DNA from: an uncultured Chloroflexia bacterium | Lineage (GTDB): Bacteria; Chloroflexota; Limnocylindria; Limnocylindrales; CSP1-4 | Assembly: GCA_963789865.1 (NCBI GenBank) | Contig: CAWBMD010000005.1 | Span: 15,465 to 79,464 of the forward strand | Reading direction: 5' to 3' | DNA length: 64,000 nucleotides | The notes under the pieces: generated by a model | Told to the model about the DNA's origin: nothing | What the model saw: only the letters and a program-made list of their open reading frames with translations | Databases searched by the model: none | In this document: positions 1 to 64,000 of the stretch, in pieces | Layout of the letters: every line of letters begins with the position of its first letter | How positions within the stretch are numbered: the first letter of the stretch is position 1 | Program-made: the position numbers and the translations under genes

Positions 1-729
1 CCGAAGCCCGGGTCGGAGTCCGGCCAGATGATCAGGGCCGGGATCCCTGCCAGGCGCGGCAGGTTCGCCTCGACCTCTCGAAGGTAGGTCGTGCCCGGCC
101 GTGATCTCGCGCGGGAGGACGCGCATGATGTGGCGCCGATCCCGCGGGAACGGGCCCTGCATAGGCGGCCCGCTCGGTCGCCGGTGAGCCGTCCACGCTT
201 GAGGTTCAGGGGCAGGTACAGCCGGAGCATCAGGTCCAGGCGCTCCACCGTCAGCGCGCCGAGCGGACCGCCCATCAGCGCCGAGAACAGGCGGACACGG
301 AGCCGGTCGTCGGGCCAGGCCCAGGTGTTGCCGATGACGAGCGCGCGGACCAGCTCCGGCCGACGCCCGGCGCAGCCCGAGGCCGATCGGCCCGCCCCAG
401 GCGTAGCCGAAGACCAGCAGGTCGGTCAGGCCGAGCTGGTCGACGAGCGCCTCGATCACGGTCGAGTGCGACCGCGGCCGGAAGTCGTACCCGGGCGCCT
501 CGCGTGAGAGGCCGAAGCCCGGGTAGTCCGGAGCGATGCAGCGGAACGACCCTCGCAGGGAGGGATCGACGTCGCGCCAGCCGAAGGACCAGCTCGGGTT
601 GCCGTTGAGCAGCAGGAGCGGCGGGCCCGTGCCCTCGTCGAGGTAGTGGACGAGGTGCCCGTCGATCTCGGCCCAGTGGTCATCGAACGGGTAGAGGTCG
701 CCCGGGACCCAGGCCGGCCGGGTCGGCAT
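1..729 (-). CDS. alpha/beta-fold hydrolase, haloalkane dehalogenase-like. Partial: C-terminus runs off the window start. At least 2-3 reading-frame disruptions.
   Basis: Minus-strand translation from the ATG at 729 gives MPTRPAWVPGDLYPFDDHWAEIDGHLVHYLDEGTGPPLLLLNGNPSWSF…IAPDYPGFGLS…GYAWGGPIGLG, an alpha/beta hydrolase core with a G-x-W-G-G nucleophile-elbow-like segment. The continuation (…ELVRALVIGNTWAWPDD…, …YLREVEANLPRLAGIPALIIWPDSDPGF) lies in other frames. Confidence 0.6.
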   Translation of the reverse strand, partial: MPTRPAWVPGDLYPFDDHWAEIDGHLVHYLDEGTGPPLLLLNGNPSWSFGWRDVDPSLRGSFRCIAPDYPGFGLSREAPGYDFRPRSHSTVIEALVDQLGLTDLLVFGYAWGGPIGLGLRRASAGAGPRARHRQHLGLARRPAPCPPVLGADGRSARRADGGAPGPDAPAVPAPEPQAWTAHRRPSGPPMQGPFPRDRRHIMRVLPREITAGHDLPSRGRGEPAAPGRDPGPDHLAGLRPGLR

Positions 730-888
730 CACGTCACTCCGCCTCCATGCGCAGGCTCACCAACGCCGCCGACCTTGGGCCATGCGCATCCCGGCGTCAA
801 CTGGCAAGCTGGCGTGTGGCATCGGCAACCCCGGCGTCGACACGTCGTCCTGCGCTGCGGGCCTCCGGATCGCGCTACGCTCACGGTC

Positions 889-1972
889 ATGGATACCTTC
901 GGAATCGGCATCGTCGGCACCGGCAACATCGCGGGCGGATACGCACGCGATATCCTGACCCACCCCGAGCTCCGGCTGGTCGCCGCAACGGACCTCGATC
1001 CCGTGCGCCTGGCCGCCTTCGCCGCGCGAGCAGGGCTGCCGGGCTCACGCGTCCCTGGACGACCTGCTGGCCGACCCGGACGTGGACATCGTGGTCAACC
1101 TGACCGTCCACCATGCCCACCACGAGGTCACCCGGCGCGCCCTGGAGGCCGGGCGCCACGTGTACAGCGAGAAGCCGCTGGCCCTCAGGTCGGGCGAGGC
1201 CCGGGAGCTCCTGGCGCTTGCCGACGGACGAGGTCTCCGCCTGGGCTGCTCGCCGTCGACGTTCCTGGGCGAGGCCCAGCAGACCGCGGCCGCGTGGATC
1301 CGGGACGGGCGCCTGGGAACGGTCCGCGCGATCTACGCCGACGTCAGCTGGGGCCGCATCGAGACATGGCACCCGGCTCCTGCGGCATTCTTCGATGTCG
1401 GCGTGATGGTGGACGTCGCGGTCTACCCGTTGACCCTGGCCACGTCGATCATCGGGCCGGCCCGCTCGGTGCGTGCCTGGGGCTGGAACGTGATGCCGGA
1501 CCGCGTGGCGCTGGACGGCACGCCGTTCCGGATCGGCAGTCCCGACCTGATCGTGGCGGCCGTCGAGCTGGAGGGCGGCGCCGTCCTCCGGCTCACGGCG
1601 AGCTTCTACGTGGGGCGCCCGGTCAGGCAGCAGGGCGCCCTGGAGTTTCACGGCGACGCCGCCTCGCTCGCCCTGGGCAGCTTCCAGGAGTTCAATGCGG
1701 CGGTTGAGGTCGGCCCCTACGACGGTGCCTACGTGCAGGTGCCGCTGGTCCGGCCGCCGTTCGCCGGCATCGCGTGGGCCCGCGGGCTGGCGGACATGGC
1801 CGCCGCGATCGCCGAGGGGCGGCCGCACCGGATCGCCGCGGAACAGGCCGCCCACGTGGTGGACATCCTGGAGGCGGCGTCGGCCTCCATGGCCGCGGAC
1901 GGGCGGCGGGTCGAGGTGACCTCCACGATCTCCGCCCCACCGCTGATGCCGTGGGCGTCGCTCACGCCCTGA
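889..1972 (+). CDS. Gfo/Idh/MocA family NAD(P)-dependent oxidoreductase. One apparent frameshift near 1046.
   Basis: N-terminus MDTFGIGIVGTGNIAGGYARDILTHPELRLVAATDLDPVRL (Rossmann GxGxxG) sits in the frame of ORF 646..1707. The remainder, DIVVNLTVHHAHHEV…EKPLAL…, sits in ORF 1082..1972. Confidence 0.8.
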
Positions 1973-1984
1973 CCCGTCGGCAGC

Positions 1985-3826
1985 CTACGACCGGCTGATC
2001 TCGCGGACGTTGTCGAACAGCGTCAGGACGGCGAGACCGACGATCGCCGCGAAGACGATCGGCGTTGTGAACTCGTAGAACAGGATGAGCGCGCTCACCC
2101 CGGCAAGGACGAGCGTCGACCGCAGCAGCAGGACCGTCAGCCTGCGCCGGAAGGCCGACTCGAGCACCGCGTAGACCGCGATCGCGAGCAGGAGTGCCCC
2201 GTACCAGGGGACAGGCGTCAGCCATGGTACGGCCACGGTGGCGACCAGGAGCACGCTGATGCTGATGGCGGACCAGATCTCGATGAGCCGTCCGTAGCGG
2301 GTCATCTCTGGTGGGACAGGGTGATGATCATCGTGGAGGTGCGCGCGCGGGTCGCCGAAGTCGCCAGCGCGGAGTCGTTCCAGCTCGCGCCTGCTGGCCC
2401 GGATCGATTCGGACAGGACGCCTTCCTGCGTGCGGCCCTTGTTGACCTCTGACTCGCGCTTGGCCAGCTCGGCCGCCCGACCCGCGTGGATCGCGGCGAA
2501 GCTCTGGTCCTTGGACAGGGCCCGGACCTCCAGGTCCAGGCCGTCGAGGCTTGCCGCGTGGGCGTCGTTCTCGGCCCGCAGCGCCACCAGGGCGGCCTCC
2601 AGCTCCGCCAGGCGGGCCTCGAGCGCCGCTGGCATCCGGAACGGCGGCGCCGCCTTGGCCAGGCCGGCCCAGCCGATCGGGTCGTTCCACGACTGGCGGA
2701 TCGTGCCGGAGCGGGTGTACTTCGGCCCGGCCGGAGCCCTCTCACCGGCGAAGCGGTCGAACGTGTCGAGCCCCATGAGGCCCCGGTAGCCGTCGACCCA
2801 CGGGACCGAATCGTCGATCAGGACGGGCGTCCACAGCTCGCCGCCCTCGCCGCCCACCTGGAGGCCATCGCCTCGCGCGTAGTCGATGAACGGGATGCTC
2901 AGCGCGCGATCCAGCGAGGCCGCCAGGTCGCCCGGATCCGGTTGCCGCAGCGTGTCGCGCCAGAGCGATCGGAGCGCATCGAGGAACCCGTGGAGGCGGC
3001 GTGCGCCGGGGATTGGCGCCGCCGTCATGTACTCGCCGGCCTCGAAGTAGGCCGCGTGGGAGCCCGCCCCCGCGTGGATCACCGGGTGATCCCCCACCTT
3101 CACCAGGTACGGGTCGTCCCATCGTCGTCGCAGCTGATCGCCCGAGTAGTCGTGGGCCGCACAGGCGAACCAGACGGGCCTCGGCCCGTCCGGGGCATCC
3201 TCGAGGAAGACGTACGCCTGCTCCAGGTCCGACTCGTGGTCGTTCGCCCCCGAGAAGGTGGAACGCCAGTCGTTCATGAAGTAGAAGTACATGTAGTGGA
3301 GCACGATCCAGCCCTCGGACCGGAGGACGCGCCCGTGGTAGACGTACCGCGGGTCAACCTTGCGGACCGCCTCGTACTTCTGCGAGGCCGCTGCGGTCGT
3401 GCCGCCGGGGACGGTGCCCCGGAGCAGGAGCGACGCGGTGAAGCCGGTGTCCACGAGCCGGGCGAAGATGCCGACACGTGCGAGGCGGCTCGGGGCGTGG
3501 AACTCGGGACGCTCCGGGCGACGGTTCCAGCGCGCGAGATCGAGCCCGCCGAGCGGCTGCTGGCCCAGCCGCAGGGAGAGGGTCTCCCCGGGAGGAGCGA
3601 CGAACGAGACAAGGCGCTCCTCGGTCAGCTCGCCATAGGGCACGAGGAGTCGCCGGTCGCGCTCGGACCCCCCCACGAACAGGTCGCACTCGGGGATGTA
3701 CGAGGAGACCGCGGCCGGGAAGAAGAGCTCGCCCTGCGTGTAGCGGACCACCGGCTCATACGCCTGCAGGAGATCGAGATCGGAAGCACTCCCGATCCCG
3801 TCCCCTCGCCTCTCGCCGTCGATCAC
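1985..3826 (-). CDS. large hypothetical protein: N-terminal globular region, central coiled-coil, 2-3 C-terminal transmembrane helices
   Basis: 613-aa ORF with coherent composition. Coiled-coil segment ALEARLAELEAALVALRAENDAH…; C-terminal hydrophobic helices LIEIWSAISISVLLVATVAVPWL / YGALLLAIAVYAVL / LVLAGVSALILFYEFTTPIVFAAIVGLAVL. I recognise no family. Confidence 0.7.
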   Translation of the reverse strand: MIDGERRGDGIGSASDLDLLQAYEPVVRYTQGELFFPAAVSSYIPECDLFVGGSERDRRLLVPYGELTEERLVSFVAPPGETLSLRLGQQPLGGLDLARWNRRPERPEFHAPSRLARVGIFARLVDTGFTASLLLRGTVPGGTTAAASQKYEAVRKVDPRYVYHGRVLRSEGWIVLHYMYFYFMNDWRSTFSGANDHESDLEQAYVFLEDAPDGPRPVWFACAAHDYSGDQLRRRWDDPYLVKVGDHPVIHAGAGSHAAYFEAGEYMTAAPIPGARRLHGFLDALRSLWRDTLRQPDPGDLAASLDRALSIPFIDYARGDGLQVGGEGGELWTPVLIDDSVPWVDGYRGLMGLDTFDRFAGERAPAGPKYTRSGTIRQSWNDPIGWAGLAKAAPPFRMPAALEARLAELEAALVALRAENDAHAASLDGLDLEVRALSKDQSFAAIHAGRAAELAKRESEVNKGRTQEGVLSESIRASRRELERLRAGDFGDPRAHLHDDHHPVPPEMTRYGRLIEIWSAISISVLLVATVAVPWLTPVPWYGALLLAIAVYAVLESAFRRRLTVLLLRSTLVLAGVSALILFYEFTTPIVFAAIVGLAVLTLFDNVREISRS

Positions 3827-4296
3827 GGGCGGTCGTCCGCTTCCACCGCGAGGACAACCGGCTCAGGCTCGGCCGGTGGCACGAGGTAGATCTCCTTGAC
3901 CTCGCGCTGGTTGAGGTAGAAGGCCGACACGACGAAGATCGCCATGTTGACGAAGTTCGGGTCCGCCCAGATCCATAAGGCGATCTGCAGGAGCAGCCCG
4001 ACGCCGGTCAGCAGCATGATGGCGTACCAGCCGAATCGGTGGAACCGCCACAGAGCGACGGCTCCGGCGAGCGCCAGGAGCCCCAGGCCGACGAACAGGT
4101 CGTCGAGGAGGGGGGCCTTGTTCCCGAAGAGGGCCACGAGGCTTCCGCCCCGCGGGCCGAGGAACCCTCCCACGGCCGCCAGGTTGGCGCCAACGTTGGC
4201 CAGCTGGAACAGCACGAGGAGGACGACCCCGAAGGGCCTCGTCCGCCGGCCGACGATCGGTCCGGTCGGGCCTTCCGTCGTTGCGGCCTCGGTCAC
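3823..4296 (-). CDS. small integral membrane protein, 3-4 TM (DoxX-like?); start uncertain
   Basis: Its stop overlaps the start of the upstream gene at 3823-3826, suggesting translational coupling. Hydrophobic helices FGVVLLVLFQLANVGANLAAVGGFL, LFVGLGLLALAGAVALW, AIMLLTGVGLLLQIALWIW. GTG at 4296 taken as a provisional start. Confidence 0.5.
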   Translation of the reverse strand: MTEAATTEGPTGPIVGRRTRPFGVVLLVLFQLANVGANLAAVGGFLGPRGGSLVALFGNKAPLLDDLFVGLGLLALAGAVALWRFHRFGWYAIMLLTGVGLLLQIALWIWADPNFVNMAIFVVSAFYLNQREVKEIYLVPPAEPEPVVLAVEADDRP

Positions 4297-4438
4297 GGTA
4301 GTGCTCCTGCAACTCGACGAACGGAGTGTAGTCGCCGGACTGGCCTCGGTGCCTGACTGGCGCACGCACCGGTCCCTCGTGCCACTGGACGCGAGTTCGA
4401 GTTTGACGATCACGCCCGACCGACCTCATGCTTCACGC

Positions 4439-5329
4439 ATGCCCGGGCTCCACCCTCTCTCGATCCCCGCCCGACCCATGGTCGCCGACGGTGCCATGGG
4501 GACGGCCCTGTTCGCGGCGGGGATGCCCGCCGGGGCGGCGCCCGAGGCCTGGCTGCTGACCGTGGCCGGCGCCGCAGCCATCACGGAGGTGCACCGCGGT
4601 CATGTCCTGGCGGGTGCCCGCATCCTCCTGACCTCGACCTTCGGCGCCAATCCTTTTCGCCTGGCCGGATCCGTCCTTGAGGGGCGCAGCGGCGAGGTCT
4701 GCCGGGCGGCCGTGGCGGCTGCCCGTGCGGCCCGTGGCGCGGCGGCCGGGCCGGCGATGATCGTCGCCGGCAGCCTGGGGCCCACGGGCGGCCTGCTGGC
4801 ACCGTATGGCCCCCTGGACCCGGGTGCCGTCCGGGCGGCGTACGCAGAGGAGGCCGCGTCGCTCGTCGCGGCGGGCGTGGACGTGCTGTGGGTCGAGACG
4901 ATGATGGACCTGCGCGAGGCCGTCGCCGCCGTGGATGGTGCACGCGATGCGGCGCCCGAGGTCCCGGTGATCGCCACGCTGGTGTTCTCGCGGGGACGGA
5001 CGATGTTCGGCGACACGCCGGCCGATGCCGCGGCCACCCTCGCCGGGCACGGAGTCTCGGGCGTGGGTGCCAACTGCGGCGACGGGTTCGCCTCTGTGGA
5101 GGAGGTCATCCCGGCGCTGGCTGCGGCGGCGCCCGGTCTGCACGTGATCGCCAAGGCCAACGCCGGGGTCCCGATACGGCAATCGGACGGGCGGACCGTC
5201 TACCCGGGAACGGCCATCGAGGCGGGGGCGTACGCCCGACGGGTCGCCGACGCCGGCGCGACCATCGTCGGCGGCTGCTGCGGCACGACAGCGGACCACG
5301 TCGCGGCCATCGCGGCCGCACTCGCGTAG
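4439..5329 (+). CDS. homocysteine S-methyltransferase family protein (MmuM/BHMT-like)
   Basis: VADGAMGTALF…LLTSTFGANPF…GVDVLWVETMMDL…GVSGVGANCG…IVGGCCGTT: the Pfam S-methyl_trans signature, including the C-terminal GGCCGT zinc-binding motif. Confidence 0.85.
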   Translation: MPGLHPLSIPARPMVADGAMGTALFAAGMPAGAAPEAWLLTVAGAAAITEVHRGHVLAGARILLTSTFGANPFRLAGSVLEGRSGEVCRAAVAAARAARGAAAGPAMIVAGSLGPTGGLLAPYGPLDPGAVRAAYAEEAASLVAAGVDVLWVETMMDLREAVAAVDGARDAAPEVPVIATLVFSRGRTMFGDTPADAAATLAGHGVSGVGANCGDGFASVEEVIPALAAAAPGLHVIAKANAGVPIRQSDGRTVYPGTAIEAGAYARRVADAGATIVGGCCGTTADHVAAIAAALA

Positions 5330-5392
5330 TCTGGACAGCCGTCGCCGGTCTCCCCGGGCAGGACCACGCCCGCCCTGGCGCCCGGACCGTCG

Positions 5393-5662
5393 CTAGCCTC
5401 GCTTCCGCGGCTTCTCGCCGTCCTCCGTCGCCTGGGCCTCCTCCGCCCGGTGCGCGGCCAGATCCCGCTTCGCCTTGCGGTCGAAGAAGGGGATCACGAA
5501 CGGCATCATGCACAGGCCGGCGATGAACAATGGGATGAACAGCACGAGGACGCCGTTCGCCTGGTCGGGCAGCAGGGCCGTGACCAGTGTCACGCCCAGC
5601 CCATAGCCCAGCAACCCCACCGGCAGCGAGAGCGCGAACAGGATGTTGGGCAGATACCGCAT
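5393..5662 (-). CDS. small membrane protein (2 TM), hypothetical
   Basis: MRYLPNILFALSLPVGLLGYGLGVTLVTALL…VLVLFIPLFIAGLCMMPFVIPFF followed by a charged tail. Its start at 5662 sits 5 nt from the stop of the upstream gene, suggesting an operon. Confidence 0.55.
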   Translation of the reverse strand: MRYLPNILFALSLPVGLLGYGLGVTLVTALLPDQANGVLVLFIPLFIAGLCMMPFVIPFFDRKAKRDLAAHRAEEAQATEDGEKPRKRG

Positions 5663-5666
5663 GGGA

Positions 5667-6398
5667 TCAGGGCAGCTGGCCCGCAACCGGTGGTGCGGCC
5701 TCATACGTCTTCGGGATGGAGCCCGCGTAGTCCACGCCGCCCTCGACGAAGGTGATCTTCTGCATGTCGAGCCCCGTCACCTGGGGAAGGCGCGTCGCGA
5801 GGTACCCGTTGATGGCGTCCTCGGCCTTCGTCTGGAGGAAGCCCGGGACGCCGAAGGCACCGAACTTCAGCGAGTCGAAGTGGACGGTGGCCGCCTGCGG
5901 ACCGGTCACGTCGAGGTGCCACGTTGCGTCGACCGGTCCCGAGAACGGGTAGCCCCAGGGGGCGAAGTCGACCACCGCGCTCGTCTCGACGTAGCCATCG
6001 TGGAACCGGATGTGGACGTCGCTGATCCCGGGGGCAGGCTGGCTGACCTCCGGGAGCGCCATCACCGTGGCCTCGGAGACGGTCTGGTCGAGCGGCACCG
6101 ATCCCGAGAACGTGTGCTTCGACGCGAGGGTGTAGTTCTCCGGGGCCGAGGGAGTCTCGATCCCCAGCTGCTTCTTGAGGGCGGCGTACGAGGCGGCATC
6201 GGCTGGCTGGCCGCCCAGGTCCGCCGCCTTGTCCATCCCGAGGGCCGACGACAGGATCGGGACGTGGACGGCGCCCGTGCACGAGGCGACCAGGACACCC
6301 AGGACGATCAGGACCAGGATCGCGACAAGCAGCTTGCGCACGCGACGTTCCTCCACGCGATCCCGTTGTCCGCGGACCGCCGACGGGGACGCAGCCAT
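5667..6398 (-). CDS. hypothetical secreted lipoprotein
   Basis: N-terminal signal with lipobox (…LIVLGVLVASC). Mature region is T/S/P/G-rich with no recognised catalytic motif. Confidence 0.65.
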   Translation of the reverse strand: MAASPSAVRGQRDRVEERRVRKLLVAILVLIVLGVLVASCTGAVHVPILSSALGMDKAADLGGQPADAASYAALKKQLGIETPSAPENYTLASKHTFSGSVPLDQTVSEATVMALPEVSQPAPGISDVHIRFHDGYVETSAVVDFAPWGYPFSGPVDATWHLDVTGPQAATVHFDSLKFGAFGVPGFLQTKAEDAINGYLATRLPQVTGLDMQKITFVEGGVDYAGSIPKTYEAAPPVAGQLP

Positions 6399-6456
6399 CT
6401 TACCGGCGGATCCGGCCCCTGACGCAGTGTCGGGACGGAGCTCCCTGCAGATCCGT

Positions 6457-7461
6457 TCAGGCGACGGCGACGGGGCGTTCCACGGCGGCGTCCGGTCGGA
6501 GCCTGCGGTCGATGAGGACCCTCACCACGTACGTGATCTCGAGGTCCGCACCGTCGAACGAGGGGGCCGTGTCGAGCGGCAGCGCCAGCGAGACCCCGCC
6601 GTTCCCCGCCCGGAGCTCGTCCGAGGTCGTTGCCTCCACCGCGATGATGCCCTCGGCGCCGTTGGGCGCGTTCGTCCGCCGGTGCAGCTCGATGCGGGCC
6701 GGACCGCCCGGGGCGCCGGGCCACGCGGCACGGACGCCGATCGCTGATCCCGGCGAGGCCGGCAGGGGCGTCGTCACAGAGATGCTCGCCCCGTCGACAT
6801 CGACGGTGTCCAGCATCGCCGTCCCTCCCTGCCTGCCGACGCCGGCGCGGATCAGGTCCGGGTGCTGTGCGATGGGCACCAGCACCGCGACGAAGGCGTC
6901 ATCGCCCATGGCCACGTCCCAGCGTGCCTCGAGCGCCCACGCCACGATGGCCTCGCCCAGGTGCGCGCTCGGCGGTCCAAGCGGCGGCGCCGGCACCCGG
7001 AACGTCGTCTCGAACACCTGGCCAGGGGCGAGGGACGCGGGGATCGCCGGGTCCGCGAACGCGTCCTCCACGAAGAGGCGCCCGTTGGCCTCGACCCAGT
7101 TCTCGGTCGTGGTCGTGTTCTCGCCGGTCCTGTGGGTCTCGCTCTTGCGCTCCTCGACCAGGCGGAGACCCACGAGGCGCAGCGCGGCCTTCCTCGCCGA
7201 CACCGCCTCCACCCCGGTCAGGCGCAACGTTCCCTCGATCCCCTCCCCCACCCGCACCGGACCGGCGAGGCGGAATTCACCGGCGATCCTGCCCGACGAC
7301 TGTTTGATGAGGTCCTCGGCGCGGACCCCATGGAGTGGGTGCGAGCCCTCGTAGCCGGCCAGCCGCGTGCCGTTGGCGGCATCGAAGGGTTCGGGGCAGT
7401 GACCCTGGTGCATCGGGAAGCCGAAGGCTCCGCTGCCGCTGCCGAACGAGATCGAGACCAT
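6457..7461 (-). CDS. hypothetical protein; possibly arrestin-like / SpoOM-like fold (weak)
   Basis: 334-aa ORF with coherent composition, first gene of a three-gene minus-strand operon (6457-7461, 5667-6398, 5393-5662). Family assignment is only an impression. Confidence 0.6.
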   Translation of the reverse strand: MVSISFGSGSGAFGFPMHQGHCPEPFDAANGTRLAGYEGSHPLHGVRAEDLIKQSSGRIAGEFRLAGPVRVGEGIEGTLRLTGVEAVSARKAALRLVGLRLVEERKSETHRTGENTTTTENWVEANGRLFVEDAFADPAIPASLAPGQVFETTFRVPAPPLGPPSAHLGEAIVAWALEARWDVAMGDDAFVAVLVPIAQHPDLIRAGVGRQGGTAMLDTVDVDGASISVTTPLPASPGSAIGVRAAWPGAPGGPARIELHRRTNAPNGAEGIIAVEATTSDELRAGNGGVSLALPLDTAPSFDGADLEITYVVRVLIDRRLRPDAAVERPVAVA

Positions 7462-7590
7462 GCCGCCCTCCAGGTGCCGAAGCGCGGGTGTGCCCGCGCC
7501 AACGACCTTGAGCCATGCTCACGGTCGCGTCAACGATCCCGTGCGTCTGGCCACGAGCGACTCGGCCGGCCCGCGTTCGCCCGGCCCTGG

Positions 7591-7983
7591 TCAGCGCCGG
7601 GACAGGGCCCGCCGGATGTTCCTGAGCGCCTCGTCGAGCACCCGCCCCACGCCGTCCGCGTCGACACCGTCCCGCGTGTGCAGCCTGATCGTCACCTGGC
7701 AGGTGCTGGCGGTGCCTGCACCCACGACGACCGAGCCCGCGTACTCCGTGCCGGGGAGGCCCCACTCCACGCGCCGGGCCGCCCTGTCCACGAAGAACCG
7801 TGCCTCGTCCGCCTCCTGCCGCTCTCGCGGATCCATCTCCGCCGATTCGTCGCCATCGACTGCGATCGTCTCGACGTGCGCCATCGTGGGCACGTAGTCC
7901 GGGATCCGCTCCGGGTCCGCGAAGAAGGCGAATGCCGCGTCCTCCCCCACGCCCAACGTGGTGGTCCGCTCAAAATCGGCCAT
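7591..7983 (-). CDS. SRPBCC (polyketide cyclase/dehydrase-like) domain protein
   Basis: MADFERTTTLGVGEDAAFAFFADPERIPDYVPTMAHVETIAV…, about 130 aa, the typical SRPBCC size and N-terminal pattern. Start taken at the ATG at 7983. Confidence 0.65.
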   Translation of the reverse strand: MADFERTTTLGVGEDAAFAFFADPERIPDYVPTMAHVETIAVDGDESAEMDPRERQEADEARFFVDRAARRVEWGLPGTEYAGSVVVGAGTASTCQVTIRLHTRDGVDADGVGRVLDEALRNIRRALSRR

Positions 7984-8127
7984 GTCCGTCAGTCCTCGTT
8001 GTCGGTGAAGAGCGTCTTCGCGTGGCGGCCTGCCGAGGAGCATGCCAGGGAGCCGGGTCGCCCGCGCCGCACCATGATGCCGTGGAAGCGGGCGCGGACG
8101 GATCTCCCGATGATCCGACCGGAGCGG

Positions 8128-8775
8128 CTACCTCCCGGCCATCGCAGGCCCGCCGAAACGCGATGTCCGGAAGGCCCAGACCTCGCTCCCTGGGTCACTC
8201 CATGCGCGCGGCGGGAGTCCGGCTTTCCGACAGCACGTGTCGAGCATCGCGGTGCGGTCCATGCCGTGCACCGTGGCGACCTCGGGGAGGAGGAGGCCGC
8301 GACGCCCGCTGCGCTTGACGACGATGCCGTCCGTTCCCAGCCGGAACGAGAGGGGGTCCTCCAGGCGGAGCAGTGGGCCGAGGATCGAGATCTCGACGTC
8401 GGTCGCCGGCAGCTCCTCCGGGTCCAGGCGCCCGAACCGCGGGTCGTCCCGTGCAGCCCAGCGAGCCGCCTGGACGACGGAATCCCAGGCCGGCGCCTCG
8501 GGATCCATGGCGCCCATGCACCCGCGGAGCTCGCCTCGCTGCTCCAGCGTCACGAACGCGGCCCCGCGGCGCTCCGGCAACGGCCGTCGGCCGAGCTCCT
8601 CCTCAAGTCTCGCGGGGAGACAGGCCCCGGCGGCCACCGCCACCGCGACCCGCGCCAGCTCCAGCAGGCGCTCCTGCTCGGCAGGGTTGACGTCAACCGC
8701 GCGGGGGAGGCGCGCCGAAACGCTGGCGGCCGAACCACCGTGAAGCGACGAGCCGGTGAGATTGGGAGCCCGCAT
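8128..8775 (-). CDS. AMMECR1 domain protein (AmmeMemoRadiSam system protein A)
   Basis: …PAEQERLLELARVAV…RRGAAFVTLEQRGELRGCMGAMDPE…, the conserved AMMECR1 core (GAFVTL…LRGCIG). Transcribed divergently from the radical SAM / Memo pair. Confidence 0.85.
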   Translation of the reverse strand: MRAPNLTGSSLHGGSAASVSARLPRAVDVNPAEQERLLELARVAVAVAAGACLPARLEEELGRRPLPERRGAAFVTLEQRGELRGCMGAMDPEAPAWDSVVQAARWAARDDPRFGRLDPEELPATDVEISILGPLLRLEDPLSFRLGTDGIVVKRSGRRGLLLPEVATVHGMDRTAMLDTCCRKAGLPPRAWSDPGSEVWAFRTSRFGGPAMAGR

Positions 8776-8867
8776 GGCGATCGCGCCTCCAGTGCGCACG
8801 GATCATCGGTCCCACGAACGGCATCCACCAAGGGCGCAACCGCCACAATTCCGGACCGGCCGGCACT

Positions 8868-10007
8868 GTGGAACCCGGGACGATCGAGAGCAGACTGAGA
8901 GCGGAGTCGTCGATGTCACCGCTCGCCCCTTCCCATGTCGGTGCAGTCCCCACCATCCTCGCGACGTCGCAGCCGGATGGGTCGGTTCGCTGTGGCGTCT
9001 GCGCTCACCGCTGCCTCGTCCGGCGGGGACGACACGGCATCTGCGGCGTCCGTGAGAACCGGGACGGGCGGCTGTGGTGCGACGCCTACGGCTTGGTCGC
9101 CGCGGCCGGGGTGGACCCGATCGAGAAGAAGCCGCTGTTCCACGTGGATCCGGGGACGCTCGCGTACTCCATCTCCGCGACTGGATGCCCGTTCCATTGC
9201 ACGTTCTGCCAGAACTGGGAGATCGCGCAGGGGCCGCGTCTCGGGCTCGATATCCCGCTGCGCCCGATGCCGCCCGCGCGCATCGTCGCCGAGGCGAGGA
9301 AGGCAGGAGCCGGCTCCGTGGCGTATACGTACATCGAGCCGACGGTCTTCCTTGAATACGCCCTGGACACGGGACGCCTCGCGCGGGAGGCCGGGCTCCG
9401 GAACCTGTTCATCACGGACGGATACGCCACTCCCGAGGCGGTGGCCCTGCTCGCCGACGTCCTCGATGCAGCGAACGTGGATCTCAAGAGCTTCGACGAC
9501 TCCTTCTACCGCCGGCTGTGCGGTGGCCGTCTCGCGCACGTCCTGGCGGCCATGGTCGCCCTCCGGGTCGCCGGCGTGTGGCTGGAGATCACGACGCTCG
9601 TCATCCCCGGTCACAACGACCGTGACGATGAGCTCGGGGCCCTCACCCGCTGGATCGTCGAGAACCTGGGGGCCGGAACGCCGTGGCACGTGAGCCGGTT
9701 CTTCCCGGCATACCGGATGACGACCGTCCCCGCCACACCGTACGCGACCCTGCAGCGGGCGGCCGACATCGGGCGGGCCGCGGGCCTGCACCACGTCTAC
9801 GTGGGCAACGCCCCGGAGCTCCACCTCGAGGACACGCGCTGTCCCGGGTGCGGCATCCTGCTCGTGGAGCGGCGCGGCTACCGCAGTCGCTCGTTGCTCG
9901 GTGCAGGGGGAGCCTGCCCGGGGTGCGGGCGCCCCGCGGAGGGGCGATGGCCGCCGACCGGCAGTTCCGCCTCGGGTGTGTCGGCCACCCGGGGACTCGG
10001 ACGATGA
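8868..10007 (+). CDS. AmmeMemoRadiSam system radical SAM enzyme (PFL-activase-like)
   Basis: CGVCAHRC…GICG N-terminal Cys cluster, then CPFHCTFCQNWEIAQ (the radical SAM CxxxCxxC motif), GSVAYTYIEP, …DLKSFDD…. Confidence 0.9.
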   Translation: MEPGTIESRLRAESSMSPLAPSHVGAVPTILATSQPDGSVRCGVCAHRCLVRRGRHGICGVRENRDGRLWCDAYGLVAAAGVDPIEKKPLFHVDPGTLAYSISATGCPFHCTFCQNWEIAQGPRLGLDIPLRPMPPARIVAEARKAGAGSVAYTYIEPTVFLEYALDTGRLAREAGLRNLFITDGYATPEAVALLADVLDAANVDLKSFDDSFYRRLCGGRLAHVLAAMVALRVAGVWLEITTLVIPGHNDRDDELGALTRWIVENLGAGTPWHVSRFFPAYRMTTVPATPYATLQRAADIGRAAGLHHVYVGNAPELHLEDTRCPGCGILLVERRGYRSRSLLGAGGACPGCGRPAEGRWPPTGSSASGVSATRGLGR

Positions 10008-10987
10008 CCGGGATCCGCCCACCGGGCGCCGGCCGGGCCCGGTCACTGGTTCGGCCGGCGGCGGTGGCTGGCATGTTCTACCCGGCGCTCCGGGGCGAGC
10101 TCCGGGACCTCGTCGACGGCCTGTTCGCCGCTGCATCACGACTCCCGGACGTGCGGGCGGACACGGCGTCCTCCCGCAGCCTGCCGACAGGCATCCTCGT
10201 CCCTCACGCTGGGCTCGCGTACTCGGGGATCGTGGCGGCCGCCGGGTGGAGCCGACTCCGATCGCGTCGTGACGACGCCCACGACACAGGCGGAGCCCGT
10301 GACGACGTCGACGGGACCGGACCCGTGGGGCCCCTCACCGTCGTCCTGCTCGGGACGAACCACCGGGCTGGCTGGCTCGGCGGCGTGGCCGCATGGGACG
10401 TGGGGGCATGGTCGACGCCCGTTGGCGAGGTCGCCGTGGACGACCCGCTGGCGGCGGCCATCGTGAACCTTGGACCACCGTTCCTCGCGGACCGGAGGGC
10501 GCACGGGGGCGAGCACTCGATCGAGGTCCAGCTGCCGCTCCTCCAGGCGGTTGATCCGTCGGCCCGGATCGTGCCGCTCGCCGTCTCGGCTGGCAACGGC
10601 GCCCGGGCGATCACCGCCGGAGCCCGCCTGGGAGGGTTGCTCGCCGCGCACCGTGCCACGGGGGCGAGGATCGTGCTCGTGATCAGCACGGACATGGCGC
10701 ACTACCCTGCCGCCGGTGACTGCGAGCGCGCGACCGGCGTCCTGCTGCCGCCGATCCTCACCGTGGACCCGCTCGGTCTCGCGCGGCGGGAGGAGGCGCT
10801 GCGGGACGCAGGCATCGCAGGCCTCGCCTGCGGCATGTGCGGGATCGATCCCGCCGTGCTGGGACTCGCGGCGATGCAGGCGTTGGGCGCGACCAGGGGC
10901 GGCATCCTCGCCACCGCAACCTCGGCCGACGCGGGTGGGCCGGCGGACCGGACCGTGGGATACCTCGCAGCCCGGTTCGACGCCTGA
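10004..10987 (+). CDS. MEMO1 family protein (AmmeMemoRadiSam system protein B)
   Basis: ATGA overlap with the radical SAM gene. AGMFYPA…, VPHAGLAYSG, VVLLGTNH, STDMAHYP match Memo-family motifs. Carries a ~25-aa charged insertion (RSRRDDAHDTGGARDDVDGTGPVG). Confidence 0.85.
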   Translation: MTGIRPPGAGRARSLVRPAAVAGMFYPALRGELRDLVDGLFAAASRLPDVRADTASSRSLPTGILVPHAGLAYSGIVAAAGWSRLRSRRDDAHDTGGARDDVDGTGPVGPLTVVLLGTNHRAGWLGGVAAWDVGAWSTPVGEVAVDDPLAAAIVNLGPPFLADRRAHGGEHSIEVQLPLLQAVDPSARIVPLAVSAGNGARAITAGARLGGLLAAHRATGARIVLVISTDMAHYPAAGDCERATGVLLPPILTVDPLGLARREEALRDAGIAGLACGMCGIDPAVLGLAAMQALGATRGGILATATSADAGGPADRTVGYLAARFDA

Positions 10988-11101
10988 GCGCGCCGAGACC
11001 GTCGAGCACATGCCCATCTGGACCTTGACGGGCGAGGCCACGCTGCGATCATCGCGTGGAGACCCCGGCGGGGTCGGGGCCACAGCCGTGAGGAGCGCCC
11101 G

Positions 11102-12427
11102 ATGAACGTCGTCGCCGTCGTCCTCGCCGGGGGTGCCGGTGAACGTCTCTCCGTCCTCTCCGACCACCGCGCCAAGCCGGCCGTCCCGTTCGGCGGCAAG
11201 TACCGGATCATCGACTTCGCCCTGTCGAACTGCGTCAACTCCGGGATCGACCGTGTGCTGGTGCTGACCCAGTACAGCCCCCGCTCGCTCATCGACCACA
11301 TCGGCCAAGGTCGCTCGTGGGATCTCGACCGCTCGTTCGGTGCCGGCATCCGGGTCCTCCAGCCCTATCTCTCCCGGACCGACAAGGTGGGCTGGTATGC
11401 GGGTACCGCTGATGCGGTGCGGCGGAACGCGACGGCGATCGCCGAGGAGCACCCGGACCTCGTGCTCGTCCTCGCGGGCGACCATGTCTACAAGATGGAC
11501 TACCGGCCGTTCATCGAGACGCACCTGGCGAAGCGCGCCGACCTCACGGTGGCCGTGCTCACGGTGCCCCCCGACGAGGCAACCCGGATGGGGATCTGCC
11601 TGACCGACGATGACGACCGGATCGTCGACTGGGAGGAGAAGCCCGCCCGGCCGCGCGGGGACCTCGCATCGATGGGGGTCTACGTCTTCTCGCCCGAGGC
11701 GCTCCGGCGTTGGGTGACACCGACCCGGCATGACTTCGGCAAGGACGTGGTCCCGGCGATGATCAGGGCCGGCCGGCGGGTGTTCGCCCACCGCTTCGAG
11801 GGCTACTGGCGAGACGTGGGCACGGTCGAGGCATTCTGGAAGGCGAACCTGGACCTCGTCGGGCTTGTCCCGCCGCTCGACCTGTTCGACCAGAGCTGGC
11901 TCATCCACACCAGGTCGGAGGAGCGATCACCGGCGAAGAGCGGCCCCGATGCCGTCTTCCGCCACTCGCTCGCCAGCCACGGCTGCATCATCAACGGAAG
12001 CGTCGTCAACAGCGTGCTGTCGCCCGGCGTCAAGGTCTATGACGGCGCCGTCGTCCGGGACTCGGTCATCATGCTGGACGCGGAGATCGGTGCCGGCGCC
12101 GTGGTGAACGGGTCCATCATCGACAAGCACGTGAAGGTCGGCGCGGGTGCGGTGGTCGGCCACGGCGAGGATCGCTGGGTCGTCAACGGGGAGGAGCCGG
12201 ACCGCCTGACAACCGGCATCACCGTGGTCGGAAAGCGTGCGGGGATCCCCGCTGGCGCCCGACTCGGGCGCAACGTCCGGGTGGACGCCGATGTCGTGCC
12301 GGGAGACTTCACGTCACTCGATATTCGCTCGGGCGAGACGGTGCATCACCCGGACGGGACACCGGCGGAGCTGGACGGTCGCCGGGCTCGCTCCGCTTCG
12401 GCCTCCCCGACCCGCAAGACTCGATGA
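11102..12427 (+). CDS. glgC: glucose-1-phosphate adenylyltransferase
   Basis: MNVVAVVLAGGAGERLSVLSDHRAKPAVPFGGKYRIIDFALSNCVNSGI…LVLAGDHVYKMDY…, with a C-terminal left-handed beta-helix region. Confidence 0.9.
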   Translation: MNVVAVVLAGGAGERLSVLSDHRAKPAVPFGGKYRIIDFALSNCVNSGIDRVLVLTQYSPRSLIDHIGQGRSWDLDRSFGAGIRVLQPYLSRTDKVGWYAGTADAVRRNATAIAEEHPDLVLVLAGDHVYKMDYRPFIETHLAKRADLTVAVLTVPPDEATRMGICLTDDDDRIVDWEEKPARPRGDLASMGVYVFSPEALRRWVTPTRHDFGKDVVPAMIRAGRRVFAHRFEGYWRDVGTVEAFWKANLDLVGLVPPLDLFDQSWLIHTRSEERSPAKSGPDAVFRHSLASHGCIINGSVVNSVLSPGVKVYDGAVVRDSVIMLDAEIGAGAVVNGSIIDKHVKVGAGAVVGHGEDRWVVNGEEPDRLTTGITVVGKRAGIPAGARLGRNVRVDADVVPGDFTSLDIRSGETVHHPDGTPAELDGRRARSASASPTRKTR

Positions 12428-12616
12428 CGCCGACCGGCGGACGCCCGAACGGATCGCCGCCGCGGTCGGTATCCTGCGGGTTCATGAACGACGTCCGGGT
12501 CTGCGCCACCTGCAAGTCCGTCATCCGCCATCGCGATGCCGTGACCGTCATGCCCGTCACCGGACGGATCCAATTGAAGCGCACCGCCCGGGGCCGCGAG
12601 ATCCGGGTGGCCGTCG

Positions 12617-14433
12617 TTGGCTGAGCCCGCAGCGGCCCAGGCTCGACGGCCCGGCCCGCGTCTGGCCTTTGCCGCGGCGTTCGTGGTCGGCGTCGTGGCG
12701 GTGCTCGGCGCTTCCGTTGCTGCCCTGGCCGCGTGGGATGCGAGCTACGAAGGACGGATCCTCCCCGGCGTCCGGGTCGGCGCTGTGGATCTCTCCGGGC
12801 TCGACCGGGCTGCCGCAGGCCAGGTCCTCGGGGCCGCGTTCCCCTACGACCAGGGCAGGCTCGTGCTTCGCACGCCCGACGGCGACATCCCGGTCCCCTT
12901 CGCGGCCTTCGGCCGCCGGGTCGAGATCGAGGCGCTGGTCGAGGAGGCGATCCGGGCCGGCCGCAACGGAGGCCTGGCCGAGCGGGCAATGGGACAGGTC
13001 CGCCAGGCGATGTCGGGAACCGTGATCGAGCCGCGCCTGTCGCTCGACGAATTCAGCGCTGGGCACGGCGATCACCGGGGCCGTGAAGACCCTGGATCGG
13101 GCACCAGTCGACGCCACGATCTCGATCACGCCGGATGGTCCGGTGACCACGCCGGCGTCCGCGGGCCGCACCGCCGACCCGGCGCCGGTCGTGGCGGCCG
13201 CCTTCGCGGCGGCATCGCGCGATGGACGCGCCCGCCGAGATCCTGGTCCCGGTGGCCGTCGCTGCCGTCCCGCCGGTCACGCCGGACGTCGCGGCCGCGA
13301 TCGCGAAGGCCCGCGTCCAGCGGCTGGCCCAGGACGTCGTGGTCGCCTGGGGCAAGAAGAAGTGGACCATCCCGGCAGCAACGGTGCTCGGCTGGGTCCG
13401 GCTCCAGGGTGGGGCCGACGGGGCGGTCACGCCGGTGGTCGAGGTCACCGGGGCCGAGGGCAACCTCGCCGGCGCAGCCAAGGCAGTCAAGAAGAAGGCG
13501 GCGTCCGCGGCCTTCCTCAAGACCCGCGGCGGCAAGACCTTCGGGGTGGTTCCCGGCAAGGACGGGCGCGCGCTGGACGTGGACGTCACGATCGCCCGGA
13601 TCGCAGACGAGCTCCAGTCCCGGGCGGACGGCAACCCGGCCACCCCGGTGCAGGTGGCCACCATGCCGGTCGCTCCCGCGATGACGACCGAGCAGGCCGC
13701 CGGATCCGCGCCCGTGATGACGAAGCTCGGGACCTGGACGACCTGGTTCCCCATCAGCGAACGCAACTTCTTCGGGGCGAACATCTGGCGCCCGGCCCAG
13801 ATCATCAACGGGACCGTGCTCAAGCCCGGCCAGCGCTTCGAGTGGTGGAGCGCGATCGGGCCGGTCACCGCCGCTCGCGGGTTCGGGCCGGGCGGCGTCA
13901 TCAGGGGCAGCTTCACGGATCCCACCGGCGCGACGGGTGGCGGCATGTGCTCGAGCTCCACGACGCTGTTCAACGCCGCGCTCCGCGCCGGCCTGCAGAT
14001 CAACGCCCGGTCGAATTACAAGTACTACATCAACCGCTACCCCATCGGCCTGGACGCCACGGTCTCGAAGATGGGCGGCGCGACCCAGACGATGTCCTTC
14101 ACGAACGACACGACCCATCAGCTCTACATCCGGGGCATCCGGACACGCGGCGGCGGACGAGGCTACGTCACCTACGAGATCTGGGGCGTCTCCGACGGGC
14201 GCTCGGTGTCGATCGGGCGACCGTCGGTGACGACGGTCCAGAAGGCAACGACCAGCCAGGTGCTCGTCGACACGCTCCGCCACGGCGTGCGGCAGCAGGT
14301 CGAGTACCCGTCCAACGAGATGTACGTCGCCGTGACACGGATCGTCCGCAACGCGGCCGGCAAGGTGATGCACAACGAGACGTTCCGGACGCACTACGTG
14401 CTCTGGAACGGCCGGATCGAGGTCGGCCGCTAG
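12617..14433 (+). CDS. VanW family protein with N-terminal TM/PG-binding region. Two apparent frameshifts (~13060, ~13225).
   Basis: N-terminal TM helix LAFAAAFVVGVVAVLGASVAALAAW. VanW core …TWTTWFPISERNFFGANIWRPAQIINGTVLKPGQRFEWW…GGGMCSSSTTLFNAALRAGLQI…HQLYIRGIRT…. Confidence 0.8.
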
Positions 14434-15195
14434 GGCCCGCCGGGCTCCCTCGCCGTGAGGGCGACCGCCCGCATGCGGCCGTCATAACGGACGATCGGGA
14501 CCGTCGAGGTCCGGTCCTCCTCGGCGCAGAAGGCGATGTCCGCGCGGTGCGCCGATCCGGCGCAGGGTCGCCCCGCCGTCGGAAGCCTCCATGGCATCGA
14601 GCAGCGACGGCCAGCTCTGGCGCAGGCGGACGGCCGCCGTGGCGGCATCGGTCAGCACGGCGTCTGTCCCGGTCCGGGCCGCGGCCTCGGACAGCCGGCC
14701 CGCGATCAGCCCCGCGGCGACCGCATCGTCGAGCACGAAGCTTCCCTCGCGACCGGCGCACACGATCCGCACCGTCCCACTCCCCTCTCCGGCCATGGCG
14801 AGGGCGCGTGCGGCCCTGGCGACCGCGGTGGCGTTGCGGATGCAGCCGACGAGCACGGGCTCGACGCGCCGCAGCCCGTTGATGACGGCCGTTCCGTTCG
14901 TGGTGGAGAGCACCACGCTGCGGCCCCGCAGGTCCACGCCAGCCAGCTCAGCCGGCGAGTTGTCGAGGTCGAAATCCGGCGGCTTCACCGCACTGACCTC
15001 GCCCGCCAGGAGGCACCCCGTCTCGCGGGCAACGACGCGTGCCGTGTCCGGGTCACCCGCGAGGAAGACGTTCCCGCAGCCGGCGTCGATCAGCGTGGTG
15101 ATGGTGGTGCTGGCCCGGATCTGGTCGATGACGATGAGGATGCCGGGGTCCGCCGGATCGACGAGCTGGGGCTGGAGCGCAACATCGACGAGCAT
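14430..15195 (-). CDS. comB: 2-phosphosulfolactate phosphatase (ComB) family protein. One apparent frameshift (~14600-14640).
   Basis: MLVDVALQPQLVDPADPGILIVIDQIRASTTITTLIDAGCGNVFLAG…. The C-terminal …ADIAFCAEEDRTSTVPIVRYDGRMRAV lies in the frame of ORF 14430..14648. Confidence 0.75.
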
Positions 15196-15205
15196 CGCGC
15201 GAGCC

Positions 15206-16600
15206 TCAGACACCGGTCTCGGCCGGCAGCCGCCCCGCGCGAACCGCGGCCACGAGGGCCGCATGGTCCCGCTCGGCCTGGTCCGCATAGGCCACGCTGA
15301 AGCTGGCCAGCGCCCGGTCGAAGGCATCTCCGCGCCCGAGATAGCCGGCAATCTCGGCGACGTTGCCGGACCGGGCATGGGCGCGCGCGAGCGCCCATGC
15401 GCACACCTGTGCATACAGCTCCATGCCCGGTGGACGGAGCCCGGCGATGTCGATCCCGTACTTCATGTCGTGGAGCTGGCGCACGTAGAACTCGGTATCG
15501 GAGGCGGGCGAGCGCGTCCAACCGAGGAAGATGTCCGACACTGCCTGCATGATCCGCTGACCGCTGACCACGCGCTCGCCCTGGTGCCGGATCCGCTTGC
15601 CGCGGACGAACGGGGCGATCACCGACGGGCGTGCCTCCTTGATCTGGAGGAACAGCGGACCGCCTGCGGGACCCCGGAAGAGCGCGATGTAGCAGCGCGT
15701 CCCGACGCTCCCGACGCCGACGACCTTCAGGGCCACGTCGACGAGCCGGTGCTTCTCGACGATGATCCGGCGATCCGGCGCCAGGGACCTGAGGTAGTCA
15801 CGGTAGACGTTCGGGATTGCCTGGCGCAGCGGATCTTCGGCATCGATCCGCTGGAGCAGCGGTGGCCGGTGGCGGATCAGCCAGCCACCGTCGGGACCGG
15901 GCTCGGACAGCTTGCCCAGCGCGGCCAGGTGGTCCTTGCGGCGCGCCGTCTCGAGCCCCTCGGCCAGGGTCGTCGCGATCGTCGCCCGCCGCCGGGCGCG
16001 CTCGACCCGCGCGAGGATCTCCTGGATGGGGATCGCGGCGTACCAGACATCCAGCGCCCGCATGCCCGCGTACCGGCGGATCCAGCCGCGGTACTCCCGA
16101 CCGACGTGCTCCGCGATATCGCGCGCCGTCGACTCGTTGTACCCGTTGGCCCTCGAGGCCACGACGAAGCTGGCGGCGAGTCGCTTGACGTCCCACTCCC
16201 ACGGGCCCGGATGCGTCTCGTCGAAGTCGTTCAGGTCGAAGACGAGGCGCCGCTCCGGGCTCGCGTAGACGCCGAAGTTCGAGAGGTGGGCGTCGCCGCA
16301 GAGCTGGACGGCGGAGCCCATGCTCGGGGTCGATGCGAGGTCGCCTGCCATGACCGCGGCCGAGCCCCGGTAGAACGTGAGCGGCGACTCGATCATCCGC
16401 CCGATGCGGATGGGCACCAGGTCCGCCAGCCGGCCCTCGTTGGACGCGCCGACGGTGTCCACGGGGTCCGTCCGGCCCGCGGGCGCCGTCCAGCCGCCGT
16501 GGCTGCTGCGGGGCGTTCGACTGCGCAGCTCCCGCCCCCGCGCCATGGAGGCCGCGGCAGGGCTGTCGGGCGGCAGCGTCGCATTGGGATCGTTGAGCAT
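15206..16600 (-). CDS. DUF2252 domain protein
   Basis: 464 aa. …VQLCGDAHLSNFGVYASPERRLVFDLNDFDETHPGPWEWDVKRLAASFVVA…KVVGVGSVGTRCYIALF… matches the DUF2252 core. Confidence 0.85.
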   Translation of the reverse strand: MLNDPNATLPPDSPAAASMARGRELRSRTPRSSHGGWTAPAGRTDPVDTVGASNEGRLADLVPIRIGRMIESPLTFYRGSAAVMAGDLASTPSMGSAVQLCGDAHLSNFGVYASPERRLVFDLNDFDETHPGPWEWDVKRLAASFVVASRANGYNESTARDIAEHVGREYRGWIRRYAGMRALDVWYAAIPIQEILARVERARRRATIATTLAEGLETARRKDHLAALGKLSEPGPDGGWLIRHRPPLLQRIDAEDPLRQAIPNVYRDYLRSLAPDRRIIVEKHRLVDVALKVVGVGSVGTRCYIALFRGPAGGPLFLQIKEARPSVIAPFVRGKRIRHQGERVVSGQRIMQAVSDIFLGWTRSPASDTEFYVRQLHDMKYGIDIAGLRPPGMELYAQVCAWALARAHARSGNVAEIAGYLGRGDAFDRALASFSVAYADQAERDHAALVAAVRAGRLPAETGV

Positions 16601-16687
16601 CGCGCGGCCTCAGCGGGCAGATCGGGACGGATAGGTGGCGTGAGTCTAGCGTTCGGCACCGGGGACCTGCGCAGCCGCTCCCTGCGG

Positions 16688-17354
16688 CTACGCATCCGCC
16701 TCGAGGTACGCGAGCACCGCGAGGACCCGGCGGTGGTCGCCCCTCGACTCGGGCAGCTCCAGCTTGCTCATGATGCTGGTGATGTGCTTCTCCGCGGCTC
16801 CCTCGGTGATGCTCAGCGCCTCCGCGATCCCGGCGTTGGTGCGGCCCTCCGCCATCGCCGCCAGGACCTCGTGCTCGCGGGGCGTCAGCTCGGCCAGCCG
16901 GTCGTCGCGTCGCCGGCGAACCATCAGCTGCGCGACGACCTCCGGATCCAGGGCGGTCCCCCCGGCAGCGACCCGCCGCAGTGCGTCCATGAAGTCGCGG
17001 ATGTCGGCGACGCGATCCTTGAGCAGGTAGCCGACGCCGCCCGCGCGGTCCGCGAGGAGCTCGCGTGGCGTACTGGCGCTCGACGTACTGGCTCAGGACG
17101 AGCACCGGCGAGCCGGGGACGAGCCTGCGTGCCTCGATGGCGGCGCGGAGTCCCTCGTCGCGCTGGGTCGGCGGCATCCGGACGTCCACCACCGACACAT
17201 CCGGGCGGTGCTCCACCACCGCCGCCACAAGCGACGGTCCATCGCCCACCCGTGCGACCACCACGCCGCCGGACTCCTCGATCAGGTGCGCGAGGCCCTC
17301 GCGGAGCAGGACAGAGTCGTCGGCGATCACGACGCGGAGGGGCGGGCGGTTCAC
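16688..17354 (-). CDS. NarL/LuxR-family response regulator (REC + HTH). Single-nucleotide frameshift near 17065.
   Basis: N-terminal (V)NRPPLRVVIADDSVLLREGLAHLIE…VVDVRMPP…VLVLSQYVERQYA (REC domain) in one frame; C-terminal …DRVADIRDFMDALRRVAAGGTALDPEVV…LTPREHEVLAAMAEGRTNAGIAEALSITEGAAEKHITSIMSKL (LuxR HTH) in another. Confidence 0.85.
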
Positions 17355-17526
17355 AGCCCGATCATGCCCGATGTGCCGCTCCACCACCGGGCCCCCGCGC
17401 GCGGGGGGTAGGGCTAGCCCCACCCGGAAGACGCCCACTGCCCTGCTGGGCCGCCTGACCGGGGTCCGCCATCATCGTGGTCAGACCGCGGCTCATCGCG
17501 GGATCACGGATGGTAGGGTCGGCGCG

Positions 17527-18942
17527 ATGACGGCATACACGGCTCCAGGCGAACCCGGCCAGGGCTCCGGCTCGATGGATGCGGTCCGCGCCTTCGCCTG
17601 GTCGCCGTTCTCGCTGAAGACCTGGCGTGCCGTCCTGGCGATCGGCCTGGGACTGTTCGTCTCCGTGGCCGCGGTCGGCGTCCTCAGCACCCTCTTCTCG
17701 ATCGGCGGCTCGTTGCTGTTCGTGATCGTGGGGATCCCGTTCATCGGCCTCGGCATCGAGGCCGGCCGGCTGTTCGCCCGCGTGGAGCGCTGGCGCATGT
17801 CGATGGTCGACGGACGGGTGCTCACCCCTCATCCCTATCGCACGTTCGACCACGACCCTCGGGCGCCGTGGGGACCGTGGCTCCGGCAGTGGGCCGAGGC
17901 CGAGTTCCTGGATGGCAGCCGCTGGCTGGACGTGCTCTACGTCCTGGTCGCCATGCCGCTCACGTTCATCGAGTTCATCGTCGCGGTCACGCTCTGGTCG
18001 ACCTCCGTCGCGTTCATCACGGCGCCGCTGGTGGTGTTCGGGGCGCGTGCGGCGGGCGTGCGCGTCTTCCTCGGCCCCCTCGCCGGGCACGTCGACCCGA
18101 CGGTCGTCGGGGTGATCCTGTTCATCGTCGGCATGCTGCTGCTGCCGGTGGCGGCCTCGGTGAGCCGGGGCCTCATCGTCCTTCACCGGGCGGTCGTGCA
18201 GGGGCTGCTGTGCGTTGATCCGTCCGAGGCGCTGCGCCGCGACGTGGAACGCCTGCGCGACACGCGGTCCGCCGCCCTGGAGGTCGAGGCCAGCGAGCTG
18301 CGGCGGATCGAGAGGGACCTGCACGACGGGGCCCAGCAGCGCCTCGTGATGCTCGCCATCGACCTCGGTCTCGCGGAGGAGCGCATCGACACGGATCCCG
18401 CCGCCGCCAAGGGCCTGGTTGCCGATGCACGGGAGCAGGCTCGCCAGGCGCTCGCAGAGCTCCGGGAGGTGGTCCGCGGCGTCGCCCCGTCGATCCTGAT
18501 CGACCGCGGGCTTGTCGCTGCGCTCGGCGCCGTCGCCGGGCGCTGTCCCGTGCCAACGTACGTCGACAGCGCACTCGGGCAGGGAGAGCGCCTCCCCCAT
18601 GCCGTCGAGCGCGCAGCCTACTACGTCGTTGCGGAGGCGCTCGCCAACGTCGCCAAGCACAGCGGCGCCACGCGCTGCAGCGTGTTCCTCCGTGGACAGG
18701 GCGACTGGCTGTTCCTCGAGGTCCGCGACGACGGCCGGGGCGGCGCGACGCTGACGCCCGGCGGCGGGCTGGCCGGGCTCCGGGACCGCATCCAGGCTCT
18801 CGACGGCACTCTCGAGGTCGTGAGCCCCCCGGGTGGCCCGACCAGCATCCGGATCGCGATCCCCGTCGCCGGGCGGGTCGGCTGGCAGGCAGCCGGACCG
18901 CCAGGGGGACCAGGTCCCGCGGGCGGCCCAGCCCCTCGCTGA
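17527..18942 (+). CDS. sensor histidine kinase (HisKA_3/HATPase_c) with multi-TM N-terminal sensor domain
   Basis: N-terminal TM helices (AVLAIGLGLFVSVAAVGVLSTLF…). LRRIERDLHDGAQQRLV (H-box) and …VAEALANVAKHSGA…RDDGRGG…GGLAGLRDRI… (ATPase). Divergent from the response regulator. Confidence 0.85.
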   Translation: MTAYTAPGEPGQGSGSMDAVRAFAWSPFSLKTWRAVLAIGLGLFVSVAAVGVLSTLFSIGGSLLFVIVGIPFIGLGIEAGRLFARVERWRMSMVDGRVLTPHPYRTFDHDPRAPWGPWLRQWAEAEFLDGSRWLDVLYVLVAMPLTFIEFIVAVTLWSTSVAFITAPLVVFGARAAGVRVFLGPLAGHVDPTVVGVILFIVGMLLLPVAASVSRGLIVLHRAVVQGLLCVDPSEALRRDVERLRDTRSAALEVEASELRRIERDLHDGAQQRLVMLAIDLGLAEERIDTDPAAAKGLVADAREQARQALAELREVVRGVAPSILIDRGLVAALGAVAGRCPVPTYVDSALGQGERLPHAVERAAYYVVAEALANVAKHSGATRCSVFLRGQGDWLFLEVRDDGRGGATLTPGGGLAGLRDRIQALDGTLEVVSPPGGPTSIRIAIPVAGRVGWQAAGPPGGPGPAGGPAPR

Positions 18943-19035
18943 TGCGGGCCGCGCCATCGCGCCCCGTCGGCGCCGGCGCCCCACGGCGCCCCGAGGCGGC
19001 CTTCCATCGCGGGCGCTGTCGAGCTCCCGGCGGCT

Positions 19036-20865
19036 TCAGGCGGGAAGGGTCTCGGCGAACTGCAGGCGGTACAGGCGGGCGTAGAGACCCTCGAGGGCCA
19101 GCAGCTCCTCGTGGGTACCCAGCTCCACGAGCCAGCCGTCGTCCAGGACGGCGATGCGGTGGGCCGCCCGGATCGTGGACAGGCGATGCGCCACGATGAT
19201 CGTCGTCCGTCCGACCTTGAGCCGGTCGAGGGCCTCCTGGACGAGCCTCTCGGACTCGTTGTCGAGCGAGCTCGTCGCCTCGTCCAGGAGCAGGATCGGC
19301 GGATCCTTGAGGATCGCCCGGGCGATGGCCACGCGCTGGCGCTGGCCGCCGGAGAGACGCGAGCCCCTGTCCCCCACCAGGGTGTCGTAGCCGTCCGGGA
19401 GAGCCATGATGAACTCGTGGGCGTTGGCCGAGCTGGCCGCCGCGACGATCTCGTCCTGGGTGGCCGCGAGGCGGCCGTAGCGGATGTTGTCGCGGACGGT
19501 GCCACCGAACAGCGTGGCTTCCTGCGGCACGAGGCCGATCCGCTCGCGGAGGCTCGCGGTGGTGACGCTCCGCACGTCACGGCCGTCGATGCGGATCGTG
19601 CCCGCGGTGGTGTCCCAGAGCCGCGGCACGAGGCTCACGAGCGTGGTCTTGCCGGCGCCCGAGGGACCGACCAGCGCGAGGACCTCGCCGGCGGCGACGC
19701 TCAGGCTGACATCCCGCAGGACCGGGTTCGCCCCGTCGTACGCAAAGCTGACGCCGTCAATGCCGATCGCTCCGTCCACGTGTCCGATCTCGATCGCGTC
19801 CGGGGCGTCGACGATCGTCGGCTGGGTGTCGATGAGCTCGAAGACCCGGGTCACAGCACCCGTGCCCTCGCGGAACTGGCCGTACAGGCCGGCGATGGTC
19901 GCGAGGCTGCCGCCGATGGTGATCCCATACAGCAGGAACCCTGTCAGCGTGCCGACCCCAAGGCTCCCCTCGATCACGCGGTGGCCGGTGTACCAGAGAA
20001 GGACCGCGATGGCCCCGAACCCGAGGAACCCCATGAGCGCCCCGAAGCCCGCGCGCCACAGGGCCAGGCGCGTGCCCGCCGCGACGACCCCGGCCAGGTT
20101 CCCGCCGTAGCGGGCGACCTCGAACGACTCACGCACGTAGCTCTTGACCACGCGGATGCCGGACAGCGCCTCCTCCGCGGTGACCGTGCTGTGGGCGATG
20201 GCGTCCTGGACCTCGGTGCTCACGCGCTGGAGCGGGCGGCCGAACACGATGGCGACCGCGATCAGGGCCGGAGCCAGCACGAGCACCACCGCCAGGAGCG
20301 TCGGGCTGAGCAGGAACAGGATGAAGACCGCGCCGATGAGGCCGATCAGGGACGACAGCAGGGAGGTCGTGGTCTGCGTGAGCATCGTCCGGATGAGGGT
20401 GACGTCGCTCGAGAGACGGGAGACCAGCTCCCCCACCCGGTTTCGGCCGTGGAAGTCCAGCGACAGGGTCACGAGACGCTCGAACAGCTCGCCCCGCAGG
20501 CGCGCGACCATCCGCTCGCCCACGACGCCGAGGAAGTAGCCCTGGACGAACCCGCCGAGCGATTGCGCGAGGAACAGGACGACCAGGGCAGCGATCAGCC
20601 GGTCGAGCGTCGCCGCGTCGCCGCCGGCCACGACCGAGGCGACGAGTCCCGCGACCACGAGCGGCACGAGGAGCGAGAGTCCTGATCCGATGACCAGGCC
20701 CACGAGCGCGATCGAGAACGGGCGCCATTGGGGCCGGAGGTAGCCGAACAGGCGGCGCCACGGGACCCCGCCAAGGCCACGGACGCCTCGCGCCACATCC
20801 CGGGACCGCGATGGAGCCGCGTCCGGCATGGCCGGAGGGTCGTCGGCGGAGTCGCTCGGATCCAT
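19036..20865 (-). CDS. ABC transporter ATP-binding/permease fusion (exporter, MsbA/drug-exporter type)
   Basis: Six-TM N-terminal half. Walker A GPSGAGKTT, signature LSGGQRQRVAIARAIL, Walker B ILLLDEATSSLD, H-loop IIVAHRLST. Confidence 0.9.
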   Translation of the reverse strand: MDPSDSADDPPAMPDAAPSRSRDVARGVRGLGGVPWRRLFGYLRPQWRPFSIALVGLVIGSGLSLLVPLVVAGLVASVVAGGDAATLDRLIAALVVLFLAQSLGGFVQGYFLGVVGERMVARLRGELFERLVTLSLDFHGRNRVGELVSRLSSDVTLIRTMLTQTTTSLLSSLIGLIGAVFILFLLSPTLLAVVLVLAPALIAVAIVFGRPLQRVSTEVQDAIAHSTVTAEEALSGIRVVKSYVRESFEVARYGGNLAGVVAAGTRLALWRAGFGALMGFLGFGAIAVLLWYTGHRVIEGSLGVGTLTGFLLYGITIGGSLATIAGLYGQFREGTGAVTRVFELIDTQPTIVDAPDAIEIGHVDGAIGIDGVSFAYDGANPVLRDVSLSVAAGEVLALVGPSGAGKTTLVSLVPRLWDTTAGTIRIDGRDVRSVTTASLRERIGLVPQEATLFGGTVRDNIRYGRLAATQDEIVAAASSANAHEFIMALPDGYDTLVGDRGSRLSGGQRQRVAIARAILKDPPILLLDEATSSLDNESERLVQEALDRLKVGRTTIIVAHRLSTIRAAHRIAVLDDGWLVELGTHEELLALEGLYARLYRLQFAETLPA

Positions 20866-21112
20866 GGCCTGATCATGGCATGGCGCGCAGGACCGGTCCG
20901 GGGTCACCGGCAGTCAGCGCGGGCACGCCGGCCTGGTTCCCGCAGGCGACAGGGCCCGACAACAGTGCCGTCACCGCCTGGCCGACCGCCATCGCGGGTC
21001 AGGTCGGGCCATCCTCGTGAGCGCGATCGGGGCGAAGGTGATGGTGCGTCCGGACCTCAACGGTGCCGCCGCCCGGAGGTTCCGCCACGGGCCCAGCCGA
21101 CGAGGTCCGGGG

Positions 21113-22135
21113 TCAGGCGTGGAACACCTGCAGGGCGGCCCGCTCCTCCTCGATCGAGTCGCGCTCGGCGGACGACAGCGGACGGAACGGATCCACGACG
21201 ACGGCGCCATCGCGGAGGCTCCAGCCGGCGACCACGCGACCGTCCACGAGCACCGTGCCCACGGAGAAGGGCTGGCGGGTGTTGAAGACACGTGCCCGGT
21301 GCTCCTCGGCCAGCAGGCCCGTCCGCCGGGCGTGGACCAGGAGCAGGGCGTCCCAGTGCGGCAGGAACCGGACCGGGGCTGCAATCTCCGGATCCGGGAG
21401 CGGGGCGCCGGCGAGGTCGAGGAGCTCGCGACCGAGCTCGTCGGCATAGCGGACGAGGTCGAGGGACGCTTCAGCCAGGCGCAGCTCCCCCACGCCGACA
21501 CCGGCCCACGTGGAGATGGCCTTCCAGGGTGCCGGGCCGAACGCCCGGAGGTATGCACGGACCAGGTGGGCAACACCCCCCTCTTCCGTGGCGTCGCACG
21601 GGCCGATCCACGTTTCCGCGAGTCCCAGCCGGTCGGCACGACGTCGCTCCCAGGTGCCCGACGGCGGCACGCGGACAAGGTCCAGCCAGGCCCCGACGTG
21701 GCCCGCGAACCCGGCCGCGGCGTCGCCCAGGTCCCTGACGTCCTGGGGGCCGGCGACGAGGCGTTCGCGGAGTGACGCCGCCGCGGCGAGCTGCGACGCC
21801 TCGTCCGTCCCGGTTCCGACGCGGAGGCTCCAGGCCCTTCGCGCGGCCCGGATGCCCACCGCGTACCGCCAGTACTCCCGGGCGGTGACCAGGTGGATGG
21901 TCGCCCGAAGGAGCGTCCCCTGGACCACCGTCCGCGTCTCGAGGGCGGAAGTCAGGTCCACGCGGGCGAACCCCGCGACGCGGCTCCACAGCCCCACGTA
22001 CCCGGACGGGGCGTACTGGGCCTGCAGGCCGCCGACGAGGTCGAGGGCGTCTTCGACCGCCAGGTCAGCGCGCTCGAGCAGCAGCTGCCGGGCGAGCGCG
22101 GCCCTGTTGAGCTGGCGGGCGGAGAGGACGCGCAT
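21113..22135 (-). CDS. winged-helix DNA-binding domain protein (YcaQ/AlkZ-like, HTH_42)
   Basis: MRVLSARQLNRAALARQLLLER…ALDLVGGLQAQYAPSGYVGLWSRV…TLLRATIHLV…, the characteristic N-terminus of the YcaQ/AlkZ-like family. Confidence 0.75.
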   Translation of the reverse strand: MRVLSARQLNRAALARQLLLERADLAVEDALDLVGGLQAQYAPSGYVGLWSRVAGFARVDLTSALETRTVVQGTLLRATIHLVTAREYWRYAVGIRAARRAWSLRVGTGTDEASQLAAAASLRERLVAGPQDVRDLGDAAAGFAGHVGAWLDLVRVPPSGTWERRRADRLGLAETWIGPCDATEEGGVAHLVRAYLRAFGPAPWKAISTWAGVGVGELRLAEASLDLVRYADELGRELLDLAGAPLPDPEIAAPVRFLPHWDALLLVHARRTGLLAEEHRARVFNTRQPFSVGTVLVDGRVVAGWSLRDGAVVVDPFRPLSSAERDSIEEERAALQVFHA

Positions 22136-22144
22136 CGCGCGATC

Positions 22145-23556
22145 CTACCGGGTCCCGGGGCGGATCCGCGGGCGTGTCGCAGCTGACGGGAGAGACTCGC
22201 CGGCGACGAACCGCTTCATCAGCGCGGTGTAGGCGGGCAGGCCTCGTTCGTAGCCGATGGCCCAGAACCCGGCCCCGGCGAAGCCATTGAGGTTGGCCAG
22301 CTCCAGCTTCGGCGCGAGCGTTGCCGGCGAGTCAACGTACACGGCCGTCCACGATGATTCCGGGGACGGGGTCGCGGAACCGGGTGCGGGCGAACCTGGT
22401 GCGGGCGTGCCGCCGACCGCCCCCGGTGATTGCGAGCCGGGTGACGGCGTGCCGGGTAACGGCGAGCCAGCTAGCGTCGAGCCGGGTGCCGATTGCTCGG
22501 ATGACGGTGCGCCGGTGCTCCCGTCGGATCCGAAGGCGTATACCTCCACCATCTCCTGCTCGTCTCGGACCGGCACGATCGACGGGTCCGTGAGCACGTC
22601 GAGATGGCGGCGCAGGATCCAGGCGGCGCCCCGGCCGGTCTCGGGGGCACCCACCGCGGGTCCGGCCACCGGCCAGCTCATGCCGTACAGCGGCAATCCG
22701 AGCAGGGTCCGCTCGGGTGGCACGCCGGCGGCCGCGTACAGGTCGATCGACCAGGCGAGGTCGCGCTCCCCGTCGCGGCTGTGCAGCGGCGACGTCGCCC
22801 CCGGCGCGGAGCCGGCGACCGCGTAGTCGTAGCCCATGAGGAACACCCGGTCGGTCCCCGCGGTCGACAGCCGCTGCGGCCATCGCGGCCCCGAGCACAC
22901 CCCCGGAGGTGGCCACCGTCACGCGATCGCCAGGGTCCGCCGCGACCACCGCGTCCCGGAGCCGGCCCACGAACGACGTCGTACTCGCCGACGGACAGCG
23001 GGTCGAGCCCCTCGACGTCCACGTTGATGCCGTCGAGCCCGAGGCGGCCGACCAGGGCGACCAGCGACGTGATCGTGGCGTCCTGGCGGACCCTGTTCGC
23101 GAAGAGCGACCGGTTGCGCGGCCCGCCGAAGCTCGTGAACACGAGCTCGACCCGGACGCCGCGGGCGTGCGCCTCCCGGATGATCTGCGTCCCGGGGTCC
23201 CCGGTGATCCGCTTGTAGCCGGCCTGGCCGGTGTTCAGCGTGCCCTTGGCGGTGTCGGTCACGCTGAACAGGGCGAGCGTCGTCAGCGGCGTCGTTGCGA
23301 GGTGGCCCGCAATCGTGCCGTCCATCTCCCAGTACGGCAGGAAGCCGTACAGCTCGTGGCCGGGGGACGGACGCGGCGTGGCCGAGGGACCATCGGACCC
23401 GGCCGGCGCGTCGGGTCCGCCCGTGGCCGCCGCAGACGCCACGCTCGCGCTTGGGGCAGGCTGCGGCGCCGGCCCACATGCCACCAGGAGCGTCGCGCCC
23501 AGGGCCAGGGCGAGCAGGTTGCGCTCGGCAGCCCGCCGGCGGCTCGTCAACTTCAC
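22145..23556 (-). CDS. glycoside hydrolase family 18 (chitinase-like) lipoprotein. Two apparent frameshifts (~22975, ~22840).
   Basis: Lipoprotein signal (V)KLTSRRRAAERNLLALALGATLLVACG. GH18 catalytic motif LGLDGINVDVE (DxxDxDxE). C-terminal part …VFLMGYDYA…GFAGAGFWAIGYE… Pieces are spread over three frames. Confidence 0.8.
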
Positions 23557-23685
23557 CGACCCAGCGTGAGGCCCATTGCCGTGCCGGTCAAACGCTCCCG
23601 ACCCGGGTTGCGGAATCTTCGCCTCCGCGGGGTTGACCTGCCGCTGACTGAGCGGCAACATGCTTGGCAGGGAAGGAGGTGCTCG

Positions 23686-23928
23686 ATGAGCATGCTTCAC
23701 CTCGATGACACGGCGCGGACCGGTGCGACCGCATCGGGTGCCTTGGAGCGGAGGGCTCTCGTCCTCTGGCCCAGGCTCGACCCCGCGGCTCTCCACCGCT
23801 GCGGGCACGATCCCCGCCGGATCGCAGCCCTCGTCTCCCGACGCACCTCGATGCCGACCGAAGCTATCGTGCAGGTGTTGACGATGCCCGCGATCGAGGA
23901 CTGCGAGATCGAAACCTGGTTCGGCTGA
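23686..23928 (+). CDS. small hypothetical protein (80 aa)
   Basis: Strong SD-like GGAAGGAGG 7 nt upstream of the ATG at 23686. Product MSMLHLDDTARTGATASGALERRALVLWPRLDPAALHRCGHDPRRIAALVSRRTSMPTEAIVQVLTMPAIEDCEIETWFG; codon third-position GC-rich. Confidence 0.55.
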   Translation: MSMLHLDDTARTGATASGALERRALVLWPRLDPAALHRCGHDPRRIAALVSRRTSMPTEAIVQVLTMPAIEDCEIETWFG

Positions 23929-23956
23929 TCTCCTGCTGATCTCCTGCTGATCTCCG
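23927..23956. repeat. 11-mer (tgatctcctgc) x ~2.7 tandem repeat starting at the stop codon of the small-protein gene
   Basis: Read directly from the sequence. Confidence 0.7.
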
Positions 23957-23993
23957 GACCTTCGTCCCGGCCCGAGTCCTTACAATCGCCGGG

Positions 23994-24926
23994 ATGCCGC
24001 CGTCTCCCCCGCTTCCGACAACCGCTGAGGCGACCGTGATCCCCGCTGTCCAGCGTCCGTCGGTGGGCAGCAACCGCCGGCACCTGGCGATCGTGCTCGG
24101 CGTTGCCCTCGTTGCACTTGGGGCGGACATCGTGGCCGCGTGGCTGTCGGGCAGCCTCGCCCTCGTGGCGGACGCGGCCCACAGGGTGACGGACGTGATC
24201 GGGATCACCATTGCGTTCGCGGCCGCGACGATCGCCGCGCGTCCGGCGTCCCACGACCGGTCCTTCGGCTACGCACGCGCGGAGGTCCTCGCAGCATGCG
24301 TCAACGCGGGGCTCCTGGTCGCCCTCGGCGTCTTCATCGCCTACGAGGCCGTGATCCGGCTCATGGAGCCCGAGACCCCGGAGCCCGGCCCCATGATCGT
24401 GGCCGCGGTCATCGGCCTTGTCGGCTCCGGCACCGCGGCATTCGTCCTGCGCAAGGAGCATCACGGGTTCGCCGCCCGCGGAGCGTTCCTGGATGTGCTC
24501 GGCGACGCGATCGGGTCGGTCGCGGCGATCGTCGCGGGGATCCTGGTCCTGTTCACGGGCTGGCCCCTCGCCGACCCCCTGGCGTCGCTGGCCGTCGTCT
24601 GTCTCGTCGTGCCACGAGCCCTGCTCCTCCTGCGCGATGCGATGCTCGTCCTGATGGAGTCCGTGCCTCCGGGACTCTCGCTCCCGGCGGTCCGCAGCCG
24701 GATCATGGCGGTGCAGGGCGTCGCAGCCGTGCACGACCTCCACGCCTGGCAGATCACCGCCGGGCTGCCGATGATCACCGCCCACGTGACGATCGTCGAC
24801 GGGGCCGACCCGCACGCGATCCTGCACGCCGTCGACATCTGCCTGGCCGACGACTTCGGCGTCGAGCACAGCACGATCCAGGTGGAGCACATCTCGCGCC
24901 CCATGGAGTCGGACGCGCACGCCTGA
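23994..24926 (+). CDS. cation diffusion facilitator (CDF) family metal efflux transporter
   Basis: …LVADAAHRVTDVIG…, HD… motifs, six TM, C-terminal cytoplasmic domain …VHDLHAWQITAG…, typical CzcD/ZitB. Confidence 0.9.
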   Translation: MPPSPPLPTTAEATVIPAVQRPSVGSNRRHLAIVLGVALVALGADIVAAWLSGSLALVADAAHRVTDVIGITIAFAAATIAARPASHDRSFGYARAEVLAACVNAGLLVALGVFIAYEAVIRLMEPETPEPGPMIVAAVIGLVGSGTAAFVLRKEHHGFAARGAFLDVLGDAIGSVAAIVAGILVLFTGWPLADPLASLAVVCLVVPRALLLLRDAMLVLMESVPPGLSLPAVRSRIMAVQGVAAVHDLHAWQITAGLPMITAHVTIVDGADPHAILHAVDICLADDFGVEHSTIQVEHISRPMESDAHA

Positions 24927-24944
24927 TCGCCTGATCGCCTGATC
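24921..24944. repeat. 8-mer x3 tandem repeat (gcctgatc) spanning the stop codon of the CDF gene
   Basis: Read directly. Followed by the inverted repeat cctgatc…gatcagg (24937-24990), a likely bidirectional terminator between the convergent CDF and ECF-T genes. Confidence 0.7.
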
Positions 24945-25051
24945 AATAAGCCCTCGATCGGCCCCTGGCCCGGATCAGGCAGCAGTCGCCGACCTCAGAC
25001 CGCGATTGCCGCCGTGCCCCGGCGGTCGCGTCGCACGCCGGTGGCGTCCGG

Positions 25052-25948
25052 TCAGCCGCGGGCCAGCGCCCGGAGCCCGGACGCCATGACCACCACGAAC
25101 ACCACGACGGCGGCGAGGACGATCCCGACCGCGATCGTCGGTGGCAGGGCGATCGTGGCCGCCTGCTCGCCACCCCATCGCGTGACGGCCATCACGGTGC
25201 CCGCGATCGTCGCGAGGACCGCCACCGCGGTCGCGGCGAGGTCCACTGGTCGCAGGTCGACTCGCCGGTACGACGTCCTCGGCCCGGCGCCCAGGCCGCG
25301 AGCCTCCAGGCTGAGGACGAGCGTCGAGAGACGGTCGAAGGAGCCGGAGACGACGGGAACCAGGGTCGGGACGAGAGCGCCGATCCCGGTCGCGCGCAGG
25401 CCCCGCGAGCGTTGCGCCTGGAGCACCACCCCGAGCTCATGTCGGAGCTGCGGGATGAGCTGCAGCGACAGCATCGCCATCAGCGACACCTCGTAGGGGA
25501 GGCGCAGCCGGCGCAGCGTCGCGAACAGGTCGGAGGGGTGTGTCGTCGCCAGCATCGCGACCCCGACGGTCTCCATCGCGAGCAGGCGGGCAACGAGCGC
25601 CAGGGCGTGCGACATGCCCTCCTGGTACACCGTCAGTGGCCCGAGGCTCGCGACCGGGGTGCACACCGTCCGGCAGGCGACCGGGGCAAGCGCCTGCAGG
25701 ACGATCAGGGAGGCGGCGACGGGCGCGAGCGCGATCACGGTCCGTGCTGCGGCGCGGCCGACGCGAGCCGATGCCGCGAGGAGGAACCCGAGGGTCGCGA
25801 TGACGGCCAGGACGACAGGGTCCCAGGTCGCGAGGACCACGACGACGCAGCCGGCGAGCCAGGCGAGCTTCGGCAGCGGGCTGGCCCGGTGGAGCCAGGA
25901 GCGCCCCGGGACGTAGCCCAGCAGCGCATCGGCGCCCATTCCCGTCAC
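25052..25948 (-). CDS. ECF transporter transmembrane (T) component (EcfT/CbiQ family)
   Basis: Polytopic membrane protein downstream of two ABC ATPases in the same operon. Ends with the conserved Arg-rich coupling region …LQAQRSRGL…. Confidence 0.8.
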   Translation of the reverse strand: MTGMGADALLGYVPGRSWLHRASPLPKLAWLAGCVVVVLATWDPVVLAVIATLGFLLAASARVGRAAARTVIALAPVAASLIVLQALAPVACRTVCTPVASLGPLTVYQEGMSHALALVARLLAMETVGVAMLATTHPSDLFATLRRLRLPYEVSLMAMLSLQLIPQLRHELGVVLQAQRSRGLRATGIGALVPTLVPVVSGSFDRLSTLVLSLEARGLGAGPRTSYRRVDLRPVDLAATAVAVLATIAGTVMAVTRWGGEQAATIALPPTIAVGIVLAAVVVFVVVMASGLRALARG

Positions 25949-26793
25949 GGCGGCCTCTCGCGTGACGATCGCGCCACCGCGAGCTCCCCGACCAGCTCCG
26001 CCACGTCCAGCACCGCGGGAAGGCCGTGGCGCTGCGGCAGCGCGAGGCCGAGCCGCGTGACCTGCGGAGCCAGGAGCCCCCCGGCTTCCAGCATGCCCTC
26101 GTCCGCGAAGACCGACCTGGGTGCGCCGGCCGCGACGATCCGCCCGGCCCCCATAACCACGATCCGGTCCGAGACGGCTGCCAGCAGTCGCATGTCGTGG
26201 GAGATGCAGATCACCGCCACGCCGTCGGCGCGGAGGTCGCCCACGATGCCCGCCACGACGGCCGTCACGCGGTGGTCCTGCCCGGTCGTGGGCTCGTCCA
26301 GCACCAGCACGCGCGGCTCCATCGCCAGGACCGACGCGAGCGCGACGAGCCGCCGGCGCGGCGCCGGCAGCTCAAAGGGCGACAGGGCAAGCACGTCGCC
26401 CAGGCCCAGGCGCGCGGTCACGCGCGCCACGCGCTCCCGAACCTCCGGGTCCGGCAGCCCGAGGTTCCGCGGCCCGAATGCAAGCTCCTCCGTGACGGTC
26501 CTCGCAAACAGCTGCGCGCGCGGGTGCTGGAACACCAGGCCCACGGTTCTGGCGAGCTCGTGGACCTCGTGCTGGCGCGTGTCGAGGCCGTCGACCGTGA
26601 CGGTCCCTGACACCGGGCGGAGGAGCCCGTTGAGGAGCCGCGCCAGCGTGGACTTCCCCGCTCCGTTCGCGCCCGCGATCCCGACGACGCTGCCCGGGCC
26701 GACGTCCAGGGTGACCCCGTCCACGGCGACCGCTCCCCCGGGGTAGCGGTAGCTCGCCTCCCGGAGGACGATGACCGCTCCTGCGCCGGTCAC
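25945..26793 (-). CDS. ECF transporter ATPase (EcfA')
   Basis: Walker A GANGAGKST, Q-loop, signature …, Walker B LVLDEPTTGQD, H-loop ISHD. Confidence 0.9.
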   Translation of the reverse strand: MTGAGAVIVLREASYRYPGGAVAVDGVTLDVGPGSVVGIAGANGAGKSTLARLLNGLLRPVSGTVTVDGLDTRQHEVHELARTVGLVFQHPRAQLFARTVTEELAFGPRNLGLPDPEVRERVARVTARLGLGDVLALSPFELPAPRRRLVALASVLAMEPRVLVLDEPTTGQDHRVTAVVAGIVGDLRADGVAVICISHDMRLLAAVSDRIVVMGAGRIVAAGAPRSVFADEGMLEAGGLLAPQVTRLGLALPQRHGLPAVLDVAELVGELAVARSSRERPP

Positions 26794-27680
26794 GGGACCT
26801 CCGCCAGCCAGCGGATGGCGTCGTCGAGGGTCACGGGCAGGGACCCTCCGGCCTCGCCGGCGAGCGCCGCCGCGACCGCCGTGACATCCGGCACCCGGAC
26901 CCCGGCCTCACGCATGACCGATACCGCGCCGAACACCGTCGCGGGCGAGCCAACAGCGACCAGCATCCCCTCGTGCAGCACGAGGATCCGGTCGGCGCGC
27001 TCGGCCAGGAGCTCCACGTCATGCTCCACGACCACGATCGCAGTGCCATCCCCCACGGCGGCCTCGTGGAGCAGGTCGAAGACCGCGGCGCGTGATCGGG
27101 CGTCGAGCCCGCACGTCGGCTCGTCCAGGACCAGGACCTGGGGGCGGATCGCGAGCGCGCAGGCGAGGGCAAGACGCTGCTGCTCGCCGCCCGAGAGACT
27201 CAGCGGTGGGCGGTCCTGCATGCCGCCGAGCCCGACCCGGGCGAGGATGTCGTCCACCCTGACCACCATCTCGGCGTACGGGACGGCCATCGACTCGAGG
27301 CCCAGAGCCACCTCCTCGCCCACGGTTCCCTGGCTGAGCTGCGCGCCGGGCTCGTCGAACACGATCCCGACCGTCGACGCGAGCCTGCGGACCGGCGTCC
27401 GCAGGGCATCCGCCCCGTTCACGGTCACGGAGCCGGCGACGTTCGCCGGGACCAGCTGTGGAACGATGCCGTTGAGGCATCGGCTCAATGTGGACTTCCC
27501 CGCCCCGTTCAGCCCCACCAGGCCCACCAGCTCGCCCTGCCAGAGGTCGAAGCTGATGCCCGCCAGGGCATCCGACTGTGCCGACCCGTAGCGCACGCGC
27601 AAGTCGCGGACGGACAGCACCGGCGCCATCGGGTTTCCGGTGCGGGCCCGGCTCCCGTCCCGGCGCGGGATCACGGTCAT
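26790..27680 (-). CDS. ECF transporter ATPase (EcfA)
   Basis: Walker A GLNGAGKST, signature LSGGEQQRLALA, Walker B LVLDEPTCGLD, H-loop VVEHD. Confidence 0.9.
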   Translation of the reverse strand: MTVIPRRDGSRARTGNPMAPVLSVRDLRVRYGSAQSDALAGISFDLWQGELVGLVGLNGAGKSTLSRCLNGIVPQLVPANVAGSVTVNGADALRTPVRRLASTVGIVFDEPGAQLSQGTVGEEVALGLESMAVPYAEMVVRVDDILARVGLGGMQDRPPLSLSGGEQQRLALACALAIRPQVLVLDEPTCGLDARSRAAVFDLLHEAAVGDGTAIVVVEHDVELLAERADRILVLHEGMLVAVGSPATVFGAVSVMREAGVRVPDVTAVAAALAGEAGGSLPVTLDDAIRWLAEVP

Positions 27681-27683
27681 GCG

Positions 27684-28367
27684 TCAGGCGGGCGGCTGGA
27701 GGACGACGACGACGAGCGCGAGTGCCACGCCAACCAGGATCCCGACCAGGGCCGCGACCAGCCGCCGGGTGCCCGGTTGCTCGGGGAGGACCGCGCGCGC
27801 CGCCACCGCCGCTGGCAGCGCCGCGGTGAGCGCCAGGCCCGTGTACGCGGAGATGACCTTGTCCGGGACCGAGGACAGGACGCTGGACACCAGCGTGGCG
27901 CGCTCCAGCCCGAAGCTGGCGAGCGCGGCCGTGATCAGGTCAGACGGATGGCCGGTGGCCCCGCCGTACAGATACAGCACGATCGGCGTGGCCAGGACGC
28001 CGGTCACGACACCGACGACGACGGCCAGCAGGAAGAACAGCACGTCGCTGCGCCCCAGGCCCAGTGACCGGATGCCGTAGCCCCAGAGCAGGGCGGCCGC
28101 CATGTTGACGGGGGCGAACATGAGGTTCGAGACGCCGTTGGGCACGACCCCGACTGCGTTGGTGAGCAGGCCCGTGAGTGCGCCCCACCATGGACCGAGG
28201 AGCACGGCCGCCAGGAACGTCCCGATCGTGTCGAGATAGATCGGCAGCCGCAGGAGGCTCGCGGCCCAGTTGGCCACGAAGTTGATGGCGACCGCGAGCG
28301 GGACCAGCGTGATGACGAGCGCGGCGGGCGGTCTGCCCCCGCGTGTCGTGTCCGTCCAGGCCGCCAT
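27684..28367 (-). CDS. ECF transporter substrate-specific (S) component, substrate unknown
   Basis: Six-TM small membrane protein immediately upstream of the EcfA/A'/T genes; LLGPWWGALTGLL…. Confidence 0.75.
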   Translation of the reverse strand: MAAWTDTTRGGRPPAALVITLVPLAVAINFVANWAASLLRLPIYLDTIGTFLAAVLLGPWWGALTGLLTNAVGVVPNGVSNLMFAPVNMAAALLWGYGIRSLGLGRSDVLFFLLAVVVGVVTGVLATPIVLYLYGGATGHPSDLITAALASFGLERATLVSSVLSSVPDKVISAYTGLALTAALPAAVAARAVLPEQPGTRRLVAALVGILVGVALALVVVVLQPPA

Positions 28368-28404
28368 GCCGCGTGAGCGCCTCCCTGTCCGACGGTCATT
28401 CGTC

Positions 28405-28427
28405 GTCCCGTGGACACTGTACGGGAC
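28405..28427 (-). terminator. hairpin between DUF3052 gene and the ECF S-component gene
   Basis: gtcccgt-(9 nt)-acgggac in the 75-nt spacer, followed by a GGGAGG-like SD before the S-component ATG. Confidence 0.35.
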
Positions 28428-28442
28428 GGTTGGTACGGCCGT

Positions 28443-28841
28443 TCAGCGGCCCCCTTCGGACTCGACCTCGTCCGGGCGCAGTGGCCGGAAGCGGAGAGCG
28501 GACCATGTCCCATCGACCGCCACCTGCGTGATCGGCCGCAGCCCGTACGGCGCGATGAGCCGCCACAGCGAGTCCCGGTTGATGTCCGCGCGCCCTCCCT
28601 TCGGGTAGACGACCCAGAGGACCGCCCGCGACGCCAGGTCCTCGAGGTTGGCGTCGAGCGTGGCACGGATCGTGGCCGCGTCGTCGGCGATGGCGATGGC
28701 GACGTCGGCCTCCGCGAGAACCTCCACCAGCGTGACGTCCCCGGGGACCGGCCCCAACAGCGATGCCCGGGACGCGTCCGACACCCACACGGCGGTGCCC
28801 GGTTTGATGAGCAACTTCGAGGCCGTCGTCTTCTCGCTCAT
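28443..28841 (-). CDS. DUF3052-like hypothetical protein
   Basis: MSEKTTASKLLIKPGTAVWVSDASRASLLGPVPGDVTLVEVLAEADVAIAIADD… 132 aa. Confidence 0.6.
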   Translation of the reverse strand: MSEKTTASKLLIKPGTAVWVSDASRASLLGPVPGDVTLVEVLAEADVAIAIADDAATIRATLDANLEDLASRAVLWVVYPKGGRADINRDSLWRLIAPYGLRPITQVAVDGTWSALRFRPLRPDEVESEGGR

Positions 28842-28960
28842 GTCCGGTTCCTCCGTCGGCATCAGGCCGTGCCCGTGCACCGATCGCGCCGAGCCGTGAG
28901 ACGGCCGTTGGTCGTAGGCTACGGCGAAGCACCACGCATCCGCATCCCGGGAGACGACCC

Positions 28961-30035
28961 ATGACCGAGCGCTGCGTCCTCCTCATCGGCACCCCGAAGG
29001 GAGCGTTCCTCCTGGAGGCCGGCACCGATCGCCATGACTGGCGGTTGCGGGGACCCGTGGGCCAGGGCTGGCCCATCCACGACATCTCGGTCGAGCCGGG
29101 CACCAACGCCCTGCTCGCGGGAGGCGGCAGCCCCTGGTGGGGCGCCGCCGTCCTCCGGAGCGAGGACCTCGGGGAGACCTGGACCGCACTCCAGCGAGGG
29201 CCTCAGCTATGGGGACGACGGGCCGAAGATCACCACGGTCTGGAACGTCACCGCCAGCGGAGACGCGATCTACGCTGGCGTCGAGCCGGCCGGCCTGTTC
29301 CGCAGCGTCGACAGGGGGCGAACCTGGACGCACGTCTCCGGGCTCACCGGTCACCCGTCGCGTCCGCAGTGGGTCCCCGGCGCCGGGGGCCTGATCCTAC
29401 ACACCATCGTCCCCCACCCCAGCGACCCGGACCGGATGTGGGTGGGGATCTCCTCCGTCGGCGTGTTCGAGACCCGTGATGGCGGTGCCACATGGTCGAC
29501 CCGCAACCGTGGCGTGCGAGCCGATTTCCACCCCGAGAAGTACCCGGAGTTCGGGCAGTGCGTCCACAAGCTGGTCCAGGCCTCCGACGGGTCCGAGCGC
29601 CTGTACCAACAGAACCATTGCGGTGTCTACCGGTCCAATGACGGGGGTATCTCCTGGGACGAGATCACCGAGGGCCTCCCCACGCAGTTCGGCTTCGTGA
29701 TGGCCGCCCACCCGCGGGACCCGGAGACCGTGTGGACCATCCCGCTGACCGAGCCCGAGTCGGGCCGGCTGATGCCGGGCGCCAGCGCCGCGGTCTGGCG
29801 CACCCACGACGGAGGCGGGACGTGGATCCGCGCCGGCGAGGGGCTGCCCCAGGTCGATGCCCATATCGGCGTGCTGCGGGAGGCCATGGCGGTGGACCGT
29901 CTCGACCCCGTGGGCGTCTACTTCGGCACCAGCACCGGACAGCTGTACGCCAGCGCGGACGAGGGCCGGTCCTGGTCACGGATCGCGGAGAACCTGCCGC
30001 CGATCTGGTCAGTGGAGGCCCTGGTCGTTGGGTGA
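28961..30035 (+). CDS. BNR/Asp-box repeat protein (sialidase / Ycf48-like beta-propeller). One apparent frameshift ~29195.
   Basis: Repeated S-x-D-x-G-x-T-W motifs: SEDLGETWT, SVDRGRTWTHV, TRDGGATWS, SNDGGISWDEI, THDGGGTWIR, SADEGRSWSRI. Confidence 0.8.
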
Positions 30036-30312
30036 GCAGGACCCGCGCCCGGCGGTCGTCCACCTGCCGCGGTCGCTCGTCGCGCTGTTCCCGGACTGCC
30101 CCCGGCGGATCGAGGCGACGGGACCGACGGTCGCGGCGGTGATCGCGGACGTGGACCACCGGATCCCCGGCCTGGCGAATCGGGTGCTGGACGCTGGCCC
30201 CAGCCTGCGCCGCCACCTCAACGTCTTCGTCGCCGGCGAGCGCGCCGGCCTCGACACGCCGGTCCCGCCAGGTGCGGAGGTCCACATCATCCCGGCGGTC
30301 TCAGGAGGCTGA
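30028..30312 (+). CDS. MoaD/ThiS-family ubiquitin-like sulfur-carrier protein (C-terminal Gly-Gly)
   Basis: …VVHLPRSLVALFPDCPRRIEATGPTVAAVIADVDHRIPGLANRVLDAGPSLRRHLNVFVAGERAGLDTPVPPGAEVHIIPAVSGG*, a beta-grasp pattern. TTG start at 30028 overlaps the BNR gene stop (30033-30035); GTG/TTG starts further in are also possible. Confidence 0.7.
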   Translation: MGEQDPRPAVVHLPRSLVALFPDCPRRIEATGPTVAAVIADVDHRIPGLANRVLDAGPSLRRHLNVFVAGERAGLDTPVPPGAEVHIIPAVSGG

Positions 30313-30352
30313 GGCCCCTCCCCGGGATCAGCGGAAGCACACCGCTGGTCGC

Positions 30353-31033
30353 TCAGGGGCGCTCGCGGCCCAGCAGGCCCGCCGCGGCGTCGACGGACGC
30401 CCGCTGCTCGTCGGTCTGGAGATGCGCCCGGTCGTGGCTCGACGCATGGGCGAAGCGCCCGAGCAGCTCAGCGAGGTCCCGGAGGCGTTCCAGCTGCCGT
30501 TCCTCCACATCGCCCCATGACCCTGACGCCGGGCGGCGCGCCAGCAGGGCGAGCAGGTGGTGCAGGCAGAACGGCGCGGCCTCGATTGCCGTGGCCCAGG
30601 CAGGATCGGCGACCTGGGCCGCCAGTCCGTCGAGGAGGCCGTCCGCATTCCGCGCGATCCGCACGCAGGCAGGACAGGCCGGTGCGCGTGCGGCATCAGC
30701 CAGGCGTCTCGACCGGCTCCGCCCCCGGGCGACGTGCGCGGCCTCCAGGTCCCGCAGGCGCGTGAGCAGGGTCGCCCGCAGCAGGATGGCCGCCCCCAGG
30801 GTGCCCGACCTGCGCCTGTCGCTCGCGAGGATGGCACGCGAATGCGTCGCGCAGAACCCGCGAGCGGCATCCAGCGTCGCGCGGAACCCGACGTCGTTGA
30901 CGCTCTCCGCGAGGAGCGACTCGAGATAGGCGGCCTCGCCGCGATCGAGCTCACGGCAGATCGGGCACCCGGGACGCTCGAATGCATCGGCGAGGTGGAT
31001 GTCGGCGCCGGAGCGGGCGGGAAGGCGGGACAT
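30353..31033 (-). CDS. hypothetical protein with an internally duplicated CPxC…FCxH motif (putative Zn/Fe-binding; resembles a DUF-type family)
   Basis: 227 aa. CPICRELDRGEAAYLESLL…GFCATH and CPACVRIARNADGLLDGL…PFCLHH, two homologous half-repeats. Coherent composition; the upstream part of ORF 30353..31597 is Arg-rich junk. Confidence 0.65.
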   Translation of the reverse strand: MSRLPARSGADIHLADAFERPGCPICRELDRGEAAYLESLLAESVNDVGFRATLDAARGFCATHSRAILASDRRRSGTLGAAILLRATLLTRLRDLEAAHVARGRSRSRRLADAARAPACPACVRIARNADGLLDGLAAQVADPAWATAIEAAPFCLHHLLALLARRPASGSWGDVEERQLERLRDLAELLGRFAHASSHDRAHLQTDEQRASVDAAAGLLGRERP

Positions 31034-31269
31034 CCCGTCATGGTCGCCTGTTCTCGGGAAGCCTGCCGGGCGTCGGCGGTGGGGTGGTCCAGGCGGTTCG
31101 GCGGTGTTCGCGGCAGTGCCGGAAGACCCGACGACGGGCGGGTCCGCGGCGACCCTGGCGCTGTCGGTCGCGGCGACGGACCCGGCTGGCGGCAGGACCG
31201 TGACCGTTCGTCCCGGGTCCCCCAGCGCCAGGCGAAACGATCCGTGCTCTCGGGAACCAACAACACACA

Positions 31270-31297
31270 GTACTGGTGGGGGTGTACTGGTGGGGGT
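31270..31297. repeat. perfect 14-nt tandem duplication (gtactggtgggggt x2) inside a ~700-bp gene-free region
   Basis: Read directly from the sequence. Confidence 0.8.
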
Positions 31298-31734
31298 TGC
31301 GCACCCGTCGGATAATGGTGTCCTCTCGTCCTTCCCCCGCGGAGGGCGTCCCGGAGGTAGCCGGTGAAGGCGATGCGAACGGCCATGTGGCCAGGCTCGC
31401 GACGGCGCAGGACCCAGTCGCGCCGGTTGACGGCGAGCGAAGACGCATCGCGCGGTGCCCTGAACCCGGTGACGCGTCCCCGCGCGGGCAATCTCTCGGA
31501 TGAATCCCGCGCCGGCAGGCCCGGGCGGTCGGGGGCGTGAGCCCGACCGCCTCCGCTCGCGGGGCCGGTCGTTCGCCCGGCCCCCGAAGCAACCCATGCC
31601 GGGCCGCCGTCCGAGGGGATGGCGGCCCTTCCGATTCCCGGGACGGCGCGGCCATCGTACGGCCGCGGGCGTTGGCGCATGGCCGCGAGTACCGTCACGT
31701 TCCTCGACGCCCGCCCGGCGCTAGACTCGGCGCC

Positions 31735-32604
31735 ATGACCATGAGCCACGACCAACCCGAAGACATCTCCGACGTCCGGCCGGCGACGCCTGGGGAGGCT
31801 TCCGACGTCCGAGCCATGCACGCGGCCAATCGCGCCGCCTGGGACCAGGCGGCGGAGCGGTACGAGGGCTGGTTCGAGGAGTCGGTCGCGCAGATCCGGG
31901 GAGGAGGCTCCAACCTGTTCCCGCTGGAACATGCCCTGATCGGCGACCTCCGGGGCAGTTGCCGACGCGCGATCCACCTCCAGTGCGCGGGCGGGCGGGA
32001 CAGCCTTTCGCTCTGGAACCTGGGTGCGGCGGAGGTCGTCGGGATCGACTTCAGCCCCCGCATGCTGGACCTCGCCCGCAGGTTGACCGAGGCCACCGGC
32101 GCGCCGGCAACCTGGGTTGAGGCCGATGTGCTGGACGTTCCCCACGACCTCGATGGGACGGCTGACCTGCTGTACACGGGTCGAGGGTCGCTCATCTGGC
32201 TCCAGGACCTCGATGCGTGGGCCGCCGTGCTGCGGCGCCTGCTCGCGCCCGAGGGACGCCTGGTGCTCTTCGAGGGACACCCGGCCGAGTGGCTGTTCAC
32301 CGCTGACGAGGACGGGAACTGGGCACTCACCGATTACGACTACTTCGCGGGACCGGAGGCGTCCCGGGGCTGGGCGCCGGCCTACATCGACCGCCTGTCC
32401 ATCCCCGACGGCGAGCAGCACTGGAAGTTCGCGCGGGCGTGGACCATGGGCGAGATCATCACCGCGCTGGTCCGATCCGGTCTGCGTCTCGACGAGGTCG
32501 CCGAGTACCCGGTGGACTGGTGGGCCGGCCACAGGGACGTGAGTCCCGTGGAACGCGGCCGACTTCCGCTGTCCTTCTCGGTGACCGCGACGCGCGGCGC
32601 CTGA
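31735..32604 (+). CDS. class I SAM-dependent methyltransferase
   Basis: Motif I region RRAIHLQCAGGRDSLSLWNLGAAEVVGIDFSPRML (hh-D/E-hGCG-G), a post-I acidic residue, and ~290 aa length. Confidence 0.8.
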   Translation: MTMSHDQPEDISDVRPATPGEASDVRAMHAANRAAWDQAAERYEGWFEESVAQIRGGGSNLFPLEHALIGDLRGSCRRAIHLQCAGGRDSLSLWNLGAAEVVGIDFSPRMLDLARRLTEATGAPATWVEADVLDVPHDLDGTADLLYTGRGSLIWLQDLDAWAAVLRRLLAPEGRLVLFEGHPAEWLFTADEDGNWALTDYDYFAGPEASRGWAPAYIDRLSIPDGEQHWKFARAWTMGEIITALVRSGLRLDEVAEYPVDWWAGHRDVSPVERGRLPLSFSVTATRGA

Positions 32605-32680
32605 CCCTGACCCGCGGAGCGTCCCGCGCTGGCTCGTCCGCGCGGTTGACGATGCACCGGTCCCGCGCGACCATCGCCGC

Positions 32681-32905
32681 ATGCACGAGGATCGGGACCC
32701 CGCCCGCGGCGGGGAGCCAATGGAGCCGCTGGACGCCCGCGAGGCCGCGAGGGTGCGTCGTCGCGACCACGATCTCGACGCCCGGCGACGGGACCTGATG
32801 CGCCCGGGCATGGGCAAGGTCTTCAAGCAGGTCACCGACTCGTGGTCGGAGAAGCGTCCGCGAGAACGAAAGCACGCTCGGCAGACGACCAAGGACGGCC
32901 ACTGA
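32681..32905 (+). CDS. small basic hydrophilic protein (hypothetical)
   Basis: 74-aa ORF with strong GC3 codon bias (cac gag gat cgg gac ccc gcc cgc…), convergent with a membrane-protein gene. No recognisable family. Confidence 0.35.
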   Translation: MHEDRDPARGGEPMEPLDAREAARVRRRDHDLDARRRDLMRPGMGKVFKQVTDSWSEKRPRERKHARQTTKDGH

Positions 32906-32930
32906 CGACGAGCTGCTCGGCGGAACCGGG

Positions 32931-33425
32931 TCAGCGAGGAGCGACTGCGGTTCCGGCAGGGGGCTGCGCTGCCCCGCGATCTCTCGTCGAGCGCTCCCCG
33001 AAGCGGCCCGGCAGACGCGCCAGGACTGCGAACAGCACTGCGGTCACGCCGAGAACCGCACCGGTGATGGAGGGGAAGTCGCCCGGCGACTTCGTCAGCT
33101 CCCACAGGAGCATTGGGGCGAACGCGATGATGGCGGTCAGGACACGTGCGCGCGGAGAGCGGCGGGCGACGTATTCGATGCCGACCAGGACCAGCAGCAG
33201 GCCTGGCAGGACGTAGATCCAGCGGACGACGAAGAAGACAGCCGCGAACACCACCAGCGGCATCCCATCGACTGTGTCGGGTGGGGTCCACCCAGTGATG
33301 ATCACCTCTGCCGCCACGGCCCCCATGGACACGACCCCGTACGCCAGCAACACCAGGAGCGCATTGGCGAGGACCCGGACGGTCCCGGCGCGCCAGCCAT
33401 AGGGACCGTGATGCGGACTACCCAC
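32931..33425 (-). CDS. integral membrane protein (4 TM), hypothetical
   Basis: VLANALLVLLAYGVVSMGAVAAEVIITGW, MPLVVFAAVFFVVRWIYVLPGLLLVLVGI, VLTAIIAFAPMLLW, ITGAVLGVTAVLFAVLA. Confidence 0.6.
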   Translation of the reverse strand: MGSPHHGPYGWRAGTVRVLANALLVLLAYGVVSMGAVAAEVIITGWTPPDTVDGMPLVVFAAVFFVVRWIYVLPGLLLVLVGIEYVARRSPRARVLTAIIAFAPMLLWELTKSPGDFPSITGAVLGVTAVLFAVLARLPGRFGERSTRDRGAAQPPAGTAVAPR

Positions 33426-33717
33426 GGCTGACCGTCCTCCTCATGGCGTCCAGGTCGACTCTACCCTCGTCGTCGGGCGGGGACCACTGGTCAGACAGAC
33501 GCGCGGCCGAGCGCGTCCGTTTCGCGTCGCGGCCAGCGCCACCCTGGCGCGACCCGCGTGTTCCCCCGCGCAGGGCGAGGATGCGAGATCGGGATGTTGC
33601 GGGCAGTGCCCCATCTCGGCCCGAGCCCTCGCCTTGCGCGAGATCCAGGACCTCGATCTCGCGGTCGGACGGGGAAGCGCGGCGCGGCCCTCGTCACCTC
33701 TGCTAGCGTCGGGGGGA

Positions 33718-34938
33718 ATGCACGGCCCCGAGCCCGCTCCCTCCTACCGCGCTCTGTTCGCGATCCCCACGCTCGGCCGGATCCTCCTGGGCATGACGCT
33801 CAGCCGGATCGGCGGCAGCATGCTGGGCGTCGCGATGGTCCTGTTCACGCTCCAGGAGTTCCATTCACCGGCGCTGGCCGGCCTTGTCACCTTCGCCAGC
33901 GTCGCCCCCGGACTGTTCGTCAGCCCGATCGTGGGGGCGCTGCTGGACCGTCACGGACGGGCGCGCCTGATCATCCTTGACCAGCTGGTCGGGGCGGGCG
34001 CCCTGGCCCTGATCGCGATCCTGGCACTCACGGGCGCCCTCACTCCGACGGTGCTCGTGCTGGTCACGGGCGTCGCCGGCCTCACCGCCCCGCTGAGCTC
34101 CGTCGGCCTGCGGAGCCTCTTCCCTCTGATCGTGCCGAGGCGCCTCTGGGAACGCGTCAACGCCCTCGACTCCAACAGCTACGTCGTCGCCACCCTCGTC
34201 GGCCCGCCCGCGGCCGGGCTGATGGTGGAGGTCGCGGGTGGCCCGCAGGCGCTGATCGTCATCGCCCTCCTGTTCGCGATCTCGGCCGTGGTGTTCGTCG
34301 GCATCGCGGATCCGGCCACGGCGACGGCCTCCACCGGCAAGCTGCTCGTCGACGCCTGGCAGGGTCTCCGCTACACGCTCCGCAACCCGACCCTGCGCGC
34401 GCTTGGCATCTCGCTCGCGATCGTCAACCTCGGCTGGGGGATCGTCTCGATCGTGCTGCCCGTCATGATCCTGGGCGAGATGGGGTTCGGACCCGTGGTC
34501 GTGGGGGTGGTGTTCGCCGTGTCCGGCATCACCGGCGGGATCGGGGCCCTGATCGCCGGCCGCTGGCGGACCCAGGGTCGCGAGCGGCCGATGCTCATCT
34601 GGCCGATGGCAGGCATGGCGGTCTCCACCGCCGCCCTGCTGCTGTCCCCTACCCTGCCGGTCCTCGTGGTCGTCATGGCGATCCAGGGGCTGCTGAACGG
34701 ACCCCTTGACGTTGCATTGTTCACGCTGCGCCAGCGCCGGACCGATCCTGCCTGGATGGGTCGCGCGTTCGCGATCTCCATGGCGATGAACTTCCTGGGC
34801 TACCCGTTCGGGGCGGCCCTCGGCGGCACGCTCGTCGGCATCGGGACGGATCTGGCGATCGCCGTCGCCGTCGCCGTCACCGCGCTCGGCGCGCTTCTCG
34901 CGTGGGCGCTCCTGCCGAGGACGCCCCCGTCGCCCTGA
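33718..34938 (+). CDS. MFS transporter
   Basis: Twelve predicted TM segments, …LLDRHGRARLI… loop motif. Confidence 0.85.
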   Translation: MHGPEPAPSYRALFAIPTLGRILLGMTLSRIGGSMLGVAMVLFTLQEFHSPALAGLVTFASVAPGLFVSPIVGALLDRHGRARLIILDQLVGAGALALIAILALTGALTPTVLVLVTGVAGLTAPLSSVGLRSLFPLIVPRRLWERVNALDSNSYVVATLVGPPAAGLMVEVAGGPQALIVIALLFAISAVVFVGIADPATATASTGKLLVDAWQGLRYTLRNPTLRALGISLAIVNLGWGIVSIVLPVMILGEMGFGPVVVGVVFAVSGITGGIGALIAGRWRTQGRERPMLIWPMAGMAVSTAALLLSPTLPVLVVVMAIQGLLNGPLDVALFTLRQRRTDPAWMGRAFAISMAMNFLGYPFGAALGGTLVGIGTDLAIAVAVAVTALGALLAWALLPRTPPSP

Positions 34939-34944
34939 CGCCCG

Positions 34945-35286
34945 TCAGCGTGGGCCGATCCCCGTGAACTCGCCGTCCGTCCGGCGGAACATCCGCCGGA
35001 CCTCGATCACGCTGGCGGCATCGATGGGGCCGTAGACGTGCGGATAGCGTCGTTCCGGGTCGTCGAAACGCCAGGGGCTGCCCGTCCGGTCCAGGTCCAG
35101 GGTCAGGAGCAGGAAGTCCCGCGGGTCCTCGCGATAGAAGCGGTTGGCAACGACCACCATCTCCGGGTCGCCGTCCGTGCAGTGGATGAAGCCGTCCTCC
35201 GCGTAGGCGGCTGGAAGGTACGGCGACCCCGGGTCGCGCGTCTCCCAGGCCGCCTCCGGGACCAGGTGCAGGGTTGGCCGGGTCAA
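34945..35286 (-). CDS. DUF952 domain protein
   Basis: (L)TRPTLHLVPEAAWETRDPGSPYLPAAYAEDGFIHCTDGDPEMVVVANRFYREDPRDFLLLTLDLDR…YPHVYGPI…. TTG start at 35286 overlaps the stop of the upstream ThDP gene. Confidence 0.7.
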   Translation of the reverse strand: MTRPTLHLVPEAAWETRDPGSPYLPAAYAEDGFIHCTDGDPEMVVVANRFYREDPRDFLLLTLDLDRTGSPWRFDDPERRYPHVYGPIDAASVIEVRRMFRRTDGEFTGIGPR

Positions 35287-37364
35287 AGGGCCCTTTCCGT
35301 CGCAGGCTGGTCCACGCTTGCCCAGCGTCGATCCATGACCAGCTGGATGACCGTCGGACCGGATGCCGCGAGGGCGGTCCGGAGCGCGGGTTCGAAGGCA
35401 GCGTCCGACTCGACCCGCACGCCTCGCGCGCCGCACGCCCGCGCCGCGGCGGCGAAGTCCACCGGCCCGAGGTCGGTGCCGGGTGCGGTGGGGCTCCCCT
35501 GCAGGTCCTGGTGACCGCGGATCATCCCGTAGCGCTCGTTGTCGAACACGACCGCGACGACGTGGGCACCCTCGCGCACCGCCGTCTCGACCTCGGCCAG
35601 AGTCATGCCCATGCCGCCATCCCCCACAAGCGCCACGACGCGTCGCTCGCGATGGACGAGGGCCGCCGCCAGGGCCGCGGGAAACGCGTAGCCCATGGCT
35701 CCCGAGGTCGGGCCGAGGAAGGTGCCGGGCCGGCGAAACCGGAACCCGCGGGCGGCCCAGCCGGCGAATGCTCCCGCGTCCGTGGTCAGGATCGCGTCCT
35801 CGGGCAGCAGGCGCCGGAGGTCGGCGATGATCCGTCCCGGGTGGATCCCCGGCCCGGACCACGTCGCGTCGTCCACGACGGTGGACGCCTCCCAGGCGTC
35901 CCGGTCGAACGCGTTGTTGCGGTCGCGGGCAAGGAGCGGCTCCGCGAGCAGGACGCCGTCCTTGAGGCGCGCGACGGCGGCGCGCAGGAACGCACGCGCA
36001 TCGGCGTTGACGGAACGCACCGGGGCCGGGGTGTCACCCAGGGCTCCCGTCCGCGGCTCGAGGTCCACGTGCATCCAGGGCTGGCCCGCACCAGGAACCG
36101 TGTACTCGAACGTCGTGGGCTGGCTGAGGCGCGATCCCAGCACGAGGATGGCATCCGCGGCCGCGAGGCGGGCACGCACCGGTGCCGGGCTTCCGAAGCC
36201 GGCCATCCCAAGGTACAGCGGGTGGTCGTTTGGGATGACGTCACCGCGCCGCCAGCTGGCGATCACGGGGACATGGAGGAGCTCGGCAAACCGCACGAGA
36301 TCGTTCGAGCACCGGGCCCGAAGGATGCCGGCCCCGGCCAGGATCACCGGGCGCTCCGCCGATGCCAGGAAGTGGAGCACCGCGCGAATGTCCGAGGGCG
36401 ACGGCCCTTCCGGGTGCGGCCGTACGACGGGTGCGCGCGTCCCCTCGGGGATCGGGAGCGCGAGGACGTCCTCCGGAAGGGCGATCAGAGCGGGCCCGGG
36501 CCTACCCTCGAGGACGGCGTGCAGGGCCGTCTCGAGGGTCCCGGCCGCGGTGGCCGGGTCGTCGATCTCGCCTGCCCACTTCGCCAGGCTCCCGATGCCG
36601 CGGACGAGGTCCGACTCCTGGAACGCCTCGCGGCCACGGTGACGCCGCTCGACCTGGCCGACCAGTGCGAACATCGGCGTCGAGTCCGCGGTCGCCGTGT
36701 GGATGCCGATGGCGAGGTTGGACGCACCGACGATGCGCGTGCCGAGACAGACTGCCGGCCTACCCGTCAGCTGGCCATAGGCCTCGGCAGCGAAGGCGGC
36801 GGCACCCTCGTGGCGCGTGGCGACGATACGGATGCCCGCGGCCTCGAGGGCGTCCAACGCCGGCAGGAAGCTCTCGCCGGGCACCGTGAACGCGAGGCGC
36901 ACCCCAGCGCCGCGCAGCGTCGCAGCGATGAGCTCGGCAACGGTCCTCGGCTCCGCGATGGGGGTCTCCGGCTGCGATCCCGCCTCCGCCCCCGCGCCAT
37001 GCTCCGGCTCGGTCGGCAGCCCGGCGCCCGATACCGGTTCCTCCAGGGTCGCGGTCTCTGACGGTGGGGCCTCCTCCGCCTCGGCCGTCTCGATTCCGAC
37101 GGCGGGCTCGGCCGCGTCTCTCTCGGCGAAGGGCTCCGGTTCGGCGGAGTCAACCCGCGTCGGACCCTCGTCGATTGCGGCCACCGCCTCGTCGGCGGGC
37201 TCCGCCTGGACGTCGGGCTCCGGCTGGACGTCGGGCTCCGGCTGGATCACGGGCCCCGGCCCGGCTTCGTCCGCGAGGGCGTCGATGGCCATCTCCGGTT
37301 CGGCCGATGCAGCCTCGGTGGCGGCTGCCTCCGGCTGGGGGTCCTGGTCGAGGTGGGACTGCAT
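35283..37364 (-). CDS. thiamine-diphosphate-dependent enzyme (acetolactate synthase / benzoylformate decarboxylase superfamily) with ~150-aa acidic repeat N-terminal extension
   Basis: N-terminal …QPEPDVQPEPDVQAEPADEA… E/P/A-rich. Catalytic body TVAELIAATLRGAGVRLAFTVPGESFLPALDAL…IVATRHEGAAAFAAEAYGQLTGRPAVCLGT… (Pyr domain) and …ALVGDGGMGMTLAEVETAVREGAHVVAVVFDNERYGMI (ThDP-binding GDG…N motif). Confidence 0.85.
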   Translation of the reverse strand: MQSHLDQDPQPEAAATEAASAEPEMAIDALADEAGPGPVIQPEPDVQPEPDVQAEPADEAVAAIDEGPTRVDSAEPEPFAERDAAEPAVGIETAEAEEAPPSETATLEEPVSGAGLPTEPEHGAGAEAGSQPETPIAEPRTVAELIAATLRGAGVRLAFTVPGESFLPALDALEAAGIRIVATRHEGAAAFAAEAYGQLTGRPAVCLGTRIVGASNLAIGIHTATADSTPMFALVGQVERRHRGREAFQESDLVRGIGSLAKWAGEIDDPATAAGTLETALHAVLEGRPGPALIALPEDVLALPIPEGTRAPVVRPHPEGPSPSDIRAVLHFLASAERPVILAGAGILRARCSNDLVRFAELLHVPVIASWRRGDVIPNDHPLYLGMAGFGSPAPVRARLAAADAILVLGSRLSQPTTFEYTVPGAGQPWMHVDLEPRTGALGDTPAPVRSVNADARAFLRAAVARLKDGVLLAEPLLARDRNNAFDRDAWEASTVVDDATWSGPGIHPGRIIADLRRLLPEDAILTTDAGAFAGWAARGFRFRRPGTFLGPTSGAMGYAFPAALAAALVHRERRVVALVGDGGMGMTLAEVETAVREGAHVVAVVFDNERYGMIRGHQDLQGSPTAPGTDLGPVDFAAAARACGARGVRVESDAAFEPALRTALAASGPTVIQLVMDRRWASVDQPATERAL

Positions 37365-37568
37365 CGCGACCTCCTGTGGCCGGCCGGGACGGCGGTCCGT
37401 CAGGGGCCGGGGCGTGCGAACGGGTGGACGGCGAACGAGCCGCCCTAGCGCGGGGTGATCGTGGTGGCTGACGCCATCATGGCGGCAAGCATGCCTGCGA
37501 TCACGACGACTGCGACAATCGTCATGATCAGTCGAGCATGGCGGGCTCCGGGCATCCTGGACCCTCTC

Positions 37569-38060
37569 CTAGCGGTAGTTGTCGAACTGGAGCGGGACGG
37601 CCTCGTCGAGCTCACGCAGCCGGACGATGACCTTCTGCAGCTCGTCCCTGCTCTTGCCGGCCACGCGGATCGCGTCGCCCTGGATGCGCGGCTGGACCTT
37701 GGGGAACTCGTCCCGGATCAGCTTGACCAGCTTTCGCGCCAGGTCATCGGGCAGGCCGCGCCGGAGGGTGATCTCCTGGCGGACCTTGTTACCGCCCGAA
37801 GGCAGGACCTCGCCCCACTCGAAGATCTTGAGCGACAGGTTCCGGCGCACGGCCTTGGACTCGATCAGGTCCCGGATCGCCCTCGCCCGCATGTCGCTGT
37901 CGGTCACCAGGACGAGGCGCTCCTTCTCCTGTGCCAGGTCGACGTACGCACCCTTGAAGTCGTAGCGCTGCTGGACCTCGCGCCGCACCTGGTCGAGCGC
38001 GTTGCGGAGCTCCTGCTCGTCGAAATCCGAGACGACGTCGAACGAGATCTCGCCCGCCAT
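37569..38060 (-). CDS. yajQ: YajQ family cyclic-di-GMP-binding protein (UPF0234)
   Basis: MAGEISFDVVSDFDEQELRNALDQVRREVQQRYDFKG… 163 aa, the canonical YajQ N-terminus and size. Confidence 0.85.
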   Translation of the reverse strand: MAGEISFDVVSDFDEQELRNALDQVRREVQQRYDFKGAYVDLAQEKERLVLVTDSDMRARAIRDLIESKAVRRNLSLKIFEWGEVLPSGGNKVRQEITLRRGLPDDLARKLVKLIRDEFPKVQPRIQGDAIRVAGKSRDELQKVIVRLRELDEAVPLQFDNYR

Positions 38061-38071
38061 CGACCCTCCTT

Positions 38072-38458
38072 TCAGCCCGCGACGTGGTCGCGGGTCACGG
38101 CCCACAGTTTCAGGCGCATGATGCGCCCGTCCCCCCCAACCTCGGCGGAGAGGAACCCAGCCTGCCGGACCTTCGCCGCATCGGCCGTCCGGTTCCAGCT
38201 CGCATGCCAAGCCGCCAGCACGGTGTCTCCACTGACCCAGTGCCGCTCCACGGCAAGATCGTAGTGACGTTCCGCGTCGGCCGCCTCCAGCAAGTATGCC
38301 CTCAGATCGTTGTGCCCGACGAGCGGCGGCAGGAACGGGTCGAGGACGATCTGCGCGTCCTCGGCAAACAACGCCGTGGAGGCGTCCCCGTCGTATCGGA
38401 CGCGCGCCCGGGCGAGCGCCCGGAGGAGATCGAAGGCCTCCGCATAGGTGACGGTCAT
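38072..38458 (-). CDS. SnoaL-like / NTF2-family protein
   Basis: 128 aa; …LFAEDAQIVLDPF…LRAYL… pattern. Confidence 0.6.
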   Translation of the reverse strand: MTVTYAEAFDLLRALARARVRYDGDASTALFAEDAQIVLDPFLPPLVGHNDLRAYLLEAADAERHYDLAVERHWVSGDTVLAAWHASWNRTADAAKVRQAGFLSAEVGGDGRIMRLKLWAVTRDHVAG

Positions 38459-40029
38459 CGCGCCGCCAGGTGCTCGAGGAGCAGCTCGCCGATGCGGTAC
38501 GAGCGACCGCCACCCATGACCAGGACGACGTCGCCCGGTCGGACCTCGCCGGCCAGCCAGCGCGCCGTCGCCTCCACGGACCCGGGGGCAGCCACGGGGA
38601 TCGACGGCGCCAGCACGGCCACGGCACGGGCGAGACCCTCCGCTGACGCGATCGTCGTGTCCAGGTCACGACCGGCCCAGATGTCGGCGACCGCAACGCC
38701 ATCCGCCGCTGCCAGGACCTCCGCGAAGTCGTCCAGCATCGCCGCCGTCCGATGGAAGGTCAGCGGTTCGTAGACCGCCCAGGTCCTCCGCCCTGGTTCC
38801 CGCTGGCGGACGGCCGCGAGCGTTTCCCGGATCGCCGTCGGATGGTGCCCGTAGTCGTCGTAGACCACCACGCCGGACACCTCGCCCTTTCGCTCCAGCC
38901 GGCGTCCGACACCCCGGAATGTCGCCAGGCCGGCGGCGATGGCGGCGGCGCCCAGGCCGATCGCGGCGGCGGCACCCGCGACGCCCAGCGCGTTCGCCGC
39001 GTTGTGGCGACCGGCTGTCGGGAGCCTGATGGGCTGAGGACCCGCCAGCGGGTCAAGGCCGGACACCTCCAGCACCGTCACGTCCCGTCCGGCGGCGGTG
39101 ACCCGGCCGAGCAGGGGCTCCGCCGGGCCGGCACCCGTTGCGAACTGGTCCGCGATCCCGCGCGCATATCCTCCGAGCCGCTGTGGGGCGACATCGACGA
39201 GCGCCGTGGCCACGATCCGGCCGGGCCAGTCCGCGAGGCGCGCCGCCAGCTCGGCCACGCCGGCGTCGGAGACATTCGCCACGAGCACCGGGACGCGGCC
39301 GTCCGGCCGGTATTCGCCCCAGCCGCGGACCCAGGCCTCGAACGTCGCGAGGACGGCGGCTCGATCGGCGAACACGTCCGGGTGGTCCCACTCCGCGGAC
39401 GTGAGCACGGCGACCTCGGGTCGGTACGGGTCGAAGTTGCCGGCGTACTCGTCGGCCTCCACGACGAACGGCGCTCCCAGGCCGCGCCGTGCCGTCGCCG
39501 GCACGCCGATTCCGGTCAGGGCCGCCGGCAGGAGCGCACCGACGAAGGCACCCGGATCCGCGCCACCGTCCGCGAGCACGTGGACGAGCCAGCCCGACGA
39601 GGTGCTCTTCCCGTGCGTCCCCGCCACCGCCACGAGCCGCCTTCCAGCCGCCGCATCGGCGACGACCTGCTGCCATGGCTCCACGGGAACCCCGAGCTCG
39701 CGGGCCGCGCGCAGCTCCGCATGATCGGGGTCGATGGCCGTGAGCGCCTTGGTCACCGCCATGCGCGCCGGATGTGGCGTGCGCCGGACGTGAGCCGCGT
39801 CGTGTGACGGGGCAACGCGCACGCCGGCCAGCTCCAGGGCGGGCGTGTACGGGCCCGGACCGCCCGGGTCGCAGCCGTCCACGGCCGCGCCGGCCCACGC
39901 GGCGAGGAGAGACGCCGCGGATGCGCCGGCCCCGGCCGCACCGACCACGTGGATCCGCTCCCCGTCCCGGATGGGACGCGACGCCCTCGCAGCCGCGAGC
40001 CCCGCCCCGATCTCCTCGGCGCCGCGCAC
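38455..40029 (-). CDS. Mur ligase family protein (MurC/Mpl-like UDP-N-acetylmuramate-peptide ligase)
   Basis: RIHVVGAAGAGASAASLL… N-terminal Rossmann region, VAVAGTHGKSTSSGWLVHVL (P-loop), …YDDYGHHPTAI… C-terminal domain. GTG start at 40029 chosen to avoid overlapping the upstream gene. Confidence 0.75.
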   Translation of the reverse strand: MRGAEEIGAGLAAARASRPIRDGERIHVVGAAGAGASAASLLAAWAGAAVDGCDPGGPGPYTPALELAGVRVAPSHDAAHVRRTPHPARMAVTKALTAIDPDHAELRAARELGVPVEPWQQVVADAAAGRRLVAVAGTHGKSTSSGWLVHVLADGGADPGAFVGALLPAALTGIGVPATARRGLGAPFVVEADEYAGNFDPYRPEVAVLTSAEWDHPDVFADRAAVLATFEAWVRGWGEYRPDGRVPVLVANVSDAGVAELAARLADWPGRIVATALVDVAPQRLGGYARGIADQFATGAGPAEPLLGRVTAAGRDVTVLEVSGLDPLAGPQPIRLPTAGRHNAANALGVAGAAAAIGLGAAAIAAGLATFRGVGRRLERKGEVSGVVVYDDYGHHPTAIRETLAAVRQREPGRRTWAVYEPLTFHRTAAMLDDFAEVLAAADGVAVADIWAGRDLDTTIASAEGLARAVAVLAPSIPVAAPGSVEATARWLAGEVRPGDVVLVMGGGRSYRIGELLLEHLAAR

Positions 40030-40031
40030 GG

Positions 40032-40532
40032 TCACGCTCCGGCCCGCGCAGAGTCCGCCCGCTCGAAGAGCATCGCCAACGCCGCTTCCGCGGAGCTCCG
40101 CTTGTTCGCAGATCGATCGCCCACCCACAGGAACCGGCGAACGTCCGGCGCCCCGAGACCCGCGACCGCCACGTAGACCAGGCCGACTGGTTTGGCCTCG
40201 CTGCCACCATCGGGGCCGGCAACGCCGGTCACCGCCACCCCGAGGTCAGTCCCGAGCGCCAGCCGGACGCCCTCTGCCATCGCGAGCGCAACCTGCGCGG
40301 AGACCGCCCCATAAGCCGCGAGGACCTCCCGGGTGACGCCCAGGGACGAGCGCTTCACGTCATCCGCATAGGCGACGATCCCGCCGCGCAGGTATGCGGA
40401 GGAGCCGGGCACCTCCGTGATCAGGTGCGCCACGAGCCCGCCGGTGCACGATTCCGCGGTGGCAACGGTCAAGCCCAGGGCCGTGCAGCGGGCGGCGAGG
40501 CGCGCGGCGAGGTCGACGAGCGGATCCGCCAC
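40032..40532 (-). CDS. CinA C-terminal domain protein (nicotinamide-nucleotide amidohydrolase PncC-like)
   Basis: …TVATAESCTGGLVAHLITEVPGSSAYLRGGIVAYADDVK…YVAVAG…. Confidence 0.85.
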   Translation of the reverse strand: MADPLVDLAARLAARCTALGLTVATAESCTGGLVAHLITEVPGSSAYLRGGIVAYADDVKRSSLGVTREVLAAYGAVSAQVALAMAEGVRLALGTDLGVAVTGVAGPDGGSEAKPVGLVYVAVAGLGAPDVRRFLWVGDRSANKRSSAEAALAMLFERADSARAGA

Positions 40533-40533
40533 G

Positions 40534-41958
40534 TCAGGTGCGGTTGGTCTTGACCGGAGCGGCGGGCGGCGCGAACAGCCAGGTCTCGGGGTTGCTCTTC
40601 GCCGACATGCGGCCGAGGTCCGTGCCGTTCAGCGTGAAGTAGGTGGCGCTGGACTTGCCGGTGCGCACCTCGACGGTGTTCTTCGCCGTGAACGTCAGGA
40701 CCTTGCCCGGGCCGTAGACGGTGCCGGCCGTGCCGGTCTCGCTGGAGACGGTGCCGTCGACCCAGACCTTGAGCCATGCCCGGGACCCCTTGATCGTCAC
40801 GACCAGGTTGACGCCCCGGTACTGGATCGAGACGTTCCGGGTGAGCGAGACGGCCTTGCCATCCGCGGACGTGGCGGTGACCATGATCTGCCAGCTCCCG
40901 GCCGACAGGTCGAGGGGCGTGTCGAAGCTGCCGTCCGCCGCGACGTCGACCGTGACCGGCCCGACGGTCGGCGGCGCGGTTGGTGCCGGCGAGACGGCGG
41001 CGCCGGGCGCTGATGCGCTCGCCTTGGGCGTGGGCGTGGGCGGCGCAGGTGTCGGCACCGGCGCCCCGGCCGGCGCCACGAGGTTTGCCGACACGGCGAC
41101 GGTCTTCGCGTTCGTGGTGGTGCCCTTGACCGGGATGGCACCGTTCTCGAACTGGGATCCGTCCGCGGGCGAGGTGAGGTTGAGCGTCGGCGCCTCGATC
41201 ACGAGGAACGGCACCGTGATGAAGATCCGCGGCGTGCTCTCGGCAGTCTTGCCCGTGTCGGGATCCACCGCGGCGATGTCGAACTGGTTGCGGCCGCGCC
41301 GCAGGTCGACATCCTTGCTCCACTTGCCTGTCGCATCGGCCGACACCCGGTACGGCTCGTCCCGTCCGGCCGCCGTGATCGTGATCGTCGCCCCCGGGAT
41401 GGACGTGCCCTCCATCGTGTAGGTCGTCGTGTCCTCGGGCACGTCGATGACGAACTGGGACGGGTTCGTCACCGCGAGCGTCGGCGGCTTGGCGAACCGG
41501 ACCAGCTGGATCCCCATGTAGACGCCGAAGACCACGATCAGGACCGTGAGCAGGGCTGCCACGACCACGACGGGCGAGAACGTCATGCCCTGGCGTGGCG
41601 CCGCCAGGGGCTTTGGGACGGCCAGGACGGGCTCCGCGGGGATCGCCGCGTCACCGCGTTCGTTCTTCCATTGGCGCAGGACGTCGTCGGGGTCGAGGCC
41701 GAGGTAGAGCGCGTAGTTGCGCAGGAACCCCTTCGTGTAGACGGCTCCGGGGAGCTCCCGGTAGTCACCGTGCTCGAGTGCCTGCAGGTAGCGGGCGCGG
41801 ATCTTCGTGTCGCGTTCTGCCCGGGACAGGTCCACTCCCTTGCGCTCGCGCGCCGCCAGGAGCCGCTCGGGCAGGGACGGGCCCGCCTCGGTCGCGTATG
41901 CGCGATCGCCATCGCGCGCTTGCGCACGACTGCGCCGCGCGTCGTCTCGCGTGGTCAT
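40534..41958 (-). CDS. RodZ-like helix-turn-helix / DUF4115 membrane protein
   Basis: N-terminal XRE HTH (LPERLLAARERKGVDLSRAERDTKIRARYLQALEHGDY), one TM helix, Pro/Thr-rich linker, C-terminal beta domain. Confidence 0.8.
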   Translation of the reverse strand: MTTRDDARRSRAQARDGDRAYATEAGPSLPERLLAARERKGVDLSRAERDTKIRARYLQALEHGDYRELPGAVYTKGFLRNYALYLGLDPDDVLRQWKNERGDAAIPAEPVLAVPKPLAAPRQGMTFSPVVVVAALLTVLIVVFGVYMGIQLVRFAKPPTLAVTNPSQFVIDVPEDTTTYTMEGTSIPGATITITAAGRDEPYRVSADATGKWSKDVDLRRGRNQFDIAAVDPDTGKTAESTPRIFITVPFLVIEAPTLNLTSPADGSQFENGAIPVKGTTTNAKTVAVSANLVAPAGAPVPTPAPPTPTPKASASAPGAAVSPAPTAPPTVGPVTVDVAADGSFDTPLDLSAGSWQIMVTATSADGKAVSLTRNVSIQYRGVNLVVTIKGSRAWLKVWVDGTVSSETGTAGTVYGPGKVLTFTAKNTVEVRTGKSSATYFTLNGTDLGRMSAKSNPETWLFAPPAAPVKTNRT

Positions 41959-44402
41959 GCGTCGTCCTCGTCTTCCGCAGCAGCCGGACCGTCGTCACGA
42001 CGGAGGACCACCCTGGCGTTCGACCCGTCGAACGCCCCCACGTACCCGCGCGCCTCGAGCTGGTCGATGATCCGGGCGGCGCGCGCATAACCGATTCGCA
42101 GTCGCCGCTGGAGCAGCGATGCCGAAGCGCGATCGTACTCCCGGATGACCGAAACGGCATCCATCAAAAGCCGGTCCGCATCGTCGTCCGTGACGTCCTC
42201 GACGCTCCCGGTGGACTCCTCGTCGTTGTTGATGATCGAGAGGTCGTACCGCGGATCGTCGATCTGGTCGCGCCAGAACTGGGTCACGCGCCCGATCTCC
42301 GGGTCCGACACGAACACGCCCTGGAGGCGCATGGGCCGCGGCAGGTCGCTGGGCTGGTAGAGCATGTCGCCGCGGCCGATCAGGTCCTCGGCACCCGGCG
42401 AGTCGAGGATCGTCCGGCTGTCGATCTGGCTCGCCATCGCGAACGCGATGCGGCTCGGGAAGTTGGCCTTGATCAGCCCCGTGACCACGTTGACGGACGG
42501 CCGCTGCGTGGCGAGCACCATGTGGATGCCCGTGGCGCGGGCCTTCTGGGCGAGCCGGACGATCGGGTCCTCGATGTTCTTGCCCTCGCGCATCATCAGG
42601 TCCGCGAGCTCGTCGATGATGATCACGATGTACGGCAGCCGGTCCGCCGGGTCCACCCGGGTCTCGTTGTAGGCCTTGAGGTTGCGGGCGGTGGCGCCGG
42701 CGAACTGGCGGTACCGGTGCTCCATCTGGGCGACCGCCCACTTGAGGGCTGCCTTGGCACGCTCCGGCTCGGTGATGACCGGGACCAGCAGGTGCGGCAG
42801 GCCGTTGTACCCGGCGAGCTCCACGCGCTTGAGGTCCATCAGGATCATGCGCACGTCGTCCGGCGTCGCGTTGCACAGCAGGCTGGTGATGAGCGCGTTG
42901 ACCATCACGCTCTTGCCGGAGCCCGTGGCACCCGCGATCAGCAGGTGGGGCATCTTGGCGAGGTCCACGGCCTGGGCCCGGCCGGCGACGTCCCGACCCA
43001 GGGCAAAGGTCAGCCGCGTGCCGGACGCCGAGAAGTCCAGCTCCTCGAGGATCCGGCGCAACGCCACGACGTTGAACTCGGCGTTCGGGATCTCGATGCC
43101 GACCGCGCTCTTGCCCGGGATCGGCGCCTCGATCCGGATGCTCCGGGCCGCGAGCGCCATGGACAGGTCGTCCTGGAGCGCCTCGATCCGGCTGAGCTTG
43201 ATGTGCGGCGCGGGCTGGACCTCGTACTGGGTGACGACGGGGCCCGCGTTCCGGCCGATGATCCGCGCCTCGATGTCGAAGCTCGCGAGCTTCTTGACGA
43301 TGATCCCCTCGTTTCGCGCGTGGACGAGGTCCGCGTTCCCGGTGGCCGCCGGGGTGGGCACCTCGCCGGGGTCCAGGAGGTCGTGCGGCGGGAGGCGCCA
43401 TTCGATCGCCTCGCGGGTCGGCGGCGCGTCCGCGGCGCCTGTCCCGTCCTGCGCGTCGCGGGGGACGGCACCGACGGCTGCGGCGGCGAGCACGGGAGCC
43501 GCGACTCCATTGACCGCGACGCTGCCGTTCCGCTGGGGCGCGAAGGTCGCGGACGTCGGGGTCTGTGAGGGCACCGCGCCCGGGATGCCCGCGCCCGTCG
43601 CGTCCACACCCCAGACGCCCGTCTGTCCGGGTGCGTCCGCGCCCGAGATCTTGGGGGATCTGCCGCGCCGACCTGCTTCGGCGGAGCCCACTGCGGCCGC
43701 CGACCCCGCGGCCGCTCCGGCCGGACGACCGTCGGCGGTGCGCCCGGATGTCGCTCCAGCGGCCTCGGGTGCCTTCGAGGTGCGGTCCTGCAACGTGGAC
43801 CCGGCCGCGCGGGCCCCGGTGAGCAGCGGGGCGAGCAGGGCCCTGAGCGGCATGTCGAACGCGATCAGGATCCCCGTGATCATCAGTCCGACGAGGATGA
43901 TGAACGCGCCGGGCGTGGTCAGCAGGGGCGCCAGCAGGCTCTCGAGGGCACGCCCGATGCGACCACCGGTGAACTCGCCACGGAAGTTCACGACCTGGAT
44001 CACCCCCAGGAACGCGGCATAGGCGAGGGTGATCCCGAGCAGCGTCCTGCCCCACGGCGCGCCGGGCTCCCGGCCCGGTCCCCACTCCACGTACCACCCG
44101 GCGACCAGCAGGACCAGGGGGAACAGGACGCGCGCCGCCCCGAAGTAGGGCACGGTGAGGTTCCGCCACCAGTCGGTGAGCGACCCGCCGGGGAGCGCCA
44201 GCGCGATGAGCGACACCGCGCCCAGCATCAGCAGCACGATCCCGACGAGGGACCGCAGGACGGCCGGCGACAGCCCGAGCGACAGCCGCGGACGCGGCAG
44301 CCCGCCGCCCTGCCGGGACGCGGCCCTGGACGCGCGGCGCGAGCCCGCCGGTGTCCGGTTGGCCGGGGAGGAGCGCGGCGCGGAACGTCGCCGAGGAGCC
44401 AT
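41955..44402 (-). CDS. ftsK: DNA translocase FtsK/SpoIIIE
   Basis: N-terminal TM region. Motor HLLIAGATGSGKSVMVNALITSLL (Walker A), …ILMDLKRVEL…, C-terminal gamma wHTH …LLMDAVSVIREYDRASASLLQRRLRIGYARAARIIDQLEARG. Confidence 0.9.
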   Translation of the reverse strand: MAPRRRSAPRSSPANRTPAGSRRASRAASRQGGGLPRPRLSLGLSPAVLRSLVGIVLLMLGAVSLIALALPGGSLTDWWRNLTVPYFGAARVLFPLVLLVAGWYVEWGPGREPGAPWGRTLLGITLAYAAFLGVIQVVNFRGEFTGGRIGRALESLLAPLLTTPGAFIILVGLMITGILIAFDMPLRALLAPLLTGARAAGSTLQDRTSKAPEAAGATSGRTADGRPAGAAAGSAAAVGSAEAGRRGRSPKISGADAPGQTGVWGVDATGAGIPGAVPSQTPTSATFAPQRNGSVAVNGVAAPVLAAAAVGAVPRDAQDGTGAADAPPTREAIEWRLPPHDLLDPGEVPTPAATGNADLVHARNEGIIVKKLASFDIEARIIGRNAGPVVTQYEVQPAPHIKLSRIEALQDDLSMALAARSIRIEAPIPGKSAVGIEIPNAEFNVVALRRILEELDFSASGTRLTFALGRDVAGRAQAVDLAKMPHLLIAGATGSGKSVMVNALITSLLCNATPDDVRMILMDLKRVELAGYNGLPHLLVPVITEPERAKAALKWAVAQMEHRYRQFAGATARNLKAYNETRVDPADRLPYIVIIIDELADLMMREGKNIEDPIVRLAQKARATGIHMVLATQRPSVNVVTGLIKANFPSRIAFAMASQIDSRTILDSPGAEDLIGRGDMLYQPSDLPRPMRLQGVFVSDPEIGRVTQFWRDQIDDPRYDLSIINNDEESTGSVEDVTDDDADRLLMDAVSVIREYDRASASLLQRRLRIGYARAARIIDQLEARGYVGAFDGSNARVVLRRDDGPAAAEDEDDA

Positions 44403-44405
44403 CCG

Positions 44406-46073
44406 CTAGACCTCGACCACGACCGGAAACACCATCGGACGGCGCTTGGTCTGCTCGTACAGGAAGCGGGAAAGGCTGTCCTTGATCTGGGACTTGAGGA
44501 GCGCAACCTCCGAGATCCGGTCCCCGGGAGCATCGACGGCGTCGCGGATCCGGCGGATGGCCTCCTCGATGATCGGGTCCTCCTCGTTCCCGTGGACGAA
44601 GCCACGGGTGATGATCTCCGGTCGGCCCACGACGCGCCCGGTCTGCTTGTCCACCTGGACGACGATCATGAACATGCCGTCGTTCGCCAGCGCGCGACGG
44701 TCACGCAGTACCACGTCCCCCACCTCGCCGACGGACAGGCCGTCCACGTAGACATAGCCCGCGGCGACGGGCTGGCCTCGACGGGCGCTGCCGTCCGCGA
44801 AGATCTCGATCGGCGTGCCGTTCTCGATGATGAACACGTTCTCGGGCAGGACGCCGGTCTCGATCGCGAGGCGCCCGTGCTGGACCAGCATCCGGAACTC
44901 GCCGTGCATCGGGATGAAGTGCGTCGGCTTGGTGAGCCCCAGCATCAGCTTGAGCTCCTCCTGGCTCGCGTGGCCGGAGACGTGGGCCCGCTTGATCGCG
45001 TGGTAGTAGACGTTCGCGCCGGCCTTGAACAGGTTGTCGATCGTGCGCGCGACGTACTCCTCGTTGCCCGGGATCGGGCTGGCGGACACGATGACCGTAT
45101 CGCCGGGCTGGATCTCCACGAAACGGTGGTCGCGGTTGGCCATGCGCGCGAGGCCTGCCATCGGCTCGCCCTGGGCACCGGTCGTGGCGATGACGAGCTT
45201 GCCCGGGGGAATGTCCTTGATCTTGTCCTTCGCGACGATCATCGACGGCTCGTACCTGAGATAGCCGAGGTCCGTGGCGATCCGGAAGTTCTGCTCCATG
45301 GAGCGCCCGATGACGGTCACCTTGCGGCCGAGGTCGGCGGCCGCATCCAGGACCTGCTGGACCCGCGCGATGTTGCTGGCGAAGGTGGCGATGATCACGC
45401 GGCCGTCGAGCGGCTCCATGATCTCTCGGAAGGCCTCGCCGACGATCCGCTCGGACGGCGTGTAGCCCGGGTTCTCCGCCCGCGTCGAGTCCGACAGGAG
45501 GCAGATGACACCCTCCTCGCCCAGGCGGGCAAGGATGTGGAAGTCGGACAGCTTGCCGTCGACCGGCGTGTGGTCGAACTTGAAGTCGCCGGTGTGGACC
45601 ACGGTCCCGACCGGGGTGCGCAGGGCGATACCCATCGCGTCCGGGATCGAGTGGCCGATCCGGAACGGGATCGCCGTGAACGGGCCAATCTCCAGCTCGT
45701 CGCCGGGCTCGAGCGCGAGCAGCGGGTTGTTGTGGAGCTTGTGCTCCTTGATCTTGTTGCCCAGGAGGCCGCGAGCGAGCGTGCTCGCATACACGGGGAC
45801 GCCCGGGAACTCCGGCAGGACGTACGGCAGGCCGCCGACGTGGTCCTCGTGGGCGTGGGTGATGAGGAACGCGCGGACCTTGGAGCGGTTCTCCTTCAGG
45901 TACGTGACGTCGGGCACGACGAGGTCGATGCCGAACATCTCCTCGTCGGGGAACATGAGCCCGCAGTCGATGACGACGATGTCGTCTCCGTACTCGAACA
46001 CGTACATGTTCTTGCCGATCTCCCCCACCCCGCCGAGCGGGATGATGCGGAGGGGCGTGTTGGGGTCTGCCAT
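44406..46073 (-). CDS. rnj: ribonuclease J
   Basis: …LITHAHEDHVGGLPYVL (metallo-beta-lactamase HxHxDH), beta-CASP and C-terminal domain, 555 aa. Confidence 0.9.
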   Translation of the reverse strand: MADPNTPLRIIPLGGVGEIGKNMYVFEYGDDIVVIDCGLMFPDEEMFGIDLVVPDVTYLKENRSKVRAFLITHAHEDHVGGLPYVLPEFPGVPVYASTLARGLLGNKIKEHKLHNNPLLALEPGDELEIGPFTAIPFRIGHSIPDAMGIALRTPVGTVVHTGDFKFDHTPVDGKLSDFHILARLGEEGVICLLSDSTRAENPGYTPSERIVGEAFREIMEPLDGRVIIATFASNIARVQQVLDAAADLGRKVTVIGRSMEQNFRIATDLGYLRYEPSMIVAKDKIKDIPPGKLVIATTGAQGEPMAGLARMANRDHRFVEIQPGDTVIVSASPIPGNEEYVARTIDNLFKAGANVYYHAIKRAHVSGHASQEELKLMLGLTKPTHFIPMHGEFRMLVQHGRLAIETGVLPENVFIIENGTPIEIFADGSARRGQPVAAGYVYVDGLSVGEVGDVVLRDRRALANDGMFMIVVQVDKQTGRVVGRPEIITRGFVHGNEEDPIIEEAIRRIRDAVDAPGDRISEVALLKSQIKDSLSRFLYEQTKRRPMVFPVVVEV

Positions 46074-46097
46074 GGCTGTCTCGATCGTGCTTGGGTT

Positions 46098-46799
46098 TCA
46101 GAACAGGGTGAGCTGTGGGCCATCGTCGGCCGCGGGATCGGCGGGCACGATGGCTGGCGATGGTGTCGCGGTGGAGGACGCAGGCTCCGCGGCCGAGGCG
46201 GCCGCGCGGCGCTCCCGCGCCTGGACCAGGGTCTCCGGGACGCGCGCGACGTCCTCGAAGCTCTCGCGCTCGATGGCCGCTGTCCGGAGCGCGGCGGCCG
46301 GGTGGTACATCGCGAACACGAGGGCGTCGCGGGCGCCGGTCTCGGGGTCTGCGGGCGTCGTGGTGCCGTGGACCTGACCGATGCGGGCGCCCGGCATGAA
46401 CGTCCCCATGGAGTAGCGGCCGAGCGTCACGACGACCGCCGGGTCCAGCACCGCGAGCTGCCGCCGGAGGAACGGCGCACACGCGGCGATCTCGTCCGGC
46501 TGCGGGTCGCGGTTGTCCGGCGGACGGCACTTGACCACGTTGGTGATGAACACGTCATCGCGCTGCCAGCCGATGCTGCCCAGGAGGCGGACGAGCAGGC
46601 CTCCGGCGCGTCCGACGAACGGGCGGCCCTCGCGGTCCTCGTTCATCCCCGGTCCCTCGCCGACGAAGACGACCTCCGTGTCGGGGTCGCCTTCACCGGG
46701 GACGGCACGCGTCCGTCCCTCGTGGAGTCGGCAACCGGTGCAGTCCCGGACCTCGTTCGCGATCTGCTCGAGCGCCGCCAGGCGCTCGCGGCGCCTCAC
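46098..46799 (-). CDS. uracil-DNA glycosylase, family 4
   Basis: …CTGCRLHEGRTRAVPGEGDPDTEVVFVGEGPGMNEDREGRPFVGRAG…ITNVVKCRPP…. Confidence 0.85.
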   Translation of the reverse strand: MRRRERLAALEQIANEVRDCTGCRLHEGRTRAVPGEGDPDTEVVFVGEGPGMNEDREGRPFVGRAGGLLVRLLGSIGWQRDDVFITNVVKCRPPDNRDPQPDEIAACAPFLRRQLAVLDPAVVVTLGRYSMGTFMPGARIGQVHGTTTPADPETGARDALVFAMYHPAAALRTAAIERESFEDVARVPETLVQARERRAAASAAEPASSTATPSPAIVPADPAADDGPQLTLF

Positions 46800-47880
46800 C
46801 CGGGTCGTCCCCCGGACGCACCCACCGCTCGGCGCTCGCTGCCCTTCCGGATCCAGCCGCGCGCCACCAGGACCTCCGCGATCTCCACGGCGTTGGACGC
46901 CGCGCCCTTGCGCAGGTTGTCCGACACCACCCAGAACGCGAGGCCGCGGCTGTCCGCGATGGACGGGTCCTGGCGAACCCGCCCGACGAACACCAGGTCC
47001 GACCCGGCCGCGTCCATCGCGAGCGGGTAGACGTTGTTGGCCGGATCGTCCTGGACCACGACACCCTTCACGGCCGCGAACAGCTCACGCGCCCGGTCAG
47101 GGGTGATCGGGTCCCGGGTCTCGACGTGGACGGCCTCGGAATGGCTGATGAACACCGGGACGCGGACCGCCGTGCAGGAGACACGCAGGTCCGGCAGGTG
47201 GAGGATCTTGCGGCTCTCGGTGACGACCTTCCACTCCTCCTTGGTGTACCCGTTGTCGAGGAACACGTCGATGTGCGGAAGGGCGTTGAAGCCGATCACG
47301 TGCGGGTAGACGTTGGCGACCTTCTCGCGCCCCTCGGCGTGGGCCTTCACCTGCTCCTCGAGCTCGACGATGGCCTTCTGGCCGGTGCCCGCCACCGCCT
47401 GGTAGGTGTCCACGACCATCCGCTCGATGCCCACGGCATCGCGCAGCGCCATCAGCGGCGGCATGAGCTGCATCGTCGAGCAGTTGGGGTTGGCGATGAT
47501 CCCTTCGTGCCAGTCCAGGTCGTCCGGGTTGACCTGGGAGACGACGAGCGGCACGGTCGGGTCCATGCGCCAGGCGCTGGAGTTGTCCACGACCACGCAG
47601 CCGCGCTTCGCGGCCTCGGGCGCCAGCACCTTGGAGGTCCCGCCCCCGGCCGAGAAGAGCGCGATGTCCACCCCCTCGAAGGCCTCCGGAGTCGCGAGCG
47701 CAACCATGTTGTCCCGGCCCGCCACCGTCATGACGCTACCGGCCGACCGCGCCGACGCGAGAAGCCGCAGCTCCGTGTAGGGGAACTGCTTCTCCGAGAG
47801 GACCTGGATCATCGTGCGGCCGACGGCACCGGTGGCTCCGACGACGGCGACGGTGAGCTTGTCTGGGCTGGTTCCGGGCA
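46796..47880 (-). CDS. asd: aspartate-semialdehyde dehydrogenase
   Basis: KLTVAVVGATGAVGRTM…, …IIANPNCSTMQLM… (active-site Cys), …VSCTAVRVPV…H… GTG start at 47880 assumed; the ORF extends further upstream. Confidence 0.85.
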
Positions 47881-48158
47881 CGGTCCGACCTGCTAGCGAT
47901 GGGTTGTCGGGCACGCCCGGCAGTATACCAGCGGGCACCTGCCCAACCGGGCGCACCGGGCCGGGCGGTCCATCAGGCGGCCTCCGCTGCGAGCTCCGCC
48001 GCGAGCGTGCGACCGACCTCGATGGGATGCCGATGAACGCCTGCGCTGCGGGAGACCGATGGCGATCGCGATGCCAGATCAGCGCGATCCGGCGCGGCGG
48101 GAGACACGACGAAGCGCCCCGGACCCAACGACCCGGGGCATTTCGTCATACCGAAGCG

Positions 48159-48605
48159 TCAGCGGTCGGCATCGGGCATGGGCCGCACCATCCAGGTCTC
48201 CGGATACGCGAGGGGCTCGAAGCCGAACCCTGCGTACAGTCCGTGCGCGTCCTGGGTCGCCAACATCATCCGATTGAGCCCCTGGAGCCGCGGCTCCGCG
48301 ATGATCGCCGCGATCAGCCGCTTCCCCACCCCGCGCCCGCGGACGGACTCGTCGACGAAGACGTCGCAGATCCAGGCGAAGGTCGCCTCGTCGGTGACCA
48401 CCCGCGCGAACCCGACCTGCCGTCCACCGGCATACGCCCCGAAGCACAGCGAGTGCTGGAGGGACCGCTCGACCACGGAACGGCTGCGCCCGAGCGCCCA
48501 GTAGGCGCGCCGCGACAGGGCCGGAGCGAGCCAGTCGAGATCGAGCTCGGCCGGATCCGTGCTGATCCGCAGGTCGCCTTCGATATCGTCGGGTCCGGCC
48601 GTCAT
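48159..48605 (-). CDS. GNAT family N-acetyltransferase
   Basis: …ARVVTDEATFAWICDVFVDESVRGRGVGKRLIAAI… (acetyl-CoA binding motif A). Confidence 0.75.
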   Translation of the reverse strand: MTAGPDDIEGDLRISTDPAELDLDWLAPALSRRAYWALGRSRSVVERSLQHSLCFGAYAGGRQVGFARVVTDEATFAWICDVFVDESVRGRGVGKRLIAAIIAEPRLQGLNRMMLATQDAHGLYAGFGFEPLAYPETWMVRPMPDADR

Positions 48606-48750
48606 GGCCTGATGGTACGCGGCAGAACACAGGGGAAACCCTGCGGAGCGGACGTTCACGGGCCTATGATCTGGACAACCCGACCACCGCACTGGTGGCG
48701 CGTGCTCGTCCCGGACCGCGTCGATGTGACCGCATAGCACCGGAGGCACC

Positions 48751-49470
48751 GTGGAAGCCACCCGCAAGGCACCCTACTCCGTCTACAACGACGGCACGGG
48801 GCCGTACGCCATGTTCACCTGCGAGTCGTGCGGTCGCGACTACCGCGCGCAGCCGGTCCTCGTGGAGGAGGTCAAGGAGACCGTCGCCAAGTCCGCCTTT
48901 GGCGGGCTGCTTCGCAACATCCCGATCGTCGGCAACTCCGCCGCCAACCAGGTCGACAACGACCGCTATCGGAACACGCTGACCAACGACGAGCTCGAGA
49001 AGGCCTGGGCCGAGGTGAAGGTCAACTTCGCCGAGTGCCAGTCCTGCCGCCGGGTCGTGTGCATCCCCGACTTCGACATGGCCTCGGGCTTCTGCAAGGA
49101 GGACTCGCCGCGCAGCGAGGAGCTCCAGGCCCGGGATGCGCAGCAGGCCGGCGCGGCCGCCGCGAGCTTCTTCGGTGGCATCGCGAACGCGTTCGGGATC
49201 CCCGACGCGATGAAGGCCGCGGCCGCCCAGCAATCCGCTGGGGTCGCGCCCGGTGCGGCGCCGGCAGCAGCGCCCGGTGCAGCGGCAGCGCCCGGTACCG
49301 CGCAGGCCGCAGCGTGCGCCTCCTGCGGGGGGACGCTGGCGCCGGGAGCGAAGTTCTGCGCCAACTGCGGAACGCCCGTGCCCAGCAAGGCCTTCTGCAC
49401 CGGCTGCGGCAAGGAGCTCGCGCCGGGCGCGAAGTTCTGCGCCAACTGCGGCCAGCCTGCGGGCGGATGA
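48751..49470 (+). CDS. zinc-ribbon domain protein (multiple CxxC pairs, Ala/Pro-rich linker)
   Basis: FTCESCGRDY…CQSCRRVVC…, then (A/P)-rich repeat …AAPGAAPAAAPGAAAAPGTAQAAA…, then CASCGGTLAPGAKFCANCGTPVP…CTGCGKELAPGAKFCANCGQP (double zinc ribbon). Confidence 0.7.
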   Translation: MEATRKAPYSVYNDGTGPYAMFTCESCGRDYRAQPVLVEEVKETVAKSAFGGLLRNIPIVGNSAANQVDNDRYRNTLTNDELEKAWAEVKVNFAECQSCRRVVCIPDFDMASGFCKEDSPRSEELQARDAQQAGAAAASFFGGIANAFGIPDAMKAAAAQQSAGVAPGAAPAAAPGAAAAPGTAQAAACASCGGTLAPGAKFCANCGTPVPSKAFCTGCGKELAPGAKFCANCGQPAGG

Positions 49471-49596
49471 CCTCGCCCGCGGGGCAACTGCTGCGGGACG
49501 CCTGAATCGGAAGCGCCCCCGGGGCCGAAGGCCCCGGGGGCGCTGTTCGTTCGGTGCCAAGGTCACCGCGGCGACTGCCCGGTTCGAGCGCGCGAC

Positions 49597-52184
49597 CTAC
49601 TTGGCCAGGTGCCGCTGCATCGCCGCCTTGCGGGACAGGTTGACGCGGCCCTGGCGGTCGATCTCGGTGACCACCACCATGACCTCGTCGCCAACGGACA
49701 CGACATCCTCGACGGACGGCACGTGGTAGTCGGCGAGCTCGCCGATCCGGATGAGCCCCTCCTTGCCCGGGCAGGATCTCGACGAAGCAGCCGAACGTCA
49801 TCAGCCGGGTGACCTTGCCCAGGTACAGGGCGCCGATCTCGACCTCGCGGGTGAGGCTCTCGATCCAGTTGATCGCCTTGCGCGAGTTCTCGCCCGAGAC
49901 AGCCGCGATCTCCACGGTGCCGTCGTCCTCGACGTTGATCTCGGTGCCGGTCTCCTCCTGGATCTTGCGGATCATCGATCCGCCCTTGCCGATGATCTCG
50001 CGGATCTTCTCCGGGTTGATCTTGATCGTGATGATCCGCGGAGCGAACTCGGACATCTCCTCGCGCGCCGACGGCAGCACCGAGGTCATCTTGTCGAGGA
50101 TGAACAGGCGGGCGGCGAGCGCCTGCTTGAGGCCCTCGCGGATGACCCGCTCGTCGATGCCCTTGACCTTGATGTCCATCTGGAGGGCGGTGATGCCCTC
50201 CGTGGTGCCCGTCACCTTGAAGTCCATGTCGCCGATCGAGTCCTCCTTGCCGAGGATGTCGGTCAGGACCACGAAGTTGCCCGTGTCGCCATCGATGCAC
50301 GAGGCCCATCGCCGCGCCGGCCACCGGTGCCTTGATCGGCACGCCGGCGTCCATCAGCGCGAGCGTCGAGCCGCACGTCGAGGCCATCGACGTCGAGCCG
50401 TTGCCGGCCACGACCTCGGACACGAGGCGGATGACGTACGGGAACTCCTCCTGCGTCGGGAGCACCGGCAGGAGCGCCCGGGCGGCGAGGTTGCCGTGCC
50501 CGATGTCGCGGCGGGACGGCCCGCGCATCGGCTTGTTCTCGCCGGTGCTGTAGGGCGGGAAGTTGTAGTGGTGGAGGTACCGCTTGGAGAGCTCCGGGCT
50601 GATCGTGTCGATCCGCTGGACGTCAGAGGACGGCCCAAGGGTGGCGACGGTCAGGGCCTGGGTCTGGCCGCGGGTGAACAGGCCGGAGCCGTGCGCACGC
50701 GGCAGGAGGCCGACCTCGACCGAGATCGGGCGGATCTCGTCGGTGGCGCGGCCGTCCATGCGGATGCCCTCGCGCAGGACGAGCTCCCGGACGGCCTTCT
50801 TCTGGACCAGTCCGAACAGGCTCTTGCTCAGGCGCGCGTTGCGACGGGCCGCCTCGAGGAGCCTGGCCGACTCGTCCTTGTCGGTGCGCGTCGCGCGGAC
50901 GGCCGTGGTGATGCCGTCCCTCAGGGTCTCGATCCGGCCGGGCAGGTCGTTGCCGAACCAGATCAGCAGGTTCGCAGTGGCCTCGGCGTCCGGCAGCGCC
51001 CGGTGGTTCTCGGTGAGCTCGACGCCGAAGAAGTTGGCCAACGTCCCGAGCTTGTAGTTCTCGAGATCCGGGTAGCCCTCGCGGGCGATGACGAGCGTAT
51101 CCAGGTACGTGCCCTGCGCGACGCGGGTGCCGTCGCCGAGGGCCTCCTCGATGAACGCGATGTCGAAGCCGACGGAATGGCCGACGAACGGCGCGTCGCC
51201 GACGAACTCCAGCACCTTGCGCGCGGCCTCGGCCGGGCTCGGGGCGCCCTTGACGTCCTTGTCGGTGATGCCGTGCATCTGGTTGCCGACGATCGGACGA
51301 CCGGGGTTCACGAGCGTGGACCACGTGTCGGTGACCTTGCCGCCCTTGACGCGGACCGCCGCGACCTCGACCAGGTCGGCCATCTTCGGGTCCGTGCCGG
51401 TCGTCTCGACGTCCACGACGACGAACTCGCCGCCCGCCTTCGCCAGGTCCGCGAACTTGAGGACGGAGTCGGTGAGCGGCTCGAGGTACGGGATGAGCTT
51501 GGGCTTGCCGACGAGCTCCCGCAGCTTGTCCTGCAGCTCGACGAGCGGCAGCAGCGACCGCTGGGCGAACAGGATCGCCTCGGCCATCACGTCCTCGGGC
51601 AGGATCTTGACCCCCGCCTCGACCATCATGATGGCGTCACGGGTGCCGGAGACGACGAGGTCCAGGTCGGATCCCGCGAGCTCGGTGTAGGTCGGGTTGA
51701 GGACGAACTCCCCGTCGATCCGGCCGACACGCACTGCGCCCACTGGACCCTGGAACGGGATCTCGCTGATGGTCAGCGCGGCGGACGCCGCGATGGTGCC
51801 GAGGACGTCCGGGTCGTTCTCCTGGTCGGTCGAGAGGACCGTGATCACGAGCTGGACGTCGTCCTTGTAGCCCTCGGGGAACAGCGGGCGGATCGGGCGG
51901 TCCGTCAGGCGCGCCGCGAGGGTCGCGGCCTCCGACATCCGGCCTTCGCGCTTGATGAAGCCGCCGGGGATCTTGCCGGCCGCGTACATCCGCTCCTCGA
52001 ATTCGACGGTGAGCGGGAAGAAGTCGAGCCCGGGCCGCGGCAGGCTGCGGTTGGCCGTCCCGAGGACGAGGGTGTCGCCGTAGCGCAGGGTGACGGCGCC
52101 ACCCGCAAGGCCGGCCAGCTTGCCGGTCTCGAGCGTGAGGGTTCGACCGCCGAACTCGATCTCGAGCGTGGTGGGTGTGGGCAC
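49597..52184 (-). CDS. pnp: polyribonucleotide nucleotidyltransferase (PNPase) with an inserted DEDDh 3'-5' exonuclease domain. Two apparent frameshifts (~50275, ~49765).
   Basis: RNase PH-1 (…[22 protein letters not shown]…), then DnaQ-like insert aa ~253-425 ([10 protein letters not shown]…[10 protein letters not shown]…[13 protein letters not shown]), RNase PH-2 (…[14 protein letters not shown]…[10 protein letters not shown]…), and KH/S1 (…[25 protein letters not shown]…GRVNLSRK) in shifted frames. Stop at 49597. Confidence 0.85.
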
Positions 52185-52269
52185 GTGTGAACGACCTCCT
52201 TGGTCGTGACGGGATTGGAGCGACCCGCGGCGGGTGGGATCGGGCGGCGGCGAGGAGCCGGATGCGCGA

Positions 52270-52292
52270 GACCCCGGGGTTCCCCCGGGGTC
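52270..52292 (-). terminator. perfect 10-bp stem / 3-nt loop hairpin between rpsO and pnp (rpsO terminator / pnp leader processing hairpin)
   Basis: gaccccgggg-ttc-ccccggggtc lies in the 122-nt rpsO-pnp intergenic region. This is the position where an RNase III-processed autoregulatory hairpin is known in other bacteria. Confidence 0.6.
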
Positions 52293-52306
52293 TGAAGCGG
52301 CGAGTC

Positions 52307-52603
52307 CTAGCGGCGGAGTCCGAGCGAGCCGATGACGGCCCGGTAGCGCGTGGCGTCCTTCTTCACGAGATACGCGAGAAGGCGCCGGCGCTGGCCCACG
52401 AGCTTGAGGAGGCCGCGACGCGAATGATTGTCCTTCGGGAAGCGGCGGAGGTGCTCCGTCAGGTCCCGGATCCGCTCCGTCAGGAGCGCGATCTGGACCT
52501 CGGGCGATCCCGTGTCGCCGTCCTTGACGGCGTACTCCGTGATGACCTCTTGCTTCTTCTCCCGCGCGAGCGGCACTCGATCCTCCGACACGAACGATGG
52601 CAT
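52307..52603 (-). CDS. rpsO: 30S ribosomal protein S15
   Basis: [79 protein letters not shown]… Canonical S15, immediately upstream of pnp. Confidence 0.9.
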
Positions 52604-52700
52604 GACTGTTTCTTTCCTGTCTTTGACCGGCGGAGGATAGCAGGCCGTCGCATGATCGGGCAAACGCCCCCGGCCCCGACGCGTCCCGGTGGGACCCCAG

Positions 52701-54089
52701 TCAGGCCATCGTCATCGCCCGATCCGGCCGGAGGAGATACGGCGGCAGGTAGGCCGGGAGGTTCGAGAACGGCATCACATCCGGGTGGAGCCGGATCCCG
52801 AGCGCGTCCGCCATGAAGCTGCGGCGTGCCTCGATCCGCCGCCAGGCCTCCGGGTACGCGGCCGCGAACGCCTCGCGGAGGGACGCGTCCGCCAGTGCGA
52901 CCCCATCCTCGATGTTGGTCGTGAACCAGGGCGAGCCCGTCGCCGGGATGATGTCCACCTGGAGGGCCATCCCGGACCGAATCACGGTCCGGGACCCGCG
53001 GAAGATCGGCGAGCCCACCCACTCGTCGAGGTGGATCTGGTGACCCGGGTTGAGGAAGATCCCGTAGAACGGGTCGCCGAGGTGGCGATCGATGATCGCG
53101 GCCAGGGCCCCGCCGGTCTGTCCCACGTGGAGCGCCTCGTACCACTCTGCGACGGCGCCGAAGTACGGCCCGACCAGGCGGTCGACGTAGTCCCTGATCC
53201 CGTCCGCCAGCTGGTCCGGTCCCTCGACGACGAACCCGGCCCGGCACGTCAGCGCGCCCCAGATCCCAAAGGCGACGGTGAACGGGTCCCCACGCTCGAT
53301 CGGGCGCTCCGCGGGACTCAGGAGCCCGGCGGACGCGCGGGGTCCGGCGGTGAGCATGAGGTGGCATGACAGGGGCGTCCCGTCCCAGCCCAGGAGGCGG
53401 ACCGCCGCGTCCTCGCGCAGCCCCGGCCGCAGGCCGAGGAGCAGGTTCCGGATCCCGTCGGAGGTCCGGCACGACGCGTGCTCCAGGACCGCAAGCTGGT
53501 CCACGTCGTTGATCACCCGCAGGCCGTCCGCGGCGTCGATCAGGAGCCCGTTGGCGTTGTGCACGACCCCGCCCGAACCGACCAGCCGTCGCAGCTCGTC
53601 CGCCAGGAAGGACGGGACCTCGAGCATCCCGGGGTCAGCGTACGACTTCCAGCCGAGCACGCCGACCCGCACGCCCGGTCCGATCCCCTCGCCGCCCAGG
53701 ATCTCCGCCAGCGGTCGTGAGCGGTCGCGCGGCTGCGCCGGCAGGCTCAGGTCCTGGAACAGGTGCCGGCGCATCCGCAGCGGCGCCGCCCCCGCCACCC
53801 CGAAGCACTCGTTGCCCACCAGGATCGCGGGTTCGGCAGGCTGGTCGTGCACGTCCAGCACGAGGACCGCCTCCTCGAACCGCGGGTCGAACCCGGTCAG
53901 GAACGCGAGGTTCGCGCTGTGCTCGCGGTCGGCATACACCACCAGGCGGTCGTAGCCGTGCTCCGCGGCGCGCTCCCGGAGCCGTTCGACACGGGCGGCA
54001 TACGCTTCCGCCGGGATCGACGGCCTGGGGCCGTGCGGGCCGAAGTCCGGCATGCCGACCTCGGCCACCCTCGCCCTCGCCATGCTCAT
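52701..54089 (-). CDS. M24-family (creatinase/prolidase fold) peptidase-like protein
   Basis: N-terminal creatinase-like domain (…[24 protein letters not shown]…) and C-terminal pita-bread region (…[19 protein letters not shown]…GMALQVD…). The metal-ligand set is not clearly canonical. Confidence 0.6.
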
Positions 54090-54105
54090 GCCTCCCGTCG
54101 GGCGC

Positions 54106-55775
54106 TCACGGGTTCGCCGCCTGGAACGGCCGCACGCTCGCCGCTCCCCGCTCGACCACGATCACCTGGTCGGCCGTCGCCGGCAGCCATGGCCCCGTCT
54201 CGCCATCGGGCCAGTGGACCCGGACGTCGACCTGTGTCGCCGGGCCGAGCCCGACGTGCAGCGGAACGAGAGCGCCGCCGATGTGTCCCCCGCCAACCGT
54301 GATCTCGCGCTGCACGACGGTGTCCCCGATGCGGACGTCGACCCACGACCCGATCGCGTCCCTGTTGCCACCCGGCTGCTGGAGCCCGATGCCGAGCCAG
54401 TGGCCCATCGCCACCGGAGCGGTCGCCGTCCCGGCCCCGACATTGCGCCACACCCGAACAGGCGCGCCGAGATTGACCTCCACGAGGTCCGGGAGGCCGT
54501 CCGCGTTCAGGTCGGTCACGACGGCACCGCGCCCGCGGTCGAAGGTGACGATCCCGGCGTCGCCCGCGCCCTCGACGAACGTCCCGTCCGGCTGGCCGAG
54601 GAACAGGTTGCTCGGATCCTGCGCGGCGTAGTCCGGCATGGCGTTGACGTTCCCCTTGGACACGAACAGGTCGATGAAGCCGTCGTTGTTCACGTCCTGG
54701 AACTCCGGGTGCCAGGCCGTCGAGGGCAGTGCTTCGCCGCCGGCGAACGGCTCGGGCCGCCGTCACCCCGCGCTTGAGCGCGATGTCGCGGTAGCTCGGC
54801 TGTGCGGGGCCGGTCGCCAGGGTCTGGAGCTTGTTGTCGCCCTGGCTCGTCAGGTACACGTCCGGATAGCCGTCGCCCGTGACGTCATAGCTGGCGATGC
54901 CCATCCCCCAGATCTGCATGCTCACCCACCCCTCGTCTGCCGTGTAGAGACGCGGCGCCTCACCGGGCTGGATACGCCACAGCTGGTCCTCGCCGTCGGT
55001 GTAGTACTGGCGGTCGTTGGTCACCCGCAGGTCCCGGCGTCCCGACCTGTCCCAGTCGCTGAACAGCATCGACAGCGTGCAGTACCCGGGGGCAAGTGGC
55101 ACCGCTGGGGCGTACCGAGCTTCCGCCGGCCGTGGGCCTCAGCAGGAGGCTGGCAGCACAGTCGGAGGTCAGCTTGCCCGACGAGTCGAGCTGGAGGTAG
55201 TTGCCGACCGCGAGCGTCGGGAGCGCCGCGGCGCCCTCCCAGGTCGCGCTGAAGGCCGTCGCGAAGCCGCCGCCGCCATCGAAGCCCCACGACGCGTCCG
55301 CCTGCTCGAACCGGCAGTCGCCGAGCCCGCGCAACAGGTGGGCGCCGCCGACCTGGAGGATCGCGAGGTCCACCTTCCCGTCACCGTCGACGTCGAGCGG
55401 ATAGGCTCCGTTGACGCCCACGACGTCTGTCACGGGGTCGGCGACGCGCGCAAATGCGAGGGCGCCGCCCGGGGCGCTCTCGTTGCGATACAGCGCGGCC
55501 GGGTTGCCACCGCCGGCGAAGTACAGGTCCGGCCGGCCGTCGTTGTCACAGTCGAACGCCGCCACGCCGCCGCCCGTCGCGAACGTCGCATCGCCGTCGT
55601 ACGCGTGGCCGATGCCCGCCGTCGCCGTCTCGTCCACGAAGCGCGGCGCCACGGCGGCGACGGTCGGCGTGACCCGGCCCCCGCGCAGGATGCCCGGTCC
55701 CACCAGAATCACCGCCCCGGCGGCCGCCACGACGATGACGAGGCCGCCGAGGACCGCGACGCGCCGGCGGGTCAC
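54106..55775 (-). CDS. CRTAC1-family protein (FG-GAP/VCBS repeats + ASPIC/UnbV domain). At least two apparent frameshifts (~55100, ~54750).
   Basis: Signal/TM N-terminus. Repeated …DCDNDGRPDLYF…, …DVDGDGKVDL…, …DVTGDGYPDVYL…, …MNNDGFIDLFV…, …DLNADGLPDLV… and a C-terminal UnbV-like …VDVRVHWPDGE… Pieces lie in three frames. Confidence 0.75.
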
Positions 55776-55811
55776 GAGCCACCCCGGGGGATCACGAGCC
55801 GTGCCGACCGG

Positions 55812-57731
55812 TCACGAGCCCGTTGTCCCGGCGTAGTAGCGCTGGGCCAGCGCCCAGGCTGCCTTCCCGCACTCCGAGCCGAGGCGGCGGCCGGTCAGGT
55901 CGTCGGCCTCGACGTGGATGCCTCCCCACAGGCGGGACCGGCCGGCCTGGTCCGCCGCGTCGTAGTAGGTCGCCCACTGGAGGGTGATGGGGCTCGTGGG
56001 GCCCTTCTCGAACTTCAGCGATCCCGCCGGGATCGTGTAGCCGCTCTCGCCGCCGGGAAAGTACTCGCTGCCCGTGAAGCCCACCAGCACCTCGGCGGCC
56101 GCCCGGCTGAACGTGCTGTGACCAGACGCGTACGCCGGGAAGCTCGGCGTCACGAACGTCGAGGCCTGGTAGGGAACCCAGTCCGCCGCGAGGATCCACT
56201 TGACCCCGCCGATCTGGGTCTTCGGGTGGGCCGGGGGACCGGACCAGGCCAGGATCGCGATCTCGCCCTCGTGGCCGGCCAGCGCCGCGTGGCGCTGGCC
56301 GGGAGCGGTCGTCTCCCTGGTGATCAGCTCCACGAGACCCGGCACAAGCGGCAGGCCCTCCTTGTCGTAGGACGGCTGAGCCGGGTCGCTGGACTGACCC
56401 TTCCCGCCCATGTACCGGATCATCGAGATCGGCCGCGACGTGTCGTAGTGGCCCTTCAGGCCCCAGGCCGCGATCGCGGCGTCGTGCACGGCACCGTTGA
56501 GGGCGAGGTAGAGCTTGGTGTCCCACTGCAGGCGGTCCACGACCGGGCCGGTGCCGCCGATCCGGAGGTCCGGGGCGAGCTCGTCGGAGGCGAGGTTGGC
56601 GAGCACGTTCCAGTGCCCGGGCGGGGTCTCCGAGTTCGGGCCGTCCGCCCAGAACTCCGCCATGACTCGGCCGAAGTCGCCCTGGTTGACGACGTCCGGC
56701 GGGTACGGCTGTCCCGTGGCCGGGTTGACCGTATGCCCCGTTCCGTCGTTGGTGCCGAGGTCGTTGTTGCCGATCGCGCCCGGCGAGATGTCGACCGTGG
56801 CGTCGATGGTCGGATCCAGCCGGCTGCTGAGGCGGATCACCTCGACGGCCTGGTCCTTGAACTCCTGGTCGGTCGCCGGATCTCCAAGGCGGGGCGGCGC
56901 GCCCGGATCGATGGGTGTCCCGTTCGGCCCGCCCGCCGGCAGGGCGAAGCTGGTCACGTGCCCCCAGTCGGGCCCGACCGCGACCTGGACGCCGTTGGTC
57001 ACCGGGATCCCGTTCTGCGAGATCATGTGCTCGATCTGGAGCGGCTGCCAGCGGTTGGGGTCCGTCATCGTGGTGCCGGGGCTGGCCACCACCAGCGGCG
57101 GGTTCACGGGCTTGTAGTCCGTCGACGCGTACCCGTTCGCCTGGTTCGAGCCATCCGCGAGACCCGCTGCGATCACCGCCGCCGCGATCCGGTTGCCGAC
57201 GGCGGCCGGCGAGTCGCCCTCGGTCGTGGTGACGCCCAGCGGGTAGCACATCGCGTCCATCAGGTCCGCGAACTCCGACATCGACTGGTCCGCACCCACG
57301 CTCTTGATGTAGCGGTTCGCCAGCACGCGATAGGCCGCGTAGCTGATCGCCTCGTTGCGGGCAGCCTCGACGTTCCCCGACTTCGCCTTCTCGTGCACGA
57401 AGACCCCAGACGCCGTCGGGTCGTACGCTGCCCACGCGTCCCACATCGCGGCCGAGACGTGGTAGAGGTTCCGGGCGTGGACCGTCGGCGCCGGCAGCGC
57501 CCGCCGGATGGCGTCCAGCAGCGCCTCGTCCCAGCGCCGCGCGACCGACCATTCCGGGTGTTCCGCGATCGGGGGACAGGCGGGCGTCGTCTGCCACGGC
57601 CTCACCGCGATGACGCCAACGGCCAGGGCGGCGAGCACGACCACCCCCAGCACCAGGGCGGCGGTGCGGCGGCGGCGCACAAGGCGTCGAGGCGCCGGCG
57701 CCTCGACCTGCTCAACCATCGGATCCGTCAC
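55812..57731 (-). CDS. vanadium-dependent haloperoxidase / PAP2-superfamily protein
   Basis: …TPPGHWNVLA… and …PSFPAYASGHSTFSRAAAEVL… (PAP2 / vanadate-binding motifs), N-terminal TM anchor, 639 aa. Commonly adjacent to CRTAC1 genes. Confidence 0.75.
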   Translation of the reverse strand: MTDPMVEQVEAPAPRRLVRRRRTAALVLGVVVLAALAVGVIAVRPWQTTPACPPIAEHPEWSVARRWDEALLDAIRRALPAPTVHARNLYHVSAAMWDAWAAYDPTASGVFVHEKAKSGNVEAARNEAISYAAYRVLANRYIKSVGADQSMSEFADLMDAMCYPLGVTTTEGDSPAAVGNRIAAAVIAAGLADGSNQANGYASTDYKPVNPPLVVASPGTTMTDPNRWQPLQIEHMISQNGIPVTNGVQVAVGPDWGHVTSFALPAGGPNGTPIDPGAPPRLGDPATDQEFKDQAVEVIRLSSRLDPTIDATVDISPGAIGNNDLGTNDGTGHTVNPATGQPYPPDVVNQGDFGRVMAEFWADGPNSETPPGHWNVLANLASDELAPDLRIGGTGPVVDRLQWDTKLYLALNGAVHDAAIAAWGLKGHYDTSRPISMIRYMGGKGQSSDPAQPSYDKEGLPLVPGLVELITRETTAPGQRHAALAGHEGEIAILAWSGPPAHPKTQIGGVKWILAADWVPYQASTFVTPSFPAYASGHSTFSRAAAEVLVGFTGSEYFPGGESGYTIPAGSLKFEKGPTSPITLQWATYYDAADQAGRSRLWGGIHVEADDLTGRRLGSECGKAAWALAQRYYAGTTGS

Positions 57732-57829
57732 GACGGGGCCTCCTCACGCACGCAACGCGACCGTGCCACGCCCGCATCGAGGCCGATGCGGGCCGGTTGT
57801 GCGGCCACACTCTAGCGAGACGGCGAGCT

Positions 57830-57871
57830 TCGGCCAAGCCGCGGACTTGATCGGCCAAGCCGCGGACTTGA
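57830..57871. repeat. perfect 21-nt tandem duplication (tcggccaagccgcggacttga x2) in the divergent haloperoxidase / ROK promoter region
   Basis: Read directly. Immediately followed by a TTGACA hexamer and the inverted repeat tgccag-N-ctggca with an internal cacgcgtg palindrome (57869-57900). Confidence 0.8.
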
Positions 57872-57928
57872 CATGCCAGCACGCGTGGCCCAGTCTGGCA
57901 CAAGTTTGGGAGAAAGGAACACAAACCT

Positions 57929-59164
57929 TTGCAGGCCGGCAGGCTGGATCTTGGACTCCGGAGCGAGACGGTGCGTCGCGCGAACCTCAGTGCGATCGTG
58001 CGCGGCCTGCACGAGGACGGCCCGCTGTCCCGCTCGGACCTCGTGATCCAGACCGGGCTCACGCGCAGCGCGATCCGGGGCCTCGTCGGCCAGCTCACCG
58101 ACAGCGGGCTCGCATCCGAGGACCGCGAGGTGCGGCTCGGCACGCCGGGGCGTCCGTCGCCCCTCGTCCGCCTCAATCCCGAAGCGGCCACGGTGCTCGC
58201 CTTCGACGTCTCCGTCGATTCGCTGGCCGCCGCGGTCGTGGGCATCGGGGGCTATGTGCTCGACGAGGCGCGCATCGACCGACCGCGCGGACACTCCTCG
58301 GCTGGGGACATCGCCATGGATCTCGCCGAGCTGGCCACCAGCCTTCGCGACCGGCGGCGTGGCGGAGCGGCCGTCATCGGGATCGCGGTGGCGGTCGCCG
58401 GCGTCGTGCGCAGCCAGGACGGCGTTGTCGCGATGGCCCCGAATCTCGGCTGGACCGACGTTCCCCTCGGGGCAATCCTGTCCCGCGCCCTGGGCACGAC
58501 TGTTCCCGTCTCGGTCGGCAACGAGGCCGACCTCGGCGTGCTCGCCGAGCATCGACGGGGCGCCGCGGTTGGCGTGGACGACGTCCTGTACGTGTCGGGT
58601 GAGGTCGGCGTCGGCGGCGGCCTCATCGTCGGTGGCAGCCCCTGGAACGGCGCTGCAGGTTACGCGGGAGAGATCGGGCACATGCCGGTCAACCCGGCCG
58701 GCCTGCCGTGCCGGTGCGGCTCGACAGGGTGCTGGGAGACCGAGGTCGGTGAAGGGGCGCTCCTCGTCCGGTCGGGACGGCCAAGCGACGCCGGGCGTGC
58801 CGGTGTGGACGAGATCCTGCGCGACGCCGATGCCGGCTCCCCCGCGGCGCTCCGCGCGCTGGACGACGTCGGGCGCTGGCTCGGGGTCGGGCTCGCGTGC
58901 CTCGTCAACGTCCTCAACCCGCAGCTGGTCGTCCTTGGCGGCCAGTTCTCCCGGATCTTCCCCTTCGTCACCGAGGCGATCGAGGCGGAGCTGGACCGCC
59001 TCGCGCTCCAGGCTCCGCGAGGGCTCGTCCGCCTGGTCCCCGCCTCGCTCGGCGTCGATGCCCCGCTGCTCGGTGCGGCGGAGCTCGCGTTCCAGCCCAT
59101 CCTCGCCGACCCCGCCGCGTGGTTCGGATCGCGCCTCGGCTCCCTGCACCTGGCAAGCGCATGA
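57929..59164 (+). CDS. ROK-family transcriptional regulator (XylR/NagC-like)
   Basis: N-terminal wHTH (…LSRSDLVIQTGLTRSAIRGLVGQL…) and ROK sugar-kinase-like domain with the CxCGxxGCxE zinc motif (CRCGSTGCWETE). Confidence 0.85.
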   Translation: MQAGRLDLGLRSETVRRANLSAIVRGLHEDGPLSRSDLVIQTGLTRSAIRGLVGQLTDSGLASEDREVRLGTPGRPSPLVRLNPEAATVLAFDVSVDSLAAAVVGIGGYVLDEARIDRPRGHSSAGDIAMDLAELATSLRDRRRGGAAVIGIAVAVAGVVRSQDGVVAMAPNLGWTDVPLGAILSRALGTTVPVSVGNEADLGVLAEHRRGAAVGVDDVLYVSGEVGVGGGLIVGGSPWNGAAGYAGEIGHMPVNPAGLPCRCGSTGCWETEVGEGALLVRSGRPSDAGRAGVDEILRDADAGSPAALRALDDVGRWLGVGLACLVNVLNPQLVVLGGQFSRIFPFVTEAIEAELDRLALQAPRGLVRLVPASLGVDAPLLGAAELAFQPILADPAAWFGSRLGSLHLASA

Positions 59165-59305
59165 GCCCTCACGACGACTCCCACCAAACACCGTCACGGG
59201 CCGCGTAGCGGCCGTCTATGAAAGGGGATCGCCAACGTTGTAGCCTAGCCACCGGCAATCGGCCGTTGCTCGACGTCGATCGTCGATTCGAGGAGGAAGA
59301 CACAC

Positions 59306-60457
59306 ATGGGTATTCGCAGGCTCGCGACGCTCGCAGGCGTCGCCGCCATCATCGTGAGTGCCTGCTCGGGCAGCACCGCGACAACCGCACCGGCCGCCAC
59401 CGCGGCCCCGGCTGCCACGGCGGCCCCGGCTGCCACTGCGGCCCCGGCCGCGACGGCCGCCCCGGCATCAGCAGCGACCACCGCCTGCAAGGTGGGCGTC
59501 TCGTGGAACAACTACCAGGAGGAGCGCTGGGCCAAGTGGGACGAGCCGGCCATCAAGGCGGCCCTGGCCGCTGGCGGCGCGACCTATGACTCGAACGACG
59601 CCAAGTCGTCTGCGACCACGCAGGCGAGCAACGTCGAGACGCTGATCGCCAACGGCGCGAAGGTCATCATCCTGCTCGCCCAGGACGGGACGGCCATCAA
59701 GCCGGCCGTCACGGCGGCCCTCAACGCCGGAGTCCCGGTCATCGCGTATGACCGGCTGATCGAGGACCCGAAGGTCTTCTACACGACCTTCGACAACGTC
59801 CTCGTCGGCAACATGCAGGCGACCGAGGTCTTCAAGGCCGCCCCGACCGGCACGTACGCCGTCATCAAGGGCAACAAGGCCGACGCCAACGCCGACTTCC
59901 TGCGGTCCGGCATGGACCAGGTCATCAAGTCCGCCGTCGACTCCGGGGCCATCAAGATCCCGGCCGGCAACGAGGTCTACACGGACAACTGGGATCCGAA
60001 GAACGCCCAGACCGAGATGGAGCAGATCCTCACCAAGAACAACAACAAGATTGACGCCGTTCTCTCCGAGAACGACGGCATGGCAGGCGGCGTCATCGCC
60101 GCGCTCGCGGCCCAGGGCCTCGCGGGCAAGGTGCCGGTCTCCGGTCAGGACGGCGACGCTGCCGCCCTCAACCGGGTCGCGCTCGGCACGCAGACGGTCG
60201 ACGTCTGGAAGGACGCCCGGATGCTGGGCAAGACGGCCGGTGAGGCCGCTGTCGCCCTGTGCGCCAACCCTGACACGAGCAAGATTGCCGGCGCGGCGCC
60301 GTTCACCACGCCGGGCGGCAACACCGTCAGCGCGATCCTGCTCAAGCCGGACCCCATCACCAAGGCGAACCTGAAGGACGTCCTGGACGCGGGCTGGATC
60401 ACCAAGGACGTCCTGTGCAAGGACGTCAAGGCCGGAACAGTGGACGTCTGCGGCTGA
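59306..60457 (+). CDS. sugar (xylose-type) ABC transporter substrate-binding lipoprotein
   Basis: Lipoprotein signal …AAIIVSACSGS, Ala/Thr/Pro linker, periplasmic binding protein type-I fold (…KVGVSWNNYQEERW…VIAYDRLI…). SD-like GAGGAGG upstream. Confidence 0.85.
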   Translation: MGIRRLATLAGVAAIIVSACSGSTATTAPAATAAPAATAAPAATAAPAATAAPASAATTACKVGVSWNNYQEERWAKWDEPAIKAALAAGGATYDSNDAKSSATTQASNVETLIANGAKVIILLAQDGTAIKPAVTAALNAGVPVIAYDRLIEDPKVFYTTFDNVLVGNMQATEVFKAAPTGTYAVIKGNKADANADFLRSGMDQVIKSAVDSGAIKIPAGNEVYTDNWDPKNAQTEMEQILTKNNNKIDAVLSENDGMAGGVIAALAAQGLAGKVPVSGQDGDAAALNRVALGTQTVDVWKDARMLGKTAGEAAVALCANPDTSKIAGAAPFTTPGGNTVSAILLKPDPITKANLKDVLDAGWITKDVLCKDVKAGTVDVCG

Positions 60458-60556
60458 GCCGCAGCTGAACCCGGACCCAACAGCGCCCTGGACCGCGGGC
60501 TCGCCCCGGTCCAGGGCGCAACTCAATCACCCTGATCCCACCATGGAGGCGACGCG

Positions 60557-61874
60557 GTGACCGAGGCATCTCCGACCGTGAACAGCCCCGTCCCGGCCCG
60601 ACGGACGCTGGGATCGGTGCTGGCATCCCTGGATGTCGACACCCGCATGCTCGGCATGGTGGGCGCACTCGCGGTCATCTGGGTCGGCTTCGACATCATG
60701 TCCGGCGGCACCTTCCTGACGCCCCGGAACCTGTGGAACCTGTCGGTCCAGAGCTCCGCGGTCGCCATCCTCGCGACCGGCATGGTCATGATCATCGTGT
60801 CGCGCAACATCGACCTCTCCCTCGGGTCGATGGTCGGGCTGCTCGGCTACATCATGGCGATGACCCAGGCGATCTGGATCCCGACCACGCTCGGCCTCGG
60901 GTTCGACCAGCCGTACACGTGGGTGATCGCGCTGGCGATCGGGATCGCCCTTGGCGCCCTGTTCGGCGGCCTGCAGGGATGGATCGTGGCCTACGGCGGC
61001 GTGCCCAGCTTCATCGTCACCCTGGGCGGCTTCCTCGTGTGGCGAGGCCTGATCTTCCGGTTCGACCAGGGACAGACGATCTCCCCGATGGACAAGACCT
61101 TCCAGATCATCGGCGGGGCGCCCGGGGTCGGGTCCGCGGGAGAGACGGTCAGCTGGGTTCTTGCGCTCCTGGCCTGCGGCGCCATCACCTACTCCTTCGT
61201 CGCGTCGCAACGCCGAAAGCGGGCGTACGGGTTCCCCGTGCGGCCGACCTGGGCGCTCGTCACGGTGATCGTCGCGAGCTGCGGTGCGGTCATTGCGGGC
61301 GTCTGGGTTGCCACCCACTACTTCCTGCCGCCCGCCCTCGCGACGAAGTACGCGGCGGACCACGGCATCACGGAGCCGCCCGGAGGGCTGCAGATCCCGG
61401 TCGGGATCTCGTGGCCCGTGCTCATCATGATCGGCGTGACGCATCGTGATGACGATCATCGCGAACCGGCGCCGATTCGGGCGCTACGTGTTCGCGATCG
61501 GCGGCAACCCGGACGCGGCCGAGCTCGGCGGCATCAACGTGCGCCGCACCCTCATGGGCACGTTCGCCCTGATGGGCATCCTGTGTGCGATCAGCTCCGC
61601 CTTCCTGACGGCGCGCCTGAACAGCGCGGTCACCGGTGCCGGCGTCCAGCTGGAGCTGTATGCGATCGCCGCGGCGATCATCGGCGGCACCTCGTTCGCG
61701 GGCGGCATCGGCACGATCCCGGGCGCGGTCCTCGGCGCGGTCGTGATGCAGTCGCTGCAGTCGGGCATGGCCCTCGTCGGGGTGGACTCCCCGACCCAGG
61801 ACGTCATCGTCGGTGTCGTGCTCGTCGGAGCGGTCTGGCTTGACACGGCAGTCCGCCGTCGGACCTCCAAGTGA
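60557..61874 (+). CDS. sugar ABC transporter permease (XylH-like). One apparent frameshift ~61440.
   Basis: Polytopic permease. The N-terminal ~295 aa are in ORF 60557..61843 and the C-terminal …[28 protein letters not shown]…[20 protein letters not shown]… in ORF 61446..61874. Confidence 0.8.
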
Positions 61875-62680
61875 CCAGCGGAGGCGAACACGTGACCATG
61901 GAGCCGGCGGCCGCGATCGTCGAGATGCGCGGGATCTCGGTCGCCTTCGGGGGCGTTCATGCCGTCAAGGACGTGACGATCGACCTGCGTCCGGGCGAGG
62001 TCGTCGGGGTTGTGGGCGGCAACGGAGCGGGCAAGTCCACGCTGATGCGTGTCCTGTCCGGCGCCCACACCGCCGACAGCGGACAGATCCTGATCGAGGG
62101 CAAGCCGGTCACGATCGGCAATCCACGCGACGCCAAGGCGTACGGGATCGAGACGATCTATCAGACGCTGGCCCTCGCGGACAACGTCGACGCGGCCGCG
62201 AACATGTTCCTGGGCCGCGAGCTGACCACCCGCTTCGGGTCGCTGGACGATTCGGCGATGGAGTCGGCCACGCGCAAGGTCATGGGCCGCCTCAACCCGA
62301 ACTTCAAGAACTTCAAGACCGCCGTTCGGTCGCTCTCTGGCGGGCAGCGCCAGTCCGTCGCGATCGCCCGCGCGGTCCATTTCAACGCGCGGATCCTGAT
62401 CATGGACGAGCCCACGGCAGCGCTCGGCCCTGCCGAGACAGCGCAGGTCCGGGACCTGATCCGGCAGCTGAAGGCGGACGGTATCGGGATCTTCCTCATC
62501 AGCCACGACATCCACGACGTGTTCGACCTGTCCGATCGCATCAGCGTCATGTACCACGGCGAGATCGTGGACACGGTGCGGAAGGATGGCGTCACCGCGG
62601 ACGAGGTCCTGGCCATGATCATCATGGGCAAGAAGCCCGGTGAGGTGACCGAGAAGGACCTCGAGCTCCTCCACCCCTGA
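61871..62680 (+). CDS. sugar ABC transporter ATP-binding protein
   Basis: Walker [10 protein letters not shown], signature [14 protein letters not shown], Walker [12 protein letters not shown]-loop ISHD. ATGA overlap with the permease gene. Confidence 0.9.
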
Positions 62681-62742
62681 GACGCCCCGCGGAGCCGCGA
62701 CGCGCCCCGCGCCCGCCGATCCTCGTCGCCGGTTGTCGGACG

Positions 62743-64000
62743 TCACATCCGGTGGAAGGACGGAGCCAGCGCCGGGTACAGGCCACGGTAGACGTCGTGG
62801 CCAGCCGCGTAACGGCCCGCGTCTGGTCCCGGCGCCGCCACCGGGGTCGCCGTCACGAGTGACGCGGCGGCCGCCTCGACCGTCGGGAACCATCCGGCCC
62901 CGACCGCGGCGAGCAACGCGGCCCCGTATGCAGCACCCTCCGTCGTGTTGACGGTCGCGATCTCGGCATCGAGGACGTCGGCAAGGATCTGCCGCCACAG
63001 CGGGCTCGCCGTGCCGCCGCCCGAGGCGCGGATCTGGTCGGGCGCCGGCATCCCGGCGGCAACCATGGCGTCGAGGCCGTCCCGGAGCCCGTAGGCGACG
63101 CCCTCGAGCACGGCCCGCGTCATGTGGCGGCGGTCGTGGGCCAGTGTGAGCCCGACGAACGCCCCCCTCGCGAGCGGGTCGGGATACGGGCTGCGCTCTC
63201 CGCTGAGGTACGGCAGGAACAGCAGCCCGCCGCTTCCGGCGGGAACGGCCGCGGCCGTTGCCACGAGGTCGTCGAACGGGACTCCGGGTGCCAGCGCGTC
63301 ACGGAACCACCGCAGGCTGCCGGCCGCGGAGAGCATCACCGACATGAAGTGCCAGCGGCCGGGCACCGCGTGACAGAACGCGTGCACCCGGCCCGCCGGT
63401 TCGTAGAGCGGGGCATCGGTCGTCGCGAACACCACCCCGGACGTTCCCAGCGAGAGCGCCATCCGGCCCGGCACCACCGCGCCGACGCCCACCGCATTGG
63501 CCGCCTGGTCCCCGCCGCCCGCGACGACGGGCGTGCCGGCGCGCAGCCCGGTGGCGGCCGCCGCCCCGGTGGTGACGACGCCCGTCACCTCGGGACCCTC
63601 GAAGGTCGGCGGGAGCCAGGCGCGCGGGATCTCCAGCACCTGGAGCACCTCGTCCGACCAGTCGCGCGCCGCCAGGTCGAACAGCAGGGTGCCCGCCCCA
63701 TCGGCCTTGTCGAGGGCGTGGTCGCCCGTCAGTCGCAGGCGGACGTAGTCCTTCGGGAGGAGCACATGGGCGGCCCGTGCCCAGGCCTCGGGCTCGTGGT
63801 CCCGGACCCAGACGAGCTTGGGAGCCGTGAACCCCGTGAGGGCATCGTTGCCCGTGATCCGGATGAGCCGCTCCGGCCCGAGCGCTTCGCGGATCAGGTC
63901 GCACTCCGCAGCCGTCCTCTGGTCGTTCCAGAGGATGGCTGGCCGGACCACCTGGTCGGCCTCGTCCAGCAGCACGAGGCCGTGCATCTGCCCCGTCAGG
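62743..64000 (-). CDS. xylB: xylulokinase (FGGY family). Partial: N-terminus beyond the window end.
   Basis: …LLDEADQVVRPAILWNDQRT…, …LSLGTSGVVF…, …GGGDQAANAVG…, …ASGGGTASPLWRQILADVL…. Confidence 0.85.
   Translation of the reverse strand, partial: LTGQMHGLVLLDEADQVVRPAILWNDQRTAAECDLIREALGPERLIRITGNDALTGFTAPKLVWVRDHEPEAWARAAHVLLPKDYVRLRLTGDHALDKADGAGTLLFDLAARDWSDEVLQVLEIPRAWLPPTFEGPEVTGVVTTGAAAATGLRAGTPVVAGGGDQAANAVGVGAVVPGRMALSLGTSGVVFATTDAPLYEPAGRVHAFCHAVPGRWHFMSVMLSAAGSLRWFRDALAPGVPFDDLVATAAAVPAGSGGLLFLPYLSGERSPYPDPLARGAFVGLTLAHDRRHMTRAVLEGVAYGLRDGLDAMVAAGMPAPDQIRASGGGTASPLWRQILADVLDAEIATVNTTEGAAYGAALLAAVGAGWFPTVEAAAASLVTATPVAAPGPDAGRYAAGHDVYRGLYPALAPSFHRM

Follow-up and report, generated by a model that had tools for sequence, protein, structure and literature searches.

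Conservation of the AMMECR1 and Memo proteins reaches from archaea to humans. X-linked AMME and developmental phenotypes have been tied to AMMECR1; cell motility, metastasis and iron homeostasis have been tied to MEMO1. The main genomic clue to their role is a prokaryotic triad in which both are encoded together with a radical SAM enzyme. One such triad lies in a 64-kb stretch of DNA (the window) from an uncultured bacterium, and raises three questions: whether the system is complete, whether the features that an earlier note singled out are peculiar to it, and what its organisation says about how the three proteins work together.

Results

An intact triad in a Chloroflexota genome

All three ORFs were confirmed in the sequence and are adjacent within 8128-10987 (Table 1). 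AmrA scored 135.8 bits against TIGR04335 (AmmeMemoSam_A; E = 9e-40, NCBIfam curated cut-off 99 bits), AmrS 331 bits against TIGR04337 (AmmeMemoSam_rS; E = 7e-99, cut-off 220 bits) and AmrB 180.7 bits against TIGR04336 (AmmeMemoSam_B; E = 3e-53, cut-off 26 bits), the last match being split in two by a loop. Each product also exceeded the gathering threshold of its Pfam family, namely AMMECR1 (E = 1e-40), Radical_SAM (PF04055, 79.4 bits) and Memo. Because all three scores exceed the curated cut-offs, the earlier identification of a complete AmmeMemoRadiSam triad is upheld. The catalytic motifs are intact in all three products. With the cut-offs passed, the genes adjacent and the family motifs present, the locus is a member of the system that PGAP names amrA, amrB and amrS, and these results show that it is an intact amrA/amrS-amrB locus in a high-GC, Limnocylindria-type Chloroflexota genome. 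A second copy of the triad was looked for in the window and none was found.

Table 1. Features of the amrA/amrS-amrB locus, in window coordinates.
Feature	Position	Strand	Remarks
amrA (AMMECR1)	8128..8775	-	215 aa
Shine-Dalgarno GGAGG for amrA	8786..8790	-	Read directly; 10 nt upstream of ATG 8775
-10-like GATGAT	8802..8807	-	Putative amrA promoter; strand ambiguous
Conserved central block	8826..8844	.	TTGGTG and imperfect palindrome GGGCG-N4-CGCC
Bipartite motif GGACCGGCCGGCACTG-N-CAGACT	8852..8896	+	Putative amrS-amrB promoter with upstream operator-like bases
Shine-Dalgarno GGAG for amrS	8903..8906	+	Read from sequence; 6 nt upstream of ATG 8913
amrS (radical SAM)	8913..10007	+	364 aa
amrB (Memo)	10004..10987	+	327 aa
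ATGA stop/start overlap, amrS-amrB	10004..10007	+	Read from sequence
24-residue acidic/Gly-rich stretch of amrB (RSRRDDAHDTGGARDDVDGTGPVG)	10259..10330	+	Within hypervariable loop

The locus had been placed in an Actinomycetota setting. This did not survive comparison with 80 related genome loci, which are all from Chloroflexota and mostly labelled Limnocylindria or Limnocylindrales. The host is a soil or freshwater Chloroflexota, not an actinobacterium.

Gene starts, layout and neighbourhood

Among related loci, ATG 8913, located 26 codons ahead of the first cysteine, is the commonest amrS start candidate, and public gene calls on the same contig give exactly the 364-aa AmrS product, which belongs to a 26-member cluster, and the 215-aa AmrA product. 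The amrA start at ATG 8775 is also backed by a CAT conserved in an alignment of 32 loci (alignment A2). On these grounds we place the amrS start at 8913, instead of the GTG at 8868 favored before, and the amrA start at 8775, which leaves an intergenic region of 137 bp (8776-8912). The 68-bp region (8800-8867) proposed in the earlier note assumed GTG 8868 and conflicted with the end at 8775 that the same note gave for the AMMECR1 gene. In alignment A2, a plus-strand CTCC block is conserved at the amrA Shine-Dalgarno sequence, and GGAG or GAG recurs at the amrS one.

amrA is transcribed leftward from this control region, while amrS and amrB are transcribed rightward and are translationally coupled, the amrB start (ATG, 10004-10006) overlapping the amrS stop (TGA, 10005-10007). 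The ATGA overlap was correctly described at the outset, and an A/GTGA overlap is found at the same place in 45 of 76 related loci (ATGA in 30, GTGA in 15). An upstream ATG at 9947, from which a public 346-aa amrB call starts, is at a position that is not conserved among relatives. The divergent layout was likewise seen correctly, but it is no special feature of this locus, as all 68 related loci that hold the three genes share it; it is the norm in the clade. Together, the uniform divergent layout and the recurrent 4-nt overlap argue for selection on the module.

A conserved fourth partner, which the earlier note had suggested looking for, was not found within ~6 kb on either side, either by tblastn of the window neighbours against the 80 loci or by all-versus-all clustering of flanking ORFs. 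Beyond the triad and shadow ORFs, the widest flank cluster was a generic ABC ATPase, whose position varied among the 17 of 81 loci that carry it. Neighbours at the level of sub-clades, each in at most 12 loci, were a glutamine synthetase, a molybdenum enzyme of the xanthine dehydrogenase family, an MFS transporter and a MerR-LMWPc fusion. Two Limnocylindria loci (L015 and L057) carry the AMMECR1-Memo pair with no adjacent radical SAM gene.

Conserved motifs of AmrA and AmrS

AmrA contains an LRGCxG motif (L84-R85-G86-C87-M-G89) and a DPRF motif (D112-P113-R114-F115), both at least 90% conserved among 54 relatives. They correspond to RGCxG (RGChG) and DxRF (DxR-aromatic), the predicted active-site motifs of the AMMECR1 family (Balaji and Aravind 2007, PMC2034487). 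The archaeal AMMECR1 proteins PH0010 (1VAJ), MM0484 (1ZQ7) and ST0229 (1WSC) match AmrA with E-values from 6e-21 to 2e-16; unlike them, AmrA has a poorly conserved N-terminal extension of ~35 residues before the TIGR04335 core.

In AmrS, the CX3CX2C motif (C92-PFH-C96-TF-C99) is invariant among 56 relatives. N-terminal cysteines C27, C30, C34 and C44, together with C203, are also invariant among relatives, and the C-terminal C310, C313, C335 and C338 are 95-96% conserved. The pyruvate formate-lyase (PFL) activating enzyme and other activases (3C8F; TIGR02493/TIGR02494) share the CX3CX2C radical SAM core, with homology to AmrS over ~160 residues. However, AmrS differs from them by its additional conserved N-terminal CX2CX3CX9C and C-terminal CX2C...CX2C motifs, and has no glycyl-radical enzyme partner.

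A putative metal site and a variable loop in AmrB

The AlphaFold model of AmrB (mean pLDDT 92.3) found its best fold matches in human MEMO1 (7M8H, 7KQ8 and 7L5C; Foldseek E ~3e-16). AmrB has the same fold as MEMO1 (3BCZ; 7KQ8, Fe-bound; 7L5C, Cu-bound), with TM scores of 0.68-0.78, despite only ~20% identity; the eukaryotes that host MEMO1 have no radical SAM partner. Residues H68, H120 and C279 of AmrB are invariant in 120 homologues and correspond in the alignment to H49, H81 and C244, which bind the metal in MEMO1; the role of this His/His/Cys triad there is documented (PMC11081632). AmrB is thus predicted to carry a MEMO1-type metal site. Type II (LigB/PCAD) extradiol dioxygenases (1BOU, 3WR8 and 7TXY) share the PCAD-Memo superfamily fold (Foldseek E-values between 1e-6 and 1e-4), but their 2-His-1-carboxylate (Glu) site is not reproduced in AmrB, where the third ligand position is C279, like C244 in MEMO1. 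We know of no dioxygenase activity in the Memo clade.

The earlier note also reported an insertion of ~25 residues in the Memo homologue. The 24-residue stretch RSRRDDAHDTGGARDDVDGTGPVG does lie in frame between the HAG..YSG and VVLLGTNH blocks, in a loop flanked by helix 71-85 and strand 112-118. The insertion is real. Measured between W82 and L116, the loop spans a continuous range of lengths in the 120 homologues, 12 to 40 residues, and AmrB, with 33, is not unique; the corresponding MEMO1 loop is short (VDPS-ITRR). In the model the loop is coil with pLDDT 65-68, compared with more than 90 elsewhere. The 24-residue stretch contains an internal 23-nt imperfect direct repeat with a spacing of 30 nt.

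Could the stretch be an assembly or polishing artefact, in which two compensating indels enclose a frameshifted segment? Codon composition gave some reason to ask: read in the annotated frame, the stretch has a GC3 of 0.71 against a gene average of 0.87, while the +1 frame is open with a third-position GC of 0.88. Codon-position GC was equivocal alone, and comparison with homologues ruled the artefact out. In four independent metagenome relatives (JGI and ENA; 79-80% identical) the loop is 34 residues long and shares with that of AmrB the frame-0 residues RS.R...GGA..DV, including GGAxxDV. Furthermore, the conserved blocks on both flanks keep one frame, an identical protein exists in the public record, and the continuous spread of loop lengths also speaks against an artefact, which we regard as vanishingly improbable. 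By comparison of homologues, the insertion is a tolerated, fast-evolving surface loop. From its topology it probably lies away from the metal site, so a catalytic role is improbable.

Conserved blocks in the divergent intergenic region

On the amrA side, bases A8802 and T8806 of the -10-like site are at least 90% conserved in the 32-locus alignment, and TTGGTG (8831 to 8826) could serve as a -35-like element with an 18-nt spacer. In the central block, A8831, G8832 and C8844 are invariant, and G8834 and C8835 are at least 90% conserved in the same alignment. On the amrS side, the bipartite motif is conserved in the clade as GGCACTG-N21/22-nAGACT, and 49 of 77 loci have the pattern GGCAC[TC]N-N(15-26)-A[GCT]A[CT]T ahead of amrS, spanning 34-35 nt in all. 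Here it would supply a putative amrS-amrB promoter made of a -35-like CTGTGG (8866-8871), a 19-nt spacer and a -10-like CAGACT (8891-8896). The motif is unique in the window, where 0.03 chance matches are expected, and a regulon search found no recurrence elsewhere in these 64 kb. A scan for canonical sigma-70 sites returned none in 8776-8912. A sigma-54 reading of GGCAC was rejected by eye, as a conserved TTGC is absent 4-5 nt downstream in alignment A2.

The blocks at 8826-8896 might instead encode a structured 5' leader of the amrS-amrB transcript, for instance a riboswitch or an attenuator, with its -10 element at GATCAT (8801-8806), as the amrA -10-like site reads on the plus strand. Strong, system-specific conservation upstream of amrS would suit such a leader. 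GATCAT is also the -10 element of the sole sigma-70-like match in the region, upstream of glgC, and a promoter at CAGACT would give a leader of only ~10 nt. Yet every search for structure spoke against it: Rfam gave no match (best E-value 0.4, well below gathering), RNAalifold predicted zero consensus pairs, the spacer of the bipartite motif folded no better than shuffled sequences (z = -0.10, p = 0.54), and the z-score of the whole region was only -0.3 and equal on both strands. The GGGCG/CGCCC helix showed no covariation beyond shuffles (75% vs 73.4% paired). Rfam, RNAalifold, folding z-scores and palindrome pair counts thus led us to reject a structured RNA in the intergenic region. In addition, two blocks separated by a spacer of fixed length and free sequence are typical of protein-DNA recognition. 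We consider the leader RNA very unlikely. At the level of consensus, the intergenic blocks look like divergent promoters with an operator rather than structured RNA.

The region 8826-8896 (GGGCG-N4-CGCC, CCGGCCGGCACTG, the fixed 21-22 nt spacer and nAGACT) might be bound by a dedicated regulator or, with less likelihood, encode a leader that senses a ligand; the effector would then be what the AmmeMemoRadiSam pathway consumes or makes. This more specific proposal is, in our judgement, quite unlikely.

Discussion

A pathway model and an activase alternative

Outside this clade, in Ideonella dechloratans and Segatella hominis, Memo and AMMECR1 form a fusion protein of 464-491 aa encoded before amrS on the same strand. 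The present locus differs from these in that amrA is separate and on the opposite strand, in the order amrA <-> amrS-amrB. Its Memo protein has an expanded variable loop. The fusions in other phyla and the two Limnocylindria pairs lacking an adjacent radical SAM gene argue that AmrA and AmrB work together. In the mechanism that we propose, AmrS would bind a [4Fe-4S] cluster on C92, C96 and C99 and cleave SAM, and the resulting 5'-deoxyadenosyl radical would take a hydrogen from a substrate. AmrA and AmrB would act on this substrate as a physically associated pair, AmrB contributing a MEMO1-type mononuclear Fe/Cu site (H68, H120 and C279) and AmrA a cleft cysteine, C87 of RGCxG, that may carry or resolve an intermediate. 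The substrate would most likely be a small molecule or an RNA base/isoprenoid-type metabolite, and less likely a partner protein. Burroughs et al., in JBC in 2019, reportedly proposed a substrate class of small molecule or RNA base/isoprenoid type from genome context. An RNA base modification pathway has also been proposed from genome context (Balaji and Aravind 2007, PMC2034487). Passing mentions of the AmmeMemoRadiSam family were found in the literature, with no defined reaction or substrate for any member. We hold this specific version of the pathway tentatively, as falling somewhat short of an even chance.

It counts against the pathway model that the characterised enzymes closest to AmrS, the glycyl-radical activases, have proteins as their targets, which would favor an activase, and that the neighbourhood offers no conserved fourth gene as a substrate clue.

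According to the activase alternative, which the earlier note had suggested, AmrS is PFL-activase-like and its substrate is AmrA or AmrB, a protein radical or post-translational modification (e.g., on Gly/Cys of the RGCxG loop) maturing the partner. Strict co-inheritance of the three genes is consistent with this, as is the fact that sequence comparison connects AmrS to no characterised relatives other than glycyl-radical activases (PFL-AE 3C8F, E = 8e-7; TIGR02494, TIGR02493 and others). Nevertheless, AmrS falls far below every activase cut-off (43.3 bits against 174.35 for TIGR02494, 37.5 bits against 231.75 for TIGR02493), and Pfam and NCBIfam scans placed neither AmrA nor AmrB in a family of glycyl-radical enzymes. 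Moreover, eukaryotes keep AMMECR1 and Memo without this radical SAM partner (PMC2034487, PMC7694686), and L015 and L057 have no such gene next to the pair. We therefore consider an activase role for AmrS doubtful, and retain the pathway model. As a whole, the best explanation is very probably an AmmeMemoRadiSam locus with a mechanism along the proposed lines, whose specific version we rate lower as said above, and a tolerated Memo loop.

Implications for the AMMECR1/Memo system

The locus is genuine but ordinary: the features called odd in it are normal for its lineage. It represents a widespread system and will not surprise a specialist. It adds a further clean example of the triad from an uncultured Chloroflexota class and documents both that this class keeps the split, divergent layout stably and that the length of one Memo surface loop can range freely between 12 and 40 residues. 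The conserved, system-specific DNA motif in the divergent promoter region could serve to fish for a regulator. If the intergenic region were indeed the site of a dedicated regulator or a ligand-sensing leader, the identity of that regulator or ligand would be the first experimental handle on the universally distributed AMMECR1/Memo system.

Identity and lineage of the triad

The AMMECR1 protein AmrA scored 135.8 bits against TIGR04335 (NCBIfam, curated cut-off 99), the radical SAM enzyme AmrS 331 bits against TIGR04337 (cut-off 220), and the Memo-family protein AmrB 180.7 bits against TIGR04336 (cut-off 26). Their Pfam domains are AMMECR1, Radical_SAM and Memo. Since all three scores exceed the curated cut-offs, the test named in the earlier note, its identification of a complete AmmeMemoRadiSam triad stands, and the locus is an ordinary member of this known, functionally unassigned system. 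G+C content is uniform along the window (~72%).

The proposal to survey Actinomycetota proved misdirected, as the relatives are almost all Chloroflexota. Where the 120 top-ranking homologues of Memo have names, these read Chloroflexota or Candidatus Limnocylindrales. The 80 genome loci recovered by a Memo profile search come almost entirely from Chloroflexota MAGs, most commonly labelled Limnocylindria/Limnocylindrales or "uncultured Chloroflexia", with a few titles bearing other bin labels. The nearest locus, L001, has a Memo protein 68% identical and a radical SAM enzyme 83% identical to those of the window. One MAG, MFD05942.bin.1.135, carries two complete triads on different contigs (L067 and L079), indicating that the system can be duplicated.

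Coordinates of the features of the triad and its surroundings
Feature	Position	Strand	Remark
ORF with Arrestin_N match	6457-7461	-	334 aa
ORF of amrA	8128-8799	-	223 aa
amrA	8128-8775	-	GGAGG at 8786-8790
Intergenic region	8776-8912		137 bp
Conserved A..T	8802/8806		32-locus alignment
Conserved AG.GC and C8844	8831-8835, 8844		imperfect palindrome GGGCG-N4-CGCC
Conserved CC...CGGCACT	8856-8867		32-locus alignment
Conserved A.A.T	8892-8896		32-locus alignment
Putative rightward promoter	8891-8896 (-10-like)	+	CTGTGG, 19-nt spacer, CAGACT
Putative leftward promoter		-	TTGGTG, 18-nt spacer, GATGAT
ORF of amrS	8868-10007	+	379 aa
amrS	8913-10007	+	GGAG at 8903-8906
ORF of amrB	ending 10987	+	
amrB	10004-10987	+	ATGA at 10004-10007
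Memo insertion	10259-10330	+	24 residues
Direct repeat in loop	10268-10290, 10298-10320	+	23 nt, imperfect
Sigma-70-like site	11025-11052		TTGACG-16-GATCAT
GlgC-type nucleotidyltransferase gene	11102-12427		

Gene starts and boundaries

In related loci whose N-terminal Cys motif can be recognised, amrS most often has its candidate start at an ATG exactly 26 codons ahead of the first Cys of this motif, equivalent to ATG 8913 in the window; GTG 8868 has no counterpart. In the multi-locus alignment, ATG 8775 of amrA falls on a conserved CAT. A 216,778-bp contig has public gene calls identical to the 364-aa and 215-aa products. The region between these two starts thus replaces the 8800-8867 interval proposed earlier.

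The ATGA shared by amrS and amrB was correctly read in the sequence. In 45 of 76 loci the Memo start overlaps the radical SAM stop by 4 nt in this way, as ATGA in 30 and GTGA in 15, the others having gaps of a few bases. A public Memo gene call, P0001 (346 aa), begins instead at ATG 9947, reaching 58 nt into the radical SAM gene. As the position of this ATG is not conserved in relatives and sits within conserved radical SAM codons, ATG 10004 is the better start. Conservation of the A/GTGA overlap in relatives, together with the lack of conservation of the extension (9947-10003), suggests that P0001 is 19 codons too long.

Conserved residues of the three proteins and possible function

Relatives of AmrS invariably keep the canonical C92-x3-C96-x2-C99 motif, the N-terminal quartet C27/C30/C34/C44 and C203, and the C-terminal CxxC pair (C310/C313/C335/C338) is 95-96% conserved. 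The AmrB structure model (mean pLDDT 92.3, pTM 0.91) best matches human MEMO1 (E ~3e-16), followed by LigB-type dioxygenases. H68, H120 and C279, invariant in 120 homologues, align with H49, H81 and C244, the Fe/Cu ligands of MEMO1 (PMC11081632). AmrA matches archaeal AMMECR1 structures in sequence and carries RGCxG and DPRF motifs, which are of the type predicted to form the AMMECR1 active site with a cysteine pointing into the cleft (Balaji and Aravind 2007, PMC2034487). The three-enzyme module is intact and under selective maintenance; it combines a radical SAM catalyst with a predicted metal site of the MEMO1 type and the cleft cysteine of AMMECR1.

In the literature searched, no biochemical function is reported for the system. 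The only solved relatives of AmrS detectable by sequence are PFL-activating enzymes (E ~1e-6), and every score of AmrS against activase HMMs fell far under its cut-off. A role as an activase modifying AmrA or AmrB seems rather unlikely. We tentatively prefer a model in which the radical chemistry of AmrS would initiate the modification of a substrate, either a small molecule or one of RNA base/isoprenoid type, in line with Balaji and Aravind 2007 (PMC2034487) and, reportedly, with Burroughs et al. 2019. A sizeable share of the probability falls to neither model.

The Memo loop insertion

The Memo insertion is encoded as quoted in the earlier note, yet it is neither an artefact of two compensating indels nor unusual. 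The stretch between W82 and L116 spans 12-40 residues among 120 homologues; the 33 residues in the window lie in the upper tail, equalled or surpassed by eight other homologues, and such a loop is lineage-typical. The four closest relatives, from JGI and ENA metagenomes (79-80% identity), carry a loop of 34 residues and share RS.R...GGA..DV with the window in the annotated frame, which rules out compensating frameshifts. Taken alone, codon-position GC is equivocal, the insertion having an in-frame GC3 of 0.71 and an open +1 frame.

In the AmrB model, the insertion is mostly coil (pLDDT 65-68) between helix 71-85 and strand 112-118. Because H120 lies just past the C-terminal end of this strand, the loop would emerge at the end opposite the metal site. 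The two repeat copies, 78% identical and spaced by exactly 30 nt, encode RDDAHDTG and RDDVDGTG, which hints at growth by in-frame duplication, though chance alone can produce two-copy repeats of this size.

Gene order and neighbours

All 68 related loci holding the three genes have amrA on the minus strand followed by amrS and amrB on the plus strand. The divergent layout, singled out earlier, is thus the norm of the clade. In Ideonella dechloratans and Segatella hominis, one 464-491 aa protein contains both TIGR04336 and TIGR04335 domains and amrS follows the fused gene on the same strand, whereas amrA is separate and divergent in the window. Given this fusion, AmrA and AmrB may act as a complex. 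In two Limnocylindria loci, L015 (5230-6924) and L057 (5228-6942), AMMECR1 divergently adjoins Memo without a radical SAM gene separating them.

The conserved fourth partner sought by the earlier note was not found among flank ORFs of the related loci, where clusters other than the triad reached at most 17 of the 81 loci. The window's own neighbours (SRPBCC-like protein, GlgC-type nucleotidyltransferase, VanW, ComB) are common only to L001. The GlgC-type gene, preceded by the sole sigma-70-like site of the region, lies between amrB and the VanW-region genes; in L001 these genes come after Memo with no glgC match between, suggesting a local insertion or deletion. About ten related loci (L053, L055, L059, L062, L074, L080 and others) have, directly after amrB and in its orientation, a xanthine-dehydrogenase-family molybdoenzyme with MoCoBD and FAD/2Fe-2S subunits; in eight others a MerR-LMW phosphatase fusion gene faces amrB convergently. 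In both cases this synteny is confined to sub-clades. The Pfam Arrestin_N match at 6457-7461 (29 bits, cut-off 24.9) covers only the last 43 residues of its ORF; this annotation is unusual in a bacterium, and the ORF is not conserved beside the triad. No tRNA genes or Rfam families at gathering threshold were found across the 64-kb window.

The putative intergenic control region

When the 150 nt ahead of amrS were aligned for 32 loci, conserved blocks emerged, separated by variable spacers. In 49 of 77 loci the relaxed pattern GGCACTG-N(15-26)-AGACT precedes amrS, and it almost always measures 34-35 nt in total; the window holds a single occurrence, where 0.03 would be expected by chance. Its bipartite form, GGCACTG-N21/22-nAGACT (8826-8896 region), is clade-conserved and also found upstream of amrS in loci from the L002-L078 set.

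A structured RNA was not supported: Rfam gave no match to the control region, alifold no pairs and the GGGCG-N4-CGCC palindrome no covariation, while folding of the spacer (z = -0.10, p = 0.54) and of the whole region (z ~-0.3, same on both strands) was unexceptional. The region looks like promoter/operator DNA rather than structured RNA. A strict sigma-70 scan of it found no site; we infer that the conserved blocks fit a divergent promoter pair whose -10 hexamers are of the A2/T6 type, the central palindrome lying between, and common to, both. It is plausible that both promoters lie in the intergenic region, as the earlier note expected, except that the rightward -10-like element falls outside 8800-8867. 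This conserved, system-specific intergenic DNA motif is the only new item at the locus, and it provides a modest lead towards the regulation of AmmeMemoRadiSam genes.

What the first reader, a model, noticed from the sequence alone, without database searches (positions are those of the whole stretch)
30028..32604. Orphan MoaD/ThiS-like Gly-Gly sulfur-carrier gene coupled to a BNR-propeller gene, facing a duplicated-CPxC protein, with a SAM methyltransferase and a ~700-bp gene-free gap
A ~90-aa beta-grasp protein ending …IIPAVSGG* (30028-30312) begins at a TTG inside the last codons of the BNR-repeat gene. No E1 (MoeB/ThiF), JAMM protease, cysteine synthase or molybdopterin synthase partner is present in the window.

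Convergent with it is a 227-aa protein built from two homologous halves, each with CPxC…(G/P)FCxxH, giving a predicted 2x metal or disulfide site. Upstream of that gene is a 700-bp stretch (31034-31734) with no convincing ORF, containing a perfect 14-nt tandem duplication (31270-31297). It ends at a class I SAM methyltransferase.

This assembly of a sulfur carrier, a Cys-motif protein, a methyltransferase and a non-coding gap does not correspond to a system I recognise. It could encode a small-molecule or peptide thio-modification pathway or a regulatory RNA. Alternatively the adjacency is coincidental.
Basis: inference. Interest (0 to 1): 0.6.

Follow-up and report, generated by a model that had tools for sequence, protein, structure and literature searches.

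The report
Sulfur-carrier/propeller pair and hidden small gene
A small ubiquitin-like "sulfur-carrier" gene is joined to a beta-propeller gene here and in at least four bacterial phyla, with no known function. The neighbouring "empty" 700 bp hold the stump of a deleted gene and an unannotated, strongly conserved 58-codon gene, and the neighbours do not form one pathway.

Summary
The features are real, but the reading as one "assembly" does not hold.

1. **ThiS/MoaD-like gene (30028-30312).** It ends in ...SGG. Its start overlaps the stop of a 7-bladed Asp-box (BNR) propeller gene by 8 nt.
   - The pair is present in 83/83 related Chloroflexota (Limnocylindria) loci.
   - It recurs in Actinomycetota, Bacteroidota and Betaproteobacteria (Ralstonia, Cupriavidus, Burkholderia), in either gene order.
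   - No E1, JAMM, MoaE or cysteine synthase is in the window.
   - Relatives carry a separate MoaD-MoaE fusion, so this gene is not the molybdopterin MoaD.
   - The function is uncharacterised. My best guess is a CysO-like carrier, charged in trans, with the propeller as its dedicated partner.
   - The window's propeller gene carries a +1 frameshift at 29186.
2. **CPxC protein.** It is DUF6062, with two invariant Cys3His sites. It is a clade-restricted, variably spaced neighbour (35/83 loci).
3. **The "gene-free" gap.** It contains:
   - a relic of a deleted 965-aa Ig-like protein gene;
   - a window-specific 14-nt duplication;
   - an unannotated 58-aa gene (31364-31540) with a Shine-Dalgarno site and a terminator hairpin, under clear protein-level selection.
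4. **Methyltransferase (starts 31735).** It has its own leaderless-type promoter box.

Verdict: moderately interesting. It gives a new partner class for a sulfur carrier and a new small-protein family.

The parts
28961..30035 (+). 7-bladed Asp-box (BNR) beta-propeller gene, 357 aa once corrected. It is broken in this assembly by an extra G at 29186.
   Evidence: The GC3 frame switches near 29120-29180. A 1-nt insertion is seen against L003, L004, L006 and L007. The corrected protein matches PDB 3b7f at E 2.2e-69. More than 7920 homologues exist.
30028..30312 (+). ThiS/MoaD-family beta-grasp gene, 94 aa, with an invariant C-terminal SGG. Its start overlaps the BNR stop by 8 nt.
   Evidence: Pfam ThiS and NCBIfam SAMP1/moaD_arch hits. 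631 homologues, 70-100% identical among the best 120. Invariant ...IPAxSGG. A profile hits CysO-type chains 4n6e_B and 3dwg_C. The overlap or close spacing is conserved.
30353..31036 (-). DUF6062 protein, 227 aa, all-helical, with two invariant Cys3His (CPxC...CxxH) sites.
   Evidence: Pfam PF19538. 157 homologues, all from the same clade. Invariant Cys/His residues. AF2 model with pLDDT 90 and 11 helices. No PDB fold match.
31127..31232 (+). Relic of the 3' end of a deleted 965-aa Ig-like (FlgD_ig/Big_13/CHU_C) protein gene.
   Evidence: blastn gives 71% identity to L003 14002-14105. The translation PTTGGSAATLALSVAATDPAGGRTVTV is 52% identical to residues 933-959. The intact gene lies between DUF6062 and the small ORF in about 19 relatives.
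31270..31297 (.). Perfect 14-nt tandem duplication (GTACTGGTGGGGGT x2). Relatives have a single copy.
   Evidence: TRF score 56. A single copy is seen in L003 and L004. It lies just upstream of the conserved TTGC...GATAAT box.
31297..31316 (+). Conserved promoter-like box: TTGC (31297-31300) and GATAAT (31311-31316), upstream of the small ORF.
   Evidence: Nearly invariant in 42 aligned loci. It is not a canonical sigma-70 spacing, and the scan found none. Its role as a promoter is inferred.
31353..31540 (+). Unannotated small-protein gene: SD GGAGG 31353-31357, GTG 31364, TGA 31538-31540. 58 aa: MKAMRTAMWPGSRRRRTQSRRLTASEDASRGALNPVTRPRAGNLSDESRAGRPGRSGA.
   Evidence: An ORF of 50-57 aa with an ATG/GTG/TTG start and an SD is present in 41/42 genome loci and 78/80 metagenome loci. 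Indels are multiples of 3. In 104 unique cores the entropy at codon positions 1/2/3 is 0.62/0.54/1.20, with Ser TCN/AGY and Arg CGN/AGR switches. The antisense frame has stops in the core.
31601..31628 (+). Terminator-type hairpin after the small ORF: GGGCCGCCGUCC-GAGG-GGAUGGCGGCCC.
   Evidence: RNAalifold stem with compensatory changes, for example CG 26 / UA 10 and UA 20 / CG 7. It is also in the MFE fold.
31722..31727 (+). TAGACT -10-like box, 7 nt before the methyltransferase ATG (leaderless-type promoter).
   Evidence: TAGACT, TACACT or TACCAT lies 6-9 nt upstream of the start in nearly all 29 methyltransferase loci. Its function is inferred.
31735..32604 (+). Class I SAM-dependent methyltransferase, 289 aa.
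   Evidence: Methyltransf_25/11/12. The nearest solved relative is chain 5jdz_A, deposited as 'Methyl transferase' (E 1.2e-8); I recall it as a ToxA-type N-methyltransferase (own knowledge). It directly follows the small ORF in 31/41 genome loci.

Best explanation
The region is a lineage-specific synteny block of Limnocylindria-type Chloroflexota. It is made of independent units, not one pathway.

**Unit 1: the propeller-carrier operon.** This is a two-gene, translationally coupled operon: an Asp-box beta-propeller followed by a ThiS/MoaD-like Gly-Gly protein.
- The same module is conserved in at least four phyla.
- Most likely mechanism (inferred): the small protein is a CysO/SAMP-type carrier. 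Its C-terminal glycine is adenylated and thiocarboxylated by a MoeZ/MoeB-type E1 encoded elsewhere.
- The propeller would be its dedicated partner, the acceptor enzyme or docking protein that receives the Gly-Gly tail. This would parallel MoaE, ThiG, CysM or BexX with their carriers.
- The substrate is unknown.
- The module is not the molybdopterin synthase.

**Unit 2: DUF6062.** A separately transcribed, convergent, all-helical protein with two Cys3His metal sites.

**Unit 3: the former "gap".** It contains:
- the stump of a deleted Ig-like surface-protein gene;
- a slippage duplication;
- a stand-alone 58-aa gene with its own upstream box, SD and terminator.

**Unit 4: the methyltransferase.** It is expressed from its own leaderless-type promoter.
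For: **Pair (shown)**
- BNR lies directly upstream of ThiS in 83/83 loci.
- The gap from the BNR stop to the conserved ThiS core has a median of 19 nt. Often the only in-frame start overlaps the BNR end by 8 nt.
- The pair moves as a unit relative to its neighbours (L076 against L067).
- The same pair occurs in these genomes:
  - Arthrobacter and Nonomuraea;
  - Chondrinema;
  - Mitsuaria, Burkholderia, R. solanacearum and C. metallidurans CH34.
- In Chondrinema and the Betaproteobacteria the gene order is reversed, and those partners end ...ALSGG*.

**Carrier identity**
- Pfam ThiS.
- Invariant SGG.
- Best solved relatives are CysO-type chains, then SAMP1.

**E1 and other partners in trans**
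- No E1, JAMM, MoaE or PALP in the window.
- No E1 or JAMM in any of the 83 loci.

**Not MoaD**
- Separate ThiS+MoaE fusion genes in L076 and L067.

**Independence of the other units**
-.

**Gap anatomy**
-.
Against: - No biochemical data exist, and the propeller family has no known activity (3b7f function 'not known', PMC2716378).
- BNR orthologues 41-49% identical in Rhodobacter, Fuscovulum, Marivivens and a Streptomyces lack an adjacent ThiS.
- The Nonomuraea partner ends ...LPALA without Gly-Gly. That fits a non-covalent subunit better than a sulfur carrier.
- An E1 in the same genome could not be checked.
- The window's own propeller gene is frameshifted, so here the module may be inactive, or the assembly may be wrong.
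- DUF6062, the small ORF and the methyltransferase do lie within 10 kb of the pair in 35-41 of 83 loci. A functional link inside this clade therefore cannot be formally excluded.
Confidence: 0.65

Rival explanations
1. The block is one RiPP-like thio-modification pathway. The 58-aa ORF would be the precursor peptide, ThiS the sulfur donor, the propeller and DUF6062 the recognition or modification proteins, and the methyltransferase a tailoring enzyme.
For: - A conserved SD-preceded short ORF sits between DUF6062 and the methyltransferase.
- In about 9 loci it directly follows ThiS on the same strand: L005, L017, L018, L021, L028, L036 and L109, L118, L122.
- All five genes lie within 10 kb in many Limnocylindria loci.
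Against: - The BNR-ThiS pair occurs without any of the others in four other phyla and in about half of the clade.
- Distant small-ORF homologues have none of these neighbours. They sit next to an HhH-GPD-like gene instead.
- Intervening genes vary, including a 2.9-kb insertion or deletion.
- The small ORF has its own terminator and the methyltransferase its own promoter box.
- No YcaO, radical-SAM or lanthipeptide-type enzyme is in the window.
- The conserved part of the peptide has no Cys.
Confidence: 0.06
2. The ThiS-like protein does no sulfur chemistry. It would be a non-covalent beta-grasp subunit or regulator of the propeller, or a SAMP/Urm1-like protein modifier that uses the propeller as target or adaptor.
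For: - The Nonomuraea partner lacks Gly-Gly.
- Propeller orthologues work without an adjacent partner.
- The best NCBIfam hit is SAMP1.
- No sulfur-metabolism gene is consistently adjacent.
- Beta-grasp subunits without carrier function are known, for example TmoB (PMC1779556).
Against: - SGG is invariant in 26/26 aligned Limnocylindria sequences and kept in Arthrobacter, Chondrinema and four Betaproteobacteria. That argues for chemistry at the C-terminus.
- SAMP1 scores 42.8 bits, below the 60-bit cut-off.
- No E1 or JAMM lies nearby for conjugation and deconjugation.
Confidence: 0.22
3. The conserved element in the gap is a structured non-coding RNA or a riboswitch/attenuator leader controlling the methyltransferase, and the ORF is incidental.
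For: - Nucleotide identity is 68-86% across 41 loci, with a start-region stem (GCGAUGCG/CGCAUCGC), internal stems with compensatory changes and a 3' hairpin.
- The methyltransferase follows in 31/41 loci.
- Synonymous sites are unusually conserved in the first 20 codons.
Against: - In 104 unique versions of the 30-codon core, entropy at codon positions 1/2/3 is 0.62/0.54/1.20.
- Invariant Ser and Arg are encoded by both TCN/AGY and CGN/AGR.
- Start codon and SD are conserved in 119 of 122 loci.
- Only 3-nt indels occur inside the ORF.
- The element persists in 10 loci without the methyltransferase and in a distant clade.
- The methyltransferase has its own -10-like box.
- No Rfam hit.
- The folding z-score is only -1.0.
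Confidence: 0.05
4. The ThiS-like gene is simply the organism's housekeeping MoaD (molybdopterin synthase small subunit), and the propeller is an unrelated neighbour.
For: - MoaE lies within about 3 kb of the pair in 4 loci.
- In Chondrinema, MoaE, XdhC, a cysteine desulfurase and SufU lie next to the pair.
- The C-terminus ...PAVSGG is MoaD-like.
Against: - Those Limnocylindria MoaE genes are MoaD-MoaE fusions with their own ThiS domain.
- The pairing with the propeller holds in 83/83 loci and across phyla, whereas MoaE is usually absent.
- The profile matches CysO/SAMP types better than MoaD.
Confidence: 0.04

Closest known systems
CysO with CysM and Mec+ (Mycobacterium tuberculosis cysteine pathway; PDB 3DWG)
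   Same: A roughly 90-aa beta-grasp carrier ending in Gly-Gly. It is the second-best solved relative of the family profile (E 5e-10). Its E1 (MoeZ) is encoded elsewhere, as must be the case here (own knowledge of the pathway).
   Different: The partner here is an Asp-box beta-propeller, not a PLP cysteine synthase. No JAMM hydrolase or PALP enzyme is in the window or in the 83 loci.
MoaD-MoaE molybdopterin synthase
   Same: A small Gly-Gly carrier gene tightly coupled to the gene of the protein that receives its tail, with a MoaD-like C-terminus.
   Different: Relatives have a separate MoaD-MoaE fusion. The partner is not MoaE. TIGR moaD_arch scores only 25.5 bits against a 49.5 cut-off.
Sulfur carriers borrowed by dedicated acceptor enzymes (BexX-CysO 2-thiosugar system of Amycolatopsis orientalis, PDB 4N6E)
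   Same: This is the best solved relative of the carrier (E 2.9e-11). In that system a carrier with no E1 of its own serves a specialised acceptor enzyme (own knowledge; Sasaki et al. 2014).
   Different: The acceptor there is a ThiG-like TIM barrel. Here it would be a propeller with no known chemistry.
SAMP1/UbaA archaeal ubiquitin-like modifiers
   Same: The best NCBIfam match (E 5.7e-11). They have dual carrier and modifier potential.
   Different: The score is below the family cut-off (42.8 against 60). No E1 or JAMM lies nearby, and the host is bacterial.
PDB 3B7F (YP_299179.1, Ralstonia eutropha JMP134): single 7-bladed Asp-box propeller
   Same: Same protein family as the propeller partner (E 2.2e-69 over the full length). 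Close relatives in Cupriavidus and Ralstonia have the ThiS gene directly upstream.
   Different: It is a structural-genomics entry with function 'not known' (PMC2716378). Its annotation as a glycosyl hydrolase or sialidase is untested.

Membership tests
ThiS/MoaD sulfur-carrier family (PF02597) | Sequence match to the beta-grasp family model | tested here: met
   32.4 bits against a gathering score of 22.5. A profile hits CysO, SAMP1 and MoaD chains.
ThiS/MoaD sulfur-carrier family (PF02597) | C-terminal Gly-Gly available for adenylation and thiocarboxylation | tested here: met
   Ends SGG*. S92, G93 and G94 are invariant in 26 sequences. Gly-Gly is kept in Arthrobacter, Chondrinema and Betaproteobacteria but lost in Nonomuraea.
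ThiS/MoaD sulfur-carrier family (PF02597) | Cognate E1-like adenylyltransferase (ThiF/MoeB/MoeZ) in the genome | not testable with these tools
   None in the 64-kb window or within 10 kb in 83 loci. The rest of the genome was not available.
ThiS/MoaD sulfur-carrier family (PF02597) | Thiocarboxylate formed and sulfur delivered to an acceptor | not testable with these tools
   Needs biochemistry.
Molybdopterin synthase (MoaD-MoaE) | Partnered with MoaE and the only MoaD of the genome | tested here: not met
   No MoaE in the window. Relatives carry separate ThiS+MoaE fusion proteins.
CysO/Mec+/CysM cysteine pathway | Adjacent JAMM hydrolase and PLP cysteine synthase | tested here: not met
   No JAB or PALP domain in the window.
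SAMP1 (NF041918) | Score at or above the curated cut-off | tested here: not met
   42.8 bits against 60.
Asp-box (BNR) 7-bladed propeller, 3b7f type | Full-length similarity to the solved propeller and Asp-box repeats | tested here: met
   E 2.2e-69, residues 6-353. Pfam BNR and Sortilin-Vps10 hits.
Sialidase / glycoside hydrolase (the usual annotation of the propeller) | Membership of a curated hydrolase family, or presence of catalytic residues | tested here: not met
   NCBIfam F510_1955 glycosylhydrolase scores 68 bits against a 175 cut-off. BNR_2 is below its cut-off. Sialidase chains score only E 0.45. Catalytic residues were not examined.
DUF6062 (PF19538) | Match to the family model | tested here: met
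   39.3 bits against 27. The database annotates homologues as PF19538.
Class I SAM-dependent methyltransferase | Rossmann-type SAM-binding domain | tested here: met
   Methyltransf_25 at 48.1 bits against 27. No specific subfamily reaches its cut-off.
RiPP biosynthetic cluster | Precursor peptide together with a recognised peptide-modifying enzyme, co-conserved | tested here: not met
   A short conserved ORF exists. No YcaO, rSAM or Lan enzyme is in the window, and the ORF's neighbours change between clades.
Any Rfam RNA family (for the gap) | Covariance-model match | tested here: not met
   No hit at gathering score in the window. Only chance-level hits with E of 1 or more in the gap. No tRNA or tmRNA.

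The most novel reading that the evidence does not exclude
The ThiS-like protein and the Asp-box propeller form a previously unrecognised sulfur-transfer (or ubiquitin-like) system. A 7-bladed propeller would be the acceptor enzyme for a protein thiocarboxylate. That would be a new class of carrier-dependent enzyme, present in Chloroflexota, Actinomycetota, Bacteroidota and Betaproteobacteria, including tractable Ralstonia and Cupriavidus strains.
Probability: 0.3. Interest if true: 0.7.

Novelty: new variant of a known kind. Interest (0 to 1): 0.45.

Why it matters
**A new partner class for sulfur carriers.**
- ThiS/MoaD-type carriers are known to serve a handful of acceptor enzymes: ThiG, MoaE, CysM, MetY-type enzymes, BexX and tRNA thiolases.
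- A carrier that is strictly and widely paired with a beta-propeller of unknown activity points to an unstudied acceptor, or to a new role for a bacterial ubiquitin-like protein.
- It can be tested directly in culturable Ralstonia, Cupriavidus or Burkholderia. It also gives the orphan structure 3B7F a candidate partner.

**A missed small gene.**
- The "gene-free" gap shows how small genes are overlooked.
- A 50-58-aa protein family with an invariant ...PRAGN[IL]SSDTRAG core is under clear purifying selection. It is almost never annotated.

**Annotation and assembly cautions.**
- The name "exo-alpha-sialidase" for the propeller is unsupported.
- Frameshifts and small duplications in long-read MAGs need read-level checks.

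Tried and rejected
- **Rfam and tRNA/tmRNA scans.** Rfam at gathering score on the window and at E-value threshold on the gap, and a tRNA/tmRNA scan, found nothing.
- **Conserved element read as a structured ncRNA.** I first read it this way. I rejected that once the SD, the start codon, the 3-nt indels and the codon-position statistics were seen.
- **Minus-strand coding frame for the element.** Suggested by GC position bias. Rejected because stops lie inside the conserved core in L003, L005 and L027.
- **Out-of-frame methyltransferase query.** My first methyltransferase query was out of frame, so its counts are invalid. One search replaces them.
- **Canonical promoter/terminator scan.** None found.
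- **Small protein searches.**
  - Pfam and NCBIfam: no family.
  - phmmer against 1.84 billion representatives: only 8 clusters.
  - Single-sequence AF2 of the small protein: pLDDT 60, uninformative.
- **DUF6062 structure.**
  - No PDB sequence hit and no Foldseek PDB match (best E 1.7).
  - Internal duplication of its halves is not detectable.
- **Exact-sequence contig look-up of window proteins.** Not on record.
- **Literature.** No paper mentions DUF6062. None links ThiS/MoaD with BNR propellers.
- **Not run.**

Full report
**Source and frames.** The window is about 72% G+C. Homologues of its proteins carry names from Chloroflexota / Candidatus Limnocylindrales MAGs. The taxon is therefore inferred from those names.

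Position-specific GC content supports these genes:
- a propeller gene, 28961-30035 (+);
- the ThiS-like gene, 30028-30312 (+);
- the CPxC gene, 30353-31036 (-);
- a methyltransferase from 31735 (+).

No strong coding signal shows in 31037-31734.

**The carrier-propeller pair.**

The 94-aa ORF is a ThiS/MoaD-family protein. Pfam gives 32.4 bits against a 22.5 cut-off. Its NCBIfam hits to SAMP1 and archaeal-type MoaD fall below their cut-offs. It has 631 database homologues, and the best 120 are 70-100% identical. The C-terminal ...IPAxSGG is invariant. A family profile hits CysO-type chains best (4n6e_B at 2.9e-11, 3dwg_C at 5e-10), then SAMP1.

A scan of one genome per species found 354 relatives. 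I fetched 80 loci and 3 more by exact look-up. In all 83 the propeller gene lies immediately upstream.
- The distance from the propeller stop to the conserved carrier core has a median of 19 nt.
- In many loci the only in-frame start overlaps the propeller gene by 8 nt, as in the window (TTG 30028, stop 30033-30035, GGAGG 9 nt upstream).
- In L076 and L067 the pair is inverted as a unit relative to the same flanking genes.

The propeller (357 aa after correction) belongs to a family of more than 7920 proteins. It matches PDB 3B7F over its full length (E 2.2e-69). That entry is a 7-bladed Asp-box propeller whose function is listed as not known (PMC2716378).

**Distribution of the pair beyond this clade.** tblastn against annotated plasmid and chromid records found propeller homologues in several phyla.

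| Organism | ThiS gene adjacent? | Order or note |
|---|---|---|
| Arthrobacter sp. | yes | partner ends ...SVAGG* |
| Nonomuraea gerenzanensis | yes | partner ends ...LPALA*, no Gly-Gly |
| Chondrinema litorale (Bacteroidota) | yes | ThiS then propeller; next to MoaE, XdhC, cysteine desulfurase, SufU |
| Mitsuaria | yes | ThiS then propeller; partner ends QALSGG* |
| Burkholderia sp. | yes | ThiS then propeller; partner ends QALSGG* |
| R. solanacearum | yes | ThiS then propeller; partner ends QALSGG* |
| C. metallidurans CH34 | yes | ThiS then propeller; partner ends QALSGG* |
| Rhodobacter | no | - |
| Streptomyces sp. NBC_00184 | no | - |
| Marivivens | no | - |
| Fuscovulum | no | - |

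Several of these partners pass Pfam ThiS. No third gene is shared between these contexts.

**Missing partners.** tblastn used Ralstonia MoeZ and JAMM and Chondrinema MoaE, cysteine desulfurase, SufU and XdhC as queries.
- None was found in the window.
- No E1 or JAMM was found in any of the 83 loci.
- MoaE was found in four loci.

Those MoaE genes are MoaD-MoaE fusions with their own ThiS domain, so the propeller-linked carrier is not the molybdopterin MoaD. Pfam scans of 50 further window genes found no ThiF, JAB, MoaE, PALP, ThiG or rhodanese domain. I found no paper linking ThiS/MoaD proteins to BNR propellers.

**Frameshift.** Relative to four relatives the window has one extra G at 29186, which splits the propeller gene. 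The protein database holds 100% matches to the window's ThiS and DUF6062 from a 216,778-nt contig, but no 100% propeller protein. The gene is therefore broken in the deposited assembly as well. Many related MAGs are long-read assemblies, so this may be an error or a recent mutation.

**The CPxC protein.**
- It is DUF6062 with only 157 detectable homologues, all in this clade.
- C24, P25, C27, C62, H65 and C121, C124, C157, H160 are invariant.
- The AF2 model is confident (pLDDT 90) and shows 11 helices. It has no PDB match.
- The two halves are not detectably homologous.
- The gene lies downstream of ThiS, always on the opposite strand, in 35/83 loci. It is directly convergent in about 13 and 1-5 kb away otherwise.
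- A Thermomicrobium homologue sits with HEAT, MoxR and DUF58 genes.

**The gap.**

Against the syntenic locus L003, window 31075-31285 replaces 3 kb carrying a 965-aa Ig-like protein gene. Window 31127-31232 still resembles that gene's last 100 nt and translates to a 52%-identical C-terminal fragment. This is a deletion relic. The 14-nt duplication is single-copy in relatives.

Window 31286-31640 is conserved at 68-86% in 41 loci, one copy each, always on the same strand as ThiS. I first took it for an RNA, because it has stems with compensatory changes and a 3' hairpin. It in fact encodes a protein:
- a 50-57-codon ORF starts at the same column with ATG, GTG or TTG, 6-12 nt after GGAGG, in 41/42 genome loci and 78/80 metagenome loci;
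- internal indels are multiples of three;
- the antisense frame is interrupted in three loci;
- in 104 distinct versions of the 30-codon core the entropy at codon positions 1/2/3 is 0.62/0.54/1.20;
- invariant Ser and Arg are encoded by both codon classes.

The family has an invariant N..T.PRAGN[IL]SSDTRAG core and no Pfam or NCBIfam model. It forms only 8 clusters among 1.84 billion representatives. A resemblance of the C-terminal RAG motifs to ribosome-arrest peptides is only a lead recalled from memory.

The methyltransferase follows the small ORF in 31/41 loci. However, it starts 6-9 nt after a conserved TAGACT-type box, consistent with a leaderless mRNA (inference from actinobacterial promoters). 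Distant small-ORF homologues lack the methyltransferase, DUF6062 and the pair. Instead they sit divergent from an HhH-GPD-like gene.

**Verdict.**
The unifying interpretation is not.
- The solid result is a widely conserved, uncharacterised carrier-propeller module, plus an overlooked small gene.
- The mechanism proposed for the module (carrier charged in trans, propeller as acceptor) is inference. The main rival is a non-covalent or conjugation role.

Noticed in passing
window 49563-52184 (-): An 873-aa PNPase-type protein (two RNase_PH domains, RNase_PH_C, PNPase domain). It has an RNase_T/DEDD exonuclease domain (PF00929, residues 255-407, E 2.7e-25) inserted between the two halves. This is an unusual architecture.
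   Followed up: no
window 29186: An extra G frameshifts the otherwise highly conserved propeller gene. No intact copy of this protein is in the protein database, although its neighbours from the same contig are. It is either an assembly error or a fresh pseudogene.
   Followed up: partly
protein P0241 (from; no locus): A 945-aa ORF made of 11 identical tandem repeats of about 86 aa (258 nt). The repeats are weakly similar to the small-ORF core (...SRRLLAADDAAS...). It could be a concatemeric or rolling-circle assembly. It remains unexplained.
   Followed up: no
L003 7380-8771 versus window 28841-28959: A BBE/FAD-oxidase gene lies between the 132/145-aa gene and the propeller gene in the closest syntenic relative. 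It is absent from the window, so this is a second indel in the block.
   Followed up: no
L084 (Rhodobacter sp. CZR27 plasmid) 3601-7128: A propeller orthologue without a ThiS partner is divergently adjacent to egtB-egtD, the ergothioneine biosynthesis genes. This is a single case and possibly coincidental.
   Followed up: no
L089 (Chondrinema litorale plasmid) 2488-7074: The ThiS-propeller pair lies beside a cysteine desulfurase, SufU, MoaE and XdhC. It is the only context found with sulfur-mobilisation and Moco genes.
   Followed up: partly
window 25052-28367 (-): An ECF-type transporter operon (T component, two ATPases, S component) lies upstream of the block. It is syntenic with L003.
   Followed up: no
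L128-L177 (metagenome loci): A second clade of the small-ORF family has the N-terminus MTDRRRSPAPESGRR... It is divergently paired with an HhH-GPD-like gene in 20 loci, and in 4 loci it is followed by an O-methyltransferase-like gene of a different family.
   Followed up: partly

Follow-up and report, generated by a model that had tools for sequence, protein, structure and literature searches.

The rpsO-pnp locus and its reading frame

The window analysed here, a 64-kb stretch of DNA, carries on its minus strand a pnp gene in which a DEDDh (DnaQ-like) 3′-5′ exonuclease domain lies between the two RNase PH domains of the encoded PNPase. The gene, its domains and its motifs are located in the window as follows.

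49597..52184, minus strand: pnp (PNPase with nested exonuclease); GTG start at 52184, stop codon at 49597-49599; corrected product of 861 aa
51510..52184, minus strand: first RNase PH-like domain (PH1 and RNase_PH_C), residues 1-225; Pfam RNase_PH and RNase_PH_C
51429..51509, minus strand: linker and first helix of the all-alpha domain, residues 226-252 (helix 239-249); AF2 secondary structure
50955..51428, minus strand: DEDDh (DnaQ-like) 3′-5′ exonuclease domain, residues 253-410
51396..51416, minus strand: Exo I, VDVETTG (D258, E260); both residues invariant in 39/39
51162..51179, minus strand: Exo II, HSVGFD (H336, D341); both residues invariant in 39/39
50988..51005, minus strand: Exo III, HRALPD (H394-x4-D399), the 'h' signature of DEDDh; both residues invariant in 39/39
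50769..50954, minus strand: retained C-terminal part of the all-alpha domain, residues 411-472; AF2 models, Pfam PNPase and 8zaw alignment
50298..50768, minus strand: first part of the second, catalytic RNase PH domain (PH2), residues 473-629; phosphate-binding motifs RRDIGHG and NGSTSMAS
50297, minus strand: extra base 1, a +1 insertion, GTG-C-ATC on the coding strand; frame lost after residue 629; absent in 7 orthologues
49766..50296, minus strand: residues 630-806, comprising the rest of PH2 (metal-site motif GDMDFK), KH (49859-50032) and the start of S1
49765, minus strand: extra base 2, a +1 insertion in a CCCGGG run; frame lost after residue 806; absent in 7 orthologues
49597..49764, minus strand: residues 807-861 (end of S1) and stop codon; product ends ...QRHLAK at 49600
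52307..52603, minus strand: rpsO (ribosomal protein S15), directly upstream of pnp; Pfam Ribosomal_S15, E = 4.7e-35

The pairing of rpsO with pnp is the classical gene arrangement. The neighbours of the locus in the window are asd, RNase J and FtsK; RNase J (44409-46097) was the only other RNase found within the 64 kb, and no Orn or NrnA/B/C gene was found within the same stretch. Scans with Rfam and for promoters and terminators around rpsO-pnp returned no match.

As given in the window, pnp contains two extra bases and reads in three frames, the frame changing twice because of the single additional bases at 50297 and 49765, both of which are unique to this copy of the gene. The listed 873-aa open reading frame (49563..52184) follows the true frame in its first 629 residues only, and the length of ~870 aa reported by the sequence-only reading is a product of read-through past the frameshift, the corrected protein having 861 aa. 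Taken at face value, the two +1 insertions break the frame and would make pnp a pseudogene in this genome. We consider this very improbable, given that all three segments are devoid of stop codons, are 95-98% identical in protein sequence to an intact orthologue (L001) and abut exactly, while an rpsO-adjacent pnp is a housekeeping gene. Moreover, the run in which site 49765 sits also speaks against a real frameshift, and the adjacent FG-GAP/ASPIC gene is likewise spread over three frames when aligned to its intact orthologue, an indication of indel errors throughout the assembly.

The PNPase host and its nested exonuclease

The TIGR03591 model scored 930 bits on the corrected product (cut-off, 525), in two stretches split by the insert, thus supporting the earlier view that the DEDDh domain sits in a genuine PNPase, flanked by its two RNase PH domains. 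Pfam searches identified RNase_PH and RNase_PH_C twice each, RNase_T, KH_1 (718-775) and S1 (781-852), and the three PH2 motifs (RRDIGHG, NGSTSMAS and GDMDFK) align with those of solved PNPases; the roles of Ser, His and Arg at the PNPase phosphate site have been described (PMC12685370). Alignment to canonical PNPases runs to residue ~225 and restarts at 417-456 (from 417 for 8zaw), therefore revealing a net insertion of ~160 residues. Just before the insert, in the linker, G226 and K229 are invariant among orthologues. Structural comparison with solved PNPases by Foldseek gave TM-scores of up to 0.94 when normalised to the target and of at most 0.67 when normalised to the query.

The sequence-only reading had correctly located the insert at the position of the alpha-helical domain, but had taken it to replace that domain, whereas the exonuclease is nested after its first helix. 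In the AF2 models, helix 239-249 precedes the insert, which is followed by the tail of helix 396-431 and by helices 436-450 and 454-472. The Pfam model of the all-alpha domain (PF03726) aligned over profile positions 45-80 of 81 to residues 444-479, with a score of 20.5 bits that lies under its cut-off of 24.6. The all-alpha domain appears to be interrupted, with a reduced N-terminal portion. Helix 396-431 is modelled as unbroken from the Exo III motif into the all-alpha domain, and this continuation of the exonuclease's last helix implies that the nuclease is rigidly mounted on its host.

All three Exo motifs that had been reported between the PH domains are present there, on the minus strand, and the domain search suggested at the time did find RNase_T (PF00929) in the insert, at residues 255-407 (E = 5.8e-26; profile positions 1-164 of 164), with 92.4 bits against a gathering cut-off of 24. 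The span first proposed, 50910-51433, includes the whole domain (50955-51428) but also takes in the start of the next helix. The NCBIfam models for DEDD-exonuclease, PolC and DinG exonucleases matched the insert with E = 1e-35 to 1e-43, and these matches, like that of RNase_T, are far above chance. By score, the top sequence models were DEDD-exonuclease (PRK07883), PolC and DinG, at 120-150 bits, and the closest solved relatives were the exonucleases of PolC (E = 4e-24) and DinG (E = 2e-16). The insert has the RNase H-like alpha/beta fold of the DEDDh family. At the level of narrower families, the PolC, DinG and dnaQ equivalog models scored the pnp product far under their cut-offs, the domain-level TIGR00573 was borderline (cut-off, 71.5; insert alone, 72.4; full protein, 68.8), and the sequence of the insert falls outside the Orn/REXO2 family.

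The residues D258, E260, D341, H394 and D399, together with T261, T262, H336 and F340, are invariant in 39 of 39 sequences, and the insert and PH1 share a dN/dS ratio of 0.21, that of PH2 being 0.12. Judged from these sequences, both catalytic centres, the DEDDh and the phosphorolytic, appear to be intact and under purifying selection. We also considered that the exonuclease domain might be a structural, 3′-end-binding or regulatory module with little catalysis, which could, for example, gate access of phosphate or NDP. In support of this notion, the alpha domain around it has been suggested to control access to the PNPase active site (PMC6181284), and other PNPases (e.g. P0189) bear non-nuclease insertions at the same point of the alpha domain. 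However, the five metal-binding and general-base residues, as well as the ETT and H-x-x-x-F-D patterns, are invariant in two deep clades whose inserts are only ~47% identical to that of the window. Such invariance despite the low identity would be expected of an active enzyme and not of a scaffold, and a non-catalytic role is, in our view, improbable.

Distribution in Candidatus Limnocylindria

In Candidatus Limnocylindria, a lineage abundant in soils and lakes, at least 38 species-level genomes encode the same architecture in one intact open reading frame of 860-915 aa. The MAGs that supplied these 38 open reading frames are independent of one another and were assembled by differing methods; they include short-read assemblies (with SPAdes/megahit-style contig names) as well as genomes of the MFD project. 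An exonuclease-bearing pnp was found in 61 of the best 80 loci; rpsO lies directly upstream in 57 of these 61 and, among the genomes with the intact frame, wherever the DNA on that side of pnp is available. The sequence-only reading had named a chimeric mis-assembly of pnp with a separate exonuclease gene as one of the findings that would overturn it, and the unusual architecture is the sole point in favour of this explanation. Its probability is close to nil: the junctions are the same in the 38 intact orthologous frames, which come from independent studies and assemblers, and in the 61 loci; the GC content (0.68-0.70) is even across the junctions, dS is even along pnp, and a single continuous helix spans the C-terminal junction in the AF2 models.

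Orthologues do share the insert, as had been asked of related Actinomycetota, but the lineage in question is Candidatus Limnocylindria, in the Chloroflexota; the actinobacterial GPSI/PNPase model TIGR02696 scored 655.7 bits on the pnp product (cut-off, 1106.75). In a representative library of 1.84 billion proteins, a single full-length 50%-identity cluster (P0121) had this architecture, and RNase_T was absent from the 19 other unusually long PNPase representatives scanned, among which independent fusions were not found. The suspicion that the architecture is undescribed has held up in searches of full-text literature and of one Limnocylindria genomics paper, and among solved structures, the Foldseek matches including no PNPase structure with an exonuclease insert.

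Two apparent variants of the gene were rejected. Protein matches of 577 aa or less, which suggested a split pnp, proved to be contig-end partials and frameshifted ENA gene calls. An extra 140-aa insert was suggested at some loci by tblastn spans of 4001-6310, but the open reading frames there are no longer than the usual 860 aa, and the spans are, therefore, alignment artefacts.

Proposed function and comparison with known systems

We propose that an ancestor of the Limnocylindria gained a PolC/DinG-type DEDDh domain between helices 1 and 2 of the PNPase all-alpha domain, and that the pnp product would serve as the single housekeeping PNPase of this Candidatus Limnocylindrales bacterium (Chloroflexota). 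In human PNPase, the alpha domain touches RNA, and RNA entry from the bottom is possible (PMC12685370). In the Limnocylindria enzyme, the alpha domain would lie alongside the phosphorolytic site and the ring's 'bottom' opening, so that the trimer would place three metal-dependent hydrolytic 3′-5′ sites beside three phosphorolytic ones. The most likely role of the nested domain would be a second, phosphate-independent removal of 3′ nucleotides from the nucleic acids that PNPase handles, and we favour the clearing of short oligoribonucleotides or 3′ stubs left by phosphorolysis. Exoribonucleases leave products of 2-5 nt that nanoRNases must clear (PMC10570053, PMC9779919), and the DEDDh enzyme REXO2 clears short RNAs from the PNPase-SUV3 degradosome (PMC7261184); a single polypeptide would here unite the division of labour between PNPase and Orn/REXO2 seen elsewhere. 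We estimate the probability that the nested exonuclease acts primarily on RNA at roughly 45%. The 'two-mechanism RNA-degrading machine' of the sequence-only reading was an extrapolation in this respect, and since the insert is most like the DNA-acting exonucleases of PolC, DinG, epsilon and ExoX, an RNA substrate can be called plausible only. It is quite possible that, as a member of this DEDDh branch, the nested domain acts on RNA and DNA 3′ ends alike.

The same resemblance raises the alternative that DNA or RNA:DNA hybrids are the main substrates of the nested exonuclease, which would process 3′ DNA ends or remove R-loops in repair or replication stress, as part of a secondary role of PNPase, instead of serving bulk RNA decay; we hold this reading to be rather unlikely. 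Its best sequence models and best solved relatives, as listed above, speak for it. The DinG of B. subtilis, a characterised relative, digests ssDNA as well as the RNA strand in hybrids, and it prefers ssDNA to ssRNA, which counts against an RNA role (PMC12525004). PNPase itself degrades ssDNA and acts in double-strand-break repair (PMC2709576, PMC3241651, PMC5379764), and according to a preprint it degrades the RNA of R-loops (PMC13251995). On the other hand, the host retains all of its RNA-handling features (KH, S1, the FFRR-type loop and the rpsO-pnp operon), and the neighbours of the locus, named above, include no repair genes. Furthermore, DEDDh enzymes often accept both sugars, and likeness to DNA exonucleases thus leaves RNA possible. 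Should the insert act on DNA or R-loops, it would be the first case of PNPase being hard-wired to genome maintenance, a process in which its role is debated.

Returning to the RNA reading, a more specific and doubtful proposal is that the three DEDDh sites, fixed rigidly to the alpha domains by the exit or bottom opening of the phosphorolytic chamber, would take substrates or end-products of the ring and the enzyme would operate as a dual-chemistry machine. If so, RNA could be finished to mononucleotides, or decay could proceed at scarce phosphate, without a separate nanoRNase or an RNase II/R-type enzyme, and the protein would be the bacterial equivalent, on one polypeptide chain, of an exosome combined with a hydrolase.

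Few enzymes of RNA decay are as conserved or as well studied as PNPase, and to our knowledge the order of its domains, PH-alpha-PH-KH-S1, is regarded as invariable all the way from bacteria to human mitochondria. Here, an entire class has carried a second nuclease, apparently active as judged by its conserved residues, inside the PNPase scaffold since its divergence, and the all-alpha domain can act as a platform for new catalytic modules. The Limnocylindria enzymes offer a natural experiment on the coupling of phosphorolytic and hydrolytic 3′-5′ decay, on the limits of PNPase at short substrates or low phosphate, and on how an exosome-type combination of ring and hydrolase can arise.

Among known systems, the same pairing of a phosphorolytic ring with a DEDDh hydrolase is found in E. 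coli, with PNPase and Orn, and in human mitochondria, with PNPase-SUV3 and REXO2 (PMC7261184, PMC9779919). Canonical PNPases (E. coli 3GCM/7OGK, C. crescentus 4AIM, S. antibioticus 1E3P) likewise possess two PH domains, KH and S1 as well as the rpsO-pnp arrangement; solved PNPases are 35-41% identical to the pnp product and have its phosphate- and metal-binding motifs in common, whereas the ~160 extra residues of the Limnocylindria PNPase form a complete second nuclease within the all-alpha domain. The DnaQ-like exonucleases of PolC, DinG and epsilon (PF00929; 9QPC, 2P1J, 8ZEF/9II8, 1J53) are hosted by a DNA polymerase or helicase, while the host in the Limnocylindria fusion is an RNA phosphorylase, with no polymerase, helicase or GIY-YIG partner domain. 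The eukaryotic RNA exosome, a PH-like ring with Rrp6 and Rrp44, is alike in concept, combining a PH ring with a hydrolytic 3′-5′ exonuclease. Its Rrp6 belongs to the DEDD superfamily but is of the DEDDy (RNase D) type and forms a subunit of its own, on a ring that in eukaryotes has no catalytic activity. The Limnocylindria PNPase departs from this arrangement in that its Exo III motif carries His and not Tyr, its DEDDh nuclease is fused in cis, and its phosphorolytic PH2 motifs are kept intact; the likeness to the exosome is, therefore, one of analogy and not of homology.

Reading frame, domains and catalytic residues

Translation of the window revealed that the frame opened by the pnp GTG start codon encodes the N-terminal two-thirds of PNPase as its first 629 residues. 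Past ...AGAAMGLV the listed 873-aa ORF leaves the true frame: the gene goes on as IDGDTGNF...FVEILPG (177 aa) in a second frame and closes with KEGLIRIG...QRHLAK (55 aa) in a third, giving a corrected product of 861 aa in place of the ~870-aa ORF of the sequence-only reading.

Features of the pnp region
41958-44405, minus: FtsK, next to RNase J, same side of pnp
44409-46097, minus: RNase J, 3.5 kb downstream of pnp, past asd and a GNAT acetyltransferase gene
48730-49467, plus: small double zinc-ribbon protein with an Ala/Gly/Pro-rich linker, convergent with pnp; ~130 nt separate its 3' end from the pnp stop codon
49765 and 50297, minus: extra bases in pnp
50988-51005, minus: HRALPD (Exo III)
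51162-51179, minus: HSVGFD
51396-51416, minus: VDVETTG
52184, minus: pnp start codon, GTG
52307-52603: rpsO, upstream of pnp
54109-55811, minus: FG-GAP/ASPIC (UnbV) gene, neighbouring the locus
54760 and 55118 (near), minus: FG-GAP/ASPIC frame switch points, from mapping to the L001 orthologue

Alignment with seven orthologous genes (88-92% nucleotide identity) left two single-base insertions as the sole length differences; their positions were fixed after the frame check, both are unique to the window among the eight aligned orthologues, and the second (49765) lies inside a CCCGGG run. The three pnp segments abut exactly, with 95-98% identity to the intact orthologue at genome locus L001 (tblastn). 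Since the neighbouring FG-GAP/ASPIC gene likewise maps in three frames onto an intact 579-aa L001 orthologue, the pnp frameshifts are probably consensus errors of the window's assembly, without biological meaning; that they instead mark a pseudogene in the window's genome is very improbable. With four frameshifts within ~6 kb, the window is apparently rich in 1-nt indels.

In the corrected protein, Pfam identified two RNase_PH and two RNase_PH_C domains, KH_1 (residues 718-775), S1 (781-852) and, between the two PH domains, RNase_T (PF00929, residues 255-407; E = 5.8e-26; score 92.4 bits, cut-off 24). The RNase_T match covers the entire 164-position profile, confirming the DEDDh domain that had been proposed there; of the families named for searching, RNase_PH, RNase_T, KH and S1 were matched, and the three motifs quoted for the insert were found in place on the minus strand. 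NCBIfam assigns the whole protein to PNPase (TIGR03591, 930 bits against 525, in two stretches), while the insert scores 120-150 bits with the DEDD-exonuclease (PRK07883), PolC and DinG exonuclease models. Among solved chains, the best matches were the PolC exonucleases 9qpc (E = 4e-24) and 2p1j (E = 4e-22) and S. aureus DinG (E = 2e-16), followed by Cas2-DEDDh and DnaQ, then epsilon and ExoX. Judged by sequence, the insert belongs to the DnaQ/PolC/DinG branch, as a textbook example of a DEDDh domain, and not to the Orn family.

Across the window and 38 full-length orthologues, a set that takes in a deep clade with inserts ~47% identical to the window's, D258, E260, D341, H394 and D399 are invariant, as are T261, T262, H336 and F340. 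Among eight close orthologues, dN/dS was 0.21 for the insert, 0.21 for PH1 and 0.12 for PH2, and the phosphate-site and metal-site motifs of PNPase align with those of the solved enzymes. Both catalytic centres, exonuclease and phosphorolytic, therefore look live. GC content is even across the insert junctions.

Placement of the exonuclease in the alpha domain

Alignment with solved PNPases holds to residue ~225 and picks up again at 417 (8zaw) or 449-456 (most others), and the Pfam alpha-domain model matches with profile positions 45-80 of 81 only, at residues 444-479. For the corrected protein, AlphaFold2 gave a confident model (pLDDT 92.1, pTM 0.85; 71-sequence alignment).

Elements of the AlphaFold2 model (residues)
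239-249: helix preceding the exonuclease fold
from strand 253: alpha/beta exonuclease fold
396-431: single unbroken helix, starting at the Exo III motif and running into the alpha domain
436-450 and 454-472: helices, followed by the second PH domain

Modelled on their own (pLDDT 91), residues 226-472 displayed the same order of elements. The exonuclease is therefore nested within the alpha domain, after its first helix, with what appears to be a rigid C-terminal junction. The sequence-only reading had the alpha domain replaced; with one helix before the insert, three after it and a Pfam model still partly matched, that claim was dropped.

Other PNPases also carry insertions. In database entry P0189, an unassigned insert splits the alpha domain at the same profile position (~45/46), P0179 has ~150 unassigned residues ahead of the alpha domain, and P0266 (914 aa) carries a GNAT acetyltransferase domain at aa 526-660, after the PH2 RNase_PH core and ahead of KH. 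Such cases suggest that the alpha domain is a hot spot for insertions.

Distribution and genomic setting

A protein search with residues 190-520, which span the junctions, returned 2256 proteins at E <= 1e-5. PF00929 was present in all of the best 120, together with RNase PH domains in most; named sources were mostly Candidatus Limnocylindrales, Limnocylindria or Chloroflexota. Every one of the 120 is a fragment, cut short at a contig end or derived from a frameshifted gene call, although intact genes do exist in the genome collection. Several ENA-derived calls of the same gene from other assemblies (P0003, P0023, P0048, P0064) are also frameshifted, and many other database versions end at contig ends near residue 540-558.

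When one genome of each GTDB species was scanned, the insert was carried by 61 of the best 80 loci, 38 of them with one intact ORF of 860-915 aa; the next-best loci without it belong to Ktedonobacteria, Dehalococcoidia and Veillonellaceae. The intact ORFs come from MFD-project and SPAdes/megahit-style short-read assemblies of soil and lake samples, and the same fusion in differing assembly types makes a chimeric mis-assembly, the reservation attached to the original claim, a negligible prospect. Relatives do share the insertion, a point that had been put forward for checking, but they are Limnocylindria and not Actinomycetota: NCBI taxonomy places this class in Chloroflexota, and the window protein falls below the cut-off of the actinobacterial GPSI model. 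Among 1.84 billion cluster representatives (HMMER), P0121 (864 aa, 942 bits) was the only full-length one with this architecture, alongside fragments; the remaining matches were canonical PNPases. RNase_T was absent from 19 other unusually long PNPases scanned, whose extras were S1/KH domains, tails or other inserts.

Some fusion-bearing short contigs are labelled Patescibacteria, Verrucomicrobiia, Polarisedimenticolia, Binatia, Saccharimonadia, Acidoferrum or Deferrimicrobiaceae (loci L027, L050, L057, L061; proteins P0010, P0014, P0019, P0060, P0066). Their genes share 60-76% identity with those of Limnocylindria, and the contigs are likely mis-binned contaminants.

In 57 of the 61 loci, as in the window, rpsO is the gene immediately upstream; the fusion gene is therefore the housekeeping pnp locus and no paralogue. 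The surrounding region is ordinary chromosome, and other genes of the window include those for transporters, a histidine kinase and sugar metabolism. Apart from PNPase, RNase J was the sole ribonuclease found in the 64 kb, and the ORFs scanned there yielded no Orn- or Nrn-type gene. Around rpsO-pnp, no Rfam family, promoter-like or terminator-like site was found. Two minus-strand ORFs, 52704-54161 (directly upstream of rpsO; ~61% identity in locus L009) and 1988-3862, had no Pfam match at E <= 1e-4 / 1e-5 thresholds; they show strong coding signal (GC3 0.89-0.93; 486 and 625 aa stop-to-stop).

Possible role and comparison with known PNPases

The phosphorolytic sites of the PNPase ring sit in its channel. 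Access of phosphate or NDP to them is thought to be governed by the alpha domain (PMC6181284), which in human PNPase touches RNA, with RNA entry from the 'bottom' possible (PMC12685370). Rigidly mounted on this domain, the DEDDh domain would give each phosphorolytic site a neighbouring 3'-5' site that is hydrolytic and needs no phosphate. Processive exoribonucleases leave products of 2-5 nt for which nanoRNases are needed (PMC10570053, PMC9779919), and in mitochondria the DEDDh enzyme REXO2 removes short RNAs from the PNPase degradosome (PMC7261184). Our preferred reading, at a probability of about 0.45, is that the insert trims nucleotides off the 3' end of RNA that PNPase is unable to attack or to degrade fully, as with short oligos or at low phosphate.

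The main rival, held to be less probable than the preferred reading, is action on DNA ends or R-loops. In its favour, the insert's closest relatives are DNA-acting, B. subtilis DinG prefers ssDNA and degrades the RNA strand of hybrids (PMC12525004), and roles in DNA repair and at R-loops have been documented for PNPase itself (PMC2709576, PMC3241651, PMC5379764, PMC13251995). A purely structural or regulatory insert is improbable, fitting poorly with the invariant catalytic residues.

The protein is a class-wide nested fusion of two parts from well-known families, and one that an RNA-decay specialist would find surprising. As the sequence-only reading had supposed, neither full-text literature searches nor the PDB yielded a described PNPase that carries a DEDD or DnaQ-like domain, and the literature searches, one of them within a Limnocylindria genomics paper, found no mention of a Limnocylindria PNPase. 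Databases hold the proteins under automatic labels ('exonuclease domain-containing protein, partial' or 'polyribonucleotide nucleotidyltransferase'); they are thus known as sequences, not as a described enzyme. A Foldseek search of the PDB with the whole model returned only ordinary PNPases (TM-score normalised to query <=0.67), the extra domain being absent from all matches.
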